From: an uncultured delta proteobacterium
Lineage (GTDB): Bacteria; Myxococcota_A; Polyangia; Fen-1088
Direction: 5' to 3'
Length of the DNA: 64,000 nucleotides
Assembly (NCBI GenBank): GCA_963755125.1
Contig: CAVWIP010000017.1
Coordinates: 6,308 to 70,307 of the forward strand
Part shown: positions 1-64,000 of the stretch, in pieces
Layout: every line of letters begins with the position of its first letter
Position numbering within the stretch: position 1 is the first letter of the stretch
Notes under the pieces: model-generated
What the model saw: the letters and a program-made list of their open reading frames with translations, nothing else
Databases searched by the model: none
Told to the model about the DNA's origin: nothing
Translations under genes and position numbers: made by a program

Positions 1-200
1 CGACGGATGGACTGCTCCATGCAGTCGAAGATTTGGCGGCGAGTATAGCGGAAGTCGCCGGCGTGGTGGTCACTGAGAGCGCGCGTGCGCGCATCGGCCT
101 GGTCGACGTGGCCTACCGGCTCTCTGGGCAACCACGTCAGCGGCTGATCGATGGGCGCTTCCTCATTCGATGTCTTCCAGTCGCCCGCGAGACATGTCGC

Positions 201-758
201 CTATTTACGCTTCCGCTTCGTCACCGTGACACGGGGCTTTGTTGGGTATGTCCCGTCTTTGCATGCCCACACCGCCATCTTCGTGGGGGCCTTCCTGGGG
301 CCGGCGATCTGGCCAATGCTCCGGCACTTGGAATCGCCGAAAAGGTAGATGGAGCCATCGTTGTCGAGAATGCCTTCGGTCTTGAGAACCCGCTTGAAGC
401 CGTCTCCAGTGCCCAGGTAGAGGATTATCTTCCGATAGGCTTCGGCTAACTCAGGGTCGTTGCCCATGAAGGTATCCCCGATGACTATGTCGTTCAGACC
501 GTCGCCATTCAGGTCAGCCATGTACACGTACCAGCAGTGGTCGCCGTAGAAGCTGCTGTCTTTCTCGACAGACCGGCAGTAGCGCTCGTCTTTTTCAAGG
601 GACGGCAGCTTTGTGCCGGCGGGTACCTCGGCCGATATCGACAGCGCAACCCAACCCGCCGACGAGTCGGCCGCGCTCGGCTCGACCGCGAGGGTGCGGC
701 CTGAGCCAAGGCCAGCGAGCACGACAGCGAGTGTTGCCACCCTACAGATCGGATTCAT
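201..758 (-). CDS. secreted FG-GAP/VCBS-like repeat protein
   Basis: N-terminal signal peptide MNPICRVATLAVVLAGLGSG; DLNGDGLNDIVIGD Ca-binding FG-GAP-like motif; odd Lys-rich C-terminus suggests possible frameshift. Confidence 0.45.
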   Translation of the reverse strand: MNPICRVATLAVVLAGLGSGRTLAVEPSAADSSAGWVALSISAEVPAGTKLPSLEKDERYCRSVEKDSSFYGDHCWYVYMADLNGDGLNDIVIGDTFMGNDPELAEAYRKIILYLGTGDGFKRVLKTEGILDNDGSIYLFGDSKCRSIGQIAGPRKAPTKMAVWACKDGTYPTKPRVTVTKRKRK

Positions 759-958
759 ATCACATCATCCTTTCAGTCCGCCCCTTTTGGTCGCGGACAT
801 TCGGCCATCGCATTCCGTGAAATAGCACCACAGGATTACGTCCTCGCCCGTCTCCGTCGAAGAAGGCCATGTCTGGTTCTTCTGGAATACCTCTCGGCCT
901 GCAGCCGAACTGACCGCACGCCGCCAGCGCGACGAGGATGCGATAATGGGTTTCATGT

Positions 959-1528
959 TCAAGCGTCGCCGTTCAACGAGACGCGCATCGGCGCGACAGC
1001 GATCTTGCCGCAGAGCCTGCACCCCGGCTTTGTGCATGGCGCGACGCCTCGCCACTCGGGCGCGCCCGGCAGCCCCGGCGGCCGCACCTGACGGCAGTGC
1101 TGGTTCGCGCAGCGCCCGGAAGCGATCGCGTTGGTCGTGCGGCAGGTCTCGCAGAGCCAGGTCGAACTGGCGACCGGCGCCGCCACGTGAGCAGTTTGCG
1201 CGCGGAGTTTCGCGTTGTGCGAGTCACAGAGCTTCTTGGCGTCGACGATGGCCCATATCTGGAAGGCTACGGCCATGATGATGACGGCGAAACCGCCCGC
1301 ACCAAGGGTCTTCGAGGGCGTGCTGTTCACGCCAGTGACGACAGCGGCGGCGGTCATGGTGGTTCCGCAGGCGACAGCCAGGACGCCAAACCAAGCCAGA
1401 ACATAGAGGCCTATGGCGATGGCGAGGACGACAAAGCCGCGACCGATTCGGCCGGCGTACATCTGCCCGACGCCCGGCCAGAAGAGCGAGAGGACGGCCG
1501 CGACGCCGCCATTCTTGGTTTCCATCAC
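959..1528 (-). CDS. small membrane protein, TM2-like core (GxGQxYAGRIGRG) plus C-terminal Cys-rich zinc-ribbon-like tail
   Basis: motif WPGVGQMYAGRIGRG, two TM helices, paralog of next gene; CETCRTTN..CANQHC Cys cluster. Confidence 0.4.
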   Translation of the reverse strand: MMETKNGGVAAVLSLFWPGVGQMYAGRIGRGFVVLAIAIGLYVLAWFGVLAVACGTTMTAAAVVTGVNSTPSKTLGAGGFAVIIMAVAFQIWAIVDAKKLCDSHNAKLRAQTAHVAAPVASSTWLCETCRTTNAIASGRCANQHCRQVRPPGLPGAPEWRGVAPCTKPGCRLCGKIAVAPMRVSLNGDA

Positions 1529-1863
1529 ACCCCCCCTTTGATTGTGGCGTTATGGGCGACGCAGAGCCGCTTGGCGTCCATCATGCCCCAGATCCACCAG
1601 GCGACAGGGATGAGCACGGCGATGAAGCCGCCAACACCCAGCCCGGTGCCCGCGCCGGAAGTTGGTGTCCGCGCCGCAGTGGCTGCAAGATTGGTGGCCG
1701 TGCCGAAGCAACCGGCCATGCCGCCGAACCAACCGATCATGACCAGCGCCGGCGTGATGATCATCATGGTGATGCCGCGACCGATGCGGCCCGCGTAGAG
1801 CTGGCCGAGACCGGTCCAGAAGAAGGAGAGGACGATTGCCGTCCCGCTGCTCTTGGTTTCCAT
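1525..1863 (-). CDS. small membrane protein, TM2-like (paralog of 959..1528)
   Basis: WTGLGQLYAGRIGRG motif, 2 TM helices, DAKRLC conserved with neighbour; ATGA stop/start overlap with downstream paralog; GAGAGGAAG RBS. Confidence 0.45.
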   Translation of the reverse strand: METKSSGTAIVLSFFWTGLGQLYAGRIGRGITMMIITPALVMIGWFGGMAGCFGTATNLAATAARTPTSGAGTGLGVGGFIAVLIPVAWWIWGMMDAKRLCVAHNATIKGGV

Positions 1864-1888
1864 GGTCGCTTCCTCTCGGTGACTGCGG

Positions 1889-2629
1889 TTAGTAGACCTT
1901 TTTCGCGCGAAGTTCCTGCGACTGCTTCTTCAAGAGGGTCACTTCCTCGGGGGAGAGGTAGTCCCATGCCTTCTTCATGACGGCGGCGTACACCTGTTCG
2001 AGGGCGTGAGCGGCGCCGTTTGTGATGATGGTGTTGAGGCCGCGGCTGTCAGGTCGCTCGCCTGAACAGTCAGCCTCGGTTTGCGGGACATCGACCTTCT
2101 TGACCCAGATCTTCTCGCCGGAGAGCGGCTCGAGGAGCACGAAGGAGACGAAACCGGAGACGACGCAGGGGCCGGTGGCCTGGTAGATCTTGCCGGGCCG
2201 GGTTCCGAACATGTCGTCCTGATGATGTATATCCACGTGCGGAGCCGTGATGGTGATCCCGACCTGCGGGGTGAGCGTGAGATCGGCGGTCTTTTTGTCG
2301 ACGAACGTCATCGAATTCAGGTCGTCGAACGGTCCGGTCTGCTTGAACCCCTTCTTGCTGAACATCTCCTGGAACTGCGCGGTCATCGCCGTGTTGAAGG
2401 CGACGGCATTCTTGGCGCTCAGGTTGTCCGTGTTGGTCAGGCCCGCGGAATCAACTGGCCGGACGATGGCGATGGTCACATCCGACGCGGGCGCCTCGCC
2501 GGCCGGGTATGGGAAGGAGAACTGCGGCGCGTAGACCGGCACCGGTGGCGGTGCGCTCGCGCACCCCACGGTCAGCATAGGGGCCAGAGCCAGGGCAAAG
2601 ATAGTCAGGGACCTACGGATCGAGGACAT
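1889..2629 (-). CDS. lipoprotein of unknown function
   Basis: start MSSIRRSLTIFALALAPMLTVGC (lipobox LTVGC) preceded by AAGGAG RBS at 2634..2639; ORF track start further upstream is likely artefactual. Confidence 0.55.
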   Translation of the reverse strand: MSSIRRSLTIFALALAPMLTVGCASAPPPVPVYAPQFSFPYPAGEAPASDVTIAIVRPVDSAGLTNTDNLSAKNAVAFNTAMTAQFQEMFSKKGFKQTGPFDDLNSMTFVDKKTADLTLTPQVGITITAPHVDIHHQDDMFGTRPGKIYQATGPCVVSGFVSFVLLEPLSGEKIWVKKVDVPQTEADCSGERPDSRGLNTIITNGAAHALEQVYAAVMKKAWDYLSPEEVTLLKKQSQELRAKKVY

Positions 2630-2688
2630 GTGAACTCCTTTCTTGAACTTGCGACCACGAACATCCATCTGTGCTGAAACTCGCGCGC

Positions 2689-2720
2689 ACTCCGCGCACA
2701 AGCCGCCTTGTGCGCGGAGT
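2689..2720. promoter_or_regulatory. perfect 14-bp inverted repeat with 4-nt loop in divergent promoter region (candidate operator)
   Basis: ACTCCGCGCACAAG ccgc CTTGTGCGCGGAGT between lipoprotein start (2629) and recombinase start (2751); no U-tract so not an intrinsic terminator. Confidence 0.3.
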
Positions 2721-2750
2721 AGCTCGCCTGAAGACGGCTTGGTCGGTACC

Positions 2751-3704
2751 ATGGAGGTACGCGATATGGACCAGGCCATCGCCGACTTCACCACCCACCT
2801 GCGCGACCGAAACCGGTCGCCGCTCACCGTCGCCCGCTACACCGACCTGCTCCGTCGGTTCGCTCGGTTCGCTTGCGCCGAGCTTCACCAGGACACGGTC
2901 ACCCCTAGCCAGATCGACAAAGCTCTGGTTGTTTTGTTCGTCCGGGAAGGTGGAGTGATCGGCGCTCAAGCATCGGCAGCAACGAGAAATAGCCGGCTCG
3001 CGGCTATCCGAGGGTTCTTTCGCTATCTGGTGGCGGAAGACCGCCTCGCGCGAGATCCGACGACCAGCATCCACTCAGCGAGCCTGCCAGAACGAGTCCC
3101 GACTTTCCTGACCGCGGAGGAGTTCACAATGCTCCGGCGCGCGGTGGAGGGTAGCGCTGCCGAGTTCTACCTTCGGCGTGACTCGGCGATCTTGGTCACT
3201 CTCTGGAACACCGGTCTACGGCTGGCAGAGCTGCTTTCCTTGGATTTGTCGGTGGTCGACTTCGGGGCCGAGGTCTTCCGCACCGTACGCAGAAAAGGCG
3301 GGAAGATCCTGCCCGTCTACTTCAACGTCGACGTGACCATAGCCCTCCGTCGGTGGCTATGGCAGCGCAAGGAATACCCGAATGCCGCCACCAGTCCCGC
3401 CTTGTTCTTGAGTGACCGCGGTCGGCGGTTGAGTTCGCGCGCTGTGGAGGATCTCGTAGGCAAATATGCGAAGCTCGCCGGCATCAAAAAACACGTCACG
3501 CCGCACGTGCTAAGGCACAGCACGGCCACGGCCTTGATCCGCGCGGGAAATGGGATCGAGGTCGTGGCCGACGTGCTCGCGCACTCGTCATTGGATACGA
3601 CGAGGCACTATATCCATCTCGTGGGAGAGCAGGTGCATGCCGCCGTTGCCTCGCTCGCCCAGCCTCCCCGGCGGCAAGTCACAAAAAGAAATACGGCTGT
3701 CTGA
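2751..3704 (+). CDS. tyrosine site-specific recombinase, XerC/XerD-like (phage integrase family)
   Basis: N-terminal SAM-like core-binding region (ADFTTHLRDRNRSPLTVARYTDLLRRF), catalytic R..HxLRH..R..Y pattern (VTPHVLRHSTATALI, TTRHYIH). Confidence 0.8.
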   Translation: MEVRDMDQAIADFTTHLRDRNRSPLTVARYTDLLRRFARFACAELHQDTVTPSQIDKALVVLFVREGGVIGAQASAATRNSRLAAIRGFFRYLVAEDRLARDPTTSIHSASLPERVPTFLTAEEFTMLRRAVEGSAAEFYLRRDSAILVTLWNTGLRLAELLSLDLSVVDFGAEVFRTVRRKGGKILPVYFNVDVTIALRRWLWQRKEYPNAATSPALFLSDRGRRLSSRAVEDLVGKYAKLAGIKKHVTPHVLRHSTATALIRAGNGIEVVADVLAHSSLDTTRHYIHLVGEQVHAAVASLAQPPRRQVTKRNTAV

Positions 3705-3988
3705 CCTCATAGTTCAAGAGAAACAATACCGCGCTGTGTCGGTGGACCCAGCACTTGGCGTTGGAACCGGGCCACGGTTTGGACTGAGCGCGCAATTCCC
3801 GATCATGAAGGTCGACACGAATGTGATTCACGCCTTCCTCCAAATGTGAGCTGTCCAACGACGACATCAAGTCGCTGGAGGGATGGTGAAGGGATCGAGA
3901 GATGTGGGTGAGTCCCTCGTTGACCACAGCCGCGATCGTCGTTCCATCAGTCGAAATGAAACTCCATCCCGATGGAAGACAGGGACTG

Positions 3989-5164
3989 CTAGCCGCCGCC
4001 TCCGACGGCGGGCTTTCCGCCAGGGGGCTTTGCGCCCTGGGCCTTTCCGCCCCCGCTGCCGCCAAAGAACAGACTTGCGACGTCGAATGTTCCGCCGATT
4101 CCAGCAGTCCAAGTCCAAACTTTCGAGTCGACCCCGACTTTCCCTGCCAGCGCTTGGGGTGACGTCGTGGACGCATTTCCAGGACTCACTGAGCTTGGCA
4201 CAGGATAAGCCGCACCAACGTCTTGTTGCACGTACGACTCGGTCACGCCGAACAGGAAATGTATGGCTGGGATGGGCGCCACCACGAGACCGACTGAGAA
4301 TAGCGGCCTTACACTGCGTGATCCTGTGACGAGTCCCGTGATGGTGTTACCCTGCGCGGTCAACACCGGCGTCTTTCCGTCAGAAAACATCAATGGCTGG
4401 TAGAGCGTTGTGTTGGTCTGGAATTGGGACGGTATACCACCAAACAGACCGATCCGACTGTAAATGCAGCTTCCCAATAGCGGATGAGAGTAGTACCGAT
4501 CGCGAGCTTCTTCGTGCCTACTGTGAGGATTCCTTTGAATGTCGGCCAAAATCATTCTAGTGTTGTCGTCGAGTTGACGGTTCGTCGCGTACGCGGCGTA
4601 CTCAGCATTAGCAACCTGGTCAAGCGCCGGTTGTTCCACCTTACTGTCATCAAAAGCCGACCGTGTGCAATACTGCACGTGTTTACTCACATCCTGATGA
4701 CGAAGGTAGCCTACCATGTAGCGAACCCACGTTCCCGGAAACACGGCAACATACGGCAAGGTTCCCGTCGTTGTTGAGTTCACTGCATTTCCGGTCGAGT
4801 TTGGCTTCGGAATCTGGACGATAGCCGCAGCTCCAGCGGCAAACCCATATTGAAGAAGTGCACCGCTTTGCAACTCCTGCCCAATATCCTGCTTTGAGGC
4901 ATCCTTTGAGGCACACTGCACGAGACACTGCGAGGCGCTATTCTGATCGGGCTGTGTGGACCGCCGGTGGGCGTCCGAATCAGGCGATGGGGTATCCTGC
5001 GATTTTGGGATCGCCTCTGCCGTTGGACTTGCAGACCTCGGCGTCGAACCCTCCTGGGAGGTCTGGGTTTCCACCTGCTGCGCAGAAGATCTCGTGGAGA
5101 TAGTGCTCGCAAGCGTAATGCCAGTCACTACCAGCCAGTTACATCGTCGCAATCGAGTTGCCAT
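3989..5164 (-). CDS. secreted hypothetical protein (Gly-rich C-terminus), lower-GC region
   Basis: signal peptide MATRLRRCNWLVVTGITLASTIST; local GC visibly lower than flanks; no recognised domain. Confidence 0.4.
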   Translation of the reverse strand: MATRLRRCNWLVVTGITLASTISTRSSAQQVETQTSQEGSTPRSASPTAEAIPKSQDTPSPDSDAHRRSTQPDQNSASQCLVQCASKDASKQDIGQELQSGALLQYGFAAGAAAIVQIPKPNSTGNAVNSTTTGTLPYVAVFPGTWVRYMVGYLRHQDVSKHVQYCTRSAFDDSKVEQPALDQVANAEYAAYATNRQLDDNTRMILADIQRNPHSRHEEARDRYYSHPLLGSCIYSRIGLFGGIPSQFQTNTTLYQPLMFSDGKTPVLTAQGNTITGLVTGSRSVRPLFSVGLVVAPIPAIHFLFGVTESYVQQDVGAAYPVPSSVSPGNASTTSPQALAGKVGVDSKVWTWTAGIGGTFDVASLFFGGSGGGKAQGAKPPGGKPAVGGGG

Positions 5165-6275
5165 AGAGCCTCGCGGTGCGCTGAGTTATAGGAAAGGCTC
5201 CACCAAACTAGGGATAAGTCATCGACGTGTCAAGAAATGTCAGGCATGTGTCGGGCCTGACTGCCAAAGAGCATTCTCCAGAAAGGGGTCGTGGAAAACC
5301 ACGACGGCCGCACCTTCGCGTCGCGCGTGGCTCCACCGCCTGCCCCCATGGCTCATTCGTATTCCTCGTCGCTGCATGGATATGGAAGCCGAACTTGCCA
5401 GAGAGGCAGCCCCAGCGCCTCGGTTTGAACACGCAAAGTCTCGGTACGAACCGCGCGCATGGCGACACGCTAGAAGGTCTAGTTTACCGTGGTGAGGAGG
5501 CCGACAACTTGAACTTCCCTTTCTTGGCGAAGGATGTGAAGCCCCAAGGCGCTGTCCTTGCCGCGTTCCACGAAGGCTACACCTTGGGCAGCCCACTCGG
5601 TGAGAGCGCCTTCGGTGCCGGATAGACGGAAACAGCTCTCACACCCTCGGTTTACTTCCTTACGTCCGGGGCATCACCATGCATCTTGATCTGGCGATCT
5701 GGCGGGGACAGCCCCGGGCGGCAAGAACCGGCTTTTCTTCAAACTCAATGCGCTTGACTTTGGTCAAACGCCGAGTCCATCATCTCCGATTGGGAGCGCG
5801 CACAAGGCGGCTTGTCTGACGAGTAATTGTTGCGCGAATCCATTGGTTCCTCCGCGTGGTTGTCGCGAAAAGATGGTCGCATATGGGAGAGCCTTCAAGC
5901 CGCAGTGTGATGTGCGCCGAGTAGACCAGAGCCAGGAAAGGAAGGTCGGCTGCGGAGACGAATGTGGCGTGGAATGGCCGTTCCACGCAGAATCTGTCGT
6001 CGCAGTACGAGCACGAGGCCGCCTCGCTCGCCTCGGGCAAACGCCCCGATGAGATTCCCGAGAGCGAATGCCCAATTGTGCTCAGGCGGATCATTCCCGT
6101 CATCGCATGAGCTCCTGATGCGGTTCCGCGCGCCCGACTGGGCCATCTCGGCCGCGCACTTCTTCGCCCCGCGGTTCGGCCGCCACGCGGTTCCCGATCG
6201 CGTCCACATCCTGAACCGGCTCGCGACCGCCAAAGAGTGTCCGTCCGCTCCCCGAGATGAGGCAGCGGTCGATTC

Positions 6276-6920
6276 TCACAACCGGATCGAGGTGAGTTTC
6301 TTCCTAATCCACCAGACCACTACGCCGAGGTATTCAGGGAGATCGCCATCTTTCGGCGTCTGAAGGTCCCGTATCTTCTTCTGAAGCATCCTCGTGGACC
6401 ATCGGCCGGGGCTGCGATGAGTCATCGCCTCAATGACGCCATCGAGTTTGGCGCGACGGTTGTTGCAGAGAAACTTGCGGTTGAGCCCAAGCACCTCGTC
6501 GAGTTCCCTGTCGAGGGTCCTATCGTCAGCGACTACTCGACCGTCGGCTGAGTATTCAACTTGGTCGTCGATGATGTGCTTAGTTGGATCTAGCACAATC
6601 GAGCGATCGCCCTTGCAGGTATCGCAATGCTGTTCTGTAGGCGGCTTGCCCTGTCCACCAAGGCAGGCCGCCAGCAGATTGTTCCAGTCGAGCTGTAGTG
6701 CTTGAAACTCCGATTGTGATCTCCGGTGCTCGATCTTCACTCCGGTTGGATTGTCAGAAATCCGCTGCATGCAGTAGCAACACAGGTTGCCTTGATCTCG
6801 AAGGAGTGCCATTCGGAGGTCGCTCTTGCAGGAGCCACTCAGGTTCCCGAATATGACTGCTCCATCCCGTTTTTCCTTCGTGAGAGACGACGGTTCCCGG
6901 CCTTTCTTGAAGTATCTCAT
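6276..6920 (-). CDS. ptuB: HNH endonuclease (TIGR02646-like), Septu PtuB-like
   Basis: Cys/His HNH-like cluster CCYCMQRI..IEHRRSQSE..HCDTCKG; ATGA overlap with upstream ATPase gene. Confidence 0.55.
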   Translation of the reverse strand: MRYFKKGREPSSLTKEKRDGAVIFGNLSGSCKSDLRMALLRDQGNLCCYCMQRISDNPTGVKIEHRRSQSEFQALQLDWNNLLAACLGGQGKPPTEQHCDTCKGDRSIVLDPTKHIIDDQVEYSADGRVVADDRTLDRELDEVLGLNRKFLCNNRRAKLDGVIEAMTHRSPGRWSTRMLQKKIRDLQTPKDGDLPEYLGVVVWWIRKKLTSIRL

Positions 6921-8266
6921 TGGTGGCCGAGAAACTGCAATAATGAGCGTAGTCGCACGATTTCTGCATCGCGATCGGTGAGCGTTGTTGCCAAGCGGTC
7001 GACAGCCTTCTTGGCATCTATCAGCTTCTCAACGTCGATGAGACCTGCAATTCTTCGCAACTCGGTCGCTTGCTTGTCTGGGCGACTGTGGGTGCCCATG
7101 ACTTCTTCCAGGATTGCATTCATATCTCGACCTAGTGTTGGGCTGTCGGGCACGGTCACAAGCAGTTCCTCGCCATCGCGGCTTAGGCTTCGAACGGAGC
7201 ACAAGGGGACATCGGCGAGTACGAGGGGTGAATGGGTCGTCACTATGAACTGGACGTTTGGAAAGGCTCGTCGAAGTCGAGTGAGGATGTCCCTCTGCCA
7301 GGCTGGATGAAGGTGTAACTCGATCTCGTCAATGAGCACCCAAGCCGGAATCCTGAGGGACGCCGCAGGCGTCTTGCCATTGCGTTCGCCGATCATCGCA
7401 AGACGTCTTGCCAGATCGGCAACGAGGGCGATCAGGCTGCGTTCGCCGTGAGAAAGTTGGTCGAGTAACAGATCTATTCCGGCCTTGTGTATGGCTACCT
7501 TTGGAATGGGCTTGCGTCTGACGTGAAGATCCTTGAAGCTCGGGAGAAGCGTCTCGACTGCGAGGCGCACGGCGTCGAGTTGTCTGTCCGTGGGGCGACG
7601 CCGGTCCAGGCGACTGGGGCGCGCAATGGCCGCATTCTCCGCGTCCTCACGTTCGCGAAACCACTGGGCAAACCATCGAAAGGTGGCTCCACCGATTCCC
7701 AAGGAATCCTCGTAGGGATTATCAGCATGCGGCCGGTCGGCGTCCTTGATGGTCGCTGCTGAGGAATCGACGTTTGCTCGATCAACCGAATAGTGAATTG
7801 TCAGCGGGATGTCTGCCCATGGTTCTCCAGACGCATCGAAGAACTCGCGAACAAGTGCCTCATTTTTAGGTTGGATGACTTCCCGAGCGATGCCATCCCG
7901 CTTGCCAACGTATGCCTGAAGTGGCCAGCCGTATGTTCGTGCTCGCTTCTTGTTTCGCCATCGAACGGCGAAGGAGACCTCGCAGCTCATCCGATCACGA
8001 CCGACAGAAATGTCACTCGCAGACGTGTTGCGGCTAATGGCTACCTTCTCGGCATGAGGTCTGGTCATGAGTTCGGCCGGGCCGTTTAGCGACATGAATA
8101 GGGAATCGAACATGTGATGCAGGCAGTCGAGAATCGCGGTCTTGCCTGTACCGTTTTTTCCGAAAAGGACCGTGAGGGAGGGGTCGAAGGTCGCCGTGGT
8201 GTCGTGAATGCCACGGTAGTCGCGCATAGTCAGGGACCTGATTACCGGTAGTCCGGTCTCAACCAT
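6917..8266 (-). CDS. ptuA: AAA/ABC-type ATPase, Septu PtuA-like
   Basis: Walker A VLFGKNGTGKT, ABC signature-like LSHGERSLIAL, Walker B WVLIDEIELHLHP, H-loop IVTTHSP; ATG at 8266 (alternative TTG at 8302). Confidence 0.6.
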   Translation of the reverse strand: MVETGLPVIRSLTMRDYRGIHDTTATFDPSLTVLFGKNGTGKTAILDCLHHMFDSLFMSLNGPAELMTRPHAEKVAISRNTSASDISVGRDRMSCEVSFAVRWRNKKRARTYGWPLQAYVGKRDGIAREVIQPKNEALVREFFDASGEPWADIPLTIHYSVDRANVDSSAATIKDADRPHADNPYEDSLGIGGATFRWFAQWFREREDAENAAIARPSRLDRRRPTDRQLDAVRLAVETLLPSFKDLHVRRKPIPKVAIHKAGIDLLLDQLSHGERSLIALVADLARRLAMIGERNGKTPAASLRIPAWVLIDEIELHLHPAWQRDILTRLRRAFPNVQFIVTTHSPLVLADVPLCSVRSLSRDGEELLVTVPDSPTLGRDMNAILEEVMGTHSRPDKQATELRRIAGLIDVEKLIDAKKAVDRLATTLTDRDAEIVRLRSLLQFLGHQ

Positions 8267-8409
8267 GGGCACCAGCTTCGCAGATGGACAGCAAAGCGAC
8301 AACTTCTCATGTTCCCCAGCATGGTGCTATGCGACGACAGAGACGCCAGAGCTGTGCTTCATGGGCGGGGCCACACCGGCCCGACCGGAAATTCGGGGAT
8401 CGTCTACAG

Positions 8410-9720
8410 CTAGCTGCGCAAGTGGGCAAGCTGCTCATCGAGCCGCTCGCGGAGCTCGGCAGACTTCCTCGCTGATACGACGTCGCCAGACTCCTTGAAG
8501 AGCTTCTCTGCGACGCTGAGATCGGCAATCTGCGCCTTGAGGTTGTCCTCGTTCCTCGGCTTCAGCGGGAACAAGGAGTGGGTCATCTTGTATGCCGCTT
8601 GGTCGAAGGTGGCGTCAATGTGACGCAAGAGTTCCTCGGCTTGCTTGAGGTAGTCCTTGGCCCGCTCCGTCTGTCGGGCCTTGAGCGCCCAGCGTGCCGC
8701 CGTGGTTTCAGCTTGGGCGGAATCGCGGCCGACGCCGAACTCGTGGCAGACGAGCAGGCACAAGTCGACGAGGTCAAGGCAGACATCGTCCGGATCCAGG
8801 TTCTGCCTCTTGCGTGCCGCCCGCCGGGCGAGAGCTGTATTGAAGAGCGCGCCCTGGAGCGACTGGTAGTCGCCCACGATGCCAGCGAGCACGGCGGCGC
8901 GCAGATGGAGGATGGCGCTCTCTTCGGGGTGATCGTGCCGCCTTTCCAGGATGCCGAGGATATTGAGCACGGAGATGAGTGACGAGATGTCGCCGCTACT
9001 CTCCAGCTGGGCTGCCATGCGACGAAGCATGTCGAGGCCGACCTCGACATCGCCGAACCGCTGGCCGAAAGCCCAGAGGGCCTTGAGTCGGGCGGCCACT
9101 GCCCGCCCGACGGGGTCTTTGCGTTTGCTCCATCTTGACTGGATGTCGCCGAGGAGATCGGCGTCGGCATTGAGAGCTGCCCGGCCCTTAAGGAGCGCGA
9201 CCCAAGCCGCAACGGGGACGTCCGACTTGTCATCGCCTAAATCATCAAGGCCTTCCAGGCTGGCCAATGCTTGCTCGGCGGAGCCTCTCTGTACCAATGT
9301 CGTCGCCTCGACGAGGGCCGCCAGTATCTTCGGCCAATCGTCGGATACCGTCGCCGGCACGCTACGCGATGCCAGCCATGCGCTCACTGCCTCGCGGTCG
9401 GGGAGGAAGGCGACCTCCTCGGGCGGCAGGCTGAGCTTCCAAGCACGGGTCTTCCCGTCGCAGCCCGTAAGCGATCGCGACTCCGCGTCCAGGCCGTCGA
9501 GATGACGGGCGACCTCTTTGCCGATGCTTGACGGCTTCTTGTGGCGCCAATCGCCGATCCTCCGCAGTTCATCCGGGTAGATGAAATCCTGCGCACGAAC
9601 TGGGTTCGTCCGCATCAGCGCGAGGGCCGCATAAAACTCAAACCATTGGCCCTTCGGGAACGAGTTTTTCCCGATGGTCACTGTCCCGTGGTCGAGGTCG
9701 ATTTGCGCGTGTGAATCCAT
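8410..9720 (-). CDS. hypothetical helical protein (436 aa) upstream of Septu-like pair, same strand
   Basis: Ala/Leu-rich helical repeats, no catalytic motif recognised; GGGAG RBS; 108-bp gap to ptuA. Confidence 0.45.
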   Translation of the reverse strand: MDSHAQIDLDHGTVTIGKNSFPKGQWFEFYAALALMRTNPVRAQDFIYPDELRRIGDWRHKKPSSIGKEVARHLDGLDAESRSLTGCDGKTRAWKLSLPPEEVAFLPDREAVSAWLASRSVPATVSDDWPKILAALVEATTLVQRGSAEQALASLEGLDDLGDDKSDVPVAAWVALLKGRAALNADADLLGDIQSRWSKRKDPVGRAVAARLKALWAFGQRFGDVEVGLDMLRRMAAQLESSGDISSLISVLNILGILERRHDHPEESAILHLRAAVLAGIVGDYQSLQGALFNTALARRAARKRQNLDPDDVCLDLVDLCLLVCHEFGVGRDSAQAETTAARWALKARQTERAKDYLKQAEELLRHIDATFDQAAYKMTHSLFPLKPRNEDNLKAQIADLSVAEKLFKESGDVVSARKSAELRERLDEQLAHLRS

Positions 9721-9944
9721 GTGAATCGGTGCTCCCGTAGCCTGACCTTTGCCGCCTCGGTGGCGCCTTCAGGGCGCTCCGGGGCGGCGGAAAGGAGGCT
9801 CGAAGCGATGCATGGATGATAACGCGCCAAGGCGGAATTGAAAAGAGACAGACATGAACTGAAGCCCAAACCCCTCGCCCCCGGCAGTCGAAGCCGCCGG
9901 GGCACCCGCTCCGAAGAACAACAAAGAGCACCAAGGAGAATGAC

Positions 9945-10193
9945 ATGAACGCCAAGAAGAAAGAACCGAACGAGTGCCGGAACCTGGAAGAGCAGAGAAA
10001 CCGCGAATCAATCCGCCCGCGCAGCGCCTGTGCTGGTGAGGTTCGCCACCACCGCGAGTGCGCCTGCGGCCGACCGCGTTCGCTCGTCCGCCACGGGCGC
10101 CGCTGGTACCGCTTGGGCGGCTGCCGGCGCTGCTTGGCCGCCCCAGCGGCGCCAATCGCGGCGTCCTCACTGAAAGGAGGCGGCCATGCGTAG
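9945..10193 (+). CDS. small Arg/Cys-rich protein (possible leader or regulator of downstream module)
   Basis: strong AAGGAG RBS 5-10 nt upstream of ATG 9945; overlaps start of next gene by 8 bp; composition unusual so uncertain. Confidence 0.25.
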   Translation: MNAKKKEPNECRNLEEQRNRESIRPRSACAGEVRHHRECACGRPRSLVRHGRRWYRLGGCRRCLAAPAAPIAASSLKGGGHA

Positions 10194-11190
10194 GCACGGG
10201 AATAAAGTCGATGTAGCCAGCGAATTGCGCATGCGCAAGATTGCGGCCTGCATTCATGCCGGTGCCACCAACATGCCGAGAAAGATCATTGAGGATCGGA
10301 TCGTCAGCGAAATCATCGAGGGGCGCGATGGCGAACCATGCGGGCGGCTCCGTGCCGAGAAGGCGCGACTGAAGGCGATTCGTACCGAAGACGGTGAGAT
10401 TGTCGCCCTCGTCGCCGAGCGGAAGAAGAAGATCGGGCCGGTCGAAAGATGCCTCGATGAGGCTGTCGCCGCCCGGCAGGCGGTCGAGAATGGGGAACTG
10501 CCGTCGTACAGCAACAAGGGGCAGACCATCGGCACGCTCGTCTTCGTGGCCGCCGACGGTTCGTTCATGTTCTGGGCCTTCTGTGACGTCGCCGGCATCG
10601 ACCTCACTCAGGGGGTCGGCGATCTCGCGGTCACGACTGCCGTCATGATCACCTTGGTATCGCTCTTAGGCGTCCTGGTGAATTCCTTCTGCGGCTTCCT
10701 CGCGACGAGCCCCCGCCCGCGGCTGCGGCTCGTCGGCTGGGCGTCGCTGCTAACGATCGCCGTGACCTTGGGAGTCATGCGGGCCAAGTCGACGGCCGAG
10801 ACGAACTACGCCTTCACGGTCTTCGGCTGCATCGTGACCATGGTGGCCGGCTACGCGGCCGGCGCCATCCAGCGGCGGTTGCTCCCGATCATCGGCGCTC
10901 ACCGCGCCCATCGCCGCCGCCTCGAAATCGCCCAGAAGGCTGAATCCGAAGCCCAAGCCAAGCTCGACGAAGTACACGCCGCCGTCGAGCAATTAGAGGA
11001 GCGTCGCCGGTGCCTCAAGGCTGAAGCCGAGAGCCTGGCGAGCATGCCGGCCCGGCGGGCGGCGCGGAAATCCGAAATCGAGAAGATCCAGGACGCCCGC
11101 CTCAAGTCCGTCCGTTACTACTACGCCTTGGGCCGGCGTCTCTTCGGGCGCAAGCCGGCCGACGAGGGGGAGGAGGCGTCCCGTGACTAG
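10186..11190 (+). CDS. membrane protein with N-terminal soluble domain, 3 TM helices and C-terminal coiled coil
   Basis: AAGGAGG RBS; hydrophobic segments LAVTTAVMITLVSLLGVLV / LVGWASLLTIAVTLGVM / FTVFGCIVTMVAGYAAGAI; heptad-like C-terminus. Confidence 0.5.
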   Translation: MRRHGNKVDVASELRMRKIAACIHAGATNMPRKIIEDRIVSEIIEGRDGEPCGRLRAEKARLKAIRTEDGEIVALVAERKKKIGPVERCLDEAVAARQAVENGELPSYSNKGQTIGTLVFVAADGSFMFWAFCDVAGIDLTQGVGDLAVTTAVMITLVSLLGVLVNSFCGFLATSPRPRLRLVGWASLLTIAVTLGVMRAKSTAETNYAFTVFGCIVTMVAGYAAGAIQRRLLPIIGAHRAHRRRLEIAQKAESEAQAKLDEVHAAVEQLEERRRCLKAEAESLASMPARRAARKSEIEKIQDARLKSVRYYYALGRRLFGRKPADEGEEASRD

Positions 11191-11923
11191 ACTGGGGCTT
11201 GCTTTGGCACTCTCCTCGCTCATCGCCTGTGGCGGACGGCCGCAGCCGGTCGAGCGGGTCAGCGTCCCCGACAATTCGACTTCGTCCCACGCCAGCGAGA
11301 TGAGCGTGAAAAAAGAGGCGCAGGCATTCCTCGACGAGCTCGTGCCGGGGAGCCGCTTCACGGTCATGCCGGTGGCCTGCACCAGCGACTTGGTCGAGAT
11401 CATCTACGATATTTGCGTGCCGCTCCGCTTCGGCTCGGGCGCGGCCCAGAAACGGAGAGCCTGGCTCGAGGCCGAGGAACGCCACCTCGAAACGCTCCGT
11501 CTGCGTCGGCCCGAACGCTGCAGCGGCGTCGTCGGCGCCATCTGGCGCGCCAGCCGCTTCCTGCAGGAAAGCGGCCGGCCGGTGAAGGAACTCTACATCA
11601 ACAGCGACTTGCGCGAGGTCTCGCCCGAGCTTGGGCCAGGGATCAATTTCGAGAAAGCCATTCCCGCGCCCGAAGACTTCCTCCTCAAGGTCAAGGAGAA
11701 GAACCTGCTGCCAGACCTCCACGGCGTCCGCGTGTATGTGTACGGCGTGCATGACGAGGCAAGCCCGGACTCCCGCCGGTGGACCTCCCAGCAGGCCGGC
11801 GCCTTGCGCGCGGCCTGGACGGCGTTCTTCAAAGCGGCCGGCGTCGATCACGTCGAATTCCGCGCCACCTCAACTTGGGAGAAGGCCGAGCCGGCCAACG
11901 TCGCCTGGGGCGGGCTGCGATGA
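11183..11923 (+). CDS. lipoprotein of unknown function
   Basis: GTG start after GGGGGAGGAGG RBS; signal MTRLGLALALSSLIACGG (lipobox LIACG); overlaps previous stop. Confidence 0.5.
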   Translation: MTRLGLALALSSLIACGGRPQPVERVSVPDNSTSSHASEMSVKKEAQAFLDELVPGSRFTVMPVACTSDLVEIIYDICVPLRFGSGAAQKRRAWLEAEERHLETLRLRRPERCSGVVGAIWRASRFLQESGRPVKELYINSDLREVSPELGPGINFEKAIPAPEDFLLKVKEKNLLPDLHGVRVYVYGVHDEASPDSRRWTSQQAGALRAAWTAFFKAAGVDHVEFRATSTWEKAEPANVAWGGLR

Positions 11924-12285
11924 CCGCGATCCTCGCGTTCGCATTGGTCGTGGCCGGGTTGGCGGTAGTCGTCGGGGCGCGAGAGACCGCCAAGAAGATC
12001 GGCTTGGCGGTCCTGGCGATCATCGTCTGTATGTCCGTCGGCCGCTGCATCCTTTGCTGGCTTTCCGCGGCCTCGGCGCCGTCGGTTGGCTCCGCGCCCG
12101 GCGTCGGTTGGTTCTGGCCGTCCATCGCCTTGGCGCTGATGGCGATCGGCGGGATTGCGTGGAAGTTGCGGGCAGCCCGGCAAAGTCGCCTGAACGAGCA
12201 TCGGCGTCGCCACATGCACCCGCGCCAACCGGCGCCGCTCCCGCCACCGAGCCACTCATCGGATCGCGGGGAGGAGCCGTTTTGA
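11920..12285 (+). CDS. small integral membrane protein (3 TM)
   Basis: ATGA overlap with previous gene; MTAILAFALVVAGLAVVVGA.., LAVLAIIVCMSVG, FWPSIALALMAIGGIAW hydrophobic helices. Confidence 0.4.
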   Translation: MTAILAFALVVAGLAVVVGARETAKKIGLAVLAIIVCMSVGRCILCWLSAASAPSVGSAPGVGWFWPSIALALMAIGGIAWKLRAARQSRLNEHRRRHMHPRQPAPLPPPSHSSDRGEEPF

Positions 12286-13910
12286 ACCTGGCGCTCACGC
12301 TCGCCCGTCGGGCGCTCCATGGCTCGGACGTGCGCCGGGCCATCGTGCTCCAGCACGAAGCGCTGAAGCGGGAGCGGCAGCGGGCCGAGAGCGGGAATCT
12401 CCCGCCGTGGGACATCGTCGCCGGCACGCCCACCTTTCTCATCGGCCAGACCGCCGACGGCCGAGCCGTCAAGCTCGACATGTCGACGCTGCTTGCCCAT
12501 CTGCTCCTTCTCGGCCCTACGCGCGTTGGGAAGACCGCGCTCATGGCCCTCCTCGTCAATGCCCTGCTTCATTTCGGGATCGTTTCCGTCATCGCCATCG
12601 GCGTTGGTAAGAATGACTCCATCGAGTACACGCGGGCGGTGCTTGCGAAGTGGCTCATGGGCCTGCCGCGGGAGCGGGCCGAGGATATCCTGGGCCGCGT
12701 GATCGTGGTGGCGCCGTCGTCGGGTTCGCACCTGGTGCCCTTCGACCTCACGGCGCCCGAGCCTGGCCGCTCGGCCGAGCTGCAGGCCGCCGACCTCACG
12801 CGCAGCCAGTTCGTCACGCACGCCCATCCCATCGGCCCCAAGCAGGAGGACATCGCCTATCTCACGTTTAGGTTGCTCATCGACACCGGGCTGCCGGCCA
12901 ACTTCTTCGACCGCCCTTTGCGGGATCCGGCGGTCGCTCAGCGTCTAGCCGACCGGACGTCCAACCCCGACCTGTACCGCGGCTACCTCGAACGCCTGCG
13001 CCGCGAGTACCGCAGCGATGCCGTCCTCGGGCTCGTCGCCCGCGCCAACGCCCACTACCGCCATGAGCCCACCCGGCTCATGGTGGGCGGCGCCGAGGGC
13101 GTCACCATCCACGCGCCGAAACTCTTCGACGGCATGGTGGCACTGGTCGACTTGACGGCGGAGTACGGCGCCGAGGACGCCATTCGCTTCATCGGCTCGA
13201 CCTTGTGGAGTCGCTTGGTGCGGGCGTCACTGGCCAGGCTGGTGGGTAGCCCGCCGTGCTTCGTGTTGGCCGACGAGTTCCAGCAGCTGCTCCAGTCGGA
13301 GCAGGATGCGGCACTGGCGCTCGAAAATGTCTTGCGCCTTTGTGCGGCGCGTAGTGTGTGGTGGTGGCTTGCGACGCAGACGCTCGCCGGTCTGGAACGG
13401 TACGGCTCGTCGCTATCCAAGGTCATCGCGGTCAACGCCACGTTCAAGGCGATCTTCCGCACCTCGGACGCCATCGACGGCCTGCTGCCGGTGACCGGTC
13501 GTCGGCGGAGGCCGTGGGCTCCGGCTCCGTGGCAGAAACCGGCCGATTATTATCTCTCGCGGAGCGAGGAAAGGGCCTATCTGGCCGAGCAACTCGCCTC
13601 TCTCGGCCCCCGGCTCTGCTACGTCCAGCACGCGAAGAGCGGCCGGGCCGGGACATTGATCCGCACGGCGGATGCGACCGTGTCCATGCCCGAGGACTGC
13701 CCGGACTTCATCCGCGTGGGGCTCGAGCGCGGCACGTTGGCCGTGCCAGTCGAGAAACTTCGCCGGGGGCTCGATGCTGCCGAGCGGCGGTTCGCGGCGC
13801 TCGTGGACGATCCGCGCGCGGCCGAGATAGCCAGAACCGAGTCCGCGGCCATCGAGGTTTCGTCGCCCAAGCGGAAGACGCCGCGGGCGCGGCCGTTGGA
13901 GATGGGGTGA
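12282..13910 (+). CDS. P-loop ATPase of FtsK/HerA/VirD4 (T4CP-like) superfamily
   Basis: Walker A GPTRVGKT, Walker B CFVLADEF, downstream WWLATQTL (ATQ motif typical of FtsK-HerA clade); probable TTG start overlapping previous stop. Confidence 0.5.
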   Translation: MNLALTLARRALHGSDVRRAIVLQHEALKRERQRAESGNLPPWDIVAGTPTFLIGQTADGRAVKLDMSTLLAHLLLLGPTRVGKTALMALLVNALLHFGIVSVIAIGVGKNDSIEYTRAVLAKWLMGLPRERAEDILGRVIVVAPSSGSHLVPFDLTAPEPGRSAELQAADLTRSQFVTHAHPIGPKQEDIAYLTFRLLIDTGLPANFFDRPLRDPAVAQRLADRTSNPDLYRGYLERLRREYRSDAVLGLVARANAHYRHEPTRLMVGGAEGVTIHAPKLFDGMVALVDLTAEYGAEDAIRFIGSTLWSRLVRASLARLVGSPPCFVLADEFQQLLQSEQDAALALENVLRLCAARSVWWWLATQTLAGLERYGSSLSKVIAVNATFKAIFRTSDAIDGLLPVTGRRRRPWAPAPWQKPADYYLSRSEERAYLAEQLASLGPRLCYVQHAKSGRAGTLIRTADATVSMPEDCPDFIRVGLERGTLAVPVEKLRRGLDAAERRFAALVDDPRAAEIARTESAAIEVSSPKRKTPRARPLEMG

Positions 13911-13913
13911 CTA

Positions 13914-14242
13914 TGGCGGGCAAGAAGTCGGGCATCTGGTGGGCCATGAAGATGGTGTTGTTGTTGACGTTCTTCGCCGTGTACGGCGTCGTCTGCTTGG
14001 TCGGCTCGACAATCCGACTCGCCCGAAGGATCTGCTGGGGCATCAGGCTCCTCCGTCACACGATCCGTTGCCCATATTGCCATTTCGAGGTGCCTTTGGT
14101 CGGTCGCTATTTGTGCTCGACACCGGGTTGCGGCGCCGAATACCAGGGCTTCATCCAGAAGTGCAACATCTGCGGCAGCGGCTGCCTGTGGACGCCGTGC
14201 CCGCGGTGTAGCGCCGCTGTGCAGGTGGGGATGAGGACATGA
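13914..14242 (+). CDS. small membrane protein with double CxxC zinc-ribbon
   Basis: TM helix MKMVLLLTFFAVYGVVCLVG; CPYCHF..CSTPGC..CNICGSGC..CPRC; starts 4 nt after ATPase stop. Confidence 0.4.
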
Positions 14243-15159
14243 CCGGCACCGTCAACGGCACGTGGCCCTTTCTCGATCCGCGCATGGACCGCGAGCGCGT
14301 CGTGCGCATCTGCTACGTGGTCGCACGGCTCGGCTACTTCTGGTGCGCCGACTGCGGCTTCATCTTCTTCAAGCGCAAGAACACGGCTCGGCAGTACCCG
14401 GCCCGGCTCGTGAAGCGCGGCCTGCTCGAAACCTTCCCGCGTCGGAGCCTGGCCGACTCGCACGTCTATCGCGTCTCGGAACGTGCGCTCGAATGGCTGG
14501 TAGACGAGATTGGCTGCGACCCCAGCGACGTCTGGCGGCCCGCGAGTCTAAGGCGCTTGAACGTTCCCGCCGCGCGCGCCATGAACCGCTTCTGGTGCTC
14601 GCTCGTGGCCGCCTGTGAGGGCTCGCCGATACGCTTGCACCGTTTCGTGCCCGAGCGCCAGTTGCGCCGGTTCAAGGCGCCGGGTTGCCCTGTGGTGCCG
14701 GACGCGCTCTTTGTGCTGGAGGCGTCGGCCGAGGGCGGCGCCGAGGGCGCATCGCGGCTGCCCTGGTTCGTCGAGCAGGACAACAGCACCGAGCGCCTCA
14801 AGGTCTGGGCCGAGAAGATCCGCGGCTACCGGTCCAATCTGCCCTCGGGCCGCCTGTACGGGATGCGTGACTGGCTGCTGCTTGTGCTGGCGCCAACGCG
14901 CAAACGCGCGGCCAACATCAGCCGCACGGCCGTCGCCGCTGGCGGCGGCGACTTCACCTACGTCGCCATCGCCGCCGTGCTCGAAGGCGGGCACGCCTTG
15001 GACGCCGTGCTCTGGCGGGCTTCGACCCTCGCCGCGGACGCCAATGCCGTGCCGACCGACACGCTGGTTTCCGCCGCTCGGAGCACGTCTCGACCTACGT
15101 CAACAACCCCTGTCAGGCCTGACGGGCTTTCCCAGCACCTTTCCGGAGGAATTCCGTGA
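14239..15159 (+). CDS. putative winged-helix DNA-binding protein (replication-relaxation-like)
   Basis: ATGA overlap with previous gene; N-terminal wHTH-like RICYVVARLGYF..; family assignment tentative. Confidence 0.35.
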   Translation: MTGTVNGTWPFLDPRMDRERVVRICYVVARLGYFWCADCGFIFFKRKNTARQYPARLVKRGLLETFPRRSLADSHVYRVSERALEWLVDEIGCDPSDVWRPASLRRLNVPAARAMNRFWCSLVAACEGSPIRLHRFVPERQLRRFKAPGCPVVPDALFVLEASAEGGAEGASRLPWFVEQDNSTERLKVWAEKIRGYRSNLPSGRLYGMRDWLLLVLAPTRKRAANISRTAVAAGGGDFTYVAIAAVLEGGHALDAVLWRASTLAADANAVPTDTLVSAARSTSRPTSTTPVRPDGLSQHLSGGIP

Positions 15160-15493
15160 AGTTCCCTTTTTCAAGGCTGCGGTCAATACGCCCTGCCTGC
15201 TCTGGCGGGCAGGGCGCCTCTGTTTGGGCGGCGGCGCCGCCGCCCTCGCGCGCGGCGCGGGCCATGCCCCCGCGCGCCTTCCCGAGATCCCTGTCACGCC
15301 GGCTCGGCCGGCGATTCGTACCGGTATTCATTTGCATTCGCACACAACAAGTTCAGGCGCGGGAGTGTCCGCGCCGAAAGGAGGTCGGTCACGGAACATC
15401 GGGCCACGCGGAAGTTGGTGGAGACTGGCCAGCCGAGTCGCGCTCGCGGCTTGCACACCGGGCTCTCTTTACTCAACTAAAGCAACACCCAAT

Positions 15494-16186
15494 ATGAGCA
15501 ACCACAACCTGACGTACAGCATCTCCAAGCGGACTCCGGCAACGCCGAAGGCCGTCAAGGAGATCTTGGACGCCCAAGCGGCATTAAATAGCGCCTGCAC
15601 CTGGACGCACGAACGCCTCGCGTTCGTACCGCCTCGGGACGCGGGACGCGCGGCCTTCCCCCTGCAATTCGCGAGATTTGGACTCGCATCAGCCAACCCG
15701 CCTGCTTTGGACGGATTCGGCGCTCATCCGCCGACTCCTCCTGCGGATGTCTTCATGTCCGGCTCGACGCGCGTGCGCGACAACCTATGGAACGCCCACC
15801 TCGTCGCAGCATTCTTGAAGCACATCTCGCGCAAGCATCCGACGCTGCTCTTCGAGCTACGCGACGACGGCGGGTTCGTGATCCCGGGTTCCGTATGGAT
15901 CCGGGGAGGTGCTGTGGAAGTAAACCGCGAGTTCCTGAATACAGAGCGCGCGCGAGTGCTGGAAGTCACCGGCGACCCGCAGGCCGCAGTTCCGTACGTG
16001 TGGGCCGAACTTCAGGCTCTCGGAGGGTCCTTCTTCGCGGAAGCGTCGATGGACGACTTCGGGAACGTGCCGGAAGTCCGGGAGCTGGGAGCTTCCTGGG
16101 ACCAGCTTGAGAGCATGAGCATCGAGGATCTCGCCTCGCTTGTCGTCGAACACGCGACGACGGAGGCGGTCCCCGTCGCGGCTTAG
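15494..16186 (+). CDS. hypothetical protein
   Basis: ATG 15494; 230 aa; no recognised motif. Confidence 0.35.
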   Translation: MSNHNLTYSISKRTPATPKAVKEILDAQAALNSACTWTHERLAFVPPRDAGRAAFPLQFARFGLASANPPALDGFGAHPPTPPADVFMSGSTRVRDNLWNAHLVAAFLKHISRKHPTLLFELRDDGGFVIPGSVWIRGGAVEVNREFLNTERARVLEVTGDPQAAVPYVWAELQALGGSFFAEASMDDFGNVPEVRELGASWDQLESMSIEDLASLVVEHATTEAVPVAA

Positions 16187-16337
16187 GCAGGAGGCCCATG
16201 TCATTCGTGATCAACCAGCAGAAGGGGGCGGGCGGAGCGCGAGTCCGGTGTGCGACGCGATCGCGTCGCGGCTTCGCGCCACCGTCCGCCCCCGCTGCGC
16301 TACGAGTCATACGGCAAACAACTACGAGGGGTGCAGC

Positions 16338-16613
16338 ATGAACACGATCACCGCAACGACCGGCGCTGAGCCGTCATCGCCCGCGAGCGCGGCGGACGAT
16401 TCGCGCCTTTGGGACGCGAACGATGTGGCCCGGTTCATCGGCGCCAGCCGTTCCTGGGTCTACCATCAAGCGGAAGCGGGACGATTGCCTTGCATCCGCC
16501 TTCTCGGTTTCCTACGCTTCGATCCCCAAGTGGTCCGGGCTTTCGTGCTGGCGGCGTCGTCCGCGCCAGCAAGGTTGAAGTCCGGCGACGCTTCGGGCGC
16601 TTCAGGGAGATAG
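16338..16613 (+). CDS. excisionase/AlpA-family HTH DNA-binding protein
   Basis: WDANDVARFIGASRSWVYHQAEAGRLPCIRL HTH; GAGGGGTG RBS; immediately precedes integrase. Confidence 0.55.
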   Translation: MNTITATTGAEPSSPASAADDSRLWDANDVARFIGASRSWVYHQAEAGRLPCIRLLGFLRFDPQVVRAFVLAASSAPARLKSGDASGASGR

Positions 16614-16616
16614 GCC

Positions 16617-17981
16617 ATGCCTTCGGTTTTCAAACGCGGTGTTCGCTGGTACGCGAAATACAAGGACGCGACGGGGCGGTGGCGCACCCGGCCGACGACG
16701 GCCGACACCAAGACCGACGCCAAGCGGTTGGCCACTGACCTCGAACGCCAAGCCGAGCGCCACCGGCTCGGCTTGGAACCGCTCCCTACCGACGACGGCA
16801 CCACGCTCGGCGACTTGCTGAGCTGGTGGGAGACGACGTACTTCAAGCAGAGCCCCGCCTATGCGAAGAGCTGCGGCACATTCCGCCGTCACCTAGTCGG
16901 GTCCAACCTGTCGAAGAGCTCAATACGCGAAGTGACGACGGGCAGGGTGGAGCAGTTCATCCAGGCGAAGACGCGCGAGCTGGCTCCCCAGACAGTGAAC
17001 CACCTGCGCAGCTTCCTCTGTCGCGCCTTCAGCGCCGCCCGGCGCGCCGGCAAGGTCACCCAGAATCCGGTCCTCGACGTGAAATGTCGGCGCGTGCCCA
17101 AGCGCCTCCCAACGTTCCTGACCCTGGAGGAGGTTCCGCGCGTCCTGCTCGCGCTCCCCAGGCGCTGGCGGCCACTCTTCGCCACGGCCATCTACTCCGG
17201 GCTGCGCAAGGGCGAGCTGCTCGGGTTGCGGAAGACCGACGTGGATCTCCCGCGGCGGCTCATTAGCGTTTGCCGCTCGTACGCGCGCGACACCACCAAG
17301 GGCGGGCACGCGGAGGCGGTGCCCATCGCCTCCGAACTGGTGCCGTACCTCGAAGCCGCCATCAAACAGTCCTCGTCCGAGTTGGTCTTCCCAAACGAGG
17401 ACGGCTCGATGATGTCCGAGGAGGCGTCGCTCCAGGAACTGCTGCAGTCGGCGCTCGCCCGCGCCGGGATCGTGACCGGCTACAGCCACATCTGCCGACG
17501 GAAGGGATGCGGGCATTCCGAGGTGGCGAAGGACGCCGACCTGCGGCGTTGCCCGAAGTGCAAGATGAAGCTCTGGCCGCGGGCGCTGGTGCGGAAGATC
17601 CGCTTCCACGACCTGCGCCACACGACCGCGTCGTTGCTCATGATGGCGGGCGCGAATCCGGCGGCCGTTCAGCGCATCCTTCGCCACAGCGATCCGCGCA
17701 TCACGACTGAGGTTTACGGCCACCTGGCACCGGAATATCTCCGTCGAGAAATCGATCTCCTGTCCTTTGGCAAGCCCGTGAACGACACCGGAAACGCTTC
17801 CGCAAGCTCACCGAAAAACGATCCGTTTGGTGCATTAGTGGTACAAGAACCGAATGATGCACTGATCGGCGGATCCAGTGGATCTCGGAGCCCCCTGGAA
17901 ATGCAGGGGTTTTCGCTTGAGCGCGAGACGGGGCTCGGACCCGCGACCCTCGGCTTGGGAAGCCGATGCTCTACCAACTGA
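16617..17981 (+). CDS. tyrosine integrase (phage integrase family); 3' tail reads across tRNA-Gly on opposite strand
   Basis: catalytic R..HDLRHT..R..Y region (IRFHDLRHTTASLLMMAG, EVYGHLAPEY); no stop until 17981 so last ~60 codons overlap tRNA 17920..17992. Confidence 0.8.
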   Translation: MPSVFKRGVRWYAKYKDATGRWRTRPTTADTKTDAKRLATDLERQAERHRLGLEPLPTDDGTTLGDLLSWWETTYFKQSPAYAKSCGTFRRHLVGSNLSKSSIREVTTGRVEQFIQAKTRELAPQTVNHLRSFLCRAFSAARRAGKVTQNPVLDVKCRRVPKRLPTFLTLEEVPRVLLALPRRWRPLFATAIYSGLRKGELLGLRKTDVDLPRRLISVCRSYARDTTKGGHAEAVPIASELVPYLEAAIKQSSSELVFPNEDGSMMSEEASLQELLQSALARAGIVTGYSHICRRKGCGHSEVAKDADLRRCPKCKMKLWPRALVRKIRFHDLRHTTASLLMMAGANPAAVQRILRHSDPRITTEVYGHLAPEYLRREIDLLSFGKPVNDTGNASASSPKNDPFGALVVQEPNDALIGGSSGSRSPLEMQGFSLERETGLGPATLGLGSRCSTN

Positions 17982-17992
17982 GCTACTCGCGC
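17920..17992 (-). tRNA. tRNA-Gly(CCC), 73 nt, no encoded CCA; atypical T-loop TCCGAGC
   Basis: minus-strand GCGCGAG TA GCTC AGTTGGTA GAGC A TCGGC TTCCCAA GCCGA GGGTC GCGGG TCCGAGC CCCGT CTCGCGC T: 7-bp acceptor, D arm, anticodon CCC, U73 discriminator. Confidence 0.6.
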
Positions 17993-17993
17993 A
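17955..17993. repeat. 39-bp direct repeat (tRNA-Gly 5' half), left copy; putative att core
   Basis: identical to 58272..58310. Confidence 0.6.
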
Positions 17994-18026
17994 AACGTAA
18001 TGTTTTCAAACTGTTATCTGTACTTC

Positions 18027-19256
18027 TTAGCCCCCGTTATGTGCCCCTGTAACCACAGCGTAACCAACGGTACCGTTCTGCGTCCCCGGACAGCCTATTG
18101 ATACCACGTCCCCACCGGAGTGCGAAAGGTCTACCCGGACGGCATCGAAGTCCTCTTCCTTGAAGTGCTCGGGTCGAAGATGCGCGTAGCGTTCCGTGGT
18201 GGTCACGCTGGCATGCCCAAGGATCTTGGAGAGCTTCTCCAGCGAGTGGCCATCCATCACCCACAGGCTCGCGAAGGTGTGCCTGGTGGCCTGGTACCAC
18301 GAGATGGGCGGTAGCTTGCAAGCCTTCAGCGCCTTCGCAAGGTTGCTTCGTAGGGAGTGGGCACGCATGAAGGTTGAGGGTCGCTTTGCCGTTCCCCCAC
18401 GCGTGGGACACGTAGGAACGAACAACATCCCCTCGCCTCCGGTCTTGAGCTTCCACCGCGCCAAGATGGGTGCCAGGGCATTCTGCAAGGGCACGATGCG
18501 GGGGTCGTCATCCTTGAGCGGGGCCAGCCTCCCGTCCTTCACCTGTTGTGTTACGTGGATTCGCCGGTTGGCTAGGTCCACGTCCTGCCAGGAGAGCCCC
18601 AGTACCTCGCCTGTTCTCAGTCCCGCCAGTGCCCCCACGGCGAACGCCACGTCGTAGGGCTCGCTCAAGGCCCGGAACACCCGTTCGACATCCGATATCT
18701 TCTCCAGGAATGGCGTGTTGGTGGTATCCAGCTTGGAGCGATACAGCCTTCGTACCGAACGAGGAAGCAGGGAGACAGGATTCACCCGTGCGAAGCCCTG
18801 TTCGATCACCTCCGCGAAGAAGGTGGAGAACAGGCGGATGCAATGTCCTACGGTTGTGGGGTGCATCCCCTCACTGAGCTTGCGTTCCACGAAACGGCGC
18901 AGGCTTGTCGAATCCACCTCGGTTGGCTTGCAGGCCCCGAAGAAGGGATCGAGATGCTTGCGCCATCGGCAACGATCATCGCGCCAGGCCCGATGAGTCT
19001 GCTCGCGCCGGTCGAGCCAGTCCTTGGCCAAGTTCTTCAAGCTCGGGGCCGTCTTGAGTTCGACGGGCATCCTATCCCGCCCTGCACGCGCATCTGCGGT
19101 GAGCACGTCCAGCATCTTCTTGGCTTCGTCCTCGGTGGGATACCCTCCCTTCGTGCACACCCGCCCTGCTACACGCCACTTGATCCAGAAGTTTCCGGGG
19201 CCGCGCTGGTAGACGCAGCCTTGCCCGCTGGGCCTTTTTCGTTTCTTTCGTGCCAT
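18027..19256 (-). CDS. tyrosine integrase (phage integrase family)
   Basis: start MARKKRKRPSGQG with AAGGAG RBS; R..HTFAS..R..Y catalytic region (ATRHTFASLWVMDG, TTERYAHL); 3' end 34 bp from tRNA 5' end. Confidence 0.85.
   Translation of the reverse strand: MARKKRKRPSGQGCVYQRGPGNFWIKWRVAGRVCTKGGYPTEDEAKKMLDVLTADARAGRDRMPVELKTAPSLKNLAKDWLDRREQTHRAWRDDRCRWRKHLDPFFGACKPTEVDSTSLRRFVERKLSEGMHPTTVGHCIRLFSTFFAEVIEQGFARVNPVSLLPRSVRRLYRSKLDTTNTPFLEKISDVERVFRALSEPYDVAFAVGALAGLRTGEVLGLSWQDVDLANRRIHVTQQVKDGRLAPLKDDDPRIVPLQNALAPILARWKLKTGGEGMLFVPTCPTRGGTAKRPSTFMRAHSLRSNLAKALKACKLPPISWYQATRHTFASLWVMDGHSLEKLSKILGHASVTTTERYAHLRPEHFKEEDFDAVRVDLSHSGGDVVSIGCPGTQNGTVGYAVVTGAHNGG
18044..18075. repeat. ~32-bp repeat cctgtaaccacRgcgtaaccaacggtaccgt (also 58126..58158; partial 58661..58690); encodes integrase C-terminus, candidate arm-type site
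   Basis: direct comparison of the three loci. Confidence 0.45.
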
Positions 19257-19368
19257 GGTCTCCGCTCCTTTCTTTGTCCGCGACCTGGACGAGACCAGCG
19301 GCGCAGGGCCTGTCCGTCCCGTCCTCGGTCCTGTTGCCCTGATAAAGATCCTCGACGCCTGACCAGAT

Positions 19369-19690
19369 TCAAGCTGATCGCAGCTTGGCCACCTTGTCGG
19401 CGATGGTCTCGCGGTCGGTTCCATGCAACCGCGCCATGTCCACGCGCACGGTGTTGCCGATCTTGACCGTCGGCACCTCGCCCCTCTTCACCCACCGGCG
19501 CATCGTGGGAACGCTGACCTTGAAGGCGGTAGCTGCTTCCGTGATGGTCACGAGGGCAGGGGGCAGGGCGGCCCGCAAGCTTTCCAGCTTGTCTGTGTTG
19601 TCGGTGACTGCACGCTCCAACGCCGCGAGCCGCGTGGGGATATCCCCCATGGCCGAGAACAAGGCAGCCAAGTTCTGCGTGTCGCTCATC
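19369..19690 (-). CDS. excisionase-family HTH protein
   Basis: C-terminal FKVSVPTMRRWVKRGEVPTVKIGNTVRV HTH; start MSDTQNL (alt. M14); adjacent to integrase. Confidence 0.5.
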
Positions 19691-21307
19691 GGCTCACCAC
19701 CCAACGTGGAGCCGCAAGCGTACCAAGACGACACGGTCACCCAGAGCAGCGGCGTCGAGGACAACAGCTTCTCCCAGATCTTGGCACCCCTGGGCGGCTT
19801 GACGACGAGCAGCACCCCCGACGAGATCAATGCAGCCGTGCGCACCTGGGCCACCGGTGTGGTCGACTTGCCGCCCGTGGAGCGGGTGACAGCCAGGGCC
19901 GAGGCGGTCCGCCTCTTGAAAGATGTGAGCGTGCGATCAGCAGCAGCCCTGGTCGATGCGGCGCTTGCCGAGGCGCTTGCAGCCAAGCAGGACGAACCAG
20001 ACGGCGACGACGCGCCGATCTCGACTGGACAGTTTGCCGAGGTCGAGCCGTGGCCGGACCCCGTGGACGGGCAGGACCTCATTAGAGAGCTGGAGTCATT
20101 CGTCCGCAGGTTCTTGATTTTGCCCAGCGAGCACGCCTACATGGCTTTGGTTCTCTGGGCGCTGGCGACGCACGCGCACGACCTGTTCCAGCTTTTCCCG
20201 ATCTTGGTGATTTCCAGCCCCGTTCCGGGAAGCGGCAAGACCACGGTCCTGACGGTGTTGTCCGCGCTGGTGCCCAAGCCGTTCTTCACCAGCAACGCGA
20301 CCGCGGCATCATTATTCCGTGCAATCGATGACTTCCACCCCACGGTGACGATCGACGAGGCTGACAGTTTCTTGATCGGCAACGAGGCCCTGCGCGGCTT
20401 GCTCAACTCTTGCCACCTCCGCGCTTACGCTTTCGTGACCCGCGCCATTGGCACGTTCTCGACATGGGCGGCCGTGGTGCTCGCCCTCATCGGCAAGGTG
20501 CCCAAGACGGTCGAAGATCGCGCCATCATCATCCCGATGCAACGGCGTGCGCCGCACGAGCAGGTCGAGCGCTTCCGTCAGGACCGGCTCCACGAGTTTG
20601 AACACTTGCGTCGGAAAGCTGCCCGCTGGGTGCAAGATCATGCCGAACAAATCCCGACGGCCGATCCCGAGATTCCCGACGAGATCTCGCGTGACAGAGC
20701 GCGCGACAACTGGCGCGTTCTCCTCGCGCTTGCAGATGAAATTGGTGGCGATGTTGCCCGCCGTGCGCGAGAGGCGGCAGTGGCGCTGTCGAGAGCCGAC
20801 GAGGAGTTCGACGAGGACCCGGCTACGCTGCTTCTGCGTGACCTGCAAGGGCTCTTCCACCATCGGTGCGCGGACCGCCTCGAGAGCCAGGAAATCGTGA
20901 ACAGCCTAGTCGCGATGCCAGATCATCCTTGGTCCGCCTACAACCATGGGCAACCCCTGACCACACGAGGCTTGGCAGTGATACTGGGGCTATTCCGCAT
21001 CAAGCCCCAGAAGTGGTCGGTGACGGAAGCTGGAAGACGGATATCGAAGCGGGGCTACCTGCTTTCAGATCTAAAGGACACGTTCGCCCGCTACGTGCCG
21101 GCTCCGGCTGGCCCGCTGCCCGAGCCGACTGAGCCCAACGAACCGCCCCAAGCGCCCCATCCGCCCCAGGTGCCACCGCTGCCGGAGCCCACGGAATCGC
21201 CAGAGCCAGTGCCCAACGAACCGCCCCAAGCGCCCCAAGCGCCCCCGCCGGAACCTGCGAAGAAGAAGACCAAGCCAGTCATTCCGTACTCTAGGGCCCG
21301 GTCGTGA
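19649..21307 (+). CDS. P-loop NTPase, DUF3631/VirE/phage-primase C-terminal-like, with Pro-rich PEPTEPNEPPQAP C-terminal repeats
   Basis: Walker A VISSPVPGSGKTTVLTVL; Walker B-like TVTIDEAD; start uncertain (overlaps xis 5' end). Confidence 0.4.
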   Translation: MAENKAAKFCVSLIGSPPNVEPQAYQDDTVTQSSGVEDNSFSQILAPLGGLTTSSTPDEINAAVRTWATGVVDLPPVERVTARAEAVRLLKDVSVRSAAALVDAALAEALAAKQDEPDGDDAPISTGQFAEVEPWPDPVDGQDLIRELESFVRRFLILPSEHAYMALVLWALATHAHDLFQLFPILVISSPVPGSGKTTVLTVLSALVPKPFFTSNATAASLFRAIDDFHPTVTIDEADSFLIGNEALRGLLNSCHLRAYAFVTRAIGTFSTWAAVVLALIGKVPKTVEDRAIIIPMQRRAPHEQVERFRQDRLHEFEHLRRKAARWVQDHAEQIPTADPEIPDEISRDRARDNWRVLLALADEIGGDVARRAREAAVALSRADEEFDEDPATLLLRDLQGLFHHRCADRLESQEIVNSLVAMPDHPWSAYNHGQPLTTRGLAVILGLFRIKPQKWSVTEAGRRISKRGYLLSDLKDTFARYVPAPAGPLPEPTEPNEPPQAPHPPQVPPLPEPTESPEPVPNEPPQAPQAPPPEPAKKKTKPVIPYSRARS

Positions 21308-21323
21308 ACCACGCATCGTGCGT

Positions 21324-21354
21324 GGGGCGGATGGGGCGGATGGGGCGGATGGGG
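21324..21354 (+). other. canonical G-quadruplex motif (GGGG CGGAT)x3 GGGG, 9-bp tandem repeat
   Basis: gtGGGGcggatGGGGcggatGGGGcggatGGGGcac directly after stop of P-loop gene. Confidence 0.4.
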
Positions 21355-21839
21355 CACGGTTTTCGGGGCGGCTTTCCCCAGGCACCGAAAGTTGATCTGC
21401 CACCGATGGCATCGACCACCGGCACGGCTTCACCGCCTTGAAGCAAGGCGACAGGGGTTCTGGAAGGAGAACGAGCAACAATGGGCTATCGACTTCGACT
21501 CATAGAGTTGGAAACCGACGAGTGTGACCGTTGCCTGCGCGGAACAACGGCAGCGCCGCGGGCGATGGGGGCGGGACCCGAGAAGGCTAAGATCGTAGTC
21601 GCCGTACCGGCGATGACCGCCGAGATGGCCGCAATCGGTCACCCGATTCCCCCAGCAAGCCGCGCCTGGGAGTTTTTCGACTGGCAGTTCACCACCTGCA
21701 GCTACCCGATCAATGGGGTGCGCTTCACCGGCCTCGTCAGGTGTCCCGGGCGTGCGCTGTCCGAGCCAGGCTGCGTTGCCCAATGTGAAGACCACCTTGC
21801 CCATGAACTTGCGGCCGTTGGCGCAGAGGTCCTGCTGCT

Positions 21840-23084
21840 CTATGGCCGCGTCACGCCGGAGTCATTTGAAGGAAGCCGCCGGTTCAGCAGCTCTGGAGAT
21901 GCCGTCACGTTCGCCTGCAGCGACGATGTGATCGTGCCGGTGCTCTTCATCGACGACCTGGACACCGTGTTGCAGCAGGCGGACATCGCGTTCTGTCGGT
22001 TGTTGTTCACGGTTACAGTCCGAACCAGTTCATCCTCGGAGGTTTGAACGATGCGAATCGGCAACAGGACTCGCTCCCAAAGATCCTCTTTGATCTTCGT
22101 TCTAAGGTGGGGGTCGTAGCGGAAGAAGAATGCGTTCTTGATCGTCTGGCAGCCGTTGAGCACAAATGCCTCGCGCAGCTCAACCCCGCCATCGACAACC
22201 TCACTGCGACGTGCGAACAACGTGATGCCATTATGAAACATGGCGAACCGCTCAGGGGTGAGCGTGCCTTCCACGCAAATCTGCTTTAGGGTCGCCCTCA
22301 TCTTTCCGGCCGGGCCCTTCTCGGTGTTCTTCTTCGACATGAGGTAGTACCGCACGTTTCGGGAGAACAAGGCATCTCGCCGAGCGCAGTACAGATTCAC
22401 CAAGTCCGCCAGTCGACCTACGCCGGTTAGCATGCTAGCCCCTTCGCCGGCGGAGAAGTGGTGTGCCCCTTCAAGACGAAGCATCACCGTCTCAGGGCGC
22501 GCTACGACGATTTGTTGTGGCCCGACGTGTACTGGCCCAACCGGTCGGATGCGGCACGTGTGTCCGTCGAGCACGTCTGCGACAACCTCGCGAAGCCGGG
22601 TCATCGCGCCTCCCAGACGCTGACCAAGTATCGCCTCCTCTTCGCCCGAAAGGTGGAGGACTTGTAGCTCCAGCTCAAGCGAGGATCGGCTCTCCTCCGT
22701 GAGCCTGTTCAGAGCTGCGCGCAGATTCATCAGGACCTTGTTTTCGACCACGTTCTCGGGCTCGAGTCCTTGAAGACATCGGCCTATCTCACCTAAGGTC
22801 CGTTCAAGATCCTTGAACCCCTTTGCCACCATCTGGAGGGATTCCGTGTACTTCGCCTGCACAAGTACCAGCGTGTCCGGTTTTGCGCCGTTCCCAGATT
22901 CGAAATGAAAAGCGTCGACCCCGAAGTCGTAGTTGCCATCCGAAGACTGCTGCATAGCCTGGCTTTCCGGCAGTTGGAACTTTTGGTGCAGGTACCAAGG
23001 GGCGAAGCAGTGTGCCTCGGTCCCGGTGAAGGCAGTCCGCTTCCAGAAACTCCTGACCTGGTCCCTGACTGCTGCGCTATTCAT
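21840..23084 (-). CDS. AIPR-like abortive infection protein (putative)
   Basis: N-terminal PD-(D/E)xK-like DFGVDA..VLVQAKY; later VLNGCQT matching AIPR NGxQT motif; strong AAAGGAGG RBS. Confidence 0.45.
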   Translation of the reverse strand: MNSAAVRDQVRSFWKRTAFTGTEAHCFAPWYLHQKFQLPESQAMQQSSDGNYDFGVDAFHFESGNGAKPDTLVLVQAKYTESLQMVAKGFKDLERTLGEIGRCLQGLEPENVVENKVLMNLRAALNRLTEESRSSLELELQVLHLSGEEEAILGQRLGGAMTRLREVVADVLDGHTCRIRPVGPVHVGPQQIVVARPETVMLRLEGAHHFSAGEGASMLTGVGRLADLVNLYCARRDALFSRNVRYYLMSKKNTEKGPAGKMRATLKQICVEGTLTPERFAMFHNGITLFARRSEVVDGGVELREAFVLNGCQTIKNAFFFRYDPHLRTKIKEDLWERVLLPIRIVQTSEDELVRTVTVNNNRQNAMSACCNTVSRSSMKSTGTITSSLQANVTASPELLNRRLPSNDSGVTRP

Positions 23085-23647
23085 CCTTCCTCCTTTGTAG
23101 GGTTCATCGTGAATACCAGACTGGCTGGGCGATTGATCGTGGTGGGATGCTCGATGAGAGGGCCCTATCGAGACACGAATACCTAGTCAGGCTCATCGCC
23201 TTGGCCAGTCTCTCCTTCGGGAATAGTCGCACTTTGTTAACCAGCATCTCTTTCCCGCTGCTCAAACCAATTTACAGACACGACATCCTAGGATTGCCCC
23301 ATCAGAGTTCGCCCCTTCATAGGTCGGCAGAATCCTGGTGCGGGTTGAGCCACCGCAACATCCCAGGTCGGGAGCACTGGCGGATGACGGTTTCGGCGGT
23401 GCTTACGTCCGGCACTTTGAGCACGTTGTGCGAGTGGTCGTTGCCTGCCTGCTATCACCACTGGCTTGGTGGGGATCGGTGGACATGGCAGGCACAGAGG
23501 GATGGACCTGCTTGGGTAAAGCGGTACAGCTGACCCACCGATGAAACGAGTGTCACGGGTATCCGGCCCGTGGTACAGGTGATACGGAACCCGAGCCGGA
23601 GGGTGCAGATCCCCGGGAGCCGACAGTTTTCGCGTAGGAGTCTGCCC

Positions 23648-24931
23648 ATGACGTCCGAGTCCACTCTGCCCAATTTCGGGGACGCAGCGCTCACCACAAG
23701 GCCAGGTGCTCGACGCTCGCTCTCGCCAGCCAGAAGAGACGTGGAGTTGGCAGCCGGCCTCTTCGTGGTTCTACTCGTCTCCGCCTGTGCATCAACTGGC
23801 CTGGTTTTGAGACGTCCGATTGAAAAGCAGTGTAAGACAGTGAAGCTAAAGCAATGCGACGACTTGGTCAACGGCATCCTCTTGTACGTTGACGGCGATG
23901 AAGATGGTGCGCGTTCGGCCCTGGCTGATGCGGTGCGGGCGAACCAGCCGGAGAAGCTCAGGAAGTTCGCTGAGGGTTTGCAGACTATTTCGCACATCCC
24001 CGGGGCGTCTTCGTACATGGAACCCATCGCGAAGGTCAGCGAGTTTCTAGCGCCACCCGCACCGGCACCGAAGTCGAAGCCCGTGCGGAAGACCCAGGTT
24101 GCAAGCCGAACCGGCAGCGAAGACGTAGAACCGCAAGAAACTGAGCGTGCGCCCGGTGCGGCAAGCTGTCCGCCTGAGACCCAGAAGAGCATTGTACCGA
24201 AGACAGCCCCGGTGCCCGAACCGGCCGCCACCTGGAATGACCCGACCAAGATCGATGGCGGCACCGTAACCCCATCGCTTCAGGCGGGAGCAGAAGCCTG
24301 CAATATGGGCATCGGCCTACCCATGTACGAAAACGCTCCATTCAACTCAAAAGCCGCAGGTGCAACATTGGGGGTTTGTCTGGGGGTAGTTTCAGGACCG
24401 ATCACGGTTACCGACATCCACGCCAGCGGGGGGTGTACCGTGGATCTATTCGTGATCGGAGGGACGCCGTCACATTCACGGTGGCTCGTGCAAAGCCCCG
24501 CCCGCACCCCACTACACATCACGGGCGCTCGATTGGCAGCGCGGGAAGGCGAAGTCATCTCGGTGGGTGTCGCCGGCTCCGGTCGGAAGACTGACGCACG
24601 ATGTGCACTCACGTGGGCCGGTTGGAGGCCCTATGGGACGATGTCCCCGACCGCGAGAGGACTCCCAACGCCTTCCCAGTCTGGACAACCGCTGTCAGCC
24701 ACACTGGTGCCCCCCATGCAGCCGGGCACTCAGGGACGTTCGTTGCGAATGGCTGCCGGCACTGGGAACAGCGTGGCCGACAAAGAGACCTCACCCACAG
24801 AAGCCACCCGACCTACCCAACAGCAACGAGCGGTTAGGGAGAAGAAGCCCACTGAGCCTGAAGATGACCACCCCTTGCCACCCAGGAAGGAGGCATGGGA
24901 AGACCCCTTCACTCGCCCAGTGACTCAATAG
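23648..24931 (+). CDS. lipoprotein of unknown function, Pro-rich middle
   Basis: hydrophobic LAAGLFVVLLVSAC lipobox ~50 aa after ATG (start uncertain). Confidence 0.4.
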   Translation: MTSESTLPNFGDAALTTRPGARRSLSPARRDVELAAGLFVVLLVSACASTGLVLRRPIEKQCKTVKLKQCDDLVNGILLYVDGDEDGARSALADAVRANQPEKLRKFAEGLQTISHIPGASSYMEPIAKVSEFLAPPAPAPKSKPVRKTQVASRTGSEDVEPQETERAPGAASCPPETQKSIVPKTAPVPEPAATWNDPTKIDGGTVTPSLQAGAEACNMGIGLPMYENAPFNSKAAGATLGVCLGVVSGPITVTDIHASGGCTVDLFVIGGTPSHSRWLVQSPARTPLHITGARLAAREGEVISVGVAGSGRKTDARCALTWAGWRPYGTMSPTARGLPTPSQSGQPLSATLVPPMQPGTQGRSLRMAAGTGNSVADKETSPTEATRPTQQQRAVREKKPTEPEDDHPLPPRKEAWEDPFTRPVTQ

Positions 24932-25038
24932 TACACTTATGAGTCGGCCCCTGCTGGCCCTCCGGAATCGGCGGCAAAAGCCCCGTCCACACCTCCCGGG
25001 CCGAGGCAGGTTTTTGAAACGGTGCCTGCGAGTCAGGG

Positions 25039-25425
25039 TTGAAACGAATCCCGAATGGAGCGAGCATGGTCCCCATGATGGCCAGGCTGTGGATCGTTCT
25101 TTCGTGTCTTCTGGTGGTATTCGTCGGCGGTTGCAGCGGCGGGAGTCAAAGCCCCAAGTGCGTTACCGGCATCACGGTAGAGTGCCCGTGTGCTACCGGA
25201 CGACAGGGCTCCCAGACGTGCACGTCGGCAGGCACGTTCGGAACGTGCGTGTGTGCCACGCCTGCGGTGGATGCTGGGGGTTCCATCGGAACCGGTGGGA
25301 CGACCACCCTTGCCACGTCAACAGGTGGGGTCGGTGGGCAGTCATGCTCGTGCGCGTGTTGCACAAGTGCTCGAAGCATCTCTGGCACGGGGCTGGTCTC
25401 GTTGAACCCGGGCGTCAGCAAGTAG
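25039..25425 (+). CDS. small Cys-rich lipoprotein
   Basis: signal MMARLWIVLSCLLVVFVGGC lipobox; 13 Cys; overlaps C-terminus of antisense PrimPol-like ORF. Confidence 0.35.
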   Translation: MKRIPNGASMVPMMARLWIVLSCLLVVFVGGCSGGSQSPKCVTGITVECPCATGRQGSQTCTSAGTFGTCVCATPAVDAGGSIGTGGTTTLATSTGGVGGQSCSCACCTSARSISGTGLVSLNPGVSK

Positions 25426-26402
25426 CTTCCCTGGCCCAGTGGGAGCCGGACGCCCTGTTCCGGCACCTCGACGCGGACGAAACGGCAAGGACCACGGTGA
25501 ACAACTCCGAGATCGAACTTCTCCAGTCTTCGCCGTGCGATGCTGACCAGGAACTGGTAGGAGACCGGCTGGTCGAAGAACAGCAGCAGGTGCACCCCAC
25601 CGCTCGATGACGAGCGAATCGGGAGAGCCTCGGGGAAGGCGGCCATCGCCAGCTTGAGCGTCTCCTCGAAATTGACTCGCTGTAGGTCACCGTGTCGATC
25701 TAAGTCAAGCGTCAGGACCTGGGTGCTTTCCAGGCCGAAGCTCGACAGGGGCATCTCGCCCGTGAGATGCATCGCGATGAGATTGTCATTGGGCCGCTTG
25801 TTGGGCGTGGTCTGCCAGTACCGGCGATGCCGGCGCTTGGATTTTCCGCGCATAGACTCGGGCGACTGGAGAGCCCGGTATCCGGTGGAACCTTCAAGAA
25901 AGAGTCGGCGTATATCCGCAATGGCTGTCTGCTGCGCCCAGCCCCGGGGAAAACCCACAGCTTCAAATCGTAGGTGGACCTTTTCCAGCCAGTCCACCTC
26001 TGCGTCCGGGTCCAGGCCGTGGTCCTGAAGAATCTTGGCAAGCAAGATCTGAGCAGGCGTGCGTCCCATGAACTGTTGGGCGAATGGCCTGACCAAGTCC
26101 ACAAGGCTGCGACTGACCAGCGGGTTGCCGCCGGTGGCGATTTCCACCGCGCGCGCGATGGCCGTGATGTTCTTGGCAAGCGGTGACTCGGGCGGAATGT
26201 AGAGCGGGTCCGCAGCTGCGCTCAGGTCAAACGATCCGGTCCAGATTGAGCTTGAAGCTAGATTCAAGGCGCGGCGTATCGTGTACGAACGCCAGGAAGG
26301 CGCGTTCGACAATCTTTGGAGAACGAACCCGCAGGCGCTTGAGGACGAGTACGAGAACACTCGCGGGGCCTGGGTGGACATCTCTGAACTTGCCCGGGCC
26401 AT
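25146..26402 (-). CDS. PrimPol-like (archaeo-eukaryotic primase superfamily) protein
   Basis: motif I LTLDLDRHGD, motif II SSGGVHLLLFF, motif III RFVRVE; low-complexity C-terminal ~80 aa overlaps 25039..25425 so true 3' end uncertain. Confidence 0.45.
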   Translation of the reverse strand: MARASSEMSTQAPRVFSYSSSSACGFVLQRLSNAPSWRSYTIRRALNLASSSIWTGSFDLSAAADPLYIPPESPLAKNITAIARAVEIATGGNPLVSRSLVDLVRPFAQQFMGRTPAQILLAKILQDHGLDPDAEVDWLEKVHLRFEAVGFPRGWAQQTAIADIRRLFLEGSTGYRALQSPESMRGKSKRRHRRYWQTTPNKRPNDNLIAMHLTGEMPLSSFGLESTQVLTLDLDRHGDLQRVNFEETLKLAMAAFPEALPIRSSSSGGVHLLLFFDQPVSYQFLVSIARRRLEKFDLGVVHRGPCRFVRVEVPEQGVRLPLGQGSYLLTPGFNETSPVPEMLRALVQHAHEHDCPPTPPVDVARVVVPPVPMEPPASTAGVAHTHVPNVPADVHVWEPCRPVAHGHSTVMPVTHLGL

Positions 26403-26520
26403 CGCAGCTGCCGCAGGTGAGGTCAGGATGGCACTGTACGGTAACGATATCTTTGAGAGTGACGCTGCCTACGAACGATGTTTTGACGATGGAGTTGACC
26501 CGATTTGGTGGACGGTTTCG

Positions 26521-27405
26521 TTACGCAGCTTTCTTACCAGCTTTCTTCACTGAGTGCATCAGCTCAAATTCGATTGGGCTGTTGTAATTGAGCGCCGAAT
26601 GACGGCGGCAAGGATTGTAGAAGCCTTCGATGTACTCGCCAATCGAGAGGTTAGCTGCCTCCCAGCTTTCGAGATCGTCGATGTCTTCCAACTCGCGCTT
26701 GAGGGTCGCGAAGAAACTCTCGGCCACGGCATTATCCCAGCAGTCTCCCTTCCGGCTCATGCTGCATTCTATGCTTCCGGCTTCCAAGGCTTTGCGGTAG
26801 TCGTCGCTCGCGTACGTGCTGCCTCGATCTGAGTGGTGAACCAGGCCGCTGCCGGGCTGGCGTTGGCACAAGGCCATGGCCAGTGCCGCGAGCGCGAGGT
26901 GGCGATCGACATTCCGACTGGTCGCCCAGCCGACAACCCGCCTGGAAAACAGGTCGAGAATCACCGCGAGGTACAGCCAGCCTTGCTGCGTCCACAGAAA
27001 CGTGATGTCAGTGACCCACGACTGGTTTGGACGAAGCGCGGTGAAGTTGCGCTCCAGCACATTCGGCGCGATGGGGAAGCTGTGCTTCGAGTCGGTGGTC
27101 GTGCGAAAACGATGACGACAGCGCGCCACCAGCTTGTTTTCGCGCATCAGCCTGGCCACCCGCTTGCAACCCACCCGATCCCCGGAAGCTTTGAGGTCGG
27201 CATGAACACGGGGACTGCCGTATCGTCGCCGGCTCCCGTGATGAATCGCGGCTATCCGCTCGGACAGATCCTGGTCACGGCGTGCGTGCAACGAGGCGGG
27301 CCGTCCCTGGCTGGCGTAGTAGCCACTGGGCGAAACGGCCAAGACACGGCAGAGGACCGCGACGGGGAAGGCCACCTTCTCCTCGGAGATGAACGCAAAC
27401 CTCAC
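26521..27405 (-). CDS. IS3-family transposase OrfB (rve integrase core)
   Basis: HHSDRGSTYAS .. DNAVAESFFATLKRE DDE-region motifs. Confidence 0.85.
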   Translation of the reverse strand: MRFAFISEEKVAFPVAVLCRVLAVSPSGYYASQGRPASLHARRDQDLSERIAAIHHGSRRRYGSPRVHADLKASGDRVGCKRVARLMRENKLVARCRHRFRTTTDSKHSFPIAPNVLERNFTALRPNQSWVTDITFLWTQQGWLYLAVILDLFSRRVVGWATSRNVDRHLALAALAMALCQRQPGSGLVHHSDRGSTYASDDYRKALEAGSIECSMSRKGDCWDNAVAESFFATLKRELEDIDDLESWEAANLSIGEYIEGFYNPCRRHSALNYNSPIEFELMHSVKKAGKKAA

Positions 27406-27707
27406 GCGCTCTCCTTGGCGAAGAAGGTGGCCGCCCTTTTTAAAATCTCACGCTCCATGCGGAGGACTTTCACCTCGCGACGCAGATGCGAAAGTTCTTC
27501 CTTCTCGGCGGTCGTCAGGGCGCCAGCAGGGCCCTTGCCCTCGTCTACCCTCGACTGCCGATCCCACTGGTACACCAGGCTGCTTGCCACCCTGAAGTCC
27601 TTTGCTACCTGCGCGACGCTGCGTCCTGCACGGACGAGCGCCACCAAGTCTGCCTTGAACTCGCGCGTGTGCATGCGCCGGGATCGCTTCTTCTCTTTGT
27701 CCAACAT
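27402..27707 (-). CDS. IS3-family transposase OrfA (HTH)
   Basis: MHTREFKADLVALVRAGRSVAQVAKDF; -1 frame relation to orfB; candidate slippery run TTTTAAAAAG near junction. Confidence 0.8.
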   Translation of the reverse strand: MLDKEKKRSRRMHTREFKADLVALVRAGRSVAQVAKDFRVASSLVYQWDRQSRVDEGKGPAGALTTAEKEELSHLRREVKVLRMEREILKRAATFFAKESA

Positions 27708-28423
27708 GTGGTCACCTTTCTACGCCCATTTTCCTGAGCGAGGGTGTCCACCAAACCGGGTCAAGTCCACGAGAAGAAGCGGTTGTCCTCGATTGTCCTC
27801 CTCACGCTCCTCCAGAACCTTCATGATGTGATGGCCCTTGTCCTCAAGAAGGATCTCAACCTGGTTCCCAAAGAGGGCGCGCCCAAGCCCGCTCGGCTGA
27901 TGTACCACGCCATATGCCTACTGACTCGCTATCTCGCGAAAGAGGACATGCGCGACTTCGTCGCGCTCTGGGGGGCACAGCTTCACTACAAGGACAAGGA
28001 CTTCCGGGAGGAGGTTCGCCGGATCCTGAACTCGACCAAGAGTGGGATTCGCGCCGAATTGTCTCGGCAATTCATGTCGCTTGAGTCTGGGAGCGCGGAG
28101 CAGCTCAACGAGGCTTTTGATCGATGCAAAGCCGCTTTGAAACTCAAGGACGGCATCGATCCCTTCGAGACCTTCAAGGACCTAGATGAACAGGTGCCGG
28201 TGTTAGGGGAAGCTGATGATTGACTGAGGGGATCCCCGCATTTGGGAGTAGCAAGTGTTGATATTGTTGGGTCAGGGACCGGCGCGGTGGTGTGCAGGAG
28301 GTTGATGTTCTTGCCACCATCCACCGAGGCCCGCTGTTTTTCCGACGGTCGCTTCCAGGTATACTACCCCGCGTGGTTGATTGAGTGCCCATGGTTCCTG
28401 TCTCACGTGCAATCGGAGGCACC

Positions 28424-29551
28424 ATGTTGAAGGGTGTGTGTTCTGTCTTCGTGAAGCTGGCCATGGTGTTCGTGTTGGTATTCACCATCGGTGCAACCGG
28501 GTGCAGCGGTGGTAGCGGTGGCAGAGGAACGGATGCCGGCGGCGATGCGACTGGTGCTGCGACGCTGGAAGGGGTCTTCGTGCCGACGGGCAGCCTGACC
28601 GTGGCTAGGTTCGGCCAGACGGCGACGCTGTTGGGCAACGGGATGGTGCTCATTGCTGGCGGGGCTGGTTCGAGCGCGGAGCTGTACAACCCAAACGCCA
28701 GAACGTTCACCCCCACCAGCAGTATGACAACGGCAAGACAGAGCCATACGGCGACGTTGTTGCCGAACGGGATGGTGCTCATCGCTGGCGGAGATGAACT
28801 CGCCAGCACCGAGCTATACGACCCAAACGCCCAGACTTTCACCGCCACCGGCAACATGACCGTGGCGAGACAGGGGCACACAGCCACGCTGTTGCCGAAC
28901 GGAATGGTCCTCATCGCTGGCGGAGACGAACTTGGCAGCACCGAGCTATACGACCCCAATGCCGGGACTTTCACCGCCGCCGGGAACATGGCCGAATCCA
29001 TGCATACGGCAACGTTGTTGCCCGATGGGGAAGTGCTCATCGCCAGCAGCTACGCTGGCGGCGTGAATGCCGAGTTGTACGACCCAGTGGCCGGGACATT
29101 CACGGCCACAGGTAGCCTGTCGACGGCGAGGGAAGGCCACACGGCATGTTTGCTGCCTAACGGCAAAGTGCTCATCGCCGGCGGACGGAATTACGATAAC
29201 AGCGGCTCGCTGCAGTTCCTTGCGAGCGCGGAGCTATACGACCTGACAGTCGGGGCATTTGCGCCAACCGGCACGATGTCTGTACCAAGGCAGTACCACA
29301 CGGCGACGTTGCTGACGAGCGGGAAGGTGCTCATCGCCGGCGGACTCAGTGACGGCGGGGATCTCGCAAGCGCGGAGCTATACGACCCAGAGGCTGGGGC
29401 ATTTGGAGCAACCGGCAGCATGTCCGTAGCAGGGGCATGGCACACAGCGACGTTGTTGACGAGCGGGAAGGTGCTCATCGCCGGCGGCGGCTTTGCCGAT
29501 TACGAGACTCTCTTGCTCACGCCCCTCGCAAGCGCGGAGCTGTACGAATAG
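28424..29551 (+). CDS. Kelch-repeat beta-propeller lipoprotein, paralog 1
   Basis: GGAGG RBS + ATG shared with paralog 2; lipobox FTIGATGC; ~7 repeats AELYDPxxGTFTxTGxMxxARxxHTATLLxNGxVLIAGG. Confidence 0.65.
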
Positions 29552-29600
29552 CGGCGACAGTCGGTGCCAACGGAAGAGCTACAGCTACGTCAGGGAAGGA

Positions 29601-29720
29601 CAATCGGGCACTCTTCGTTTGGTACCGAGTAAGCTACAGATACTGGGTCCCCTTTCCCCAAACGTACCCACGGTTATCCATGCACCGGGGGGGTATGTCA
29701 ACGGCGGCGGGAAAAATGCG
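29601..29720. repeat. conserved 3'-flank element copy A (shares ~100 bp with 33771..33900)
   Basis: gggacaatcgggcaYtcttcg..gggtcccctttc..ccatgcaccggggg..atgtc..cggcgg. Confidence 0.5.
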
Positions 29721-29968
29721 AGCTACTTGATCCAGAACACACGTGACGCATGATTTCCGGCCAAGTTGAACATAATTCGGTGCGCTGCAGATCGTGGTGT
29801 CGGTGGTCTGGCCATGTGAGCGGGAACACCTGGGACAGGTGGCAAGAGCAGCCTTCGATACAGCCGGGAATGGTAAGGGACCACATCACACACATCGTCG
29901 CCAGAGCTTGCGAGAAACGGCGTGCGGAGGGAAGCTAGGGCCGGATAAAAAGTTCGAAAGGGCTGAGG

Positions 29969-30490
29969 GTGATCCCCATTCACATAAGCGGTACACAGCC
30001 CGAAGTTCATGCCTCGACGATTGCAGTCGTGCCCGAAGGGGCAACCACGCCGCGCAAGCTTACGGAGCCGCTGACAAACCCCAAGGGCAGCATCGTGTTT
30101 CAGCCACGAGACTGCTATTTTCGCGCCTGTGATCCCTCTGATGCAAATGGTTGGGTCCTCTCGATATATGTCTTCCCCATTCGAAAGGTGCCGCCATGCC
30201 AATACGTGGATGGTGAATGCGTCTGTGATGTGGCGATCGATCACTTGAACGGACCGCTTGCTTGCGTCATGCGTCTCAAGGTGGTCAGGCTGCAGAACGA
30301 GAATGTCTTTCTTGGGCTGGCGATGAATCGGGCAGTCCTGTCATTTCCGAGCAGCTCCGGCTGGATGATTAATGGGCCGGGTGACTATACCGCTGCCAAG
30401 AAGGGCCATGTTCTGATGGCATGCTACCCTCGCAATTCCATTCCTGTCGTCGGCCGACCATCTCTCGATCGAAGCATAACCAAGGGGTGA
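29969..30490 (+). CDS. hypothetical protein, low-GC islet
   Basis: 173-aa ORF; Cys-containing; no motif; GC lower than surroundings. Confidence 0.3.
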   Translation: MIPIHISGTQPEVHASTIAVVPEGATTPRKLTEPLTNPKGSIVFQPRDCYFRACDPSDANGWVLSIYVFPIRKVPPCQYVDGECVCDVAIDHLNGPLACVMRLKVVRLQNENVFLGLAMNRAVLSFPSSSGWMINGPGDYTAAKKGHVLMACYPRNSIPVVGRPSLDRSITKG

Positions 30491-30611
30491 ACCCATTGCA
30501 GCAGACGGGCTTGCCGCAGGGAAACCGGTGTAGAGTTGCACCGTTCCGAGCACGCCTTGGCCTCCCAACCTGTGGTGACCGGGTGGCACCTACGAAACTC
30601 TGGAGCGCAGG

Positions 30612-31760
30612 ATGAACGAAGATGGCAGAATTCGACGACTACGGCCGGAGGCACTGCACTTTTTTGATGCGAATTTCCTCATTCTTCCAGCGGCTGACCT
30701 TCCCACGCTGAAGAATGTTCCACTCCAATCTCGTTGGATCACAGAAACCGTTCTCCAGGAGGTCCTGGAGCGGCTCGGCCCAGGAGCACAGGAGGCAGTC
30801 GACGCGGAATTTCATACACTGGGATTCCATGACCTGTATGCCAAGGACCCCCGAGTGTGCCCCGTGTTTTACTGGTATGTCCTCGCGATGTACAATCCTG
30901 CCACTGTAGGCAGTGATAGTTTCGTCGATGACCTATTCGAGTCGATGCTAATCAAGAACACCGTGACGCAGGCGGATCGCGACCAGTATCAGGAGTTTCG
31001 CCGCCAAATAGCCAATAGTCAATCCCGCAATCCCAATGGCGACCCAGTTCTCCAGGGCCTTGAGCGCATGGCAGCACGAATGCGGAAGAAGGCAAGGCGC
31101 TCATTGCAAGACAAGCATCCGGCATATCTGCGCGACATCAAGAGTCTCGGCCTGATCCTGTACCACGCTCTGTCTTCAAGGCAAAATATCGTCTACCACA
31201 CGTCCGATGGCGACCCGGTGATATTGCTTCTCAAGTGGCTCGATTCGATGGCCACGTGGACGACCCTGACCCACGCTGTGCTTTCCAGGTTGACCGCCTT
31301 GGACAAACAGCTCATCTTGCGAGGTGGTTCAGTCGACGTTGTCCTTGATTTCGCGGAATTCGTCCGCGAGAAGTCTCGGCTATTCTTCGGTTTCCTCAAT
31401 GACCGACACAAGACCAAAGCTTGCCGTTTCACGATCAAGCACTGGAATCAGGCGGAGCGGAAACTCGATGAGGACGTGTATGTGTGGTTCGATGATCGGG
31501 TTGCCGCCGGCCTAGCGAACTCACACGGCACACTATCGTGCCCATGGACCATCAACGCTGAACTCGGCAACTGGCTTCAGATACACTACGATTGGCCTCC
31601 AGATGAGGCGCACCAAGGCCAACTATGCGTGCACGTCAAGCGGAAGCGAATCATTAACCGCACATCGACTTCTATCACGCCTTCGGAACATGACCGGTTG
31701 TGCGCCTATCGGCAGGATGACGTAAACGGCAGGATTCACCACTGGTCGCAGTTCCTTTAG
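30612..31760 (+). CDS. hypothetical protein, low-GC islet (N-terminus weakly PIN-like)
   Basis: 382-aa ORF; LHFFDANFLIL near N-terminus resembles PIN strand-1 motif (weak). Confidence 0.4.
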   Translation: MNEDGRIRRLRPEALHFFDANFLILPAADLPTLKNVPLQSRWITETVLQEVLERLGPGAQEAVDAEFHTLGFHDLYAKDPRVCPVFYWYVLAMYNPATVGSDSFVDDLFESMLIKNTVTQADRDQYQEFRRQIANSQSRNPNGDPVLQGLERMAARMRKKARRSLQDKHPAYLRDIKSLGLILYHALSSRQNIVYHTSDGDPVILLLKWLDSMATWTTLTHAVLSRLTALDKQLILRGGSVDVVLDFAEFVREKSRLFFGFLNDRHKTKACRFTIKHWNQAERKLDEDVYVWFDDRVAAGLANSHGTLSCPWTINAELGNWLQIHYDWPPDEAHQGQLCVHVKRKRIINRTSTSITPSEHDRLCAYRQDDVNGRIHHWSQFL

Positions 31761-32570
31761 GCTGGAGTGATTGGCTTGTGTGCGCGTGATGAGGCCGACC
31801 GCAAGAGAGAAGCGAAGTGGTGGTTCATGCGCCGGCTCCCTGGACAAGTGCTGCCTCGGGACTCCCGGTAGCACGAGTCGTCCATGATCGGCGGCGGAAA
31901 AACACAAGACAGCGAATCCCATATCCAGCAACTCCATGTCCCTGGTGCTGCAGATCTTGATCTCCACCACCCAGACCAACTGCCACCTCGTTTGTCGGGG
32001 ATGGATGACGGCACATGCTCCTCCACGTTCTCTGCCGACAGCACCTGCTGAAGCATCATTTCGCGGCGGGGACAAAGATCAAGCGTGGCATCAGCCACTA
32101 CGATCTTTGTGCTCGACCAATCTGCCGTTCGATCTGACCAGACCCGGCTCTTGATGACCTGAACATGGGTTCTGCTCTTGTAACGCAGCAAGCGACTGGC
32201 TCTTGTACGCGGGGAAGAGAAGATGAATAATTTCCAGCAGATACGGCTACCCCTCCCGCAGATTTCAGGTCTCGCCTTATATAAGATAAGGCGACAGTCG
32301 GAAAGTGCGGGAGCCCTGTAGTCCCCTTCTCCCGCGTACAAAGCCAGACCACCTGGGTCCCGCCCTCTAAGTCCGACAAGAACGGCGGAGAGGGAGGAGG
32401 AATATGATCATGCGATGCCGTCACGGCCAGTTGATCCCAGGAGGGCGATGTTCCTGACCTGACCCCCATGGTCATCCACCTGTTTTCTCTCCGGCTGTTT
32501 CCAGATACACTACCCCAGGATGGGTGATAGAGCATCCAGGGTTCCTGTCTCACGTTCAATCGGAGGCACC

Positions 32571-33734
32571 ATGTTGAAGGGTGTGTATTCTGTGCTTGTG
32601 AAGTTGATCGTGGTGTCCGTGTTGGTATTCACCATCGGTGCAACCGGGTGCAGCGGTGGTAGCGGTGGCAGAGGAACGGATGCCGGCGGCGATGCGACTG
32701 GTGCTGCGACGCTGGAAGGGGTCTTCGTGCCGACGGGCAGCCTGACCGTGGCGAGAGGGAGCCACACGGCGACGTTGCTACAGAATGGAACAGTTCTCAT
32801 CGCCGGCGGAGCCTACGATTTTGAGGGCCTTCCGGAAGGTGAGATGAGCGCGGAGGTATACGACCCAGGGACAGGGACATTCACCGCCACTGGCAGCATG
32901 ACCGTGGCAAGGTGGCAGCATACGGCAACCTTGTTGGGCAATGGGGAGGTGCTAATTGCCGGCGGACTTGGCGCTAGCCCAGATAGCGCGGAGCTGTACG
33001 ACCCGAGCCTCGGCACGTTTACATCCGCGGGCCGGATGACCGTGGCAAGATATGGCCACACGGCGACGTTGATGGGGAACGGGGAGGTTCTGATCAGCGG
33101 TGGACAGTCTGTTGCGGGTGGCAACTACCTCTCTAGCGCGGAGCTATATGATCCGGTGGCTGGGGTATTTACTCTGACGGGGGCGATGACCGTAGAACGG
33201 TATGGTCACACGGCTGCGCGGCTGACCGATGGCAAGGTGCTCATCGCGGGCGGGTACGATAACAGTGGAGCCCCCCTCGCCAGCGCAGAACTATATGGCC
33301 CTAGCACTGGAGCATTTTCAATAACCGACAGCATGATTTCGGCGAGGGCGTACCAAACGGCTACGGTGTTGGGCAATGGGGATGTGCTTATCGCTGGCGG
33401 AACCGATGGAACCGACACCAATTGGAATGCCATCGCGAATGCGGAACTGTACAACCCGGCGGCCGGCACATTTACCACGACAGGCGGTCTAACCGTAGCA
33501 CGGGGCATGCACACAGCGACATCGTTGCTCCTGGGGACGGTACTCATCGCCGGCGGATACGACGGCACCAGTGGACTTGCGAGTGCTGAGCTATATGACC
33601 CAGCGTTCGGGACATTCACGGTTACCGGCAATATGACTGTGGCAAGGACGGAGCACACGGCGACGTTGCTGGGTAACGGGAAGGTTCTCGTCGCAGGCGG
33701 AAGCGGCGATACCAGTGCGGAACTATACGAATAA
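32571..33734 (+). CDS. Kelch-repeat beta-propeller lipoprotein, paralog 2
   Basis: first ~55 aa and 5' UTR near-identical to paralog 1; same repeat motif; same C-terminal AELYE. Confidence 0.65.
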   Translation: MLKGVYSVLVKLIVVSVLVFTIGATGCSGGSGGRGTDAGGDATGAATLEGVFVPTGSLTVARGSHTATLLQNGTVLIAGGAYDFEGLPEGEMSAEVYDPGTGTFTATGSMTVARWQHTATLLGNGEVLIAGGLGASPDSAELYDPSLGTFTSAGRMTVARYGHTATLMGNGEVLISGGQSVAGGNYLSSAELYDPVAGVFTLTGAMTVERYGHTAARLTDGKVLIAGGYDNSGAPLASAELYGPSTGAFSITDSMISARAYQTATVLGNGDVLIAGGTDGTDTNWNAIANAELYNPAAGTFTTTGGLTVARGMHTATSLLLGTVLIAGGYDGTSGLASAELYDPAFGTFTVTGNMTVARTEHTATLLGNGKVLVAGGSGDTSAELYE

Positions 33735-33770
33735 ACCCCGACAGCCAGCGACAGCCGAAGAGTCATAGCC

Positions 33771-33960
33771 CCATTAGGGAGGGACAATCGGGCATTCTTC
33801 GCTTGGTGCTCAGTAAGCTATCGAAACCGGGTCCCCTTTGATTCGCGCACCCACCATCATCCATGCACCGGGGGCTCCGATATGTCGGCGGCTGAAAAAT
33901 TCCGGGGCAAAAATTCAAGCCGGCTATCCAGCTTGAACCTGGAGACACGAACGTCTCCAT
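33771..33960. repeat. conserved 3'-flank element copy B incl. hairpin GGAGAC acgaac GTCTCC
   Basis: aligns with copy A (5' part) and copy C 37241..37400 (3' part). Confidence 0.5.
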
Positions 33961-33971
33961 CTCCCCTTTGA

Positions 33972-34583
33972 TCAGTTTCGCACTCGCTGGCGGGAGACAG
34001 GAATCTCAAGCTGTGCTCGTTCTGCCAGTTCATGCCCCAGCCGACGGCAACGAGACCAGGCTCGCTCGGTTCTGATACCCAGCCGTCTTGCAATGCTCTT
34101 CAACCTGTGACCAGCCATTTTCATGGACAGCAGAGTTTGATCATCCTCAGGCAAGCTGGCAATCCAGGCTTCCAGGTCGATGGCTGATACGATCTTCCTG
34201 ACCGGATTCGCAGCCAGAGATTCCGCCAGCCCCAGCAACCTGCACTCTTCTTTCTCCTGGAGAATTTGATCGAGCCTGAGAACCTCCACCTTGCCCTCGA
34301 TGTAGTTGCGCAAGTCCATCACACAGCCTTTTCGAGCTTTGCCACCAGCGGGAACAATCTGACGGCTCAAATCCTCAGCACGAAGCCGGGCAGCAAGAAC
34401 AAGAATAGCATCATCCGGAATCTCCCCCCTCTCTGCATGCCGACGGTACTGTTGATACACGAGAGCAAGTGCATCTTGGGTTCTGTCTTCCGCCATGTCG
34501 GCATGAAGCCGGCGGGTGATAGGCTTGAACATGCCACTGCGGATTTTCTGGTCAAAGCACGAACGGATTGTCTCGATATTCAT
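33972..34583 (-). CDS. ECF-type sigma-70 family factor (putative)
   Basis: GGAGG RBS; region-2-like DALALVYQQYRRHAERG and C-terminal HTH LKSIARRLGIRTERAWSRCRR. Confidence 0.45.
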   Translation of the reverse strand: MNIETIRSCFDQKIRSGMFKPITRRLHADMAEDRTQDALALVYQQYRRHAERGEIPDDAILVLAARLRAEDLSRQIVPAGGKARKGCVMDLRNYIEGKVEVLRLDQILQEKEECRLLGLAESLAANPVRKIVSAIDLEAWIASLPEDDQTLLSMKMAGHRLKSIARRLGIRTERAWSRCRRLGHELAERAQLEIPVSRQRVRN

Positions 34584-34816
34584 GGTCAGGACCTCCGTAG
34601 GCGTGCACACACGGAGGGCCTTGTGGTCCACGTGGCGCACAGTTGCGCCAGTGGGCGCGTGGGGTAACAGTGTCAGTCAGGCCAACACTGTGGATTACGG
34701 TGCAAATGCACCGTTGAGGGCTGAAGAGCCGCTCCTCACTATACTTATACCCGAATTGCGGGTGGGATTTTCAGGGGGGATTGCTTTGGTCCAACGCCAA
34801 TCCCTCGGCACCAATT

Positions 34817-36931
34817 TCAGGAACCACTGCCCAGGGCAGGGCATATCTGATCAGACGCCGGACAGGTCAGACACGTCAGCGCGAGCAGCGTGCCTGGAGG
34901 CGCCAGCGGCGCAGTGCTCGGTCGCAGAACAGTGATTCTCTGGTTCATAAATGCGTTCGGGCAGCCCGTGGTTCGATCCGCATCGTAGTAGAGGTACCAG
35001 CAAGGCCGAGCGCTGTCCGGGACGTTGGCCAGCAGGGGATTTGTGGGATCCAGCGGGAGTTGGGTAGTGGGATCTATGCACTCGGTGAGAGTTTCTTGCG
35101 AGTAGCCAGTTGTCAGACACCCATTTTGGCCCGGCGTGGTGCACCCGCTGTCGTAGACAACCTGGCATTCAGGCTGCACGCCAGGTGCATTTGGGTTCGT
35201 GTCGATCAACGGGTACTGCACGCAACCTGGACTCAGCGCCTGCGAGATCGCCTCACCAATTTGGGTCATCGCGTCCGTGAAGTCCTGGTTGCAGATGCTG
35301 AAACGCTGTCCGTTGGCGCCGAAGGCACTGACGAACTTGTTATGGCGAAGACCGCCGTAGGCTTTGTAGATGTTGCCGTCAGAGGCCTGCACAGTGGGAT
35401 TCCAGCAAATGGGCATGTAGTCCCAATAGGTGTTCTCTGGGGCCGGGAGCGACGTGGTGTCAACCCCGATCCTGTATTGATCCGTGGTCTGGACATTGGG
35501 CAAGGCAGTGTCCGGGGGCCAGCCGAAGATGCCAGACACGAGGATCTGGGTCTGGGGATTGCCCTTGACACCGTTGACGCTGTCGATGATGTCCCGCACG
35601 TCGATGAGCGGAAGGTAGGTGGAGTCCAGATTGTTCCTATCGAGCTGCTCCTTGTCCGTGCAATCGGAAAATGGGTGCATGAACCCCAAGGCGCCAGTTC
35701 CAGGTCCAACGTTGGGCGTCGGGGCCGGGTTCTGCGGGGTGAAGCCGTTCACGGGGTCGTAGCCAGGGATTGGTTGGCCACCGCAGAGATGGCCCCGAGC
35801 CGCGCATTTCAGGCTGGCGGTTTCCCCAGGGGGCCTGGTCAGGAACATGCCATCGTTATTGTTGCCGTTTTGGGCTACGTCGGCGACTGGAGCAGAGCAA
35901 TCATCCTCGTCGGTGATGAGCACAATGGCCAGGTATGCCTCGGGACGCAAGAAGCCGACGTTCTCCATGTTGATATCGGTGCAGTTATTGCCTTGGGCGT
36001 TGCAATTCACCTGTTGGGGGTTGAGTGCGACTTGAATCGATTGCAACTGGTGCTCGTAACCGCAGCCCGCGATTCCCACGGACTGGGCGAGGCAGGTGAA
36101 GACGTCCGTAAGCTGGCCGGTGTAGTTCTGCGCCCGCCCAACCCCGTTCGCATTCGCAACATCTGAGATCCACCGGGCACCCGAGTTGAGGCCGCACCCG
36201 TTGGGTGTGGGGTAGGTTGAAATTTGACCGGGGGCGGTCGAATATAGCGTATTGCCGGGCGCGACCGAGGCAATCAGGTTGTTGGGATCGTTTCCCCACA
36301 AAAGGCCGCGATCGCCCAGAACCCGTGAGCAGTTACCGCCGATATTGTCCGAGCCAGCCCCCATGTCGCTGCTGATGACGCCGATGTGGACGTCGGGCAA
36401 ACTTACAGCTGTGCCCGAAGGGTCCAAAGGGTCTGGAAGGTTCTGCAGTACCTGGATCATCTTGGGGAAGTTGGCAGCCAGTGCCTGCTGCTTGGGATCC
36501 ATCGAAGGGGAATTGTCGATCATGAACAAGATGTCGACTTCGCGGCTGACCAAGACGGTGAAGGAGGTCAATGGGAAAATATCGACTGCGTTCGTCACGG
36601 CCTCGCTTGCGCTGGTCACGCCACCGGCTGCGCTGGTCACGCCACCGACTGGGCCCGTCGTGCCACCGGCTGCTGGGCCCGTCGTGCCACCGGCTGCTGG
36701 GCTCGTCGTGCCACCGGCTGCTGGGCTCGTCGTGCCACCGGCTGCTGGGCTCGTCGTGCCACCGGCTGGGCCCGTCACGCCTCCGGGGGCTACTGTCGCA
36801 CCCCCAGGATTCGCGCTGGCGTCGTTGGGTAGGCTGGTGCCTGCCAACGGATCGGACATGCATGCGGCCGACAAGCCTGTGAGCAGGAGTGCGGCCAGCG
36901 AGCCTTGACTGCTGCGAGTGTGGTTTCTCAT
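34817..36931 (-). CDS. VWA-domain lipoprotein with N-terminal GGTTSPAA tandem repeats
   Basis: lipobox LLTGLSAAC; MIDAS DxSxS motif LFMIDNSPSM; many Cys. Confidence 0.6.
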   Translation of the reverse strand: MRNHTRSSQGSLAALLLTGLSAACMSDPLAGTSLPNDASANPGGATVAPGGVTGPAGGTTSPAAGGTTSPAAGGTTSPAAGGTTGPAAGGTTGPVGGVTSAAGGVTSASEAVTNAVDIFPLTSFTVLVSREVDILFMIDNSPSMDPKQQALAANFPKMIQVLQNLPDPLDPSGTAVSLPDVHIGVISSDMGAGSDNIGGNCSRVLGDRGLLWGNDPNNLIASVAPGNTLYSTAPGQISTYPTPNGCGLNSGARWISDVANANGVGRAQNYTGQLTDVFTCLAQSVGIAGCGYEHQLQSIQVALNPQQVNCNAQGNNCTDINMENVGFLRPEAYLAIVLITDEDDCSAPVADVAQNGNNNDGMFLTRPPGETASLKCAARGHLCGGQPIPGYDPVNGFTPQNPAPTPNVGPGTGALGFMHPFSDCTDKEQLDRNNLDSTYLPLIDVRDIIDSVNGVKGNPQTQILVSGIFGWPPDTALPNVQTTDQYRIGVDTTSLPAPENTYWDYMPICWNPTVQASDGNIYKAYGGLRHNKFVSAFGANGQRFSICNQDFTDAMTQIGEAISQALSPGCVQYPLIDTNPNAPGVQPECQVVYDSGCTTPGQNGCLTTGYSQETLTECIDPTTQLPLDPTNPLLANVPDSARPCWYLYYDADRTTGCPNAFMNQRITVLRPSTAPLAPPGTLLALTCLTCPASDQICPALGSGS
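36595..36790. repeat. 24-bp in-frame tandem repeat (~7 copies) encoding GGTTSPAA
   Basis: ccggctgctgggctcgtcgtgcca repeated. Confidence 0.6.
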
Positions 36932-37240
36932 GACCTTACCTAGTCCCCGAACACCAATCGACCTTACAAACGACATCAAAGAAACCAGAAACTGACGCCC
37001 AGGCAAAGCTGGGCTTCGATTCGCGGCAAGGCTGCCAGACGGGGGCTGCCCTGGCCATGTCGTCGCGAGTGTTTGGCGCGACCGGCCACAGGAAGGTGCG
37101 CAGCAAGGGCGCAGCTCGGCCCATTACGCCGACTTGCTTCTGCTCCGGTGCGCGAGTGGGAGCCCGGCCAAGGCTCCCCAGGATGGGGCCAGGTCGCTGT
37201 GTTTCTGGTCTAACCGGTTGTGGGAGGCGGAAGGTCCTGC

Positions 37241-37400
37241 GGTGAATAAGCTATGGGAACTGGGTCCCCTTTGATCCGGGTGTCCACCGTCGCACGCACA
37301 CCGGGGGTGGGGTATGTTGGCCGTTGGAAAAATTTTGGGGCAAAAATTCAAGCCAGCCGGGCCAGCTTGAACCCGGAGGCAGGCTCGCCTCCATCATTAG
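37241..37400. repeat. conserved flank element copy C incl. hairpin GGAGGC aggctc GCCTCC
   Basis: stem differs from copy B by paired A>G / T>C substitutions. Confidence 0.5.
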
Positions 37401-37585
37401 ATCAGGTACCGGAAGCCGCGGCCATCTTCAAAGTGAGCGTGGCGACCATGCGCAGATGGGTCAAGACCGGCCACGTTTCGGTCGTGAAACTGGCAAACAC
37501 GGTCCGTGTTGACCTGCCCCGAGTCCACGGCGTCGATGCGGCGGACGTCGCACGGATGGCCAGGGAGGCACGGGCTCGACGCTGA
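37400..37585 (+). pseudogene. truncated excisionase-like HTH gene (paralog of 19369..19690)
   Basis: IFKVSVATMRRWVKTGHVSVVKLANTVRVDL matches xis HTH; N-terminal half replaced by repeat copy C; no ATG upstream. Confidence 0.3.
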
Positions 37586-37699
37586 AGGCTATCGGTAGGC
37601 GATCCTATCCCGTCCCCAATTCACTACCGACAGTGGGCCCCCTTCGTCGAAGATGCCCACTGTCGTCCGTGCACCAAGGGCAAGGTGTGTCCGCGGGCA

Positions 37700-38548
37700 T
37701 CAACTTCGTGAAACTGCCCTCTCCGACCGATCTCCTTTGCCGAGGTTGCATGAGGTGCAAAGAATCTGAAGGTTCTTCTTCTCGGTCCGGCCACCCCGTG
37801 CCACGGGGATGATGTGGTCCACGTGGAGCTTAACTCCCTCCTTGGCACCATGGCCGCAGGCGCAGCACCGGAATCGGTGAGCCTCCAGAATTTCGTAGCG
37901 CAGGCCGAGGGGGACGCTGCGACCCTTGAACACGCGACCGGCGTCTTCGGGGTGCACTTCACGCTTCGGCAGCGATTGGAGGGAGTAGCCCTTGTTGCCC
38001 ATGAAGTGACCCTTCACCAGCGCCACGGTGAGGAAGGATCGCAGGAAGGATTGGGGAGTGGTGTCTACGAGGACGCCCGATTTCCCATCGAACGTGCCCA
38101 ACACCAGACGGTGGTTCTCATCGACCTCCATACCCAACCGTCGGAGCATGCCGCAAAGTTCATCGGCCCGAGTCGCACGGGCAGCTGCGCCAATCTTGCG
38201 GGTGGCGAGTCGCAGGGTCTGGGTCAAGGTGAAGATGGCTCCCTTGTGGCGCAGCAGGGTTAGGTTCACGGAGAAGAGCATGCCTCTTGCGCAGTAGGCA
38301 AATAGCCTCCAGTGGTCGTTCACGTTCAAGTAAAGCTGGAGGGAGATCTCAAGTTGCTGTTCCCTACCGATAGTGAACGTGTACTCCAGTTCGCGGTGAA
38401 GCAACTGCCAGTCTTCGTGGTTGTACTGAAGCCTCGAAGTCGTAAGGATTCCTCGGTGTCCGGCAATCCGGGTCTTGCCGAACTCCAGGTCCAGTGCTGG
38501 CAAGGTATTCTCTACGAGCAAATCTCGAAATCTCAACACGTAGGCTGG
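37700..38548 (-). CDS. HNH-nuclease-domain protein with unknown N-terminal domain
   Basis: C-terminal CCACGH..VDHIIPVARGG..NLQILCTSCN HNH motif; downstream of Detocs-like operon. Confidence 0.5.
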   Translation of the reverse strand, partial: PAYVLRFRDLLVENTLPALDLEFGKTRIAGHRGILTTSRLQYNHEDWQLLHRELEYTFTIGREQQLEISLQLYLNVNDHWRLFAYCARGMLFSVNLTLLRHKGAIFTLTQTLRLATRKIGAAARATRADELCGMLRRLGMEVDENHRLVLGTFDGKSGVLVDTTPQSFLRSFLTVALVKGHFMGNKGYSLQSLPKREVHPEDAGRVFKGRSVPLGLRYEILEAHRFRCCACGHGAKEGVKLHVDHIIPVARGGRTEKKNLQILCTSCNLGKGDRSERAVSRS

Positions 38549-38965
38549 GGCTCTCATCTTCGCACCACCCTTCTGCCAGGTTGCCGTGACGTCTCTGCGA
38601 CTGAACCGGGAACGGGGTTGGCCTGCGCCGCACGTAGGTCCGCCACGATCACCTCGGCATCCCGGCGCTTGAATTCCTTGGGAGAACCCCGAAACTGGCC
38701 CGTCCACGCGATGGGCGAGACCATGTTCTGGAAGAAGCTCAGCCGGTCACGCTGGGTCAGCACCGGCACCCCAAGGCCCTTCACACGGAACCGTACGTAG
38801 AAGTTCTTGGATCTCGCGGGAATCCGGCGATTTCCATTGTCTTCCTGGCGAGGAAAATCGGGCACTTCCGCACTTTTTCGACCAGTAGTGCTAGCCGTCC
38901 CCTGGTCCGGACAAAGTCTTTTGCGGCTGACAGCCCCGTCGTGCAAATCCATTCTTGCGCGGTCT

Positions 38966-41538
38966 CTAGGATTCCCGTCCGAGCTGCCCCGGGCTGGTAC
39001 GGTTCGGTCCTCGTCGGCGCTTCCCTCCTCCATCCTTGGGGCCAGCCAAGTGCTCCAGAGCGAATTCATACAGGAAACGCGCACTCGTGTATGCAGCGTA
39101 CCGTTGATAGTCGTCCCCCTTTGCGGAGTCCCCGAAATCGCAAACTGACTTGACAGACATAGCCGCAGGCCGCGGTTCCCTACAGTGCGCCGCCGCCACG
39201 AAAACGGCGTAGGTCTCCATCTCGACGCCGATGACCTTGCGGTTTCTTCGAACGATGTCCTCCATGACCGTCCTGTCTGCGACGACGGAGGCCCCAGACG
39301 CGATGGGACCGATCTGAGCGCTGAGTTCAAACCGCGGCCGGGTTCCTGGCCATTTCCCAGATATCCCCGCGAGCATCTTCCCATCGAGCCGAAACTGCCC
39401 CAATCTCGCCTTGAGGACTGGATCTAGTGGCAATGGCGAAGGAGATGGAGCGAAGCGACTCCCGCTACCGGCAACAGCTGTAACCTTGCCCGCACCGTAG
39501 TCCCACGACTGGTCGGCAATTAGGATGTCGCCGAAATTGCCCTCCACGCCGGCTGCTATCCCCGCCATCGCCAAGTACCGCGGCCGGAAGCGCTCCACGA
39601 TCTTCATAGCCAGAACAGCCGTAGCGGGCATGCCAACATCGCCCGTAGCAGCTGCGACGACCCGCATCCGCTTACCCGAACGGGTAAAGACTCCACAGTG
39701 GTAGATAGCGCTGTCGCCCTTAAAGCTCTTTTCCTTCCATTTCCCTGGCAGGTTCAACACCGCCTGCAACTCTACGGCCTCCAGAGCGGTCATGATCGCC
39801 ATGTCGACCGGCCCGCTGGGCGCATCACGACCGAAAACCTCATCAACTATGTATACCAACTTCTGTCCAAGTGGAGTTGACCCGATTTGGTGGACGGTTT
39901 CGTTACGCAGCTTTCTTACCAGCTTTCTTCACTGAGTGCATCAGCTCAAATTCGATTGGGCTGTTGTAATTGAGCGCCGAATGACGGCGGCAAGGATTGT
40001 AGAAGCCTTCGATGTACTCGCCAATCGAGAGGTTAGCTGCCTCCCAGCTTTCGAGATCGTCGATGTCTTCCAACTCGCGCTTGAGGGTCGCGAAGAAACT
40101 CTCGGCCACGGCATTATCCCAGCAGTCTCCCTTCCGGCTCATGCTGCATTCTATGCTTCCGGCTTCCAAGGCTTTGCGGTAGTCGTCGCTCGCGTACGTG
40201 CTGCCTCGATCTGAGTGGTGAACCAGGCCGCTGCCGGGCTGGCGTTGGCACAAGGCCATGGCCAGTGCCGCGAGCGCGAGGTGGCGATCGACATTCCGAC
40301 TGGTCGCCCAGCCGACAACCCGCCTGGAAAACAGGTCGAGAATCACCGCGAGGTACAGCCAGCCTTGCTGCGTCCACAGAAACGTGATGTCAGTGACCCA
40401 CGACTGGTTTGGACGAAGCGCGGTGAAGTTGCGCTCCAGCACATTCGGCGCGATGGGGAAGCTGTGCTTCGAGTCGGTGGTCGTGCGAAAACGATGACGA
40501 CAGCGCGCCACCAGCTTGTTTTCGCGCATCAGCCTGGCCACCCGCTTGCAACCCACCCGATCCCCGGAAGCTTTGAGGTCGGCATGAACACGGGGACTGC
40601 CGTATCGTCGCCGGCTCCCGTGATGAATCGCGGCTATCCGCTCGGACAGATCCTGGTCACGGCGTGCGTGCAACGAGGCGGGCCGTCCCTGGCTGGCGTA
40701 GTAGCCACTGGGCGAAACGGCCAAGACACGGCAGAGGACCGCGACGGGGAAGGCCACCTTCTCCTCGGAGATGAACGCAAACCTCACGCGCTCTCCTTGG
40801 CGAAGAAGGTGGCCGCCCTTTTTAAAATCTCACGCTCCATGCGGAGGACTTTCACCTCGCGACGCAGATGCGAAAGTTCTTCCTTCTCGGCGGTCGTCAG
40901 GGCGCCAGCAGGGCCCTTGCCCTCGTCTACCCTCGACTGCCGATCCCACTGGTACACCAGGCTGCTTGCCACCCTGAAGTCCTTTGCTACCTGCGCGACG
41001 CTGCGTCCTGCACGGACGAGCGCCACCAAGTCTGCCTTGAACTCGCGCGTGTGCATGCGCCGGGATCGCTTCTTCTCTTTGTCCAACATGTGGTCACCTT
41101 TCTACGCCCATTTTCCTGAGCGAGGGTGTCCACCAAACCGGGTCAAGTCCAAAGTTTCTCCGCCCAGTCGTTCGAGCTTTCCTCATACTTAACCAGGTGC
41201 CACAGGCTCGCCTCGAAGTCGCCACGGTATTGATCGCGAAGATCATCAAAGGCAGTAAGCCCCACGATGTGCCCTGGTCGGATAGCACCTCCCCGCTTCT
41301 TGAACCGAATCATTACCGTCATCCCGCCGTCCGATCGCGCTGGTTCGCCACGTCGGACTGGCAACTTCAAGTCGATAATGAGGAGATCAAACCGCTGTCG
41401 CGTCATGGCCTGCGTGGCATCATTTGCCGTGGTCGCAACCTCCACGATCAGATTCTCTTCCGCGACGAAAGCATGCAGGGTCTGGATGACAGCGTCCACC
41501 TTCCGCCGGTTGTCATCGGCAATAAGTACTCTAATCAT
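38966..41538 (-). pseudogene. dtcC: dtcC-like REC-PNP effector gene interrupted by IS3 copy 2 (REC 41152..41538 | PNP-like 38966..39871)
   Basis: REC MIRVLIADD..LLIIDLKLP; PNP/MTA-nucleosidase-like MRVVAAATGDVGMPATAV..VIGVEMETYAVF; frames join as ..AEKL|GQKLVYIVDEV.. after removing IS and one TSD. Confidence 0.55.
39872..41151 (-). mobile_element. IS3-family insertion sequence, copy 2 (identical to copy 1)
   Basis: same IRs; 3-bp TSD aag (39869..39871, 41152..41154); contains orfB 39903..40787 and orfA 40784..41089. Confidence 0.85.
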
Positions 41539-41992
41539 CTCTCTTCAGCCTTCTTTGCACTATCTCGCGCAGTTTGTTGCGCCAGCCAGACTCGGACGGC
41601 TCGTAAAAGACCGTCCCCCAATATCTACCCTCAAATTCCGCCCCCATCTTGGCAGCCAATTCATCGAGACTCTGCGTCTCTTCTCCCGTTCCAAAACTCT
41701 CAAACTGAGTGACCACAACGACGCCAACCGCGAGGTTCCTTCGCTTCAATTCTGCAAGGATATCATAGCCGCTGAATGGGCGCGGTCTGCCGCCCTTCTC
41801 CAAAGACGAAATGTCATACGTTGGCATGCTCATGTCGAGAAGTATAAGTCTGGGCTTCAGCTCCACCGCCGCCTGGAGACCGCTCTGGTATGAGCGGCGC
41901 TCAGTCACGTCCCCTTGAAGAAGATCTTCCCGAACAAAGCGCATCAACTCCCGACTCTTGTTCGGGTCGTCCTCAATGATGAGGATTTTCAT
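41531..41992 (-). CDS. dtcB: stand-alone receiver (REC) domain protein, DtcB-like
   Basis: MKILIIEDD..LILLDMSMP..K REC motifs; ATGA overlap with upstream kinase gene, 8-bp overlap with downstream REC. Confidence 0.5.
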   Translation of the reverse strand: MKILIIEDDPNKSRELMRFVREDLLQGDVTERRSYQSGLQAAVELKPRLILLDMSMPTYDISSLEKGGRPRPFSGYDILAELKRRNLAVGVVVVTQFESFGTGEETQSLDELAAKMGAEFEGRYWGTVFYEPSESGWRNKLREIVQRRLKRDD

Positions 41993-44900
41993 GTTTGCAA
42001 ACCCTCCAGCGACAATTCTACCCTTATCGCAAAGCCCTCTTTGGGCTTAACATCGACATCGATGGAGTAGTCCTCTTGCCCCAGGTCGTACTTGGCGATC
42101 TTGTGTAGCTTCGCAAACCCACTGCCCCCCTCCTGACGAATGACGCCTGTCGCCCTCTTTGCTGTTTCAAGGAGAGACCGAGCCGTCCTCTGCAAGTCCT
42201 CGACCGAGATGTCGGGGCCCAAGGCATTACGTACCTCAATAACCAAGCGAGCGCAATGCGCGAATATCCGGCCCTGCACCCGTGGTCGGTCAAGCTGGGC
42301 GTGTCTCACAGCGTTCTCGAAGAGAATAAAGAGCAGGTCAATGAAGGCTGTAAAGCTACTCCCCTTCATCATAAGAGATTCGTCCCCGATCTCCATTTCA
42401 GGGAACTCCGCGAGGTTAGGAAAGCAGTTTCGCAGGATCTCGCTCGACGCGTAGGCAAGAAGCGTAAGCTTGTAGTCAGGTACTGCCTCCTCCTCCCCGA
42501 CTTTGAACCAGGCCGCAATGGCACCAAGTTCGTTCGCGACGCTCGTACGACAGCGCGCCAGAGCCGCAGAAAGGTCTGCGTTGCGCGTGCCAGGGGCCAA
42601 TTCTCCGAGCGCCCTCTCCAAGTCGTCGATTGTCTGAAGGAGGCGCTGGCAAAGCTCCCCGGTGATTCGGTCTCTGATCTTCGCTAGCTGAGCCTGGGTC
42701 CTTTCCCAGAGGTTCGCAAACACGGCTTCAACGAACCGCTCGACGTCGGCTATCTGAAGTACGGCGAGGTATAGATTGACGGCATCAGCGTCGGTGTAGT
42801 CGAAGTCGAACATCCCAGCAGCTTTGCTCCGCGACTTGATCTGGAGCCAATCCTCCTTTACCTCCTGGATCAGCCCGTCGATCGTGGCAGAGAAGCGGCG
42901 AAACGCATCGTTGATCTTGTCGCGGACCGCAGCGGGGCTGGACAGCGTTAAGGGCTTGCTCCAATGCGCGTTGTACTCGTATTGTGCTGTTCTTGCGTTC
43001 TTTCGGGTGATCAGTGCCTCTCTCTCGAACTGGCTTCTGATTTGGCCCGATAGAGTCCCGTGCCGAATCCGGACGCTCAGGTACGAATCGAGGCCAAATT
43101 CGTTGCTCGAAATGAACCTGGCGCGAAGATCGTCGAAGAGATCCTGGAACTGCTGCAGAGTCGCATCGCTAATGACAAGTACGGGCTCCTCTGTGTCGAA
43201 TCTCAGGTCCTTCAGAGCGAGCGTTTCTCGGAGCCTTCCGGTCAGCAACGAGAACGCCCGGAAGCGCAGAAACTTGTCGTAAAACCCACGGTCGAGAGAG
43301 CGAACGATCCCCGACGTATCGACGTGGATTTTGCTCTCGCCATATCGTTGGAGCGCCCGACGGATCACCAGGGCTTCCGTTCTTCGTGCAATTTCCGTGG
43401 AGGATGCGTCGGAGGAAGCAGGATCTATGGCGAGGAGCGTCTGGCATATTGCAATCCGCTCACGCTCAAGGTCCTCCGAGCTACCAAACGCGACGGAGTA
43501 GTCCATCACCTCCGGAATGCAAACGTGTCGAAGAAAGTGAATGTAGCGCCTGGCTGGGAAACTGTCTTTGCGTGTGAAGAGTTCGCTCGGCTTCCGCGCG
43601 CCGGCTTGCGAAAGAAAGTCGTCATAGGCGGCGTAGGTAGACCGAAAGGAGTCTTGTCTTCGGCGTGCCTGTCGCGGGATCGAGAAGAGAATGGGCCAGA
43701 CAAGCGAATCTTGTCGGGTTGGGGGATGGGCCTTGCATGCATCGATGATTTCTTGGATAGGGAAGGCCCCTATACCGTTGGGCCGCTCCAGGTACGCGTC
43801 CACAGTAATCTCGGCCGCTTCGGCGGGCTGCCCTGCGGACAGGTAGGCAGAGCAGAGACCGAGCGACGCTTCATGGCGGAGCGGCATGCCCCCCTGGGGG
43901 TGTGAAAGGAGGGCTGAATAGTGCACAATTGCGCGACGATACTCTCCACGCAACACAGCATGACGAGCTTCGTACTTCTCTGCGCGCGGCGGCCAGATCC
44001 CTTCGAAGGAAGTGGGGGCGCGATCTCTGAATAGGTCGACGACTGGGCCGTGCTCGTACCAAGAAGCGATCTTGTCGAGAAAGGCTGGCTTGTCGTTCGG
44101 AGGCAGAATCTCCGAGAAGCGGGGGGTAATGGCGCTTGCGGCCAGAGCGCCGAAGACCTCCATGTCAAGGCCGGTTTTTATGCATCCTTGGACTGCGAGA
44201 AATGCCAGGACCTGGTCGGCGAACCTGGTCCCGTCGAGCGTGTGCGTGAGTTTCCGCAACCACGCGACGGCCTCGGTTGTGTCCGGGCCTCGCGCTAGCA
44301 CCGAAATCACGGCGCGAACCAATGGCTCGGCCGACCCGAACCTGGCGCCGTCCGGCTCCCGCCCGAGATAGAGGCAGCTTTTCGCATAGAGCTCAACGAA
44401 CTCGAATGCGTCCGTTCCCCTCGCGAGCACGTCTTCGGCCTTGAGGGCCGCCTCTTCGTGGGCACCACTGGTGTAGGCGTTTAAGACGTATGCGAGAAAC
44501 GGGTCCGGAGGCGTCGCCGGAAGCGCGGAACGCGGATTTGCTAAGAGATTCAACAGCTCCAACCGCTTGTCCTTCACGGCTTGGGCGAGGGAGCCAATGC
44601 ACTCACGGAGGGCCCCTCGGGCGTGCGTTTCCGGGTCGCTGGCGCAGATCTGAAGGCACCGCAAATAGCAGCAATACCGATCCACCATCGGGTAGCTCGC
44701 CTCCCGATGGAGCACATGTCGAACATCCGGCTTGAATCGGAGGCTGGAGAAATCGAATTGGAAACGGAAGGCGCTAATGGCGCCCTTTATCTCTGGCTGG
44801 TCAGATCCTGGGACCCCCGCACAAAGGGTGTCTATTGCACTCTCATAGTTCGAGGCCGAGAGTTCCTCCTCCACCCTTTGACTAATGAGCGTTGCGTGGA

Positions 44901-45486
44901 CGCGCACAAATTCACTGCCGGCTTGTTCAGCCAGATCGGCAAGGTGGGCTCGATTTTCCTTGAGCCCACCCTGCTTCTGGGCCAGGAGCAGCTCAGCTCT
45001 GAGCGTCCAAAGGGACTGGCCTAGTCGGTCGACGATTTGTCGGAGCGTTGCTGCGGCTTCGGCGAGATCTACCGTGAGCAGGGCTGCCTCGAACCGGTCC
45101 CGCAATGCAATGAATCCAGAAAGACGATCAGCATACCTCTTTAGGACGGCGCAGTTCCACCGCAGTTCATCGGCAAGAGAGTTGCCGATCGGCAGGACCT
45201 GCGCTCTCGTGAAGTCGGCGTAGGTCTGCGGAAAGGCAGTGCCTGTGATCAGACGTTCTGCGGCGGGCTGGTGATACCTGAGCACACGACCAATAAGCTT
45301 GATGGACTCCGCTTTTAGACTGATCCGGGCTGCCGCCCCACGCCTCGTAGGTTCAAGCAGACGCAGATATCGTACGGGGATGAACCCTGGCGCATTCTCG
45401 CCCTTTTCTCGAAGCCTGCGGACCTCTCTGCGTTTCGCGCGGCGCAGCACGCCTGCCCGCTTTGCTTGTCTCTTCAGTGCCACCAC
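41989..45486 (-). CDS. dtcA: large histidine-kinase-like protein (helical N-terminal region + C-terminal HATPase_c), DtcA-like
   Basis: GHKL motifs ILFENAVRHA (N box), EVRNALG, GGSGFAKLHKI (G box); ~900-aa helical N-terminus; GTG start uncertain. Confidence 0.5.
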   Translation of the reverse strand: MVALKRQAKRAGVLRRAKRREVRRLREKGENAPGFIPVRYLRLLEPTRRGAAARISLKAESIKLIGRVLRYHQPAAERLITGTAFPQTYADFTRAQVLPIGNSLADELRWNCAVLKRYADRLSGFIALRDRFEAALLTVDLAEAAATLRQIVDRLGQSLWTLRAELLLAQKQGGLKENRAHLADLAEQAGSEFVRVHATLISQRVEEELSASNYESAIDTLCAGVPGSDQPEIKGAISAFRFQFDFSSLRFKPDVRHVLHREASYPMVDRYCCYLRCLQICASDPETHARGALRECIGSLAQAVKDKRLELLNLLANPRSALPATPPDPFLAYVLNAYTSGAHEEAALKAEDVLARGTDAFEFVELYAKSCLYLGREPDGARFGSAEPLVRAVISVLARGPDTTEAVAWLRKLTHTLDGTRFADQVLAFLAVQGCIKTGLDMEVFGALAASAITPRFSEILPPNDKPAFLDKIASWYEHGPVVDLFRDRAPTSFEGIWPPRAEKYEARHAVLRGEYRRAIVHYSALLSHPQGGMPLRHEASLGLCSAYLSAGQPAEAAEITVDAYLERPNGIGAFPIQEIIDACKAHPPTRQDSLVWPILFSIPRQARRRQDSFRSTYAAYDDFLSQAGARKPSELFTRKDSFPARRYIHFLRHVCIPEVMDYSVAFGSSEDLERERIAICQTLLAIDPASSDASSTEIARRTEALVIRRALQRYGESKIHVDTSGIVRSLDRGFYDKFLRFRAFSLLTGRLRETLALKDLRFDTEEPVLVISDATLQQFQDLFDDLRARFISSNEFGLDSYLSVRIRHGTLSGQIRSQFEREALITRKNARTAQYEYNAHWSKPLTLSSPAAVRDKINDAFRRFSATIDGLIQEVKEDWLQIKSRSKAAGMFDFDYTDADAVNLYLAVLQIADVERFVEAVFANLWERTQAQLAKIRDRITGELCQRLLQTIDDLERALGELAPGTRNADLSAALARCRTSVANELGAIAAWFKVGEEEAVPDYKLTLLAYASSEILRNCFPNLAEFPEMEIGDESLMMKGSSFTAFIDLLFILFENAVRHAQLDRPRVQGRIFAHCARLVIEVRNALGPDISVEDLQRTARSLLETAKRATGVIRQEGGSGFAKLHKIAKYDLGQEDYSIDVDVKPKEGFAIRVELSLEGLQT

Positions 45487-45663
45487 ATCCCTCTTGGATC
45501 AATGTTCGCAGATTTCCATTCTCACAGTGTCTCGACAACTGTCCCAAACGTCAACATGATCGCTGGACTCCGTCCCCGTATTGATTCTTCTGGCCTGCGA
45601 CCAACGGTTGCGGCGGCTGGGAGATCCAGATCGAAGTGACCCTGGGACACCGCTGATGCGACT

Positions 45664-46257
45664 CTACTTCTCCCTCTTCTTCATCGACCGCGCCAGCTTC
45701 ACGGCCTCGGCAACACCCTTCTCCGCTGCGGTCTTCTTCACCTTGGCTCTGTCCGCGCCTGTGAGCGATTTCAAGGCAGCCAGGTACTGCCCTTGCAGCT
45801 TCCGCGCCCGCCTGACCTTTGGCGTGACCTTCTTCACCTTCTTTGCCGCCGCCGGCTTGGCCCCTGTCCCGTGAGTGACCTTGCCCGCCCGTCGCTCCTC
45901 CCGGTACTTCTTGATCTTGCTCTTGGCCACGTTCTTGTGGTCCTTGCAGACCATGCCGAAGACTGGTGCTGCCACGTTCTTGCAGCCGGGTACTGGACAA
46001 AGGTGCTTTGGTGGCTTCTTCTTTTCCGCCGATTTTTTCACCGTCACATCCGCCGCAAGTGCCACAGCATGCTTGGGTGGCCTACCTGGTCCGCGTTTTT
46101 GCGGAATACCAAAGGCACCAGCAAGCGCAGCCTGGATTCGTTGAGCTACGGCTGCCTCAACGGTGGCAACGATCTGCTGGGTGAAGGTTTCGATCTGAGC
46201 GGTGATGTGCGGGTCGGTGTGGGGCATGAGGTCTCCTGGTTGTTTCTTGCCCGCCAT
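45664..46257 (-). CDS. Lys-rich DNA-binding-like protein with CxxC..CxxH zinc knuckle
   Basis: CPVPGCKN..MVCKDHK; AKKVKKVTPKVRRARK tails typical of histone-like proteins. Confidence 0.4.
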   Translation of the reverse strand: MAGKKQPGDLMPHTDPHITAQIETFTQQIVATVEAAVAQRIQAALAGAFGIPQKRGPGRPPKHAVALAADVTVKKSAEKKKPPKHLCPVPGCKNVAAPVFGMVCKDHKNVAKSKIKKYREERRAGKVTHGTGAKPAAAKKVKKVTPKVRRARKLQGQYLAALKSLTGADRAKVKKTAAEKGVAEAVKLARSMKKREK

Positions 46258-46260
46258 CGT

Positions 46261-46320
46261 ATGGGCTGCCGGGGAAATGGGCAACCAGATCGAAGTGGCC
46301 GGGGATGAAGGGGTCTGGCT
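46261..46320. repeat. ~60-bp repeat, copy 1 (copy 2 at 48895..48958)
   Basis: atgggctgcSgggaaatgggcaaccagatcgaagtggcSggggatgaagggg. Confidence 0.5.
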
Positions 46321-46540
46321 ACGCCACCGCGTTTGAGTTGGCCATCTCCGCGTGAGAATCGGGCTGGTAGGCCGGAACAAGACGGGGCTCAGACATAGAG
46401 CCGCTGCTGAATCGAATTGACGAGCAGTAGCCGCCTAGTCCGCAGTCTCCGTTGATGTGACGATTGCTTCCCGTCACATAGGAACCTGGGATGGTTCCTT
46501 GATCGTCAAGAACCACCCTGGCTCGTTGCGCTAGTCTCGC

Positions 46541-48526
46541 CTAGGTCTTACCAGTGGCGGTCATGCCTCCAGTTGCCTTGGTTCCGCCCATGGCTGAGGT
46601 GCCGCCGGTGGCGGTCGTGCCTCCCGTTGCATGGCTTCCGCCCATGCCCATCGAACCGCCCGAACTCGTTACGCCACCCGTGGCTGAGGTGCCACCGGCG
46701 GATGTCGCGCCTCCAGTTGCATTACTTCCACTCGTGCTCGTCGAACCGCCGGAGCTAGTTGCGCCGCCCGAGGCCGAGGTGCCGCCAGTGGATGTTGTGC
46801 CTCCAGTTGCGTTAGTTCCACCCGTGCTCGTCGTGCCACCCGCACCTGTTGTGCCACCGGTGGATGTCGTGCCGCTGCTCGCGAGCTTGTATACCTCGCT
46901 GCCTGCCAGCAGGAAGCACCCAACCCCGTAGTCGTCGAAGTCGGCGAGCATGGTTGGACCTAGACGTCCAGGGTCTTGTGGGTTTTCGGTGCAGGGCAGA
47001 GCGCCCGTGGCCTGCACGTACCCGAGCAGGCCATCCGACTGAAGGGCGATGGTGGAAAGGCCGTTCCAGGCGCTCTGCAGGGCTGGGCCGTAGGTCGCAA
47101 CGTCAAGAAATCCCTTGCGAATGCCCCAGGCTAGACCGTAGGTAAAGAGCGCCGTTCCGCTGGTTTCTGGACCATCGTCGCCGGTCAGGCCGATGCTTGC
47201 GCACTGGGTGGGATCGAAAAGACTCTCATTCCAAAAACCGTCGCTGCGCTGGAGGGGCACCAGCGCCTTGGCAATGGCCTGGAAGTCCGAGACGTACGTG
47301 GCCCGATGGGCATCGGTGGTCGGCAGGATGTCGAGAACCCGCGTCAGAGCTGCGAAGACCCAGCCGTTTCCACGCGACCAGTAAATGCTCTTTCCGTTCG
47401 GGGCCACGATGTAGGCATCGGTGGTTTGCGCCGGTAAGCTCGACATCAGGCTTGCGGTTATCGTCAACTCGGAGCAGTAATCGAGGCCGGCATCGGCGTT
47501 GCCGTCGACGCTGCCATCGACACTGGCATCAATACTGCCGTCGACGCTGCTTGCAACGCCGGCATCGGGGCTGCATTCGCCGGCTTCACTGTCCAGGGTT
47601 GGCGTGTAGTGCAAATCGCGCCACCAGAGCCCATCGGCGGCGTTAAATAAGCCTCCGCCTTCGCTCATGCGAGCGTCATTGTAGAGGGCCCACATGGCAT
47701 CGAAGTAGCCGCCATTGGGGTACAGAACCCCCAACTTCGCGAACACGGGCATGGACATCTGGATGGCGTCGATCCACCACCACACATTCGCGGTCCCGTT
47801 CGACACCATGGCGTCGATGCTTGCCTTGATTGCCTGGATGCGGACCGGCTGCGGATCGATGTTGTAGAGATCGATGTAGGTCTGGCCGCAAGCCTGATTG
47901 TTCGCGTCGGTCGACGTAACACCTGCCGCTGTGTTTGCCAGGAGCCAAGGATGCGTCGGGCTCGCACCCCATGTGACGGCGTAGTTGTAGTAGGTCTGCT
48001 GGTTCGTCGTGTCGGGGTCCACGTTGTAGAGCCCCATGAGTCCTTCGTAGTACGCAGCCCGAGTCCAGAGATTGCTGGGCCTAGTCTTGTTCGTGACGAT
48101 GTCCGCAGTGGGATCGGGATGTTTCGTCATGAACCAGGTATTCGCTCGCTGCATGTTTTCCAGCACTGACGAGTTAGCCGGCAAGCCCGTGAGTGTTGTC
48201 ACCCCACCGGAACTGGTCGCGCCACCCGAACCTCCGCCGGTTGTGGTGGAACCACCCGACATCGTTGCTCCACCTGAACTGCTCACACCACCTGAGCTGG
48301 TTGTCGAACCACCGGTCACGATAGTTGAGCCACCGGTACTCGATCCTGCGGTACTCGTGCCGCCGGCACCGATACCACCGGTGCCTCCGTGCGAGCTGGC
48401 GGACGCCGTGCCCCCGTTATGTCCCGCAGTGTTCGTGCTCGATGAACTTGAGCATGCCGCGAACGTGACGGCGGCAGACAGAAGAAACGCACAACGCCAG
48501 TAGAATCGAAAACAGTTGGTGCTCAT
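46541..48526 (-). CDS. glycoside hydrolase family 88/105-like lipoprotein with Gly/Ser/Thr-rich linkers
   Basis: YYEGLMGLY, WWWIDAIQMSMPVFAKLG, GNGWVFAALTRVL motifs of unsaturated glucuronyl/rhamnogalacturonyl hydrolases; lipobox FAAC. Confidence 0.55.
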   Translation of the reverse strand: MSTNCFRFYWRCAFLLSAAVTFAACSSSSSTNTAGHNGGTASASSHGGTGGIGAGGTSTAGSSTGGSTIVTGGSTTSSGGVSSSGGATMSGGSTTTGGGSGGATSSGGVTTLTGLPANSSVLENMQRANTWFMTKHPDPTADIVTNKTRPSNLWTRAAYYEGLMGLYNVDPDTTNQQTYYNYAVTWGASPTHPWLLANTAAGVTSTDANNQACGQTYIDLYNIDPQPVRIQAIKASIDAMVSNGTANVWWWIDAIQMSMPVFAKLGVLYPNGGYFDAMWALYNDARMSEGGGLFNAADGLWWRDLHYTPTLDSEAGECSPDAGVASSVDGSIDASVDGSVDGNADAGLDYCSELTITASLMSSLPAQTTDAYIVAPNGKSIYWSRGNGWVFAALTRVLDILPTTDAHRATYVSDFQAIAKALVPLQRSDGFWNESLFDPTQCASIGLTGDDGPETSGTALFTYGLAWGIRKGFLDVATYGPALQSAWNGLSTIALQSDGLLGYVQATGALPCTENPQDPGRLGPTMLADFDDYGVGCFLLAGSEVYKLASSGTTSTGGTTGAGGTTSTGGTNATGGTTSTGGTSASGGATSSGGSTSTSGSNATGGATSAGGTSATGGVTSSGGSMGMGGSHATGGTTATGGTSAMGGTKATGGMTATGKT

Positions 48527-49018
48527 GAGTCCTCATCTCCTCGGCAGCGCCAATCTCGCGCTGCTCACTTCAGTTGTCTCTCGGTCCAGGATTCGTAGGG
48601 TGAAACAACATCAGCGCACGCCGCTCAGAATGCCTCAGCGTGACACCGCGGGTATGCATATAGCTAGATCGGAAACGTGGCAAGTGGAATCTTGGCAGAC
48701 GAGCTTTTGCGCTCTCGGAGGCTGGCCCCTTGGAGAATTGAAGTGGCGGGGGGCAGTAGCCGTTTCTTGGGGAAGCAAGATGGCGACCTGCCTGCCTTCC
48801 TGACAAGGGCGCGCGCTTTCTCGGGTCCGAGGGTCATGTCCACTGGGTAGCTGCGGCGTTTCGAGTGCGTCTGTGTCCTTGTCTTCCTGCCCGGCAATCG
48901 GATGGGCTGCGGGGAAAATGGGCAACCAGATCGAAGTGGCGGGGGATGAAGGGGGCTCCGGTCACGCCCGATGCCACCCTGTCACCGGGTAGGACGCTAG
49001 TCCTGTTGAACCCTGCCT

Positions 49019-49750
49019 TCAGATTTCCACCACGAGCCGGTCCAGGAACTCGGGATTGGGCTCCTCGCCCATGTACCCGAACGGATTGCACAGCACCGTG
49101 GTCTCTCCGATCTGAGTGCGCATGGATGCATGTGAGTGCCCATGCAGCCAGAGCCTTGGCCGGCGTTCTAGTATCAGCTCCGTGAGGTCGCACACGAAGA
49201 ACGGGTTGAGCAGGCTTCCCGCGAATCTAGGTGCGACACAACGCTGTGACGGCAGGTGGTGAGTCACGACGATGTCGCCGGGGCGCAACTGCTGATCGAG
49301 GAAGGCGACAGCCCTGGCGTTCTCCTCGTACACCCAGGACTCGAAGTCCTTGATGACGGAGAAATCGCTCAACAAGTGCTTGAGTCCTTCATTGATGGTG
49401 GAGCGCGGGAACCACAGCGGTACCCCCAGGAAGTTGAACCCGAGAAGTTCGGTGCCCGAGGCATCAAGCCAGATAAGATTGGGGTTCTCGGCCTGCGCCT
49501 GCCGGGTGAGGTCGAGCACGCTACTGCGGTTCGTCCTGTAAAATTCGTGGTTGCCGTGAACGTACACGACGGAGGCGTCACGGAATCTCCGGCACAGCAG
49601 CGCGAGTGCCGCGGGGATGCCATCCGCAACGGCGACATCGCCGGCAAGCACCAGCACGTCGACACCAGATGGGTCGAGCGACTCAACGAAGGAGCGCCCA
49701 CCGTCCCGGTGAAACTCGAAGTGCAGGTCGGAGAGGAGTTGGAGGCGCAT
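49019..49750 (-). CDS. metallophosphoesterase (calcineurin-like)
   Basis: LSDLHFE, LAGDV, GNHEF, THH, GHSH motifs. Confidence 0.6.
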   Translation of the reverse strand: MRLQLLSDLHFEFHRDGGRSFVESLDPSGVDVLVLAGDVAVADGIPAALALLCRRFRDASVVYVHGNHEFYRTNRSSVLDLTRQAQAENPNLIWLDASGTELLGFNFLGVPLWFPRSTINEGLKHLLSDFSVIKDFESWVYEENARAVAFLDQQLRPGDIVVTHHLPSQRCVAPRFAGSLLNPFFVCDLTELILERRPRLWLHGHSHASMRTQIGETTVLCNPFGYMGEEPNPEFLDRLVVEI

Positions 49751-49795
49751 ACAGGTCCATCCCAGGGTAGCATGCGTCCCTGACGAGCTTTCAGA

Positions 49796-50695
49796 ATGAC
49801 TACCCAGGCCCACCTTCCCCGTCAGGCCGCACCAAACGACGACGAACCTGCCCGTCAGGCAGCAATCGAGCGCTACCTACGCACCGGCAAGTACGAGACC
49901 ACTTCTCCCGCCTGGCCGGGTAACGCCTGGGAGCGCGAGGTCCGTGCACACGACGACATGATCCGGGCTCTGGTGGCCGAGGTGAACAAGCTCGCAGCTG
50001 GGCACGAAATTCCATCTGCTTCGCTTCCCGCCGACTTGGTGGCGTTCACACGCAAGAAGGTGGAGCCCATGGCGCGTGGGCTGTTCCGGCGTGACGAGCA
50101 GGAGGCTGTGCTGGCGGTTCTGGAGAAGTCGGTGGTGTTCTTGACCCCCGCGAACATCGACCAGGTGCTGCTCCAGTGCAGCTGGCTGCACACGGCATGG
50201 TCCCTGGCGAACCTGTATCTGGACAGCATGGGCGCGTCCCTGCTGGGACCGGATGCTGACAAGATCGTGGGCCTGAGCGAGGAGACCACCTGCTTCGTGT
50301 CCCTCAAGTATTTCAAGATGGAGGACCCGTTCGCGGACTTCGTCGTCCACGAGGCTGCGCACATCTTCCACAACTGCAAGCGGCGCACGATAGGGCTGGC
50401 GGAAACAAAAAGGCAGGAATGGCTGTTGGATATCGAGTACCGGAAGCGCGAGACTTTTGCCTACGCCTGCGAGGCGTACGCACGCATCCTGGAACGCGCA
50501 CCCAAGCCACAAGATCGCCCGGCCCTTGCCACCGAGTACGCAAGCAAGGTGCGCGTGTCAGGTGAGCGTGTGGACACGGTCGAAGTGAACAGCATCTTGG
50601 CTGATGCGTGCGCGGCAAGAAACGGGTGGAAGATCATCCTGGGCAGGTGCGCACCGGAGAAGAGCAGGACCATTTCCATGCCGCCTCAGATCTAA
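49796..50695 (+). CDS. hypothetical protein with HExxH motif (putative metallopeptidase)
   Basis: VVHEAAHIFHN. Confidence 0.35.
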   Translation: MTTQAHLPRQAAPNDDEPARQAAIERYLRTGKYETTSPAWPGNAWEREVRAHDDMIRALVAEVNKLAAGHEIPSASLPADLVAFTRKKVEPMARGLFRRDEQEAVLAVLEKSVVFLTPANIDQVLLQCSWLHTAWSLANLYLDSMGASLLGPDADKIVGLSEETTCFVSLKYFKMEDPFADFVVHEAAHIFHNCKRRTIGLAETKRQEWLLDIEYRKRETFAYACEAYARILERAPKPQDRPALATEYASKVRVSGERVDTVEVNSILADACAARNGWKIILGRCAPEKSRTISMPPQI

Positions 50696-50715
50696 TGATG
50701 GGCAGTCGTCCAGTT

Positions 50716-50780
50716 AGCTATCGCGCTGCAAAATGAGGGCGGCCCCACGAACCTGGGTCATGCATACCAGGGGGTGGATA
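50716..50780. repeat. ~65-bp repeat, copy 1 (copy 2 at 57947..58010)
   Basis: agttagctat..ggcggccccRcRaacctgggtcaYgc..gggggt. Confidence 0.45.
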
Positions 50781-50813
50781 TGTTGATGTCTTTGCCGGCC
50801 ATCGTCCATGCAG

Positions 50814-51476
50814 CTATAACGGCGGGAATAGGCAGCTTTGGGTACAAGACACTGAACAATTTGGCTCATTCCCGGGGTTCCCTTGGGAATCCAAGCACAC
50901 GCCGTTCAGTGGACCGAGGTCGCACTGCTCGTCATATTGCGAGTCGAGAATGCCATCACCGCAGCAGGGTATCCTTCCCGCATCCCTGCCGTCGGCCGAT
51001 GCGCCCTCTGGCTCGATAAGCCCCCCATCTGACGAAATGCCACTGCAGACACTCCCATAGTGAATCGCAGGGTTAAGGCATGTGATGAACCGCGTACACA
51101 GATACTTGGTGTAACAGAGACTGGGGTCCTCCACACAGGTCTGATCCCCCTGCGGCATCTGGATATCGCCCGGATTGCAGGACAGTGTATCGTCACAATG
51201 CTTACCGTTAGGCAACATGCACAGTGTGGAGCCACAGGAGTATCCCACATCAGGGAGGTTCGTTGGGGAATAGCACTCGCGGTATGTTGGACAGACCTCG
51301 GAGTAGTCTGATTCCTGCCCCGAGGTTAGCGTCTGGTCGCCTGGGTTGCAGTTACATAACGAACCACATGGTCCTAGGCCACAAGACTCTGTGCTGCATG
51401 CCGCCAGGGTGATGGTGAGTGCCAGGCCCATGCCGGCTACGAGGAGAGCTGTCACAGTTCCTGGCATCTTGAACAT
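50814..51476 (-). CDS. Cys-rich secreted lipoprotein (MFKMP family), paralog a
   Basis: signal MFKMPGTVTALLVAGMGLALTITLAAC; repeated CNPGD modules. Confidence 0.5.
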   Translation of the reverse strand: MFKMPGTVTALLVAGMGLALTITLAACSTESCGLGPCGSLCNCNPGDQTLTSGQESDYSEVCPTYRECYSPTNLPDVGYSCGSTLCMLPNGKHCDDTLSCNPGDIQMPQGDQTCVEDPSLCYTKYLCTRFITCLNPAIHYGSVCSGISSDGGLIEPEGASADGRDAGRIPCCGDGILDSQYDEQCDLGPLNGVCLDSQGNPGNEPNCSVSCTQSCLFPPL

Positions 51477-51509
51477 TGGGTTTCGTTCACGCCCACTTAT
51501 TGAAGGCGA

Positions 51510-52658
51510 TCAATTTTGGCAGACAGAGCAAACGGAAGCATCTCCGCAATGGGTGTTGGTTACGCAGGATGCTCCAGCGTTGCAGTCGTCGTTGAAGCGA
51601 CAGGCTCCTCCTACAGGGGCACCTATTGGTCCATCGCAAAGATAGTAGTTGTAGCCGACGTCGCCTCCGCCGAAAATCATGATCGGCCCACAGATAAGAC
51701 CACCAGCACAGCTGCCTCCTTGCTGGGGCGGTGTGCACTGGGTGTAGCACCAGCCGTCGCCACGGGGCTCGCAAGAGGAATAGGAGCAAAGGGGCGGGCC
51801 GGCAACGCAAGGGCACATCTCGCCAAAATTTAGAACTTCGCCGGGAAGACACGGTTGGGGGTGAGGAGCGCCCACACGCGGAGAACTGCTATCAGGTTCC
51901 GGCTTGCCACTCGCATCCACACCGGCATCTGCCCCAAATCTGCATACAATGGTTTGCGTACACAGCTTGCTCTCATAACACGGACTGGGGTACCCCACGC
52001 AAGACTGATCCCACTGCGGTATCTGTGTATCGCCAGGATTGCATGATAGAGAATCGTTGCAATGCACACCCTGGGGCAATACGCACAGTATGGAGCCACA
52101 GTTGTCTCCCAAGGAGTAGCACTCGCGTTCCGCTGGGCAATCGGACAGGTCGGTGTACTCTGATCCAGGCGCGAAGCCCACCTGCTGGTCCCCTGGGTTG
52201 CACCCAGGAATCGCCCCACACATGCCGCCTTGGCTGAGTGGAGAATCGGTGGCGTCCCCTTGGCCACCAGTTCCACTATTCCCGTTTGATCTGCCGGCAT
52301 CCGAAGCACTCATGCGCCCACCAGCATCTGCCCCATATATTCCACCAGCACCAGCAGCACCTGTGCTGGCACCTGCTGCTCCACCCTGACCACCAGTACC
52401 ACCTGTGTTGACACCCCCGGTTCCACCTGGACCAATCATGCCAGCAGTACCACCTACGCCGCTACCTCCTGCTCCACTTGGACCAATCGTTCCTCCTGAG
52501 CCTCCGGTTATCCCGCTGATGGTGCTGTTGCCTACCTGGCCTCCGCTTCCAACTCCTGCATCACCGGCTCTGCTCTTGAGTCCGGAGCTGCTGCATGCGG
52601 GTCCCACCATCAGGCCGGCTACGAGGATGACTGTCACCGCCGTTGGCATCTTGAACAT
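51510..52658 (-). CDS. Cys-rich secreted protein (MFKMP family), paralog b with Gly-rich linker
   Basis: signal MFKMPTAVTVILVAGLMVGPAC; shares CNPGD..LSCNPGD modules with paralog a. Confidence 0.5.
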   Translation of the reverse strand: MFKMPTAVTVILVAGLMVGPACSSSGLKSRAGDAGVGSGGQVGNSTISGITGGSGGTIGPSGAGGSGVGGTAGMIGPGGTGGVNTGGTGGQGGAAGASTGAAGAGGIYGADAGGRMSASDAGRSNGNSGTGGQGDATDSPLSQGGMCGAIPGCNPGDQQVGFAPGSEYTDLSDCPAERECYSLGDNCGSILCVLPQGVHCNDSLSCNPGDTQIPQWDQSCVGYPSPCYESKLCTQTIVCRFGADAGVDASGKPEPDSSSPRVGAPHPQPCLPGEVLNFGEMCPCVAGPPLCSYSSCEPRGDGWCYTQCTPPQQGGSCAGGLICGPIMIFGGGDVGYNYYLCDGPIGAPVGGACRFNDDCNAGASCVTNTHCGDASVCSVCQN

Positions 52659-52706
52659 ATGGTCCTCCGTGTGCTCGTCCGGTGAGTGCCAAGCTGGATC
52701 GTCGGG

Positions 52707-53183
52707 TCAGTGCAACAGGATGCAGTCACGGTAGCGTTCGAAATCGTCTTGGTCGTGGCAGATGCGCCGGGCCTCGCCAGACGAAGAGCGCAGGCGGCGG
52801 TCGTAATAGTCTTCCGTTTTTGGTGATTGCGGCTTAGGCAGGCTTGCAACATCCTTTGGGTCCGGGTCCCACTTCGGCGGGTCTGGCTCGCGCATGCACG
52901 CCGTGACCACCCCCCTCGATGAGATGATGCACAGGTAGCGGGCCCTGTGCCCGCAAGCCTCGATGTCATAGAGGTTGTCTGAAATGTCGGCCCTCTCGAT
53001 CAGGCCGATCTTTTCTTCCGGACAGGAGAATTCCCGCGAAGCTCTTCGAATCGCACTATCCCCGGTCGTTGCGCAGCCCACCCCGAAGAACAGGACGAGG
53101 ACACCAATTCTGACGATGGACGAGTGCGCGCCTCGAACCGAAGGGCTTTCTTCCCGGTGGCTGCTGTTCGAGGAAACTATCAT
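52707..53183 (-). CDS. putative lipoprotein
   Basis: VLVLFFGVGC lipobox; start uncertain. Confidence 0.3.
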   Translation of the reverse strand: MIVSSNSSHREESPSVRGAHSSIVRIGVLVLFFGVGCATTGDSAIRRASREFSCPEEKIGLIERADISDNLYDIEACGHRARYLCIISSRGVVTACMREPDPPKWDPDPKDVASLPKPQSPKTEDYYDRRLRSSSGEARRICHDQDDFERYRDCILLH

Positions 53184-53539
53184 GCGACACCGTGCCCGAA
53201 ATCACCCATCGACACGGGCAACTCTACTTCCCGTGCTGTCCTCTTGAGGAAGCTCTCGATGCGCTGCCGGACAGCCTGTTCCTTCATGACCCCGGGGAAC
53301 ATGGTACCGCTTTTCGGGTGCACGGGATGCAATATGAGATCCAGGGGGATTCCTGAGCATCCGAAAAGCGGCAGACAGCCCCGGTTGATGCGTCTTGGGA
53401 CGCTATGTCAAAGCCGACACCAGCTTGGTGTGCTGACCATGTTGGGGAACTCGATCATCTTCCTGACGTCGGTCGACATCGACCACAGGGTGTGCATCAC
53501 CCATCGTCTGCCCCTTCAGCTCTCCCGTTGGTCGATGGC

Positions 53540-53818
53540 CTACGAGTTGAGCGCTTTGGTCAGCACCAGGCTGGCCTTGAAGGTCAACACGCGGCGGGCG
53601 CTGATTGTGATCTCTTTTCCGGTATGCGGGTTGCGACCGGGGCGTGCCTTCTTGTCCCGGACCACGAAGTTGCCGAAGCCTGAAATCTTGATCTTCTCGT
53701 TCTTTTCCAAGGTCTTCTTCACCGTCTCGAACACCGTCTCGACGATAGCTATGGCCTCCTTTTTCGAGAATCCGCCGTCCTTCGCGTAGACGGCGTCGGC
53801 TATGTCCGCCTTGGTCAT
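53540..53818 (-). CDS. ihfA: integration host factor alpha-like (HU/IHF family)
   Basis: GFGNFVVRDKKARPGRNPHTGKEITISARRVLTFKAS. Confidence 0.65.
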   Translation of the reverse strand: MTKADIADAVYAKDGGFSKKEAIAIVETVFETVKKTLEKNEKIKISGFGNFVVRDKKARPGRNPHTGKEITISARRVLTFKASLVLTKALNS

Positions 53819-53994
53819 GTGACTACGTTCGCCAGAAATCCCGTCGGTGTCAAAGGGTTGAGCAGGCTGGCCATGCGGACATTTGCGTCAGCGAGGATGC
53901 GCTGGGAAGGCGTTTAGATCGCTGTTGGCGAGGGCGATGCCGTAGAAACAATTTGGTCTGATTGCAGCCGAGGAATTCCTCCGACTCCTGCGGA

Positions 53995-55440
53995 TCAGAA
54001 CGTCACGGCATTTTGGAAGCTTGTCAGGGCCGCTCCATTCAGGCGCATCTGATATTCTTCCGTGTAGGTCAAGATCGGGTATGCCCCTGGTGCTGCGTAT
54101 GGATTGCCCCCTGCTACGGTACCATCCTTAATCACCTCGCCAAGGTAGACATTGCCATTGAGGTCGTAGAATGTGATGTAGGAAGGGGTTGTCCTCGGTG
54201 ATGGACGAGGATCGGTCGCTACATAGGTATTTACCCCGTTAATCATTGAAACACTACCCAGGGCCATCGTGTAAGTTGTGCTGTCGCTGCCAACCAAAAT
54301 GCCCCCAGCATTCATGAGTGCGGCAATCGTGGTGCCAGTGGCAACGGGTTTGGGGGTGCTGCCAGATGCAGCTTGTATTGAAGAATAGTCGAACACAAAA
54401 TAGGTGTCCCCAATCTCGGTTGAGGTAAATTTCATATAGGACGCGCCTGCCGCCCAGGTTGCACCAGGGGCGAGCAGGGGTGTCGTATTGTAGAACAGTG
54501 GACTAAAGTAATTGACCAAATCCGAGAAGGAACTGGATGCTACATTCCCAGTTAGCGGAACCACGGAGTAACCAGAGTTGATGTAGCTGTTGACGATTGT
54601 GGTACCAGTCGCGTCAAGAATGTCGGTTCGGACGCCCCCGGAGATTCCTTCAACAACACCCGCTGGATAGGTGACATTTCTGATCCACGCAGGGCCTGAG
54701 CTGACCACGATCTTACCACCAACAAGGTAACGATCTGGCGCATAGCCGCTGGGGATAGGGATCTTTGCGATATCAACTAAAGCCGTATCGGTAACTTTTT
54801 GAGTGCCAGTCGACGGTGACGCAGTCAATTGAGCAGAGTTTTGGGCAAAATAGTTCGTGCCCGATACTGGAATTCCAGTGTAAGGCAGGGAGTAGTAGCA
54901 TTCATAGGAAGCGTTGGGAGCCATCGTGAAACTCTCATACGTGGCTTGGTCCTGACTTAGGGCAGGAGGAGCGCCGGAAGAGCCGCCACCGCTTGTCGTG
55001 CCGCCAGCGTCAGACTCGCCTCCTATGCCAGAAGTGCCGCCTGTGCCGCCGCCACCCGAGCCACCGATGGGTGCATCCGGCTGAGTGGCAGGGGCGTCTG
55101 GCACCCCGGCATCGCCGCCGCCGCCAACGGCTGTTGCGCCACCGACAACTGTCGTTGCGCCAGAGGCTGCACTGCCGCCCTGCGGCGCAATACCACCGGA
55201 TGCCGTGATTCCGCCGACAATCGTACTGCTGCTGACAACCGTAGTTCCACCACTTGGCGCAGTACTTCCACCCTGCGCGCTGATTCCGCCAGCGCCGCCG
55301 CCGGAAAGAGTCGTTGACCCGCCGGAGTTACTCGGACTTGTCTTTGTGCTCGAGCTGCAACCGCTGGCCAGCGTTGCAAGAGAGATCCCAAAAGCTCCGA
55401 TGAAACACAACCTGAAACGATTGGGTCGGTCCGCGTTCAT
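53995..55440 (-). CDS. Gly-rich lipoprotein of unknown function
   Basis: signal MNADRPNRFRLCFIGAFGISLATLASGC shared with 59777..61339. Confidence 0.45.
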   Translation of the reverse strand: MNADRPNRFRLCFIGAFGISLATLASGCSSSTKTSPSNSGGSTTLSGGGAGGISAQGGSTAPSGGTTVVSSSTIVGGITASGGIAPQGGSAASGATTVVGGATAVGGGGDAGVPDAPATQPDAPIGGSGGGGTGGTSGIGGESDAGGTTSGGGSSGAPPALSQDQATYESFTMAPNASYECYYSLPYTGIPVSGTNYFAQNSAQLTASPSTGTQKVTDTALVDIAKIPIPSGYAPDRYLVGGKIVVSSGPAWIRNVTYPAGVVEGISGGVRTDILDATGTTIVNSYINSGYSVVPLTGNVASSSFSDLVNYFSPLFYNTTPLLAPGATWAAGASYMKFTSTEIGDTYFVFDYSSIQAASGSTPKPVATGTTIAALMNAGGILVGSDSTTYTMALGSVSMINGVNTYVATDPRPSPRTTPSYITFYDLNGNVYLGEVIKDGTVAGGNPYAAPGAYPILTYTEEYQMRLNGAALTSFQNAVTF

Positions 55441-55907
55441 GATGTTCGCTCCTAGTCTATGGGCGGTCTGAGGTTGAAACAGGCAGAAATCAGTCACCTG
55501 CTCGACGGGGAGAGAGAGTGTACAGCTTTTCTGGTGCATGGGGTGTCAGAAAGATCGCTGGGGATTTCAGGTCACCTGGGAAGATGCACATGCGCACCCG
55601 GCCAAGGCAGCGGAAGGGACTTCTTCGTCATCGGGATCCTCCCGACCAAGAATCGCAATATCGTACGCCTTGCGCAACCGCATGCGACGGTGGAATGCGC
55701 CTCAAGAGCCACAGCCGCATGGGACCTGTGTCCGGCCCGCCGTCCATCAGCGCCGCTTGGGAGCATCACCGAACCGGGATACAATCATTCCCATCCCGGC
55801 AACAATGCCGACGGCGGCATCAAGCGCGATGAGCGCGCCCTTGACCGTGTTCCCGGCGGGGTTGAGCACGAGGTTGTTGGCTCCTGCCAAGTTCGCACGT
55901 GACAGGT

Positions 55908-56618
55908 TCAGTTTTCCGCCGTTTTCCCGCAACATTTCTTGTACTTCTTCCCCGATCCACACGGGCACGGCTCATTCCTGCCGATCTTGGGAGTACTGCG
56001 CCTTGGCTCGGTGGTAACTATGTCCTGTCCGTGGGCTTCGCGGCCTGCCCGGAAATAGCGATAGGCATACGCGATGCCAGCTGTCATGTGCGCAATGACA
56101 TCTTCGCGCTGCTCAAGGCTGATCGGCCCCGGTCGCATCTTCGGGTCTTTGTCATGCTCGTGGTGGAGCATCATCGTCGGAATCAAGCAACCGCCGTTCT
56201 CTTCGTCATTCAGAAGTTTCGACCAGCCACCGGGCCGCATCTTCACGCCTCGCATGAAGCCGTTTGCCCAGTCGTTGCCACTTGCGAATCCGTGCTCGTC
56301 TTCCAGCAGGAGCGGCAAGTGGACGTCGTCTTTGAAGAACGCATCAGCGATGGTGTTCCAGTGCCGCATCATGAGGGCAAAGAACTCGTTGGCCTCGTCG
56401 CGACTGGCGAATCCGGAGTGGTTTGACATGTCGCCGCCGAAGACCTCCGGCAAGTACTCGCTCGGCATCACGGTCTCCGGGCCCACGACCAAAGCTGCGA
56501 AGAACCCATCCAGTTGCTCCAGGTTCATCGCTTTGTCACCCCCGCGGCTTTCGAGAAGGTCTCCGAGGCGGTCCAACTCGGCGTCGTTCAAGGGCTCGCT
56601 GGCGGTCTGATTTTTCAT
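55908..56618 (-). CDS. yecA: YecA/UPF0149-family protein with C-terminal SEC-C metal-binding motif
   Basis: C-terminal [18 protein letters not shown]. Confidence 0.6.
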
Positions 56619-56747
56619 GGGGATTCCGACTACTCTGGGTAACCATTTACCACACGAAGCCCATCACGAGCTGCCATCGGTGCCCTGGTGGAACCCTCGC
56701 GAAACCTGGATTGAAACCCCTTCCGACAGGCACTACCGTTTCTTCGC

Positions 56748-57914
56748 GTGCCTCCTACCGCCTTCATCCACCTGGACATGGACGCGTTCTTCGCGTCGGT
56801 GGAGCAACGCGATTCTCCCGAGCTGCGAGGCAAGCCCGTCATCGTAGGCGGCGACCCGCGACGCGGAGTCGTGCTGGCGGCCTCGTATGAGGTGAGACCG
56901 TTCGGGGTGCACTCGGCCATGCCCATGGCAGTCGCCATGCGACGCGCACCCAAGGCCATCGTGGTTCCGCCGCGCATGACAGCGTACGAGGAAGCGAGCG
57001 ATGCCGTCTTCGCGATCATGAGCAAGGTCACGCCGCTCATCGAACCGGTCTCGCTTGATGAGGCATTCCTGGACGTGACTGCATCAGTCAAGCTGTTCGG
57101 CACTCCCAGCCAGATAGCCTCCGACCTGCGAGCACGGATTGCATCTGAGGTGGGGTTGCCGTCGTCGGCTGGAATCGCGTCGGTGAAGTTTGTGGCCAAG
57201 ATCGCATCTGACCTGGCCAAGCCGAACGGGCAGAAGGAAGTCGCACCAGTTGAGGCCCGCGAGTTTCTCGCCCCGTTGCCCGTCGGACGTCTGTGGGGCG
57301 TGGGTCCGAAAACCGAGGCTGCTCTTGCAGACCTTGGACTTCGCACCGTCGGGCAGATTGCAGCTTCAGATCCAAATTGGCTCGACAAGCGCATCTCTGG
57401 TGGGCGCGATCTGTGGGAACTGGCATGTGGGATCGATCTGCGACCAGTTGTTCCCGACCGTGAGGCGAAGAGCATCGGTACCGAGGACACATTTGATGAG
57501 GACCTGGCTGGCACGGATGCGCTGCTACCCCACGTGCACTCGCAGGCTCTGCGCGTAGGACGGCGTCTGCGCCAGGCGGGCAGAAAAACAACGGTGGTGC
57601 AGCTCAAGGTGAAGCTGGCGGACTTCACGCTGCTCACGCGCCAGACGACGTTGCACGAACCGACAGACGATGGTCAGGAGATCTATCGAGCCGCAAGCGC
57701 TCTCCTGCTGGCGGAGAAACTGAAACAGAAGGTCAGGCTCACGGGTGTATCAGCGCAGTCGCTCGTCGGTGAAGGCGGGCAGTTGCCTCTCTTTGATTCT
57801 GACCGCCGCGTTGGTCGGCTCAACGCCGTCCTCGACCGCATCCACGACAAGTTCGGCTCAGATGCGGTGACCACGGCAGACTTGCACGCAGCACCAGGCA
57901 AGAAACGGGAGTAG
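56748..57914 (+). CDS. dinB: DNA polymerase IV (Y-family)
   Basis: IHLDMDAFFASVEQRD..GKPVIVGG N-terminus and overall Y-family layout; GTG start. Confidence 0.85.
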   Translation: MPPTAFIHLDMDAFFASVEQRDSPELRGKPVIVGGDPRRGVVLAASYEVRPFGVHSAMPMAVAMRRAPKAIVVPPRMTAYEEASDAVFAIMSKVTPLIEPVSLDEAFLDVTASVKLFGTPSQIASDLRARIASEVGLPSSAGIASVKFVAKIASDLAKPNGQKEVAPVEAREFLAPLPVGRLWGVGPKTEAALADLGLRTVGQIAASDPNWLDKRISGGRDLWELACGIDLRPVVPDREAKSIGTEDTFDEDLAGTDALLPHVHSQALRVGRRLRQAGRKTTVVQLKVKLADFTLLTRQTTLHEPTDDGQEIYRAASALLLAEKLKQKVRLTGVSAQSLVGEGGQLPLFDSDRRVGRLNAVLDRIHDKFGSDAVTTADLHAAPGKKRE

Positions 57915-58271
57915 AGGGACGATCTGCTTCCGAATGCTGTGCTGAGTTAGCTATGTCCGTTTGAATTGATGGCGGCCCCGCAAACCTGGGTCACGCGTAG
58001 TAGGGGGTAGAGTGGGGTGGGGTGATGTTCCTGGCTGAGCACAACCAAGGGCAGGGGATGCTGGCCATCAGGAAGGTCGATCCGAGCCGTGCGACACACC
58101 TCTGATGACGTCGTTTTCACCTGTAACCACGGCGTAACCAACGGTACCGTATTCGGTACCAAACCGGAGGGATCACGGATGACCTGTTCCCTTCGTGGTG
58201 TTCAAAAATCCCCTATAAAACAAGGGGGTTTGAGCACAAAGGGTGATCATCCGTGATCATGTCCAGGTGAG

Positions 58272-58310
58272 TTGGGAAGCCGATGCTCTACCAACTGAGC
58301 TACTCGCGCA
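58272..58310. repeat. 39-bp direct repeat (partial tRNA-Gly 5' half), right copy; putative attR
   Basis: identical to 17955..17993; tRNA similarity stops after anticodon loop. Confidence 0.6.
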
Positions 58311-58360
58311 TTCTCTTTTAATTTCAGTTAGTTAGGCTAGATTTCGTTCGCAGCGAATTC

Positions 58361-58633
58361 CTACTCTCTGCCCATTCTCTGCCCAAGTGGGGCGGGAACC
58401 TCGCGAAGAGATAGCACAACCGACGCCGGTTTGGAAAGGTCGACCGCAACTCTATCGAACGCCTTGGCGCCGAAAAAGTCCGGGGCCAAGTGCGCGTAGT
58501 GCTGGGTCGTGGAGGTTGAAGAATGGCCCATGATTTTGGCCAGTTCTTCCATGCTGCCGCCGTTCATCACCCATTGGGATGCGAACGTGTGGCGGGTGCA
58601 TTGGTACGCAGACCAACGGCTGGAACTACACAT
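58361..58633 (-). pseudogene. integrase C-terminal fragment (remnant of an older element)
   Basis: CTRHTFASQWVMNGGSMEELAKIMGHSSTSTTQHYAHLAPDFF parallels C-terminus of 18027..19256 integrase; lacks N-terminal domains. Confidence 0.5.
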
Positions 58634-58940
58634 CCCCGTCGGACACCAGCATCCAACTCTACGGCTCGTGGTGTACCAACGTAACCAACGGAACCTACAA
58701 GTCCGCCGAGGTTCTGATGGGCTGCCCAGGGGATAGTGGCATTATCCCGTAGCGCAGGACCTTCCCCGGCAATAGGCGGCAGAGTTGGAGCGTGAAGCGG
58801 CGAATCACCACACGCTCACAGACGAAGGGAAGCCAGGCGGTAGAAGGCGGTCTACAAGAAGCAAGACGACTCTGGGCAGTTGGCGACGATGCCGGTAGCG
58901 TGTGAAGGTCGCGGAAGAGTGTAGAAGCCAAGCCGGGATC

Positions 58941-59267
58941 ATGACCAAAGCCGACCTCATCACCATCATCGCCGACAAGCTCAAGTTCCCCGGGGCGCGA
59001 GCGGAGCTACTTGTAGATCATATCTTCTCGTCCATGTCAGACGCCCTCATGCGCGGCGAAAAGATCGAAATTCGAGGGTTCGGCAGCTTCACCGTGCGCC
59101 AGTACCGCGCCTACGACGGTCGTAACCCGCGCACAGGTGCAATCGTTCCCGTCAAGCCCAAGCGTCTGGCCTTCTTCAAAGTGGGCAAAGAGATGAGGGA
59201 GCGCGTGAATGGTGGGAAACGCTCGACAGAGGTAGGAGCAGCGGCTGAGCCGGACAAGCTGGTCTAG
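58941..59267 (+). CDS. HU/IHF-family DNA-binding protein (IHF beta-like)
   Basis: GFGSFTVRQYRAYDGRNPRTGAIVPVKPKRLAFFK. Confidence 0.6.
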   Translation: MTKADLITIIADKLKFPGARAELLVDHIFSSMSDALMRGEKIEIRGFGSFTVRQYRAYDGRNPRTGAIVPVKPKRLAFFKVGKEMRERVNGGKRSTEVGAAAEPDKLV

Positions 59268-59317
59268 GGCGGATACGGATGTGAGTTGTCCGACGCTCGG
59301 CATTCCGTCGGCGGCGT

Positions 59318-59749
59318 TCAGAGTATCCAGTCGCACGCATTGAGTGCCGTGCAGTTCTGCGCCGCCATCGCATTCTGCAGGCAGGCCACATTTGAAGGGC
59401 CGTAGCACTTCGAGTAGCCCGCGCCCATGGTGCAGTTGATCATGCACTGGCCGGCGCTGGTGCTTGATCCGCACTGCGCCGAAAAGGCACAGATTGTGCC
59501 GGGTGACCCGTCGCCGCAGAGCTGGCTCGCGCCGGCGTAACTGAGGCACCCACCGTCGGTGTAGCCGAGCGACGAGGCATCGGCTTGCCCGGAGGCTGTG
59601 TCGAGCGGACGGGAAGCGTCCGGCCCGTGGCTGACCGCCGAATCGGACCCGCCTGGCCCGTCCGGGGTGGAGTTGGCCGTAGAACTGCACCCCATCATGC
59701 CAAGTCCGAGCAGCAGCATGAAGAATCGGACAGGAAAACCGTTGCGCAT
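59318..59749 (-). CDS. small Cys-rich lipoprotein
   Basis: FFMLLLGLGMMGC lipobox; 12 Cys. Confidence 0.4.
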   Translation of the reverse strand: MRNGFPVRFFMLLLGLGMMGCSSTANSTPDGPGGSDSAVSHGPDASRPLDTASGQADASSLGYTDGGCLSYAGASQLCGDGSPGTICAFSAQCGSSTSAGQCMINCTMGAGYSKCYGPSNVACLQNAMAAQNCTALNACDWIL

Positions 59750-59776
59750 GTTGGCCTCCAAGAGATCGGTTCGACG

Positions 59777-61339
59777 TCAGGGGCAGCCGCCCTGGGGACA
59801 GGTGTTGCAGGTGATCTCCACTCCGCTGGTGAGCGTGGCATTCACGACACATCCGCCTGAAGTGGTGCCGCATTCGGGAGTTACCGGCCCCTGGCCACAG
59901 GCATTGTCGACACATTGAACCCCAACCGAGCCGTCTTCGATCACCAGGCACATCTGTCCGGAGGGGCACGTGCGAGAGATGCAATTCACCGTGCTGCAAG
60001 CCCCGGTCTGGACTGTCCATTTGCCGCCTGCACAGCCGGCCTGCGTGCGACCCGTACTGGGGCAGTTGTCGTAGAAACAGGTCATGTCCGTGCTCCCGCA
60101 GGAAGAGGCGTTTGTCGGCGGTGTCGAAGGACAAGTGGTAGGGGTGACCCCGGCATCGGCATCGGCGCACTCGTTCTGGAGGACACAGCCTTCGTAGCAG
60201 TTGTTGGCATACGAGAGGGCATACGGCGTCACACAGACGGGTTGCGGGGCTAGACACGCAACCGGGCCAGTGCAGTTGGCGTGACCGCCGTCGGCGCATC
60301 GGCTGAAGTTCGGGGGATTCTCGAAGACCGAGTGGCAGTCGCTGCGGCTATCACACTCCGCCTGGGTTGACACCTGGCTGCAGCTTGCAACAGCAGCATC
60401 GCTCACTCCAGCGTCCGGTGGCGGACAAGCGACGGCGCCGCACACGGCGAAGCACATGCCGGTTCCAGGCGTGCATCCCGGACACCAGGTCTGGCCTGCC
60501 GGGCAGACTCCCGGACAATAGGAGGCCGTGCAGGACTGCCCGCAGCTGCCGGGGATGCCAAGACTTGTGCACCCTGGGCACCAGATCTGTCCCGCTGGGC
60601 ATGGCCCCGCGTCCGCCCCTGCGTCCGCGCCGCCAGCCATCACGAAGGTCATGCACCGGCCGCTGACGCATTCCAGGCCGATGGAGCCGCCCTGAGCCGT
60701 GTTGTTGCCGTCCTCGGCTAGCTGGTAGGTGAAGCTGGCGCAACCAAGGTTTCCGCAGGATAGCGACGGGAACGTGCACGAGGACGACTTGGCCAGGCCC
60801 ACCTCCGAGATGGCACCGCAACAGGTTGGCTGGACCACCTGCCTGCAATCGCTCGCCAGGGTGCAGGTCTTGGCCGTGGTCGCGATGGTGCCGCTGGAAT
60901 CGTAGCAAGAGTTGCCGCTGCTGCTCGACGAAGCACCACCGGTTCCAGTTGTTCCGCCATTTTCCCCCGTGGCGGTACTGCTGCCGCCAGCGCCACCAGA
61001 ACTCGGGCAGTAGCAATCACACTCTCCCCCCTGGCAAAGGGCGAAACAAGTGGAGGGCCTTCCACTGCACACATTCTGGCTCCCGCCGGACCCCGCAGCA
61101 CCACCCGTGCCGAAAGCTGAGCTTCCGCCAGAAATCATGGTCCCGCCGCCTGCCGTGATTCCGCCCCGCAAACTCGTACTTCCGCCTTGTGCCGTGATTC
61201 CGCCAGAAGCCGTGGTCCCGCCGGAGCTATGGAGACCGGTCTTGGCGTTCGAGCTACAGCCGCTGCCCAGCATTGCGAGGGAGAGCCCAAAGGCTCCGAC
61301 GATGCAAGACCTGAAACGATTGGGTCGGTCGGTATTCAT
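59777..61339 (-). CDS. Cys-rich lipoprotein (signal peptide paralogous to 53995..55440)
   Basis: MNTDRPNRFRSCIVGAFGLSLAMLGSGC; >60 Cys. Confidence 0.5.
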   Translation of the reverse strand: MNTDRPNRFRSCIVGAFGLSLAMLGSGCSSNAKTGLHSSGGTTASGGITAQGGSTSLRGGITAGGGTMISGGSSAFGTGGAAGSGGSQNVCSGRPSTCFALCQGGECDCYCPSSGGAGGSSTATGENGGTTGTGGASSSSSGNSCYDSSGTIATTAKTCTLASDCRQVVQPTCCGAISEVGLAKSSSCTFPSLSCGNLGCASFTYQLAEDGNNTAQGGSIGLECVSGRCMTFVMAGGADAGADAGPCPAGQIWCPGCTSLGIPGSCGQSCTASYCPGVCPAGQTWCPGCTPGTGMCFAVCGAVACPPPDAGVSDAAVASCSQVSTQAECDSRSDCHSVFENPPNFSRCADGGHANCTGPVACLAPQPVCVTPYALSYANNCYEGCVLQNECADADAGVTPTTCPSTPPTNASSCGSTDMTCFYDNCPSTGRTQAGCAGGKWTVQTGACSTVNCISRTCPSGQMCLVIEDGSVGVQCVDNACGQGPVTPECGTTSGGCVVNATLTSGVEITCNTCPQGGCP

Positions 61340-61406
61340 GATGCTTCCTTGTCGTCTGCCGTTCGGGAAATGGAGTGTTCGCTGGGTGTGAACTGATGGT
61401 CAAGTC

Positions 61407-62372
61407 TCACGGATACCCGCAGAGCACGTATGCGGAGGTCACGCTGCATTCAACACCACCGACGGCGGGGCAGAGGCAGTTGCAGAGATCACCGCTGCAC
61501 GCGTCGGGGAGGTCAACACAACCTGGGGCGGGTGCGGGCTCCGTGCAACCTGGGCTCACCTGATCTCCTGTTGCCGGGTCACGGCAGGAGGCGGCATACA
61601 CGAGGCCCGGCGGACAGCCCCCGTCGCCCAGAGCCTGGCACAGCGGAGCTGGGCCGCCTGAGCGGAGCACGCAGGCTTGGCCGGAATGACACGTGGTGCT
61701 TCCGCAGGACTGACTTCCGGCGTCCCATGCTGTGTCCACCGCCGAGGGGACGTCTTGCCCGGCATCCGTCGGCGGCACCACGACGTCCGTTGTGCATAGG
61801 TGCCCCACGCACCGGACGGACACCAAATCGATCGGCTGCGTGTCCGTTCCCAGGAAAGGCGTGGTCTTGCCCGTGTCCGTCAGGTAGCCGAGATACTCCG
61901 CACACCCAAGCCCGCTACAGGCTCCCGGAGGCAGTGCAAAGCAACCTGCATATGCACTTGCCTGGGTCTTGGCTATTCCACGTGCGTTGTCTGCCCCACA
62001 ACAGGTTGCTGCGGTAAGAATCGTGCAGTCCGAATCCTGCGTGCACTGGCGCGCCACCGCCGCAAAGCCGACCCCTCCATCGTCACTACACGCGACGCCT
62101 GCGCCAGCGTCGCTCGTCACTCCGCCGGTTCCTATGGCCCCACCTGTGCCCGTACCGGCGTCAGTTCCCATGCCGCCAGTTCCTACAGCTCCACCCGCGC
62201 CCGTACTGGCGTCAGTCTTCACACCGCCAGCGCCTCCAGAAGAACCATCAGGTAGTCTTCCAGCGCTCTGGTCCGTCCTGCCACAAGCCCCAGCCCATCC
62301 CATGAGCAGGCAGGCTGCCCAGGCAGCGAGGTTCCATGAAGCACGCGGACGCAAAGTGTTGTTTGCGCTCAT
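61407..62372 (-). CDS. Cys-rich lipoprotein
   Basis: AAWAACLLMGWAGAC lipobox; start uncertain. Confidence 0.4.
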   Translation of the reverse strand: MSANNTLRPRASWNLAAWAACLLMGWAGACGRTDQSAGRLPDGSSGGAGGVKTDASTGAGGAVGTGGMGTDAGTGTGGAIGTGGVTSDAGAGVACSDDGGVGFAAVARQCTQDSDCTILTAATCCGADNARGIAKTQASAYAGCFALPPGACSGLGCAEYLGYLTDTGKTTPFLGTDTQPIDLVSVRCVGHLCTTDVVVPPTDAGQDVPSAVDTAWDAGSQSCGSTTCHSGQACVLRSGGPAPLCQALGDGGCPPGLVYAASCRDPATGDQVSPGCTEPAPAPGCVDLPDACSGDLCNCLCPAVGGVECSVTSAYVLCGYP

Positions 62373-62649
62373 CCTATCTTGCCGTGGCATTTGTCGACGA
62401 TACAGCAAGCTGCGTGCCACCCGCTGTCGAGGCTGGTTTCATGGAACGATCATGTATGTCGGCATGAAAACGGTCGATTGTGCGCATACCCGTCGCGACA
62501 GGGCCGTCCTCATACCCTCAGAATTCTGAGGGCAATCTCAGACGGCTGATGGATCGTGTCCAAGATTTCACTTGGTCCCCGGTCAAGAAGTCAACTCGAA
62601 CTTGGCCTCGAACTTGCTGATATTTTGCCCACTCGATCTGGAGGCAGCC

Positions 62650-64000
62650 ATGACTCGATGGATTCGACCTGGGACCGGTTCTTGTGTTCTTTCCGCGCTT
62701 TTCTTCGCCACATTTGCTGGGTGTGGTTCAAGCAACTCGAAATCTGCGCCTGATGCCACCACCCACGACACCGCGTTGTCGCAAGATGTTGTCGTGGCCC
62801 TTGACGGTTTTAGCGATCACGCCGTCGCGCCTGACGCCGCTGCAAGCGATTCCACCGTGGCACCCGATGCTGCCCAGAGCGATGCTTTGGTGGCCGATGT
62901 CCCCGCGACCGACGCTGCTTCCTCCGATGCCGAAAGTGTTTCTGACGCTGGGTCTGCCCCGGACATCGTCACCGCCATGTCGTCCGTCCAGCGCATCGCC
63001 GATCCCCAGGTGCCAGCGGCTGACATCACTACCCTGGCTTCCGACAACGCCGCGTTCGCGTTCGCAGCCTACCAACAGCTCATCACCACGAACACCAATC
63101 TGGTCTTCTCGCCAGCCAGCATCTCCATCGCCCTTGCCATGACCTATGCCGGCGCAGCAACCACGACAGCGACCGAGATGGCTCAAGCACTTCACTTCAC
63201 CCTGCCACCCGCGCAGTTGCACCCGGCGTTCAATGCTCTGGACCAGACTCTGGCCTCACGTGGTCAGGGCTTCCTGGGCGGTGATGGTGGACCCATGCAG
63301 GTAGACATCGTCAACGCGCTTTGGGCCGAGCAGACCTACACGTTCAGGAGCGATTTTCTGGACACTCTGGCCGAGAACTATGGCGCCGGCGTGAACCTTC
63401 TCGATTTCATCAATGCCCCCGATCCATCGCGGCTGACCATCAACGCGTGGGTGGCTGGCCAGACCAACGATAAGATCCAGAATCTGCTGCCTCCGGGCTC
63501 CATCGGAAGCGCGACAAAGCTGGTTCTCACCGATGCGGTCTACTTCAATGCTGCCTGGAGCACCCCGTTTGACCCGAACAATACCCAAGACGGCCCATTC
63601 ACCCGCCTCGACGGTAGCACCGTGACTGTGAGTTTCATGAACGCATACCTCCCCGGCCTTCCGGCGATTCAGGGGACGAGCTTCGTAGCCGCGTCTCTGC
63701 CCTACGCCGACACTCGGCTCTCGCTGGTGGTGGTGGTGCCTGATGAGGGCCAGTTCAGCCAAGTCGAATCCTCTCTGAATGCAACCACGCTGGCGACTCT
63801 GGTGGCCGGGCTGGTCAGCCAGCCGGTTATTCTCACGCTTCCCCGCTTCAAGGTCGAGACAGCGACGAGTTTGAAGCTACTCCTCCAGGCCCTGGGCATG
63901 ATATCGGCTTTCATCCCTCGCGTCGCCGACTTCTCGGGCATGGATGGTACGCTCACCCTCTTCATCTCGAACGTATTCCACGACGCCTTCATCGACGTTG
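62650..64000 (+). CDS. serpin-family lipoprotein (3' partial at window edge)
   Basis: own translation of frame from ATG 62650 (not in ORF track, no stop in window): lipobox FFATFAGC; NLVFSPASISIALAMTYAGA, LPRFK, HDAFIDV serpin motifs. Confidence 0.65.
   Translation, partial: MTRWIRPGTGSCVLSALFFATFAGCGSSNSKSAPDATTHDTALSQDVVVALDGFSDHAVAPDAAASDSTVAPDAAQSDALVADVPATDAASSDAESVSDAGSAPDIVTAMSSVQRIADPQVPAADITTLASDNAAFAFAAYQQLITTNTNLVFSPASISIALAMTYAGAATTTATEMAQALHFTLPPAQLHPAFNALDQTLASRGQGFLGGDGGPMQVDIVNALWAEQTYTFRSDFLDTLAENYGAGVNLLDFINAPDPSRLTINAWVAGQTNDKIQNLLPPGSIGSATKLVLTDAVYFNAAWSTPFDPNNTQDGPFTRLDGSTVTVSFMNAYLPGLPAIQGTSFVAASLPYADTRLSLVVVVPDEGQFSQVESSLNATTLATLVAGLVSQPVILTLPRFKVETATSLKLLLQALGMISAFIPRVADFSGMDGTLTLFISNVFHDAFIDV

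What the first reader, a model, noticed from the sequence alone, without database searches (positions are those of the whole stretch)
6276..9720. Septu-like PtuA/PtuB pair preceded by an unknown 436-aa helical protein
ABC-like ATPase (GTGKT, LSHGERS, LIDEIELHLHP, TTHSP) overlapping a TIGR02646-type HNH gene is the Septu signature. The upstream same-strand 436-aa protein has no assignable motif and could be a third component/sensor. The ~1.1 kb upstream region 5165..6275 has no convincing ORF (only short overlapping frames).
Basis: partly seen in the sequence, partly recalled or inferred. Interest (0 to 1): 0.55.

Follow-up and report, generated by a model that had tools for sequence, protein, structure and literature searches.

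The report
Ordinary Septu pair in mobile-element cargo slot
This is a standard two-gene Septu anti-phage system (PtuA ATPase plus PtuB HNH nuclease) carried as swappable cargo in a myxobacterial-type integrative element, and the 436-aa gene in front of it belongs to the element's backbone rather than to Septu.

Summary
The three minus-strand genes are real. PtuA (6917-8266) and PtuB (6276-6920, 4-nt overlap) match PADLOC Septu type I profiles over their full length (E 6e-103 and 9e-63). All ATPase and HNH motifs are intact. No reverse transcriptase or Rfam RNA lies nearby, so this is stand-alone Septu, not the retron-linked form.

None of 11 independent loci encoding a 436-aa homolog, each with at least 1.2 kb downstream, has PtuAB. 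None of the 4 distinct contexts of the closest PtuAB pairs has the 436-aa gene.

The 436-aa protein models confidently (pLDDT 95) as a small N-terminal beta/alpha domain plus a TPR superhelix. It travels with the backbone of an integrative element: Replic_Relax, a P-loop ATPase, and an integrase beside tRNA-Gly. Related elements carry other cargo at the same position (an Mrr-like nuclease, or unknown proteins).

The "empty" 1.1 kb lies downstream of ptuB, not upstream. It holds a decayed Dph6-like pseudogene and a strongly conserved ~165-nt block of unknown role.

Verdict: ordinary, low interest.

The parts
6917..8266 (-). ptuA: Septu ABC-type ATPase. 449 aa from the ATG at 8266; the longest ORF starts at TTG 8302; gene callers used ATG 8227 (436 aa).
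   Evidence: PADLOC PDLC00271 PtuA1 E=5.9e-103, covering profile positions 3-414 of 421. Pfam AAA_21, AAA_15 and SMC_N. PDB Septu PtuA 8ee4 E=6e-31 and retron PtuA E=5e-35. Walker A, signature, Walker B and H-loop motifs read directly.
6276..6920 (-). ptuB: Septu HNH nuclease, 214 aa. Its start overlaps the ptuA stop by 4 nt.
   Evidence: PADLOC PDLC00322 PtuB1 E=9.2e-63 over the full length. TIGR02646 scores 53.6 bits against a cut-off of 52.15. PDB PtuB 8ee7 and retron PtuB hits; the CxxC and catalytic 'IEH' align with Ec83 PtuB.
8267..8409 (-). 143-nt spacer between the 436-aa gene and ptuA. It lies inside the variable cargo segment.
   Evidence: No sigma-70-like promoter and no terminator-like hairpin were found here. 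Homology to related elements stops at about 8423-8438, i.e. at the 3' end of the 436-aa gene.
8410..9720 (-). 436-aa protein: N-terminal ~125-aa beta/alpha domain (winged-helix-like topology, unverified) plus a C-terminal TPR superhelix. It is an element-backbone gene, not a Septu gene.
   Evidence: No PADLOC or NCBIfam hit. It belongs to a family of 211 50%-identity clusters. The AF2 model has pLDDT 95.1. Foldseek top matches are LGN/Pins TPR and Rap/NprR regulators. The profile hits designed and kinesin-light-chain TPRs. It is syntenic with the backbone in L001, L005 and L023. GC3 is 0.78, like the backbone and unlike ptuAB at 0.62-0.65.
5916..6275 (-). 360-nt 3' flank of ptuB of unknown content, the distal part of the variable cargo segment.
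   Evidence: It has no homology to the regions downstream of ptuB in other PtuAB loci, nor to L005 or L023. No Rfam match. Only overlapping short ORFs without family hits.
5750..5915 (-). Conserved ~165-nt block. It contains a Shine-Dalgarno sequence plus a small ORF (MDSRNNYSSDKPPCAR...) and the hairpin 5771-5750. Function unknown.
   Evidence: Shared with L005 and L023. The core is about 92% identical between window and L023, whereas their flanking genes are about 67% identical at the DNA level. The hairpin was found.
5277..5642 (-). Pseudogene of a Dph6-like PP-loop ATP pyrophosphatase: only the 5' third remains, with three in-frame stops and one frameshift.
   Evidence: tblastn with the intact L023 237-aa gene gives 75% identity over 72 aa with 3 in-frame stops, plus a second segment in another frame. 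The intact gene matches PF01902 at E=2.4e-28 and TIGR03679.
3989..5164 (-). 391-aa predicted secreted protein of unknown family; a second low-GC cargo gene.
   Evidence: No Pfam, PADLOC or NCBIfam hit. GC3 is 0.59. It is absent from L023 at this position.
2643..3704 (+). XerC/D-like tyrosine recombinase, convergent with the cargo genes. Conserved backbone gene on the far side of the cargo.
   Evidence: Pfam Phage_integrase E=5.7e-33 plus SAM-like N-terminal domain. It is 89% identical to its L023 counterpart in the same relative position.
9945..17981 (+). Element backbone, transcribed divergently from the 436-aa gene. Order: 82-aa, 334-aa membrane protein, 246-aa, 121-aa, 542-aa P-loop ATPase, 109-aa, Replic_Relax (14239-15159), 230-aa, HTH_17 (16140-16613), tyrosine integrase (16617-17981).
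   Evidence: Pfam and NCBIfam hits. The same gene order is seen in L001 and L023 and in the same-element contigs L016-L019.
17919..17992 (-). tRNA-Gly(CCC) abutting the integrase gene.
   Evidence: ARAGORN and Rfam.

Best explanation
ptuA-ptuB is a self-contained, stand-alone (type I) Septu anti-phage system.

Mechanism (inferred by homology, not shown here). By analogy with characterised Septu, PtuA oligomerises and docks PtuB through its C-terminal extension. ATP binding holds the HNH nuclease in check. Infection releases the nuclease, which cuts nucleic acid (DNA nicking or tRNA-Tyr cleavage in studied homologs) and blocks phage replication.

Locus organisation (shown). The pair sits as horizontally acquired, lower-GC cargo in a variable slot of an integrative, probably mobilisable or conjugative, element of a Myxococcota-like host. 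The slot is bounded on one side by the 3' end of the 436-aa gene. On the other side it is bounded by a conserved ~165-nt block, followed by a Dph6-like gene (decayed here) and a Xer-like recombinase.

The 436-aa protein (inferred). It is a backbone gene of that element. It is most likely a DNA-binding/TPR regulator acting on the divergent promoter region it shares with the transfer and replication genes. It is not a Septu subunit.
For: Septu identity:
- Full-length matches to PADLOC PtuA1 and PtuB1 profiles.
- TIGR02646 scores above its cut-off.
- Homology to solved Septu and retron PtuA/PtuB structures, with the catalytic His and Zn-binding cysteines aligned.
- 4-nt gene overlap and intact Walker A, signature, Walker B and H-loop motifs.

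Two-gene autonomy:
- The 9 contigs (4 distinct contexts) carrying the closest PtuA homologs all have ptuB directly after ptuA.
- Their neighbours are unrelated, and none has a 436-aa homolog.

The 436-aa gene belongs to the backbone:
- L001 and L023 (66% identical) and L005 (90% identical) keep the divergent backbone genes.
- Each carries different genes after the 436-aa gene: Mrr_cat nuclease, a 479-aa secreted protein, a 379-aa unknown.
- L023 also keeps the conserved block, an intact Dph6-like gene and the Xer-like recombinase (89% identical) on the far side.

Composition: GC3 is 0.62-0.65 for ptuAB, 0.78 for the 436-aa gene and 0.82-0.86 for the backbone.

Mobile-element character: integrase abutting tRNA-Gly, HTH_17, Replic_Relax, and a P-loop ATPase with weak TraD-like similarity.

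Mechanism from literature: stand-alone Septu is a PtuAB ATPase-nuclease pair forming a 6:2 complex that cleaves DNA and is inhibited by ATP (PMC12640716, PMC12819146). Septu cleaves tRNA-Tyr during T6 infection (PMC13096335 abstract).
Against: - No experiment was done. Activity, substrate and trigger of this distant PtuAB are inferred; it matches the solved E. coli Septu PtuA (8ee4) at phmmer E=6e-31, aligned only over its C-terminal half (residues 230-426 of 436).
- The 436-aa gene is co-oriented with ptuA, only 143 nt upstream, with no predicted terminator or sigma-70-like promoter between them. Read-through co-transcription, and therefore some regulatory coupling, cannot be excluded.
- The ends of the element were not found. 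No repeat of the tRNA 3' part occurs in 1-16500.
- The variable-slot picture rests on only three related elements.
- The DNA-binding nature of the N-terminal domain is not supported by any sequence method.
Confidence: 0.8

Rival explanations
1. Three-component Septu variant: the 436-aa wHTH-like/TPR protein is a dedicated sensor, antitoxin or transcriptional regulator of PtuAB at this locus.
For: - Same strand, 143-nt gap, no predicted terminator between the genes.
- TPR arrays are common ligand or peptide sensors, and Foldseek finds Rap/NprR-type regulators among the best matches.
- In more distant family members the gene overlaps or abuts a downstream gene, so it behaves like an operon leader (MFS in L002-4).
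Against: - 0 of 11 independent family loci with at least 1.2 kb downstream carry PtuAB.
- 0 of 4 contexts of the closest PtuAB pairs carry the gene.
- The 66-90% identical orthologs are followed by unrelated cargo.
- GC3 differs from that of ptuAB.
- PtuA has no extra domain that could dock a partner: the PADLOC profile is covered end to end, and it is 436-449 aa against 542-552 aa for retron-bound PtuA.
Confidence: 0.07
2. Retron-linked (type II Septu / retron type I-A) system whose reverse transcriptase and ncRNA were missed, for example hidden in the 1.1-kb gap.
For: PADLOC retron I-A ATPase and HNH profiles and NCBIfam retron-Ec78 PtuA and PtuB models also hit. A 1.1-kb stretch without an intact ORF lies next to ptuB.
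Against: - NCBIfam equivalog scores are far below their cut-offs: 249 against 500, and 92 against 150.
- No RVT domain was found in any neighbouring ORF from 2.6 to 19.4 kb.
- No Rfam match even at E<=1.
- The gap is explained by a Dph6-like pseudogene and a block conserved in elements that lack PtuAB.
- It lies 3' of ptuB, whereas retron ncRNA and RT lie 5' of ptuA (PMC12640716, Fig. 1 legend).
- PtuA lacks the roughly 100 extra residues of retron PtuA.
Confidence: 0.02
3. The Septu pair is a decaying, non-functional remnant in a degenerating island.
For: The adjacent Dph6-like gene is a pseudogene. No att repeat was found for the element.
Against: Both ORFs are full length against their profiles, with all catalytic motifs intact. 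A PtuA identical over the 436 residues from the 8227 start is found on 8 contigs; the four shown come from four different sequencing samples.
Confidence: 0.06

Closest known systems
Stand-alone Septu (type I; Doron et al. 2018; E. coli Septu structures 8EE4/8EE7, Li et al. 2024 as cited in PMC12640716)
   Same: - Two adjacent, overlapping genes: an ABC-type ATPase PtuA of about 440 aa and a TIGR02646-type HNH PtuB of about 215 aa.
- Full-length PADLOC PtuA1 and PtuB1 matches.
- Sequence homology to 8ee4 and 8ee7.
- No accessory gene is conserved.
   Different: - Distant in sequence from the solved E. coli pair: phmmer E=6e-31 for PtuA and 5e-05 for PtuB.
- The signature motif reads LSHGER. It has Glu where retron PtuA has Gln361 and E. 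coli Septu has Leu (PMC12819146).
- The host is Myxococcota-like and the pair sits in an integrative element.
- Substrate and trigger are unknown.
Retron type I-A / type II Septu (Retron-Eco7/Ec78, Retron-Eco4/Ec83)
   Same: Homologous PtuA and PtuB effectors. The best PDB sequence hits for PtuA are retron PtuA chains, over the C-terminal half.
   Different: No RT, ncRNA or msDNA partner. PtuA is about 100 aa shorter and lacks room for the N-terminal extension and helical flap described in PMC12819146. NCBIfam equivalog cut-offs are not reached.
TPR-containing transcription or quorum regulators of mobile elements (RRNPP family: RapI of ICEBs1, Rap of pLS20, phage Rap/AimR-like). Architecturally, also OmpR-type wHTH plus TPR regulators (SARP-like). 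This comparison concerns the 436-aa protein only.
   Same: - A small N-terminal domain followed by a roughly 300-residue TPR superhelix.
- Foldseek E of about 3e-5 to 1e-3 to Rap, NprR, RapI and pLS20 Rap.
- Encoded on a mobile element, divergent from its transfer and replication genes.
   Different: - No sequence homology to these families.
- The top structural matches are generic TPR proteins (LGN/Pins).
- The N-terminal fold could not be assigned.
- No Phr-like peptide gene was identified.
- The family is Gram-negative and Myxococcota-centred.
Defence or cargo hotspots of mobile elements (P2/P4 hotspots, SXT ICE hotspot 5). From my own knowledge of the literature, not checked here.
   Same: A fixed position between conserved backbone genes is occupied by different, often defence-related, cargo in related elements: Septu here, an Mrr-like nuclease in L001.
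   Different: Only three related elements were seen. Two of the alternative cargos (379-aa and 479-aa proteins) have no recognisable defence domain. The recombination mechanism and the borders are undefined.

Membership tests
Septu type I (PtuA+PtuB) | PtuA: ABC/SMC-like ATPase matching PtuA profiles over its full length | tested here: met
   PADLOC PDLC00271 E=5.9e-103, profile positions 3-414 of 421. Pfam AAA_21, AAA_15 and SMC_N.
Septu type I (PtuA+PtuB) | Intact nucleotide-binding motifs (Walker A, signature, Walker B/D-loop, H-loop) | tested here: met
   GKNGTGKT, LSHGERS, LIDEIELHLHP and TTHSP read in the translation.
Septu type I (PtuA+PtuB) | PtuB: TIGR02646-type HNH nuclease matching PtuB profiles | tested here: met
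   PADLOC PDLC00322 E=9.2e-63, profile positions 1-213 of 215. TIGR02646 53.6 bits against a cut-off of 52.15.
Septu type I (PtuA+PtuB) | HNH catalytic His and Zn-binding cysteines present | tested here: met
   CCYC...IEH...NNLLAAC...HCDTC. The 'kiEH' aligns with 'kvEH' of Ec83 PtuB, which is mutated to EA in entry 9o4a.
Septu type I (PtuA+PtuB) | ptuA immediately followed by co-oriented ptuB | tested here: met
   4-nt overlap at 6917-6920. The same arrangement is seen in all 9 related contigs.
Septu type I (PtuA+PtuB) | Confers phage resistance; ATP-inhibited PtuA6:PtuB2 nuclease complex | not testable with these tools
   Known only for studied homologs (PMC12640716, PMC12819146).
Retron type I-A / Septu type II | Retron reverse transcriptase encoded next to ptuA | tested here: not met
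   The upstream gene is a TPR protein. No RVT domain was found in any ORF scanned between 2.6 and 19.4 kb.
Retron type I-A / Septu type II | msr-msd non-coding RNA | tested here: inconclusive
   No Rfam match at gathering score or at E<=1. Retron ncRNAs are diverse, so absence from Rfam scans is weak evidence. The gap is otherwise explained.
Retron type I-A / Septu type II | Retron-type PtuA and PtuB (NCBIfam equivalogs NF041760 and NF041761; PtuA of about 550 aa with N-terminal extension and flap) | tested here: not met
   Scores of 249 against 500 and 92 against 150. PtuA is 436-449 aa against 542-552 aa, and only the C-terminal half aligns.
Hypothetical three-gene Septu including the 436-aa protein | Homologs of the 436-aa protein co-occur with PtuAB | tested here: not met
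   0 of 11 independent loci with at least 1.2 kb downstream. Only the window's own element (L016-L019) has both.
Hypothetical three-gene Septu including the 436-aa protein | The closest PtuAB pairs carry a 436-aa homolog | tested here: not met
   0 of 4 distinct contexts, 9 contigs, L007-L015.
TPR-repeat proteins (436-aa protein, residues ~129-436) | Helix-turn-helix repeat superhelix with TPR sequence signal | tested here: met
   AF2 pLDDT 95.1, 16 paired helices. Foldseek matches LGN/Pins TPR at E=8e-6. The family profile matches CTPR at E=4e-10 and kinesin light chain TPRs. A single-sequence Pfam TPR_12 hit is only 17.4 bits, below the cut-off.
OmpR/PhoB-type winged-helix DNA-binding domain (436-aa protein, residues 1-125) | Sequence or structural match to a wHTH domain | tested here: inconclusive
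   The predicted order of elements is consistent: three strands, helix, short helix, helix, beta-hairpin. However, Pfam finds nothing. The PDB profile search gives only spurious hits. A domain-only fold search could not be run.
tRNA-integrated mobile element (ICE/IME) | Tyrosine integrase adjacent to a tRNA gene, plus transfer and replication genes | tested here: met
   Integrase 16617-17981 abuts tRNA-Gly 17919-17992. HTH_17, Replic_Relax and a P-loop ATPase with weak TraD similarity are present.
tRNA-integrated mobile element (ICE/IME) | Direct repeat of the tRNA 3' part marking the distal end | tested here: not met
   No 16-mer with at most 1 mismatch in 1-16500 and no meaningful exact 10-mer in 1-9000 (one isolated 10-nt match inside the 436-aa gene at 8634). 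The distal end may lie outside the window or be decayed.

The most novel reading that the evidence does not exclude
The 436-aa wHTH-like/TPR gene, the highly conserved ~165-nt block (5750-5915) and the nearby Xer-like recombinase together form a dedicated cargo-exchange module of a family of Myxococcota integrative elements. In this reading the block is the recombination site (or a regulatory RNA) at which defence genes such as Septu or Mrr-like nucleases are swapped, and the TPR protein possibly controls expression of whatever occupies the slot.
Probability: 0.12. Interest if true: 0.5.

Novelty: new member of a known kind. Interest (0 to 1): 0.2.

Why it matters
It adds a divergent, apparently intact Septu pair from a Myxococcota-like mobile element, and it shows that the tempting three-gene reading is a positional coincidence. 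The by-products are modest. One is an uncharacterised ~211-cluster family of TPR proteins with an unassigned N-terminal domain and no Pfam model. The other is a small set of related integrative elements with a variable cargo position, which could be mined for new defence genes such as the 379-aa protein in L005.

Tried and rejected
- Retron hypothesis: no RT domain and no Rfam hit.
- Structured RNA in 5165-6275: Rfam at E<=1 found nothing. RNAalifold on the three copies of the conserved block gave a covariation term of only -0.32 kcal/mol, too few sequences to judge.
- att-site search: no repeat of the tRNA-Gly 3' part in 1-16500.
- No direct or inverted repeats flank the cargo or are shared between its two junctions.
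- N-terminal domain assignment failed by sequence:
  - Pfam at E<=10.
  - A PDB profile search, which gave only spurious Protein A repeats.
- The first AF2 run with 5 sequences was poor (pLDDT 67.5). It was superseded by the 50-sequence run.
- Genome-contig scan with PtuA peptide patterns found no close relative.
- Alignments A3 and A4 were too divergent for the search for related loci.
- PADLOC on alternative cargo and on gap ORFs: no credible hits.
- L029 appeared to have a tyrosine recombinase directly after its 436-aa homolog (tblastn), but Pfam on the frame I chose found nothing. This is left unresolved.


Full report
**1. Observation**

All three genes lie on the minus strand:
- a 436-aa ORF at 8410..9720;
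- an ATPase ORF at 6917..8302 as the longest ORF;
- a 214-aa ORF at 6276..6920, whose start overlaps the ATPase stop by 4 nt.

The ATPase's longest ORF starts at a TTG. The probable start is the ATG at 8266 (449 aa). Close homologs are 450 aa, and the PADLOC profile begins at ORF residue 21. Gene callers on identical contigs chose the ATG at 8227 (436 aa).

One correction is needed. Because the genes run right to left, 5165..6275 is downstream of ptuB, not upstream.

**2. Septu identity**

- PADLOC gives full-length hits: PtuA1 E=5.9e-103 (profile 3-414 of 421) and PtuB1 E=9.2e-63 (profile 1-213 of 215).
- TIGR02646 passes its cut-off, 53.6 against 52.15 bits.
- Both proteins are homologous to solved Septu and retron PtuA/PtuB chains.
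- The PtuB CxxC and catalytic 'IEH' align with Ec83 PtuB.

The retron-specific NCBIfam equivalogs hit but stay far below their cut-offs: 249 against 500, and 92 against 150. PtuA is about 100 aa shorter than retron PtuA, and only its C-terminal half aligns. No reverse transcriptase domain occurs in any ORF scanned between 2.6 and 19.4 kb. Rfam finds nothing in 5000-10300 even at E<=1.

This is therefore stand-alone (type I) Septu, not the retron-linked type II described in PMC12640716 and PMC12819146. Its mechanism is inferred from those papers: a PtuA oligomer docks PtuB, nuclease activity is inhibited by ATP, and the outputs are DNA nicking or tRNA-Tyr cleavage. The T6 tRNA-Tyr result is from the PMC13096335 abstract.

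**3. Is the 436-aa protein a third component?**

It has no PADLOC or NCBIfam hit, and only a sub-threshold Pfam TPR_12 hit. A word-indexed search of 5.8 billion proteins found five relatives. An exhaustive profile search found a genuine but small family of 211 clusters at 50% identity, mostly 420-450 aa.

I fetched loci for as many members as the tools allowed and searched them with tblastn using all window proteins.
- Eleven independent loci have at least 1.2 kb of sequence downstream of the homolog. None encodes PtuA or PtuB.
- Their neighbours include an Mrr_cat nuclease (L001), a 379-aa unknown (L005), a 479-aa secreted protein (L023), an MFS transporter (L002-4), an MBOAT/GDSL/AMP-binding cluster (L020), DUF6338 (L030) and an ABC ATPase (L036).

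The converse also holds. The closest PtuA homologs (47-74% identity) lie on nine contigs in four distinct contexts. Each has ptuB immediately downstream, and none has the 436-aa gene.

**4. What the 436-aa gene belongs to**

Upstream of it, and divergent from it, lie these genes:
- an 82-aa gene, a 334-aa membrane protein, a 246-aa gene and a 121-aa gene;
- a 542-aa P-loop ATPase with weak TraD-like similarity, and a 109-aa gene;
- a Replic_Relax protein and a 230-aa gene;
- an HTH_17 protein;
- a tyrosine integrase that abuts tRNA-Gly(CCC).

This is the gene set of an integrative mobilisable or conjugative element. L001 and L023 (436-aa protein 66% identical) and L005 (90% identical) keep this backbone in the same order.

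L023 also keeps three further features on the far side of the cargo:
- a XerC/D-like recombinase, 89% identical to window 2643-3704;
- a conserved non-coding block;
- an intact 237-aa Dph6-like PP-loop ATPase gene (PF01902).

DNA homology between the window and these relatives stops at about 8423-8438, the last codons of the 436-aa gene. It resumes at about 5863-5915. The intervening roughly 2.5 kb, ptuAB plus 360 nt, is replaced by other genes in the relatives.

Composition agrees. GC3 is 0.62-0.65 for ptuAB and 0.59 for the 391-aa gene. It is 0.78 for the 436-aa gene and 0.82-0.86 for the backbone.

Septu is therefore cargo in a variable slot, and the 436-aa gene is the last backbone gene before that slot.

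**5. What the 436-aa protein probably does**

With a 50-sequence alignment, AlphaFold2 gives a confident model: pLDDT 95.1, pTM 0.89.
- Residues 1-125 form three strands, a helix, a short helix, a long helix and a beta-hairpin, followed by a strand and a helix.
- Residues 129-436 form a TPR-like superhelix.

Foldseek's best matches are generic TPR arrays (LGN/Pins). Next come Rap/NprR-type regulators, including RapI and the pLS20 Rap conjugation regulator. The family profile hits consensus TPR and kinesin light chain TPRs.

The N-terminal topology resembles an OmpR/PhoB winged helix, but no sequence method supports this, and I could not run a domain-only fold search.

My best inference is a DNA-binding/TPR regulator acting on the 224-nt divergent region it shares with the transfer genes. 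A promoter-like site at 9844-9816 is conserved in L005 and partly in L001. This is inference, not shown.

Read-through into ptuAB cannot be excluded. The 143-nt spacer has no predicted terminator or sigma-70-like promoter.

**6. The 'empty' 1.1 kb**

- **5277-5642** is a pseudogene of the Dph6-like gene. tblastn with the intact L023 protein gives 75% identity over 72 residues, interrupted by three in-frame stops, plus a second segment in another frame. Only about the first 100-120 codons remain.
- **5750-5915** is a block shared with L005 and L023. Its core is about 92% identical between window and L023, although their neighbouring genes are only about 67% identical at the DNA level. It carries a Shine-Dalgarno sequence plus a small ORF with a conserved N-terminus, and a conserved hairpin at 5771-5750. 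Three sequences are too few for a covariation test. Its role is unexplained; it could be a leader or attenuator of the Dph6-like gene, a small RNA, or a recombination site.
- **5916-6275** has no match to anything I fetched.

**7. Verdict**

The pair is a new member of a well-known system. The third-gene hypothesis is rejected. The gap is mostly gene decay. Interest is low.

The only part with some potential is the variable cargo slot with its conserved block and flanking Xer-like recombinase, which rests on three related elements.

Noticed in passing
window 17955-17993 and 58272-58310; integrase ORF 18027-19424 (-): There is an exact 39-bp direct repeat of the 5' half of tRNA-Gly(CCC), about 40.3 kb away. 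A second tyrosine integrase (Pfam E=4e-17) lies directly on the 5' side of the tRNA. This suggests a second, ~40-kb integrated element on the other side of the same tRNA gene. It would be unusual in duplicating the 5' rather than the 3' part of the tRNA.
   Followed up: partly
window 5750-5915 (-); L005 3690-3860; L023 9385-9565: This ~165-nt block is far more conserved than the surrounding genes. It has a Shine-Dalgarno sequence plus a small ORF (M[DN]SR[DN]N[YH]SSDKPP...) and a hairpin. It sits at the distal junction of the variable cargo and upstream of the Dph6-like gene. Its function is unknown.
   Followed up: partly
window 5277-5642 (-): Pseudogene of a Dph6-like PP-loop ATP pyrophosphatase (PF01902), with three in-frame stops, a frameshift and a 3' truncation. 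The gene is intact in the related element L023 at 9656-10369.
   Followed up: yes
L005 2374-3513 (+); L001 7763-9265 (-): These are the genes occupying the same slot as Septu in related elements. One is a 379-aa protein with a Cys-rich C-terminus and no Pfam or PADLOC hit. The other is a 500-aa protein with an Mrr_cat nuclease domain. Both are candidate defence genes.
   Followed up: partly
L001 10207-12324 (-); L023 12216-13517 (+): Large secreted proteins next to the related elements end in a GCGC...hydrophobic...RRRR tail that resembles the MYXO-CTERM sorting signal (my reading). The best PtuA relatives are from Polyangia and Myxococcales MAGs, and there is a Nannocystaceae hit for the 436-aa family. 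Together these point to a Myxococcota host.
   Followed up: no
window 9721-9944: The divergent intergenic region between the 436-aa gene and the 82-aa backbone gene contains a GC-rich inverted repeat (GCCCCGGCGG...CCGCCGGGGGC), conserved in L005. It also contains a -10-like 'GTTAnCnTnnATGCATCG' motif conserved in L005 and L001. These are possible operator and promoter elements.
   Followed up: no
L029 9204-10469 (-): A distant (40% identical) 436-aa homolog is followed directly by a convergent ORF with weak tblastn similarity to tyrosine recombinases (E about 1e-5). This might be an 'empty slot' version of the arrangement. Pfam on the frame I translated found nothing, so it is unresolved.
   Followed up: partly

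Follow-up and report, generated by a model that had tools for sequence, protein, structure and literature searches.

The seven-gene plus-strand operon at 9945-15159 of the window (the whole 64,000-nucleotide stretch of DNA that was analysed) appears to encode the core DNA-transfer functions of a tRNA-gene genomic island from the Polyangia (Myxococcota). Our preferred interpretation, to which we assign a probability of roughly 0.58, is an integrative mobilizable element (IME): a tRNA-integrating island that has a relaxase of its own and a split coupling protein, with the operon supplying the conserved functions for DNA processing and transfer. The observations consist of the gene order, the translational coupling, the folds, the motifs and the conservation of the block beside integrase and tRNA genes. 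To our knowledge, the means of transfer is not known for most genomic islands, and the mobile elements of the Myxococcota are poorly known. We found no earlier description of this gene layout in the literature.

Organization and conservation of the operon

The seven genes are translationally coupled, end in a hairpin terminator and are followed in order by ORF7, xis, a tyrosine integrase gene and tRNA-Gly(CCC). The features are as follows.

9945..10193, + strand: ORF0, first gene of the operon, 82 aa, Arg/Cys-rich
10186..11190, + strand: ORF1, 334 aa, four predicted transmembrane (TM) helices and a C-terminal coiled coil (hydropathy)
11183..11923, + strand: ORF2, 246-aa lipoprotein, lipobox LIAC, vWA fold, MIDAS D30-x-S32-x-S34
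11920..12285, + strand: ORF3, 121 aa, three TM helices (hydropathy), basic Pro-rich C-terminal tail RRRHMHPR..PLPPP
12282..13910, + strand: ORF4, 542-aa soluble P-loop ATPase of the VirB4/VirD4(TrwB)/HerA/FtsK superfamily
13913..14242, + strand: ORF5, 109 aa, one N-terminal TM helix, then a Cys-rich zinc ribbon with several CxxC pairs
14239..15159, + strand: ORF6, 306-aa Replic_Relax (PF13814) protein, MOBC-type relaxase candidate
15189..15216, + strand: terminator-like hairpin, 12-bp stem and 4-nt loop, then CCTCTGTTTG
15335..15493, + strand: conserved non-coding block 5' of ORF7; candidate promoter, operator or oriT
15494..16186, + strand: ORF7, 230 aa, no family match
16338..16613, + strand: xis, excisionase-type HTH_17 (Pfam HTH_17 1.6e-4; PHROG 66 excisionase)
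16617..17981, + strand: tyrosine integrase (Pfam Phage_integrase 4e-22; PHROG 1 3e-68)
17919..17992, - strand: tRNA-Gly(CCC) (ARAGORN; Rfam tRNA 67 bits), 3' end toward the integrase gene

The strong ribosome-binding sites expected on the first genes are present, with AAGGAG 7 nt 5' of the ATG of ORF0 and AAAGGAGG preceding ORF1, which overlaps ORF0 by 8 nt. ORF2 has a GTG start inside the end of ORF1 (GTGACTAG), ATGA overlaps join ORF3 to ORF2 and ORF6 to ORF5, and the TTG start of ORF4 lies in a TTGA overlap with ORF3. The overlaps listed in the original prediction are therefore correct, whereas the gap that it placed before ORF5 measures 2 nt rather than 4 nt. The hairpin closes the operon (a near-identical one is present in the related locus L001 and a different one at the same spot in L003), and together with the coupled junctions it bears out the proposal of a single operon. 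ORF0 encodes a putative zinc finger (CxCGRP...CxxC) and is doubtful as a gene by composition alone. A Cys/Arg-rich small protein homologous to it is kept in L003 (phmmer 2e-16) and in an uncalled gene of L001, and in L012 only a C-terminal stretch matches. The earlier count of six or seven genes is settled at seven because ORF0 is conserved in relatives.

The core order of 3-TM protein, ATPase, TM zinc-ribbon protein, Replic_Relax protein, xis and int recurs in independent metagenomic loci that adjoin tRNA-Gly(CCC) or tRNA-Leu and in which the identity of the ATPase ranges from 92% down to 21%. The synteny comparison thus finds the operon conserved as a block elsewhere, as had been anticipated. 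Judged from the sequences, this recurrence is far beyond chance, and since it spans 21-92% ATPase identity beside tRNA genes the module belongs to the backbone of the element and is not cargo. The module is conserved in at least one myxobacterial class plus uncultured bacteria. Only the 3-TM protein, the ATPase and the Replic_Relax protein are universal in all loci; the TM zinc-ribbon protein is absent from L006/L007, and in L006/L007 and P0085-type loci ThiF, JAB or tubulin-like genes take the place of ORF1 and ORF2. The Replic_Relax gene lies at most ~1.6 kb from xis/int in four of the five related loci with long enough flanks, and in L012 the integrase is 3.8 kb downstream of it.

The 3-TM gene ends 0-7 nt beyond the start of the ATPase gene in seven of the eight related loci (L001, L003-L006, L008 and the P0085 place), and in L012 the two gene calls overlap by 79 nt. 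Homologues of ORF3 were detected with phmmer in L012 (1e-10), L004 (2e-8), L005 (1e-5) and L006 (9e-4). ORF5, with its single TM helix and CxxC pairs, is the zinc-ribbon membrane protein that had been described; homologues are present in L001, L003, L005 (3e-15) and L008 (4e-8), and uncalled in L012 and L004. ORF1 is fast-evolving, with homologues in L001, L003 and L012, and L005 and L008 encode analogous proteins that combine TM helices with a coiled coil; its family matches are weak (SLATT_1 and holin-like), with nothing stronger.

The ATPase and the relaxase candidate

ORF4 carries all of the predicted motifs (Walker A GPTRVGKT, Walker B VLADEF and ATQ) as well as a conserved C-terminal tail, RPLEMG, and it falls within the FtsK/HerA/VirD4 clade to which it had been assigned. 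Its fold is equally near those of VirB4, DptH and TrwB in the structure comparison, the C-domain of DptH being the top Foldseek match. The Walker A/B nucleotide-binding domain and the TrwB-like fold with a helical insertion are those of a type IV coupling protein (T4CP). ORF4 nevertheless scores below the curated T4CP thresholds (T4SS-DNA_transf, TrwB_AAD_bind, TraG-D_C and TIGR TraD), with 15 bits against 22 for TraG-D_C and 20-21 bits against 366-648 for the TraD models. Across the ATPase family, 22 of 71 members match TrwB_AAD_bind and 21 of 71 match TraG-D_C at E <= 0.01. The family comprises ~214 clusters at 50% identity; the copy in the window is called by no current Pfam, NCBIfam or PADLOC model and is labelled 'hypothetical protein' in GenBank. 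An assignment as VirB4, the mating-pair-formation (MPF) ATPase, was rejected because ORF4 lacks the large N-terminal domain of VirB4 (~800 aa in total). Neither the sequence nor the AF2 secondary structure of ORF4 shows any TM segment, N-terminal or otherwise; the separate 3-TM protein ORF3 is encoded directly upstream, overlapping the start. We propose that ORF3 is the detached membrane domain of the coupling ATPase.

ORF6 matches Pfam Replic_Relax significantly and above the curated cutoff (E 5.2e-13, 50 bits against a cutoff of 25.3, profile positions 26-175 of 191), in agreement with its original description as replication-relaxation-like and with its NCBI name, 'replication-relaxation family protein'. 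It contains a PD-(D/E)xK-like centre (P154, D155, E179 x D181, E185 and K193) that is invariant in seven homologues, down to 23% identity. The Replic_Relax family is reportedly assigned to the PD-(D/E)xK superfamily in a published classification. ORF6 has no BLAST-level similarity to the plasmid MOBC relaxases in PLSDB.

The family name could also point to a replication or maintenance module of the excised island, in which the Replic_Relax protein would be the initiator and the ATPase a helicase, translocase or partition motor. There is no other recognisable replication gene in 9945-16613, and the ThiF and tubulin-like genes of related islands resemble plasmid maintenance cassettes. We nevertheless consider this explanation improbable: close coupling links the ATPase to membrane proteins, conjugation ATPases are its nearest matches in fold, and PF13814 is treated as the domain of the MOBC relaxase superfamily in CONJscan-based work (PMC5357655).

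Mobilization model and comparison with known systems

The island combines xis and int at a tRNA gene with a relaxase candidate and no MPF gene among the ~40 window ORFs scanned, which is the defining composition of an IME. Pfam detects no VirB4 or other T4SS/MPF family in these ORFs, which cover part of the window, and the related small islands likewise yielded none; the two loci with both flanks have ~10-13 kb upstream of the integrase, again with no MPF gene. In the mobilization model, Xis and Int would excise the island from tRNA-Gly(CCC), and ORF6, as a MOBC-type PD-(D/E)xK relaxase-like nuclease, would recognise and nick oriT. The nucleoprotein complex would then be passed to ORF4, a VirD4/VirB4-like and presumably hexameric ATPase that, having no membrane domain of its own, may be anchored to the inner membrane by the coupled ORF3 and ORF5, with ORF3 as a possible split-off counterpart of the three-helix membrane domain in CloDF13 MobB. 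ORF4 would pump the DNA to a mating channel, presumably that of a helper. Docking, contact or exclusion at the envelope may be assisted by two accessory proteins, ORF2 (vWA/MIDAS lipoprotein) and ORF1 (four TM helices and a coiled coil).

One of the closest known systems is CloDF13 MobB/MobC. The coupling protein of MOBC1 mobilizable plasmids, MobB, is encoded by the plasmids themselves, and its membrane domain consists of three helices in ~150 aa (PMC7431656). Like these plasmids, the island pairs a MOBC-type relaxase with its own VirD4-like ATPase, lacks mating-pair genes and has a membrane anchor with three TM helices, here in 121 aa. In contrast to CloDF13, the island is integrative, with xis/int at a tRNA gene; its putative membrane domain is encoded separately, the gene of a TM zinc-ribbon protein lies between those of the ATPase and the relaxase, and the operon further includes a small zinc-finger protein, a vWA lipoprotein and a 4-TM coiled-coil protein. 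The two systems resemble each other in sequence at the profile level only. The compact IME layout of coupling protein, relaxase, (excisionase) and integrase, and the order of coupling protein, PF13814 relaxase and recombination genes in streptococcal IME class 8 (PMC5357655), are likewise shared by the island. Class 8 elements, however, occur in Firmicutes and combine a canonical VirD4 with serine integrases, whereas the island family has a diderm host, tyrosine integrases at tRNA genes, additional membrane proteins and an ATPase that is both divergent and split.

Several points count against the IME interpretation: there is no helper T4SS among the window ORFs scanned, and the vWA lipoprotein, the 4-TM coiled-coil protein and the TM zinc ribbon are superfluous for an IME with a simple relaxase and coupling protein. 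The subthreshold T4CP scores of ORF4 and its equal nearness in fold to VirB4 and DptH, the lack of BLAST-level similarity of ORF6 to plasmid MOBC relaxases in PLSDB, and the failure to find an oriT or attL/attR repeat for the island also weigh against it. The operon could instead build the transfer apparatus itself, so that the island moves by self-sufficient single-ATPase DNA export without any T4SS. ORF3, ORF4 and ORF5 would then form the motor, with ORF1 as a channel component and ORF2 as a contact or adhesion factor, in functional analogy to Streptomyces TraB, the 'transjugation' of Thermus ICETh1 TdtA and archaeal Ced. Consistent with this are the four or five envelope proteins coupled translationally to the ATPase, the absence of T4SS genes from the window ORFs scanned and from the small islands, the occurrence of the vWA/MIDAS fold of ORF2 in pilus-tip adhesins, and the analogous pairs of lipoprotein and TM coiled-coil protein upstream in the distant loci L005 and L008. 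There is also a precedent in ICETh1, a ~15-kb tRNA-gene island of Thermus, the single membrane-associated hexameric FtsK/HerA-superfamily ATPase of which, TdtA, donates DNA without a T4SS (PMC5365140). Compared by description and not by sequence, the TdtA operon, unlike ours, lacks a MOBC relaxase and includes NurA-like, restriction and methylase genes. On the other hand, ORF1 and ORF2 are not universal, a MOBC-type relaxase suggests classical single-strand transfer via a T4SS, the ATPase is not homologous to TraB and matches FtsK less well in structure, and no outer-membrane channel component is recognisable in spite of the diderm host. We therefore regard self-sufficient export as unlikely, and slightly less likely again its fullest form, a complete diderm single-ATPase export or conjugation machine with a split motor (ORF3-5), a MOBC relaxase, a polytopic membrane protein and a vWA/MIDAS surface lipoprotein and with neither VirB4 nor a T4SS.

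The same lack of TraB homology bears on the proposed resemblance to actinomycete AICEs (TraB FtsK-like translocase, Spd, Rep, Xis and Int). Both are small islands that integrate at a tRNA gene and carry a single ATPase alongside small membrane proteins and xis/int, and the integrative-element core beside xis, int and the tRNA gene holds; the AICE or TraB-like part of the proposal finds no support. TraB-type dsDNA transfer was rejected, as the combination of an FtsK_SpoIIIE translocase with Spd and Rep in an actinomycete host is not found here.

On the IME interpretation, the split coupling protein and its TM zinc-ribbon partner offer an accessible system for the recruitment of an ATPase to the membrane and to a relaxase. 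The module marks small tRNA-integrating islands with cargo in the loci examined, and its recognition could allow annotation pipelines to flag such islands as mobilizable. Should the envelope proteins prove to form a channel of their own, the module would represent a minimal route of conjugation that is new for diderm bacteria.

Integration site and other parts of the island

Xis, int and tRNA-Gly are all present downstream as originally described. The integrase reading frame enters the tRNA gene antisense, and this tRNA gene is the presumed integration target; the same arrangement is found with tRNA-Gly(ccc) in L006 and L007 and with tRNA-Leu in L001. No attL/attR repeat was detected for the island, and the upstream sequences of the window, L001, L006 and L008 contain no repeat of the tRNA 3' half of at least 12 nt. 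Nor was an oriT found for the island; two non-coding stretches, 15160-15493 and 9721-9944, are candidates. The former includes the conserved block, which together with ORF7 is the best-conserved DNA among close relatives. ORF7 is 87-90% identical to L001 and L003 at the DNA level, and the operon ~74%. When the window, L001 and L003 are aligned, ~75% of the columns of the block are invariant, and its variable columns lack codon periodicity (17/11/11 by phase versus 30/22/68 in ORF7). A remote homologue of ORF7 adjoins the Replic_Relax gene in L006 (4e-10).

A Septu defence system is carried as cargo in the variable region upstream of the operon. A pairing of PD-(D/E)xK nuclease and HerA-like ATPase is a common theme in defence, and the operon might accordingly be a membrane-anchored ATPase-nuclease defence or conflict system on the island; the adjoining Septu, the position of the DptH C-domain at the top of the Foldseek list, the SLATT_1 match of ORF1 and weak PADLOC matches of the ATPase (mad8 1.3e-6, HerA 2e-3) all point that way. 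The PADLOC matches are, however, confined to the ATPase, with none for ORF1-3 or ORF5-7 and no system-level match. Moreover, defence cargo normally lies in variable regions, as Septu does here, whereas the Replic_Relax gene stays near xis/int or int over 21-92% ATPase identity. The defence module that had been offered as an equal alternative thus finds no support, and we judge it highly improbable.

Three further features lie upstream of the operon.

1889..2827, - strand: NLBH-like protein
2643..3704, + strand: second tyrosine recombinase, Xer-like
8410..9720, - strand: 436-aa protein with a weak TPR match, divergent from the operon

The 436-aa protein is also present in the close relative L003, and the first two are common to L001 and L003. 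At the same place L012 has a recombinase with the same two domains as the Xer-like one of the window, and the NLBH-like protein and Xer-like recombinase (1889..3704) are probably a pair belonging to the island backbone.

Layout and boundaries of the operon

Seven plus-strand genes occupy 9945-15159, and their junctions are overlaps throughout save for one 2-nt gap.

Features of the operon and its end
9945-10193, plus strand: ORF0, with AAGGAG 5' of its ATG
10186-11190, plus strand: ORF1, with AAAGGAGG 5' of the start; overlaps ORF0 by 8 nt
11183-11923, plus strand: ORF2 (vWA-fold lipoprotein), GTG start within the end of ORF1
11920-12285, plus strand: ORF3 (3-TM protein), ATGA overlap with ORF2
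12282-13910, plus strand: ORF4 (ATPase), TTG start within a TTGA overlap
13913-14242, plus strand: ORF5 (TM zinc-ribbon protein), after a 2-nt gap following ORF4
14239-15159, plus strand: ORF6 (Replic_Relax protein), ATGA overlap with ORF5
15189-15216: hairpin with a 12-bp stem, then CCTCTGTTTG, 30 nt 3' of ORF6

The tight junctions and the terminal hairpin therefore define ORF0-ORF6 as a single operon with a defined end. The coupled multi-gene module of the original prediction is thereby confirmed, with seven genes separated by overlaps or the 2-nt gap before ORF5, which had been given as 4 nt. The GenBank proteins MGA7743193-MGA7743199 fall within this region.

The operon was compared with contigs of close ORF4 relatives (L001-L003), with a locus reached via an ORF2 homologue (L012) and with loci carrying more distant ATPases (40% identity in L004, 33% in L005, 31% in L006/L007, 24% at the place of the related protein P0085 and 21% in L008). 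The hairpin is near-identical in L001, and a different hairpin occupies the same place in L003. Directly past it, at 15226-15245, lies a perfect 20-bp palindrome, GGGCGGCGGCGCCGCCGCCC, which is not kept in L001 or L003.

ORF0 looked doubtful from its composition alone; it encodes a small Arg/Cys-rich protein (CxCGRP...CxxC) that is kept in L003 and, uncalled, in L001, and L012 retains just a C-terminal stretch matching it. Among the membrane and envelope partners, the 334-aa ORF1 combines four TM helices with a coiled coil at its C-terminus. Three TM helices are predicted for ORF3 (121 aa), whose tail is basic and rich in proline, and in ORF5 (109 aa) a single TM helix precedes several CxxC pairs. 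ORF2 carries a MIDAS motif (D30-x-S32-x-S34), of which D30 and S34 do not vary across 20 homologues.

The ATPase and the putative relaxase

ORF4, named 'hypothetical protein' in GenBank, is a 542-residue protein with no transmembrane segment and with about 70 residues preceding the Walker A motif. On its own the sequence gave sub-threshold P-loop matches only (to TraD, VirB4, FtsK, HerA and TraG-D_C) and no match to PDB sequences, where only a family profile succeeded. When 1.84 billion cluster representatives were searched exhaustively with HMMER, 214 relatives were returned at E <= 1e-3, mostly of 520-560 aa and 20-33% identical. DUF87, the HerA central domain, was matched by 49 of the 71 aligned family members, FtsK_SpoIIIE by 24/71, TrwB_AAD_bind by 22/71 and TraG-D_C by 21/71. 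The PDB chains matched by the family profile were those of EssC/FtsK, HerA, DotL, TrwB, DptH, TcpA and VirB4. An AlphaFold2 model built from the family alignment (pLDDT 90) has a fold equally close to VirB4 and TrwB. The profile matches, the domain counts and the model therefore place ORF4 within the FtsK/HerA superfamily, as had been claimed from the sequence alone, and on its VirB4/VirD4 side.

Close ORF4 relatives are rare: 11 were found among 5.8 billion proteins, all metagenomic. The GTDB representative genomes gave no relative in either of two scans, whose queries were a family alignment and the ATPase alone, and tblastn against PLSDB plasmids found no match for ORF4. The sister T4CP-like proteins P0161 and P0166 lie in gene contexts unrelated to the ORF4 module.

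Part of the ORF4 family shares a C-terminal tail of the form ...RP(L/M)E(M/L)G or ...LPxLG (13884-13910 in ORF4; RPLEMG, LPNLG or PFPELG, with Gly as the last residue in each case), which follows a basic linker of low confidence. The 3-TM partner of the ATPase ends in a conserved R..LPPPP tail, and both tails look like docking peptides. The likeness of the integrase tail 'SPLEMQG' to the ATPase tail 'RPLEMG' was taken as chance, since other integrases are without it.

ORF6, a 'replication-relaxation family protein' in GenBank, matches Pfam Replic_Relax with 50 bits (cutoff 25.3). Residues P154-D155, E179-x-D181, E185 and K193 are invariant in seven ORF6 homologues (to 23% identity) and form a predicted PD-(D/E)xK-type centre. 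A tblastn search of PLSDB plasmids with ORF6 gave one marginal match, to a Herpetosiphon plasmid (6e-4). The MOBC relaxase superfamily as recognised by CONJscan is PF13814 (Coluzzi et al. 2017, PMC5357655).

Conservation and interpretation as a probable mobilization core

All examined loci have the genes for the 3-TM protein, the ATPase, the TM zinc-ribbon protein and the Replic_Relax protein in this order except L006/L007, in which the Replic_Relax gene lies in inverted orientation and a zinc-ribbon gene was not seen; L012 and L004 do have a zinc-ribbon gene, in both cases uncalled. Apart from L012, with gene calls overlapping by 79 nt, every locus has a 3-TM gene that ends 0-7 nt beyond the ATPase start, a spacing that fits translational coupling. 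Homology was confirmed by phmmer for ORF3 (to L012, L004, L005 and L006) and for ORF5 (to L005 and L008). Of the operon proteins, the ATPase is the most conserved within the close clade, at 72-92% identity, compared with only about 30-40% for ORF1.

Homologues of ORF1 and ORF2 occur within the close clade only. Their place is taken in L005 and L008 by analogous lipoprotein and TM coiled-coil genes, and in L006 and at the P0085 place by ThiF, JAB or tubulin-like genes; Pfam gave a weak VWA_3 match (0.045) and otherwise nothing useful for the ORF1-like and lipoprotein-like proteins of distant loci. In L006/L007 (5373-8582) and at the P0085 place, ThiF (E1-like) and a JAB-domain membrane protein lie upstream of the 3-TM/ATPase pair, as does a Tubulin_2 protein in one distant locus.

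An HTH_17 excisionase and a tyrosine integrase directly follow the module at the P0085 place and in L008, and lie within ~1.6 kb of it in L001; in L006/L007 and L012 the integrase is a few genes further downstream. The L006/L007 integrase adjoins tRNA-Gly(ccc), as in the window, and that of L001 adjoins tRNA-Leu, the xis/int module having been swapped there.

Integrative mobilizable elements (IMEs) usually carry coupling protein, relaxase, (excisionase) and integrase in compact order, and IME class 8, with VirD4 plus MOBC, is among those with this layout (PMC5357655). The window element has the order coupling protein, relaxase, xis, int. MOBC1 plasmids such as CloDF13 are rare mobilizable plasmids with their own coupling protein, and the membrane domain of CloDF13 MobB, three helices in about 150 aa, is essential for mobilisation (PMC7431656). 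As in CloDF13, a MOBC-type relaxase is paired here with the element's own VirD4-like ATPase. Compared with MobB, the architecture appears to be split between ORF3 (three TM helices) and ORF4 (the soluble motor); unlike CloDF13, the module has an extra membrane partner, ORF5, and sits in an integrative element. Direct comparison with CloDF13 MobB gave only a partial profile match, around Walker B, with 89% probability, the PLSDB record being probably frameshifted; its mob region has no listed mobB or mobC, short broken ORFs and no usable MobC frame.

From the CloDF13-like pairing and the IME-type gene order, the operon is best interpreted as an IME's mobilization core, and the IME would use a helper's T4SS. 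Beyond the gene content, folds, motifs and synteny established for the module, ORF6 would act by nicking, and ORF4 would form a hexamer recruited to the membrane; the element would depend on the helper T4SS. No VirB4 or other T4SS family was found among about 40 window ORFs, and no mating-pair-formation gene lies between the upstream flanking gene and the integrase (roughly 10-13 kb) at the P0085 place or in L008.

A self-sufficient single-ATPase export machine, with its own channel and no helper, is an improbable alternative. It would account for the vWA/MIDAS lipoprotein, the 4-TM coiled-coil protein and the TM zinc-ribbon protein, none of which a plain IME needs, and it accords with the equal closeness of the ORF4 fold to VirB4 and TrwB. 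Functional comparisons for such a machine are Streptomyces TraB and Thermus TdtA/ICETh1, the latter a roughly 15-kb tRNA-integrated island (PMC5365140). There is little support for a role of the Replic_Relax protein and ATPase in replication or maintenance, or for a role of the module in defence. Neither role agrees well with a module that is coupled to membrane proteins and recurs beside xis/int. For defence, PADLOC matches were confined to mad8 (1e-6) and HerA (2e-3), and the likeness to the DptH fold is also held by conjugation ATPases.

The original prediction was right in outline, in that it saw a module for DNA translocation in an integrative element, and the block recurs, with its core order found down to 21% ATPase identity and L006/L007 deviating. 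An AICE/Spd-like system is not the closest analogy, and the membrane-anchored ATPase defence module offered as an alternative is unsupported. IMEs that combine a MOBC relaxase with a coupling protein of their own are a known kind of element, of which this is a new variant: it is set apart by a coupling ATPase that is split, by a TM zinc-ribbon partner that is conserved and by its envelope accessories, and no description of this element family was found in the literature.

The island and its probable tandem neighbour

Features downstream of the operon
15494-16186: ORF7, downstream of the operon
16338-16613: HTH_17 excisionase, downstream of ORF7
16617-17981: tyrosine integrase, downstream of the excisionase
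17919-17992, minus strand: tRNA-Gly(CCC)

An Rfam scan of 9600-18100 found nothing besides the tRNA. The most conserved island DNA is ORF7 together with a 160-bp non-coding block 5' of it (87-90%, against about 74% for the operon; window 15335-16186, L001 12994-13960, L003 13044-14228). The block contains a GC-rich hairpin (GGCGCGG-GAGTGT-CCGCGCC) and lacks codon periodicity, so that an N-terminal extension of ORF7 was ruled out. The conservation may reflect a regulator, an oriT or a recent recombination tract.

Upstream of the operon, a 436-aa gene (8410-9720) is also common to close relatives, and farther left an NLBH-like gene and a second, Xer-like recombinase (1889-3704) are common to the window, L001 and L003; L012 has a recombinase of the same two domains in the same place. 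Between these and the 436-aa gene, the variable part of the island carries as cargo a complete anti-phage system, Septu, on the minus strand (PtuB, 6276-6920, 9e-63; PtuA, 6917-8302, 6e-103; PADLOC).

The tRNA 3' half has no repeat of 12 nt or more upstream in the window, L001, L006 or L008, and att repeats of the island were not found; the left end was therefore not located. The sole tRNA repeat found, the 39-bp 5' half at 58272-58310, was assigned to the neighbouring element. The integrase frame runs about 70 codons beyond the catalytic Tyr region and stops within the tRNA, antisense to it (17919-17981). The integrase C-terminus may differ between the integrated and excised forms; in phage Mx8, attP is located inside int.

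The perfect 39-bp direct repeat (17955-17993 and 58272-58310) corresponds to the tRNA-Gly(CCC) 5' half, from the anticodon loop to the 5' end, and flanks about 40 kb, apparently a second element inserted in tandem. It is unusual for the 5' half of a tRNA to be duplicated instead of its 3' half; the intact tRNA would owe both its 5' half and its promoter to the 40-kb element. This element opens with a second tyrosine integrase (18027-19424, minus strand), an HTH_17 protein and a DUF3631 protein. Pfam gave no match for several of its large ORFs (1165, 729 and 514 aa). It also encodes an AIPR (abortive-infection-type) protein, two Kelch-repeat proteins, a GH88 glycoside hydrolase and a DinB/IMS-family polymerase (jointly 21840-23084, minus strand, 28385-29551, 32520-33734, 46541-48526 and 56748-57914). 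Two IS3-family copies in direct orientation within this element (26490-27769 and 39872-41151; 1,280 bp, 100% identical), each consisting of an HTH_Tnp_1 ORF and an rve ORF, could be the two ends of a composite transposon that encloses about 12 kb. The DNA in between encodes, among others, Kelch-repeat proteins, an HNH endonuclease and a PNP_UDP_1 phosphorylase.

Follow-up and report, generated by a model that had tools for sequence, protein, structure and literature searches.

A tRNA-Gly(CCC) gene of an uncultured member of the Myxococcota as a probable integration hot spot for elements that insert through opposite tRNA halves

How does one tRNA gene come to lie between two convergent integrase genes, one of which is read into the tRNA itself? 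In the window, i.e. the whole stretch of 64 kb that was analysed, tRNA-Gly(CCC) is the sole tRNA. ARAGORN located an intact gene at 17919..17992 on the minus strand and Rfam RF00005 matched positions 17920-17992 over the full model (1-71) with 66.9 bits (gathering score 29), which bears out the tRNA proposed in an earlier sequence-only reading. The same reading had described two convergent tyrosine integrases at its sides, and both neighbouring products indeed match PF00589, for which the cut-off is 27.1 bits. The left integrase (454 aa, 16617..17981, plus strand) scored 79.1 bits (E 4.4e-22) and the right integrase (409 aa, 18027..19256, minus strand) 63.4 bits (E 2.9e-17). The latter runs in the same direction as the tRNA and lies upstream of it, with the predicted gap of 34 nt between its stop (18027) and the tRNA 5′ end (17992). 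That the left ORF crosses the whole tRNA was only partly correct. It does overlap the tRNA in antisense, entering at the 3′ end (17919), but its stop at 17981 corresponds to tRNA position 12, so that the last 11 nt towards the 5′ end are left uncrossed.

The two integrases share 26% identity and belong to different families. In alignment A5 the catalytic residues R197, K228, H331, R334, H357 and Y367 of the left integrase are invariant. For the right integrase, R214, K248, R325 and Y357 are invariant and H348 is nearly invariant in alignment A3; its family has Gln three residues before R325, a position where His is usual. The sequence-only reading did not recognize that the integrases represent different families using opposite tRNA halves.

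The right island could be delimited by a 39-bp direct repeat. The proximal copy at 17955..17993 and the distal copy at 58272..58310 are identical and both located on the minus strand, and the number of matches expected in shuffles was zero. Since the repeat consists of one upstream base and tRNA positions 1-38, the right island carries the tRNA 5′ half. The proximal core represents attL and the distal core, a displaced tRNA 5′ half, attR of an island of 40.3 kb (17994..58271). That the repeat is made up of the 5′ half and not of the usual 3′ part of the tRNA had escaped the first inspection of the sequence. In the reconstructed attP (junction ATCATGTCCAGGTGAGTTGGGAAGCCGATGCTCTACCAACTGAGCTACTCGCGCAAACGTAATGTTTTCAA; the corresponding attB junction is ACCCGCGACCCTCGGCTTGGGAAGCCGATGCTCTACCAACTGAGCTACTCGCGCATTCTCTTTTAATTTCA) the core is flanked by a 31-bp arm-type-like direct repeat. 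Copy 1 (ACGGTACCGTTGGTTACGCYGTGGTTACAGG; 18046..18076, minus strand) precedes the core by 52-83 nt and falls within the 3′-terminal part of the right integrase gene; copy 2 (58120..58150, minus strand) comes from the distal end of the island and follows the core by 121-152 nt. A hairpin followed by ATTTTTG, read from the sequence at 58210..58228 (minus strand), would be placed behind int and the core in the circular form of the island. Viral contigs yielded neither the circular (attP) nor the empty-site (attB) junction.

Comparison with relatives lacking the island, which had been recommended as a check, was possible with one related genome (L182), a metagenome assembly like all comparison sequences used here. 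It displays the order xis, left-type integrase and tRNA-Gly(CCC), and the tRNA is joined directly to a homologue of window positions 58311-58389 (80% identity). L182 has the empty site of the right island, as no island lies between the tRNA and this homologue.

Behind the displaced tRNA 5′ half, a third integrase was detected. This C-terminal remnant of 90 aa (58361..58633, minus strand; PF00589 E 3.4e-8, 33.9 bits) belongs to the right-hand family and is separated by 50 nt from the displaced 5′ half, on its upstream side; a homologous remnant is present in another genome (L183). From its position behind the displaced fragment, an element of this type must have inserted there earlier. Taken together, the 39-bp repeat, the empty site and the integrase remnant support the idea of successive island insertions at one tRNA. 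Beyond the remnant, at 58.9 kb, there is an HU-like gene, for which neither of two start-codon versions is on record.

The right integrase has 751 homologues. In the right-hand family, an intact co-directional tRNA was found within 150 nt past the integrase stop in 40 of 74 informative Myxococcota loci, at stop-to-tRNA distances of -9 to +94 nt and with 16 anticodon types, and a convergent tRNA in only five of the 74. Four other genomes contain the same island architecture, namely L022 and L036 with islands of about 7 kb at Leu-TAG as well as L067 and L076 (Arg-CCT). There, the block of identity, which is situated upstream of a right-type integrase, starts at tRNA position 1 and includes the anticodon loop up to its end. 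With the present island, this makes five independent loci in which such blocks terminate at the anticodon loop (positions 37-39).

The left integrase approaches the tRNA from the opposite side. Its last 21 codons are antisense to tRNA positions 74 to 12, and peptides antisense to a tRNA (T-arm) are present in the C-terminal tail of 99 of its 120 homologues, so that the read-through has to be regarded as a family trait, with attP inside or abutting int as in Mx8 and Mx9, and neither as a chance ORF nor as something special to this locus. This had escaped the sequence-only reading. When metagenomes were scanned with the alignment of left integrases, most of the hits were short contigs or distant integrases. 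Of the 24 loci that could be used, eight have the stop codon of the homologue within a convergent tRNA (Arg, Met, Pro, Val or Gly), at 6-11 nt from its 5′ end. Upstream of the tRNA part, a 24-mer at 17823..17846 (plus strand) encodes PFGALVVQ, a tail motif conserved in the left family, and homology with contig L008 ends at this point. Still inside the ORF, a GC-rich hairpin followed by TTTTCG (17892..17909, plus strand) resembles a terminator and is located 10 nt before the tRNA 3′ end. According to the alignment, hairpins with differing sequences occupy the same place in L182, L008 and L183. An attP-form homologue (P0238/L185) is found without an intact tRNA; of tRNA-Arg(CCG) it contains only the anticodon loop and everything 3′ of it, and an HTH_17 domain follows. 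Such HTH_17 tails are carried by more distant left-type homologues (P0174, P0209, P0215, P0216, P0229 and P0238), and attP forms of the left element or of relatives with at least 70% identity were not found.

Could the tRNA-crossing tail have a function and be maintained by selection, for instance as a C-terminal peptide needed for activity or regulation? In favour of this, 86 of the 99 tails are read in one frame, resulting in G[FL]EP...SIQLS, and a protein motif, PF[GA]xx[VL][VL]Q, is conserved ahead of the tRNA part. However, the two other frames also occur (six and seven cases), the peptide mirrors whichever tRNA is the target, its stop position is dictated by the conserved D-arm sequence and a terminator-like plus-strand hairpin precedes the tRNA. 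Moreover, attP-form homologues possess other sequence and the HTH_17 domain as the second half of the tail. A selected tail is thus improbable; the tRNA-crossing tail is most probably a by-product of the attP geometry. These homologues also bear on a proposal concerning the origin of the tRNA, according to which it was brought in by the left element inside the int 3′ end, and the right island hit this element-borne copy and not a resident gene. Left-type integrase and tRNA always occur together in the window, L182 and L183, and the near-identical integrase of L183 is fused to another tRNA, Arg-CCG, which speaks for this proposal. Yet the attP-form homologues carry the tRNA 3′ half only, and L008 has the same tRNA-Gly together with 96 nt of downstream sequence in spite of lacking the left integrase, which leaves little room for this proposal.

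The contents of the right island call for a further consideration, as the 40-kb segment may be a mosaic or in part rearranged chromosomal DNA. Its cargo comprises xis-int, DUF3631, an AIPR/AbiU-like protein, Kelch-repeat genes, UPF0149, a DinB polymerase, the candidate defence system PDC-M60 and two identical IS3 copies (about 26490-27707 and 39872-41089). An excisionase-like HTH_17 gene lies upstream of the right integrase (19369..19689, minus strand, 106 aa; PF12728 E 1.1e-8) and is called as a gene in L004-L006. A mosaic of several elements, IS-mediated rearrangements and captured chromosomal genes between the displaced fragment and the tRNA would be in line with the two IS3 copies, a second HTH_17 gene at 37250-37582 and the housekeeping-like genes dinB and UPF0149 at the right end of the island. 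Furthermore, contig L175 from another sample matches window positions 45908-56683 at 99.98% and then departs, between UPF0149 and dinB, into unrelated chromosomal genes. On the other hand, both ends carry the 31-bp arm-like repeat where it would be expected relative to the core, the two 39-bp cores do not differ and the whole segment is missing from L182. A mosaic in place of a single element therefore seems unlikely, although a mosaic interior would be compatible with one pair of functional ends.

On the left side, the body of the element can be outlined with less certainty. It probably corresponds to a co-directional operon at 9945..16613 (plus strand; gene calls in L001/L003), whose left limit is uncertain and whose GC content of 65-68% compares with 56-60% at 4-9 kb. 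The operon includes a Replic_Relax protein (14239-15159; PF13814 E 5e-13), a 542-aa protein (12282-13910) and, directly upstream of the left integrase, an excisionase-like HTH_17 gene of 91 aa (16338..16613, plus strand). The match of the latter to PF12728 is weak (E 4e-4); it was also matched by the HMM of HTH_17 tails built here and is called as a 91-aa gene in L001-L003. An apparent loss of the left integrase in L004-L006 was dismissed as an annotation difference only, the DNA being 100% identical.

Several searches aimed to locate the distal junction of the left element. In 1-17.8 kb, no displaced 3′ tRNA fragment was found with a 30-nt 3′-half pattern allowing three mismatches, by blastn-short or in an Rfam E-value scan. 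Seed-9 repeats in 1-18.1 kb and exact 11-mers revealed no end either, and 1-17.8 kb contained neither a second copy of the 24-mer nor, using the HMM, an HTH_17 tail. Because the 3′ fragment, the 24-mer copy and the HTH_17 tail are all missing, the boundaries and the insertion mode proposed for the left element are tentative. A 10-mer (AAGAACCGAA) at 9961 and 17845 was discarded as a repeat of the element because it is at chance level. L092, a candidate for the left boundary, departs at window position 4175 into AT-rich unrelated DNA without att features and reflects either a different insertion or a chimeric contig. L008 was rejected as empty site of the left element: it retains the 24-mer twice as well as a stretch similar to part of a tRNA, and these remnants of left-type integrase tails identify it as a decayed and not a naive site. 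As no far junction was detected, the left element is probably a stranded remnant that may have lost its mobility.

Our preferred reading, to which we assign a probability of roughly 0.8, is that tRNA-Gly(CCC) serves as an integration hot spot, into which at least three integrative elements inserted using opposite halves. The repeats, the empty site, the geometry across the families and the attP-form homologues were observed directly; the crossover point, the order of events, the source of the tRNA promoter and the immobility of the left element are inferred from them or from the model as a whole. In its attP, the right island carries a copy of tRNA positions 1-38 that lies 34 nt behind int and is oriented like it. 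A crossover, most likely located in the anticodon loop, would have joined the 5′ half of the island to the 3′ half of the resident tRNA, and entry of the island would have displaced the old 5′ half by 40 kb. An earlier element of the same family presumably inserted likewise, leaving its integrase stub and a spacer behind the 5′ half that was later displaced. In the left family, attP would lie inside the int 3′ end and comprise, in antisense, the part of the tRNA that begins with the anticodon loop and reaches its 3′ terminus, so that the ORF, once integrated, would continue through the tRNA to a stop in the D-arm. The region upstream of the tRNA is now island-derived and the island may also provide the tRNA promoter; a search for a sigma-70-like promoter upstream of tRNA-Gly(CCC) detected none.

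All components are of known kinds, and the locus is instructive yet essentially ordinary, leaving the understanding of tRNA islands unchanged. It offers a clean, fully delimited case of the rarer 5′-half integration, back to back with a 3′-side element, and shows two abundant integrase families of uncultured Myxococcota with fixed but opposite geometries to tRNAs. Island finders that look for 3′ fragments only will miss such 5′-half islands, and pipelines barring an overlap of CDS and tRNA will drop left-type integrases; the left integrase is uncalled in three NCBI MAGs with identical DNA in the compared int-tRNA region. Myxobacteria are already engineered with the Mx8 and Mx9 integrases as standard tools, and for many of their tRNAs the right-hand family offers a set of natural attP/attB pairs. 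A limited literature search did not find it stated that a whole integrase clade of Myxococcota uses the 5′ half, across 16 anticodon types. It is a tentative suggestion, which we would not yet favour, that a Myxococcota-restricted right-hand clade systematically swaps the tRNA 5′ half together with its upstream control and that a Mx9-like clade sheds HTH_17 on integration. If so, expression of host tRNAs of at least 16 anticodon types would depend on element DNA, i.e. the int-tRNA spacer or int read-through, the persistence of integrase 3′ stubs beside tRNAs after element decay would be explained and the HTH_17 swap could act as a built-in switch between integrated and free states.

In the classical anticodon-loop class of tRNA-integrating elements, attP carries the tRNA portion that starts at the anticodon loop and reaches the 3′ end. 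This sublocation class of tyrosine integrases was reportedly set out by Williams in Nucleic Acids Res in 2002. The attP-form left-type homologue agrees with it, as its tRNA segment starts at the anticodon loop, whereas the right-hand family is its mirror image, with position 1 to the anticodon loop.

Among phages, Mx8 uses a tRNA-Asp site and was not among the top phage matches listed for either integrase. The Int protein and attP of Mx9 are said to be the subject of a paper by Julien from 2003 (J Bacteriol 185:6325). Mx9 Int (GenBank AY247757) was the best phage match of the left integrase, with 36% identity over the catalytic region (aa 122-387). Both have the same target tRNA species, Gly-CCC, and the antisense core of Mx9 is likewise embedded in the 3′ portion of int, ~40 aa past the catalytic domain. 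In the Mx9 sequence analysed, the int ORF contains positions 1-42 of tRNA-Gly(CCC) in antisense and, behind them, an HTH_17 domain at the C-terminus. Mx9 thus carries the tRNA 5′ half, while the left integrase crosses the 3′ half first and, in its integrated form, lacks the HTH_17 tail. In the tRNA half used, Mx9 resembles the right island, whose integrase is, however, of a different family and co-directional with the tRNA. An integrase ORF that reads across the junction into host DNA has its established precedent in Mx8 IntP/attP (Tojo et al., 1996, J Bacteriol 178:4004, cited in PMC11610982), and the Islander study lists the Mx8 and SSV integrases as spanning attP (PMC4383910). The left ORF behaves in the same manner, extending across the tRNA segment of positions 74-12.

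Of the 3919 islands listed by Islander (Hudson et al., 2015, PMC4383910), 159 have a 5′ fragment, and 125 tandems occur among them. The left element, having no displaced 3′ tDNA fragment at a far end in 1-17.8 kb, differs from these islands. The right island corresponds to them in its intact tDNA, the displaced 5′ fragment upstream in direct orientation, the integrase within the interval, a length within the limits of 2-200 kb and the insertion polymorphism evident from L182. The further integrase and fragment in tandem are likewise as in Islander tandem arrays. Unlike the Islander description, the tRNA of this locus is occupied on both sides at once, through opposite halves.

The tRNA-Gly(CCC) gene at 17919–17992 (−), the sole tRNA called by ARAGORN in the window, was also recovered by Rfam at 66.9 bits (gathering score, 29). 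Two integrase genes converge on it, the left one at 16617–17981 (+, 454 aa) and the right one at 18027–19256 (−, 409 aa). Both proteins belong to the tyrosine recombinase family, with matches to the catalytic domain PF00589 at E values of 4.4e-22 (left) and 2.9e-17 (right). The tRNA, the convergent arrangement and the 34 nt between the stop codon of the right integrase and the tRNA 5′ end agree with the sequence-only reading of this locus. That reading also let the left ORF cross the whole tRNA. The ORF does enter at the tRNA 3′ end, but its stop at 17981 corresponds to tRNA position 12, so that 63 of the 74 nt are crossed and not the entire gene.

Several metagenome assemblies and MAGs (loci L001–L007) encode the same integrase proteins and show 100% DNA identity across the stretches compared. 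Nearly all homologues of either integrase are from Polyangia/Myxococcota MAGs. In three NCBI MAGs with DNA 100% identical to the window (L004, GCA_049580865.1; L005, GCA_049590665.1; L006, GCA_049686575.1) the annotation lacks the left integrase and has short ORFs alone at its position, likely due to the overlap of CDS and tRNA.

Positions 1–38 of the tRNA, together with the base preceding them, recur as an exact second copy at 58272–58310 in the same orientation, where zero copies are expected by chance; the segment 17994–58271 (40.3 kb, the right island) is thus bounded by direct repeats. A pattern search of the window revealed no repeated part of the tRNA 3′ half. The right integrase and an HTH_17 excisionase-like gene (19369–19689, −) occupy the tRNA-proximal island end. 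When the ends were joined in silico, the core of the circular form lay 34 nt behind the integrase stop on the tRNA strand. Two copies of a 31-bp direct repeat, ACGGTACCGTTGGTTACGCYGTGGTTACAGG, fall 52–83 nt before (18046–18076) and 121–152 nt after the core (58120–58150), an arrangement resembling that of arm-type sites, and a hairpin followed by ATTTTTG (58210–58228, tRNA strand) also lies after the core. The island arm past the core (58230–58271, −), adjacent to the displaced 5′ half on its 3′ side, ends with TTTGTGCTCAA and a hairpin, similar to the acceptor 3′ strand of the real tRNA, CTCGCGCTCAA, and its downstream hairpin. G-U pairs could still join the TTTGTGC of this arm to the 5′ acceptor strand, and the arm resembles a once complete tRNA copy in attP that has decayed. 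No circular junction of the island was present in the viral contigs searched. With integration, element DNA became the upstream region of the tRNA, and no sigma-70-like promoter was detected in this DNA.

The suggestion that islands had inserted successively at this tRNA was borne out by the 39-bp repeat of the tRNA 5′ half around the right island, by a related assembly (L182) and by an integrase remnant. L182 carries a left-type xis and integrase with the same tRNA, and the homologue of window 58311–58389 (80% identity) directly abuts the tRNA 5′ end; this is the empty site for the right island. The remnant, a 90-aa integrase C-terminus at 58361–58633 (−) just past the displaced tRNA 5′ half, has the same spacing and orientation towards this half as the intact integrase has towards the intact tRNA, which indicates that the present element was preceded by an earlier one of its type.

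Use of the 5′ half extends to relatives of the right integrase. Scanning one genome per species with aligned right-integrase homologues as the query yielded 80 loci, all in Myxococcota MAGs. Of the 74 that were informative, 40 have an intact co-directional tRNA within 150 nt after the integrase stop (distances observed, −9 to +94 nt), with 16 anticodon types represented; five have a convergent tRNA instead. Both element ends were visible in four short loci, L022 and L036 (both Leu-TAG, approximately 7 kb) and L067 and L076 (both Arg-CCT). As in the window, the repeated block runs from tRNA position 1 to just past the anticodon loop, and in some of them one or two bases upstream of position 1 match as well. 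The ends of these blocks suggest that crossover most likely takes place in the anticodon loop. In another right-type locus (L030, 7223–7298), the tRNA straight behind the integrase has an odd anticodon loop, for which ARAGORN gives the anticodon 'tttt' with identity undetermined; perhaps this is a tRNA-Lys that anticodon-loop recombination has damaged or altered.

Left-type integrases appear to follow a different geometry. Antisense-tRNA peptides, such as GFEPLTYGSGGRRSIQLS, RDSNPRPPASEAGTLS and GNRTPNPRLRRP, end the tail past the catalytic tyrosine in 99 of the best 120 of 1217 homologues, and all three reading frames are used (86, 6 and 7 cases). In eight of 24 metagenome loci the ORF has its stop codon within a convergent tRNA (Arg, Met, Pro, Val or Gly), 6–11 nt from the tRNA 5′ end. 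In some homologues the tRNA-derived part ends at the anticodon loop, beyond which the ORF encodes the LLQ motif a second time as well as an HTH_17 domain. The DNA of one of these homologues, P0238 (locus L185), contains tRNA-Arg(CCG) from the anticodon loop to the 3′ end only, with no intact tRNA. Endings of this kind can be read as the unrecombined attP form and, together with the antisense-tRNA tails, support the idea that attP of this family resides within the 3′ end of int. On integration, the distal part of the ORF would then be exchanged for the 5′ half of the host tRNA, and the read-through in the window would be a footprint of this geometry. A terminator-like hairpin followed by TTTTCG (17892–17909, +) lies inside the left ORF just before the tRNA; hence the tRNA-crossing codons may not even be part of the int transcript.

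Under such a model, the far end of the left element should carry a displaced tRNA 3′ half and perhaps, after it, a tail coding for HTH_17. Pattern, repeat, blastn-short, HMM and Rfam searches of 1–17.8 kb recovered neither of them. DNA farther left is core chromosome, including rpoD. An element body of 8 kb is suggested by a co-directional operon at 9945–16613 (Replic_Relax and other genes) and by a higher GC content from approximately 9.8 kb. The left junction has decayed or was deleted, and the element is therefore probably stranded. The relative L008, with a right-type integrase at 89% identity and no left integrase, was considered as an unoccupied left-element site. It retains the tRNA and 96 nt downstream up to a 24-mer encoding PFGALVVQ, but a second 24-mer copy and a tRNA-fragment-like stretch remain, and it was rejected as a decayed site. 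In L183 a left-type integrase with 83% DNA identity to that of the window is fused to tRNA-Arg(CCG) rather than Gly(CCC), indicating target switching among close relatives. This part of L183 (2491–2565 and 2684–2998) also has, upstream of the tRNA, the remnant of a right-type integrase and a spacer with homology to window 58311–58591. Judged from this locus, both element families exchange tRNA targets with their flanks retained.

Inside, the right island is probably mosaic: IS3 is present in two identical copies, and another HTH_17 gene, the second of the island, lies at 37.3 kb. The IS3-family copies (26490–27707 and 39872–41089; orfA HTH_Tnp_1, orfB rve) share the same orientation 13.4 kb apart, include a 300-nt repeat that is 100% identical and could drive deletion or inversion of the intervening DNA. 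The HTH_17 gene (37250–37582, +), adjoined by an HNH endonuclease gene (37700–38707), lies amid three copies of a 61-nt repeat (33814–33874, 37247–37307 and 37620–37680; 61–75% identical), and the group may be what is left of a further small element. Most direct-repeat families in the window stem from two paralogous Kelch-repeat (beta-propeller) genes (28385–29551 and 32514–33713; internal repeats of ~132–159 nt). After xis-int, a DUF3631 protein whose tail is a proline-rich repeat (21124–21254) is followed by an AIPR/AbiU-like protein (21840–23084); this module (19649–23084) is retained in L002 and L004–L006. The candidate defence system PDC-M60 (38966–45486, −) comprises the A (41989–45486, −; E 4e-101) and C proteins (38966–39859, −; E 3e-77), with two response-regulator-like genes at 41143–41992, and is split by the IS3-family insertion at ~39872–41089. 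The DNA that separates the left element from the chromosomal core holds a complete Septu anti-phage system (6276–8302, −; PADLOC), consisting of PtuA (6917–8302, −; E 5.9e-103) and PtuB (6276–6920, −; E 9.2e-63).

Two assemblies diverge from the window. The 253-kb contig L175 (sample ERZ25039466) is 99.98% identical to 45908–56683. Past this point, where the window has dinB and the att site, it runs into unrelated chromosomal genes for a histidine kinase, a response regulator and homoserine dehydrogenase; either the strains differ by a rearrangement or the contig is chimeric. L092 leaves the window at 4175 for AT-rich unrelated DNA and may likewise be a strain variant or an assembly chimera. 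A fourth tyrosine recombinase, XerC/D-like (2751–3704, +; SAM_1 and PF00589, E 4e-33), adjoins this breakpoint, and a 391-aa ORF (3989–5164) straddles it.

Every component of the locus has precedent. In the Islander catalogue, tandem arrays at tRNA genes account for 125 of 3919 islands and islands with 5′ fragments for 159 of 3919, and integrase ORFs spanning attP are described for Mx8 and SSV (PMC4383910). For Mx8, a change of the IntP C-terminus on integration is established (Tojo et al. 1996, cited in PMC11610982; also PMC4383910), the same behaviour as proposed here for the left-type family. Among the phage matches listed, the Int of Myxococcus phage Mx9 is most similar to the left integrase (36% identity in the catalytic region). 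The deposited Mx9 sequence has the 5′ half of tRNA-Gly(CCC) within its int region: the ORF includes an antisense copy of positions 1–42 at approximately aa 465–478, and a C-terminal HTH_17 domain (aa 489–537) follows the tRNA-derived part. Compared with these systems, the new details are a single tRNA occupied on both sides by elements using opposite halves, the 5′-half geometry across a whole Myxococcota integrase clade and the apparent swap of the HTH_17 tail in the Mx9-like clade.
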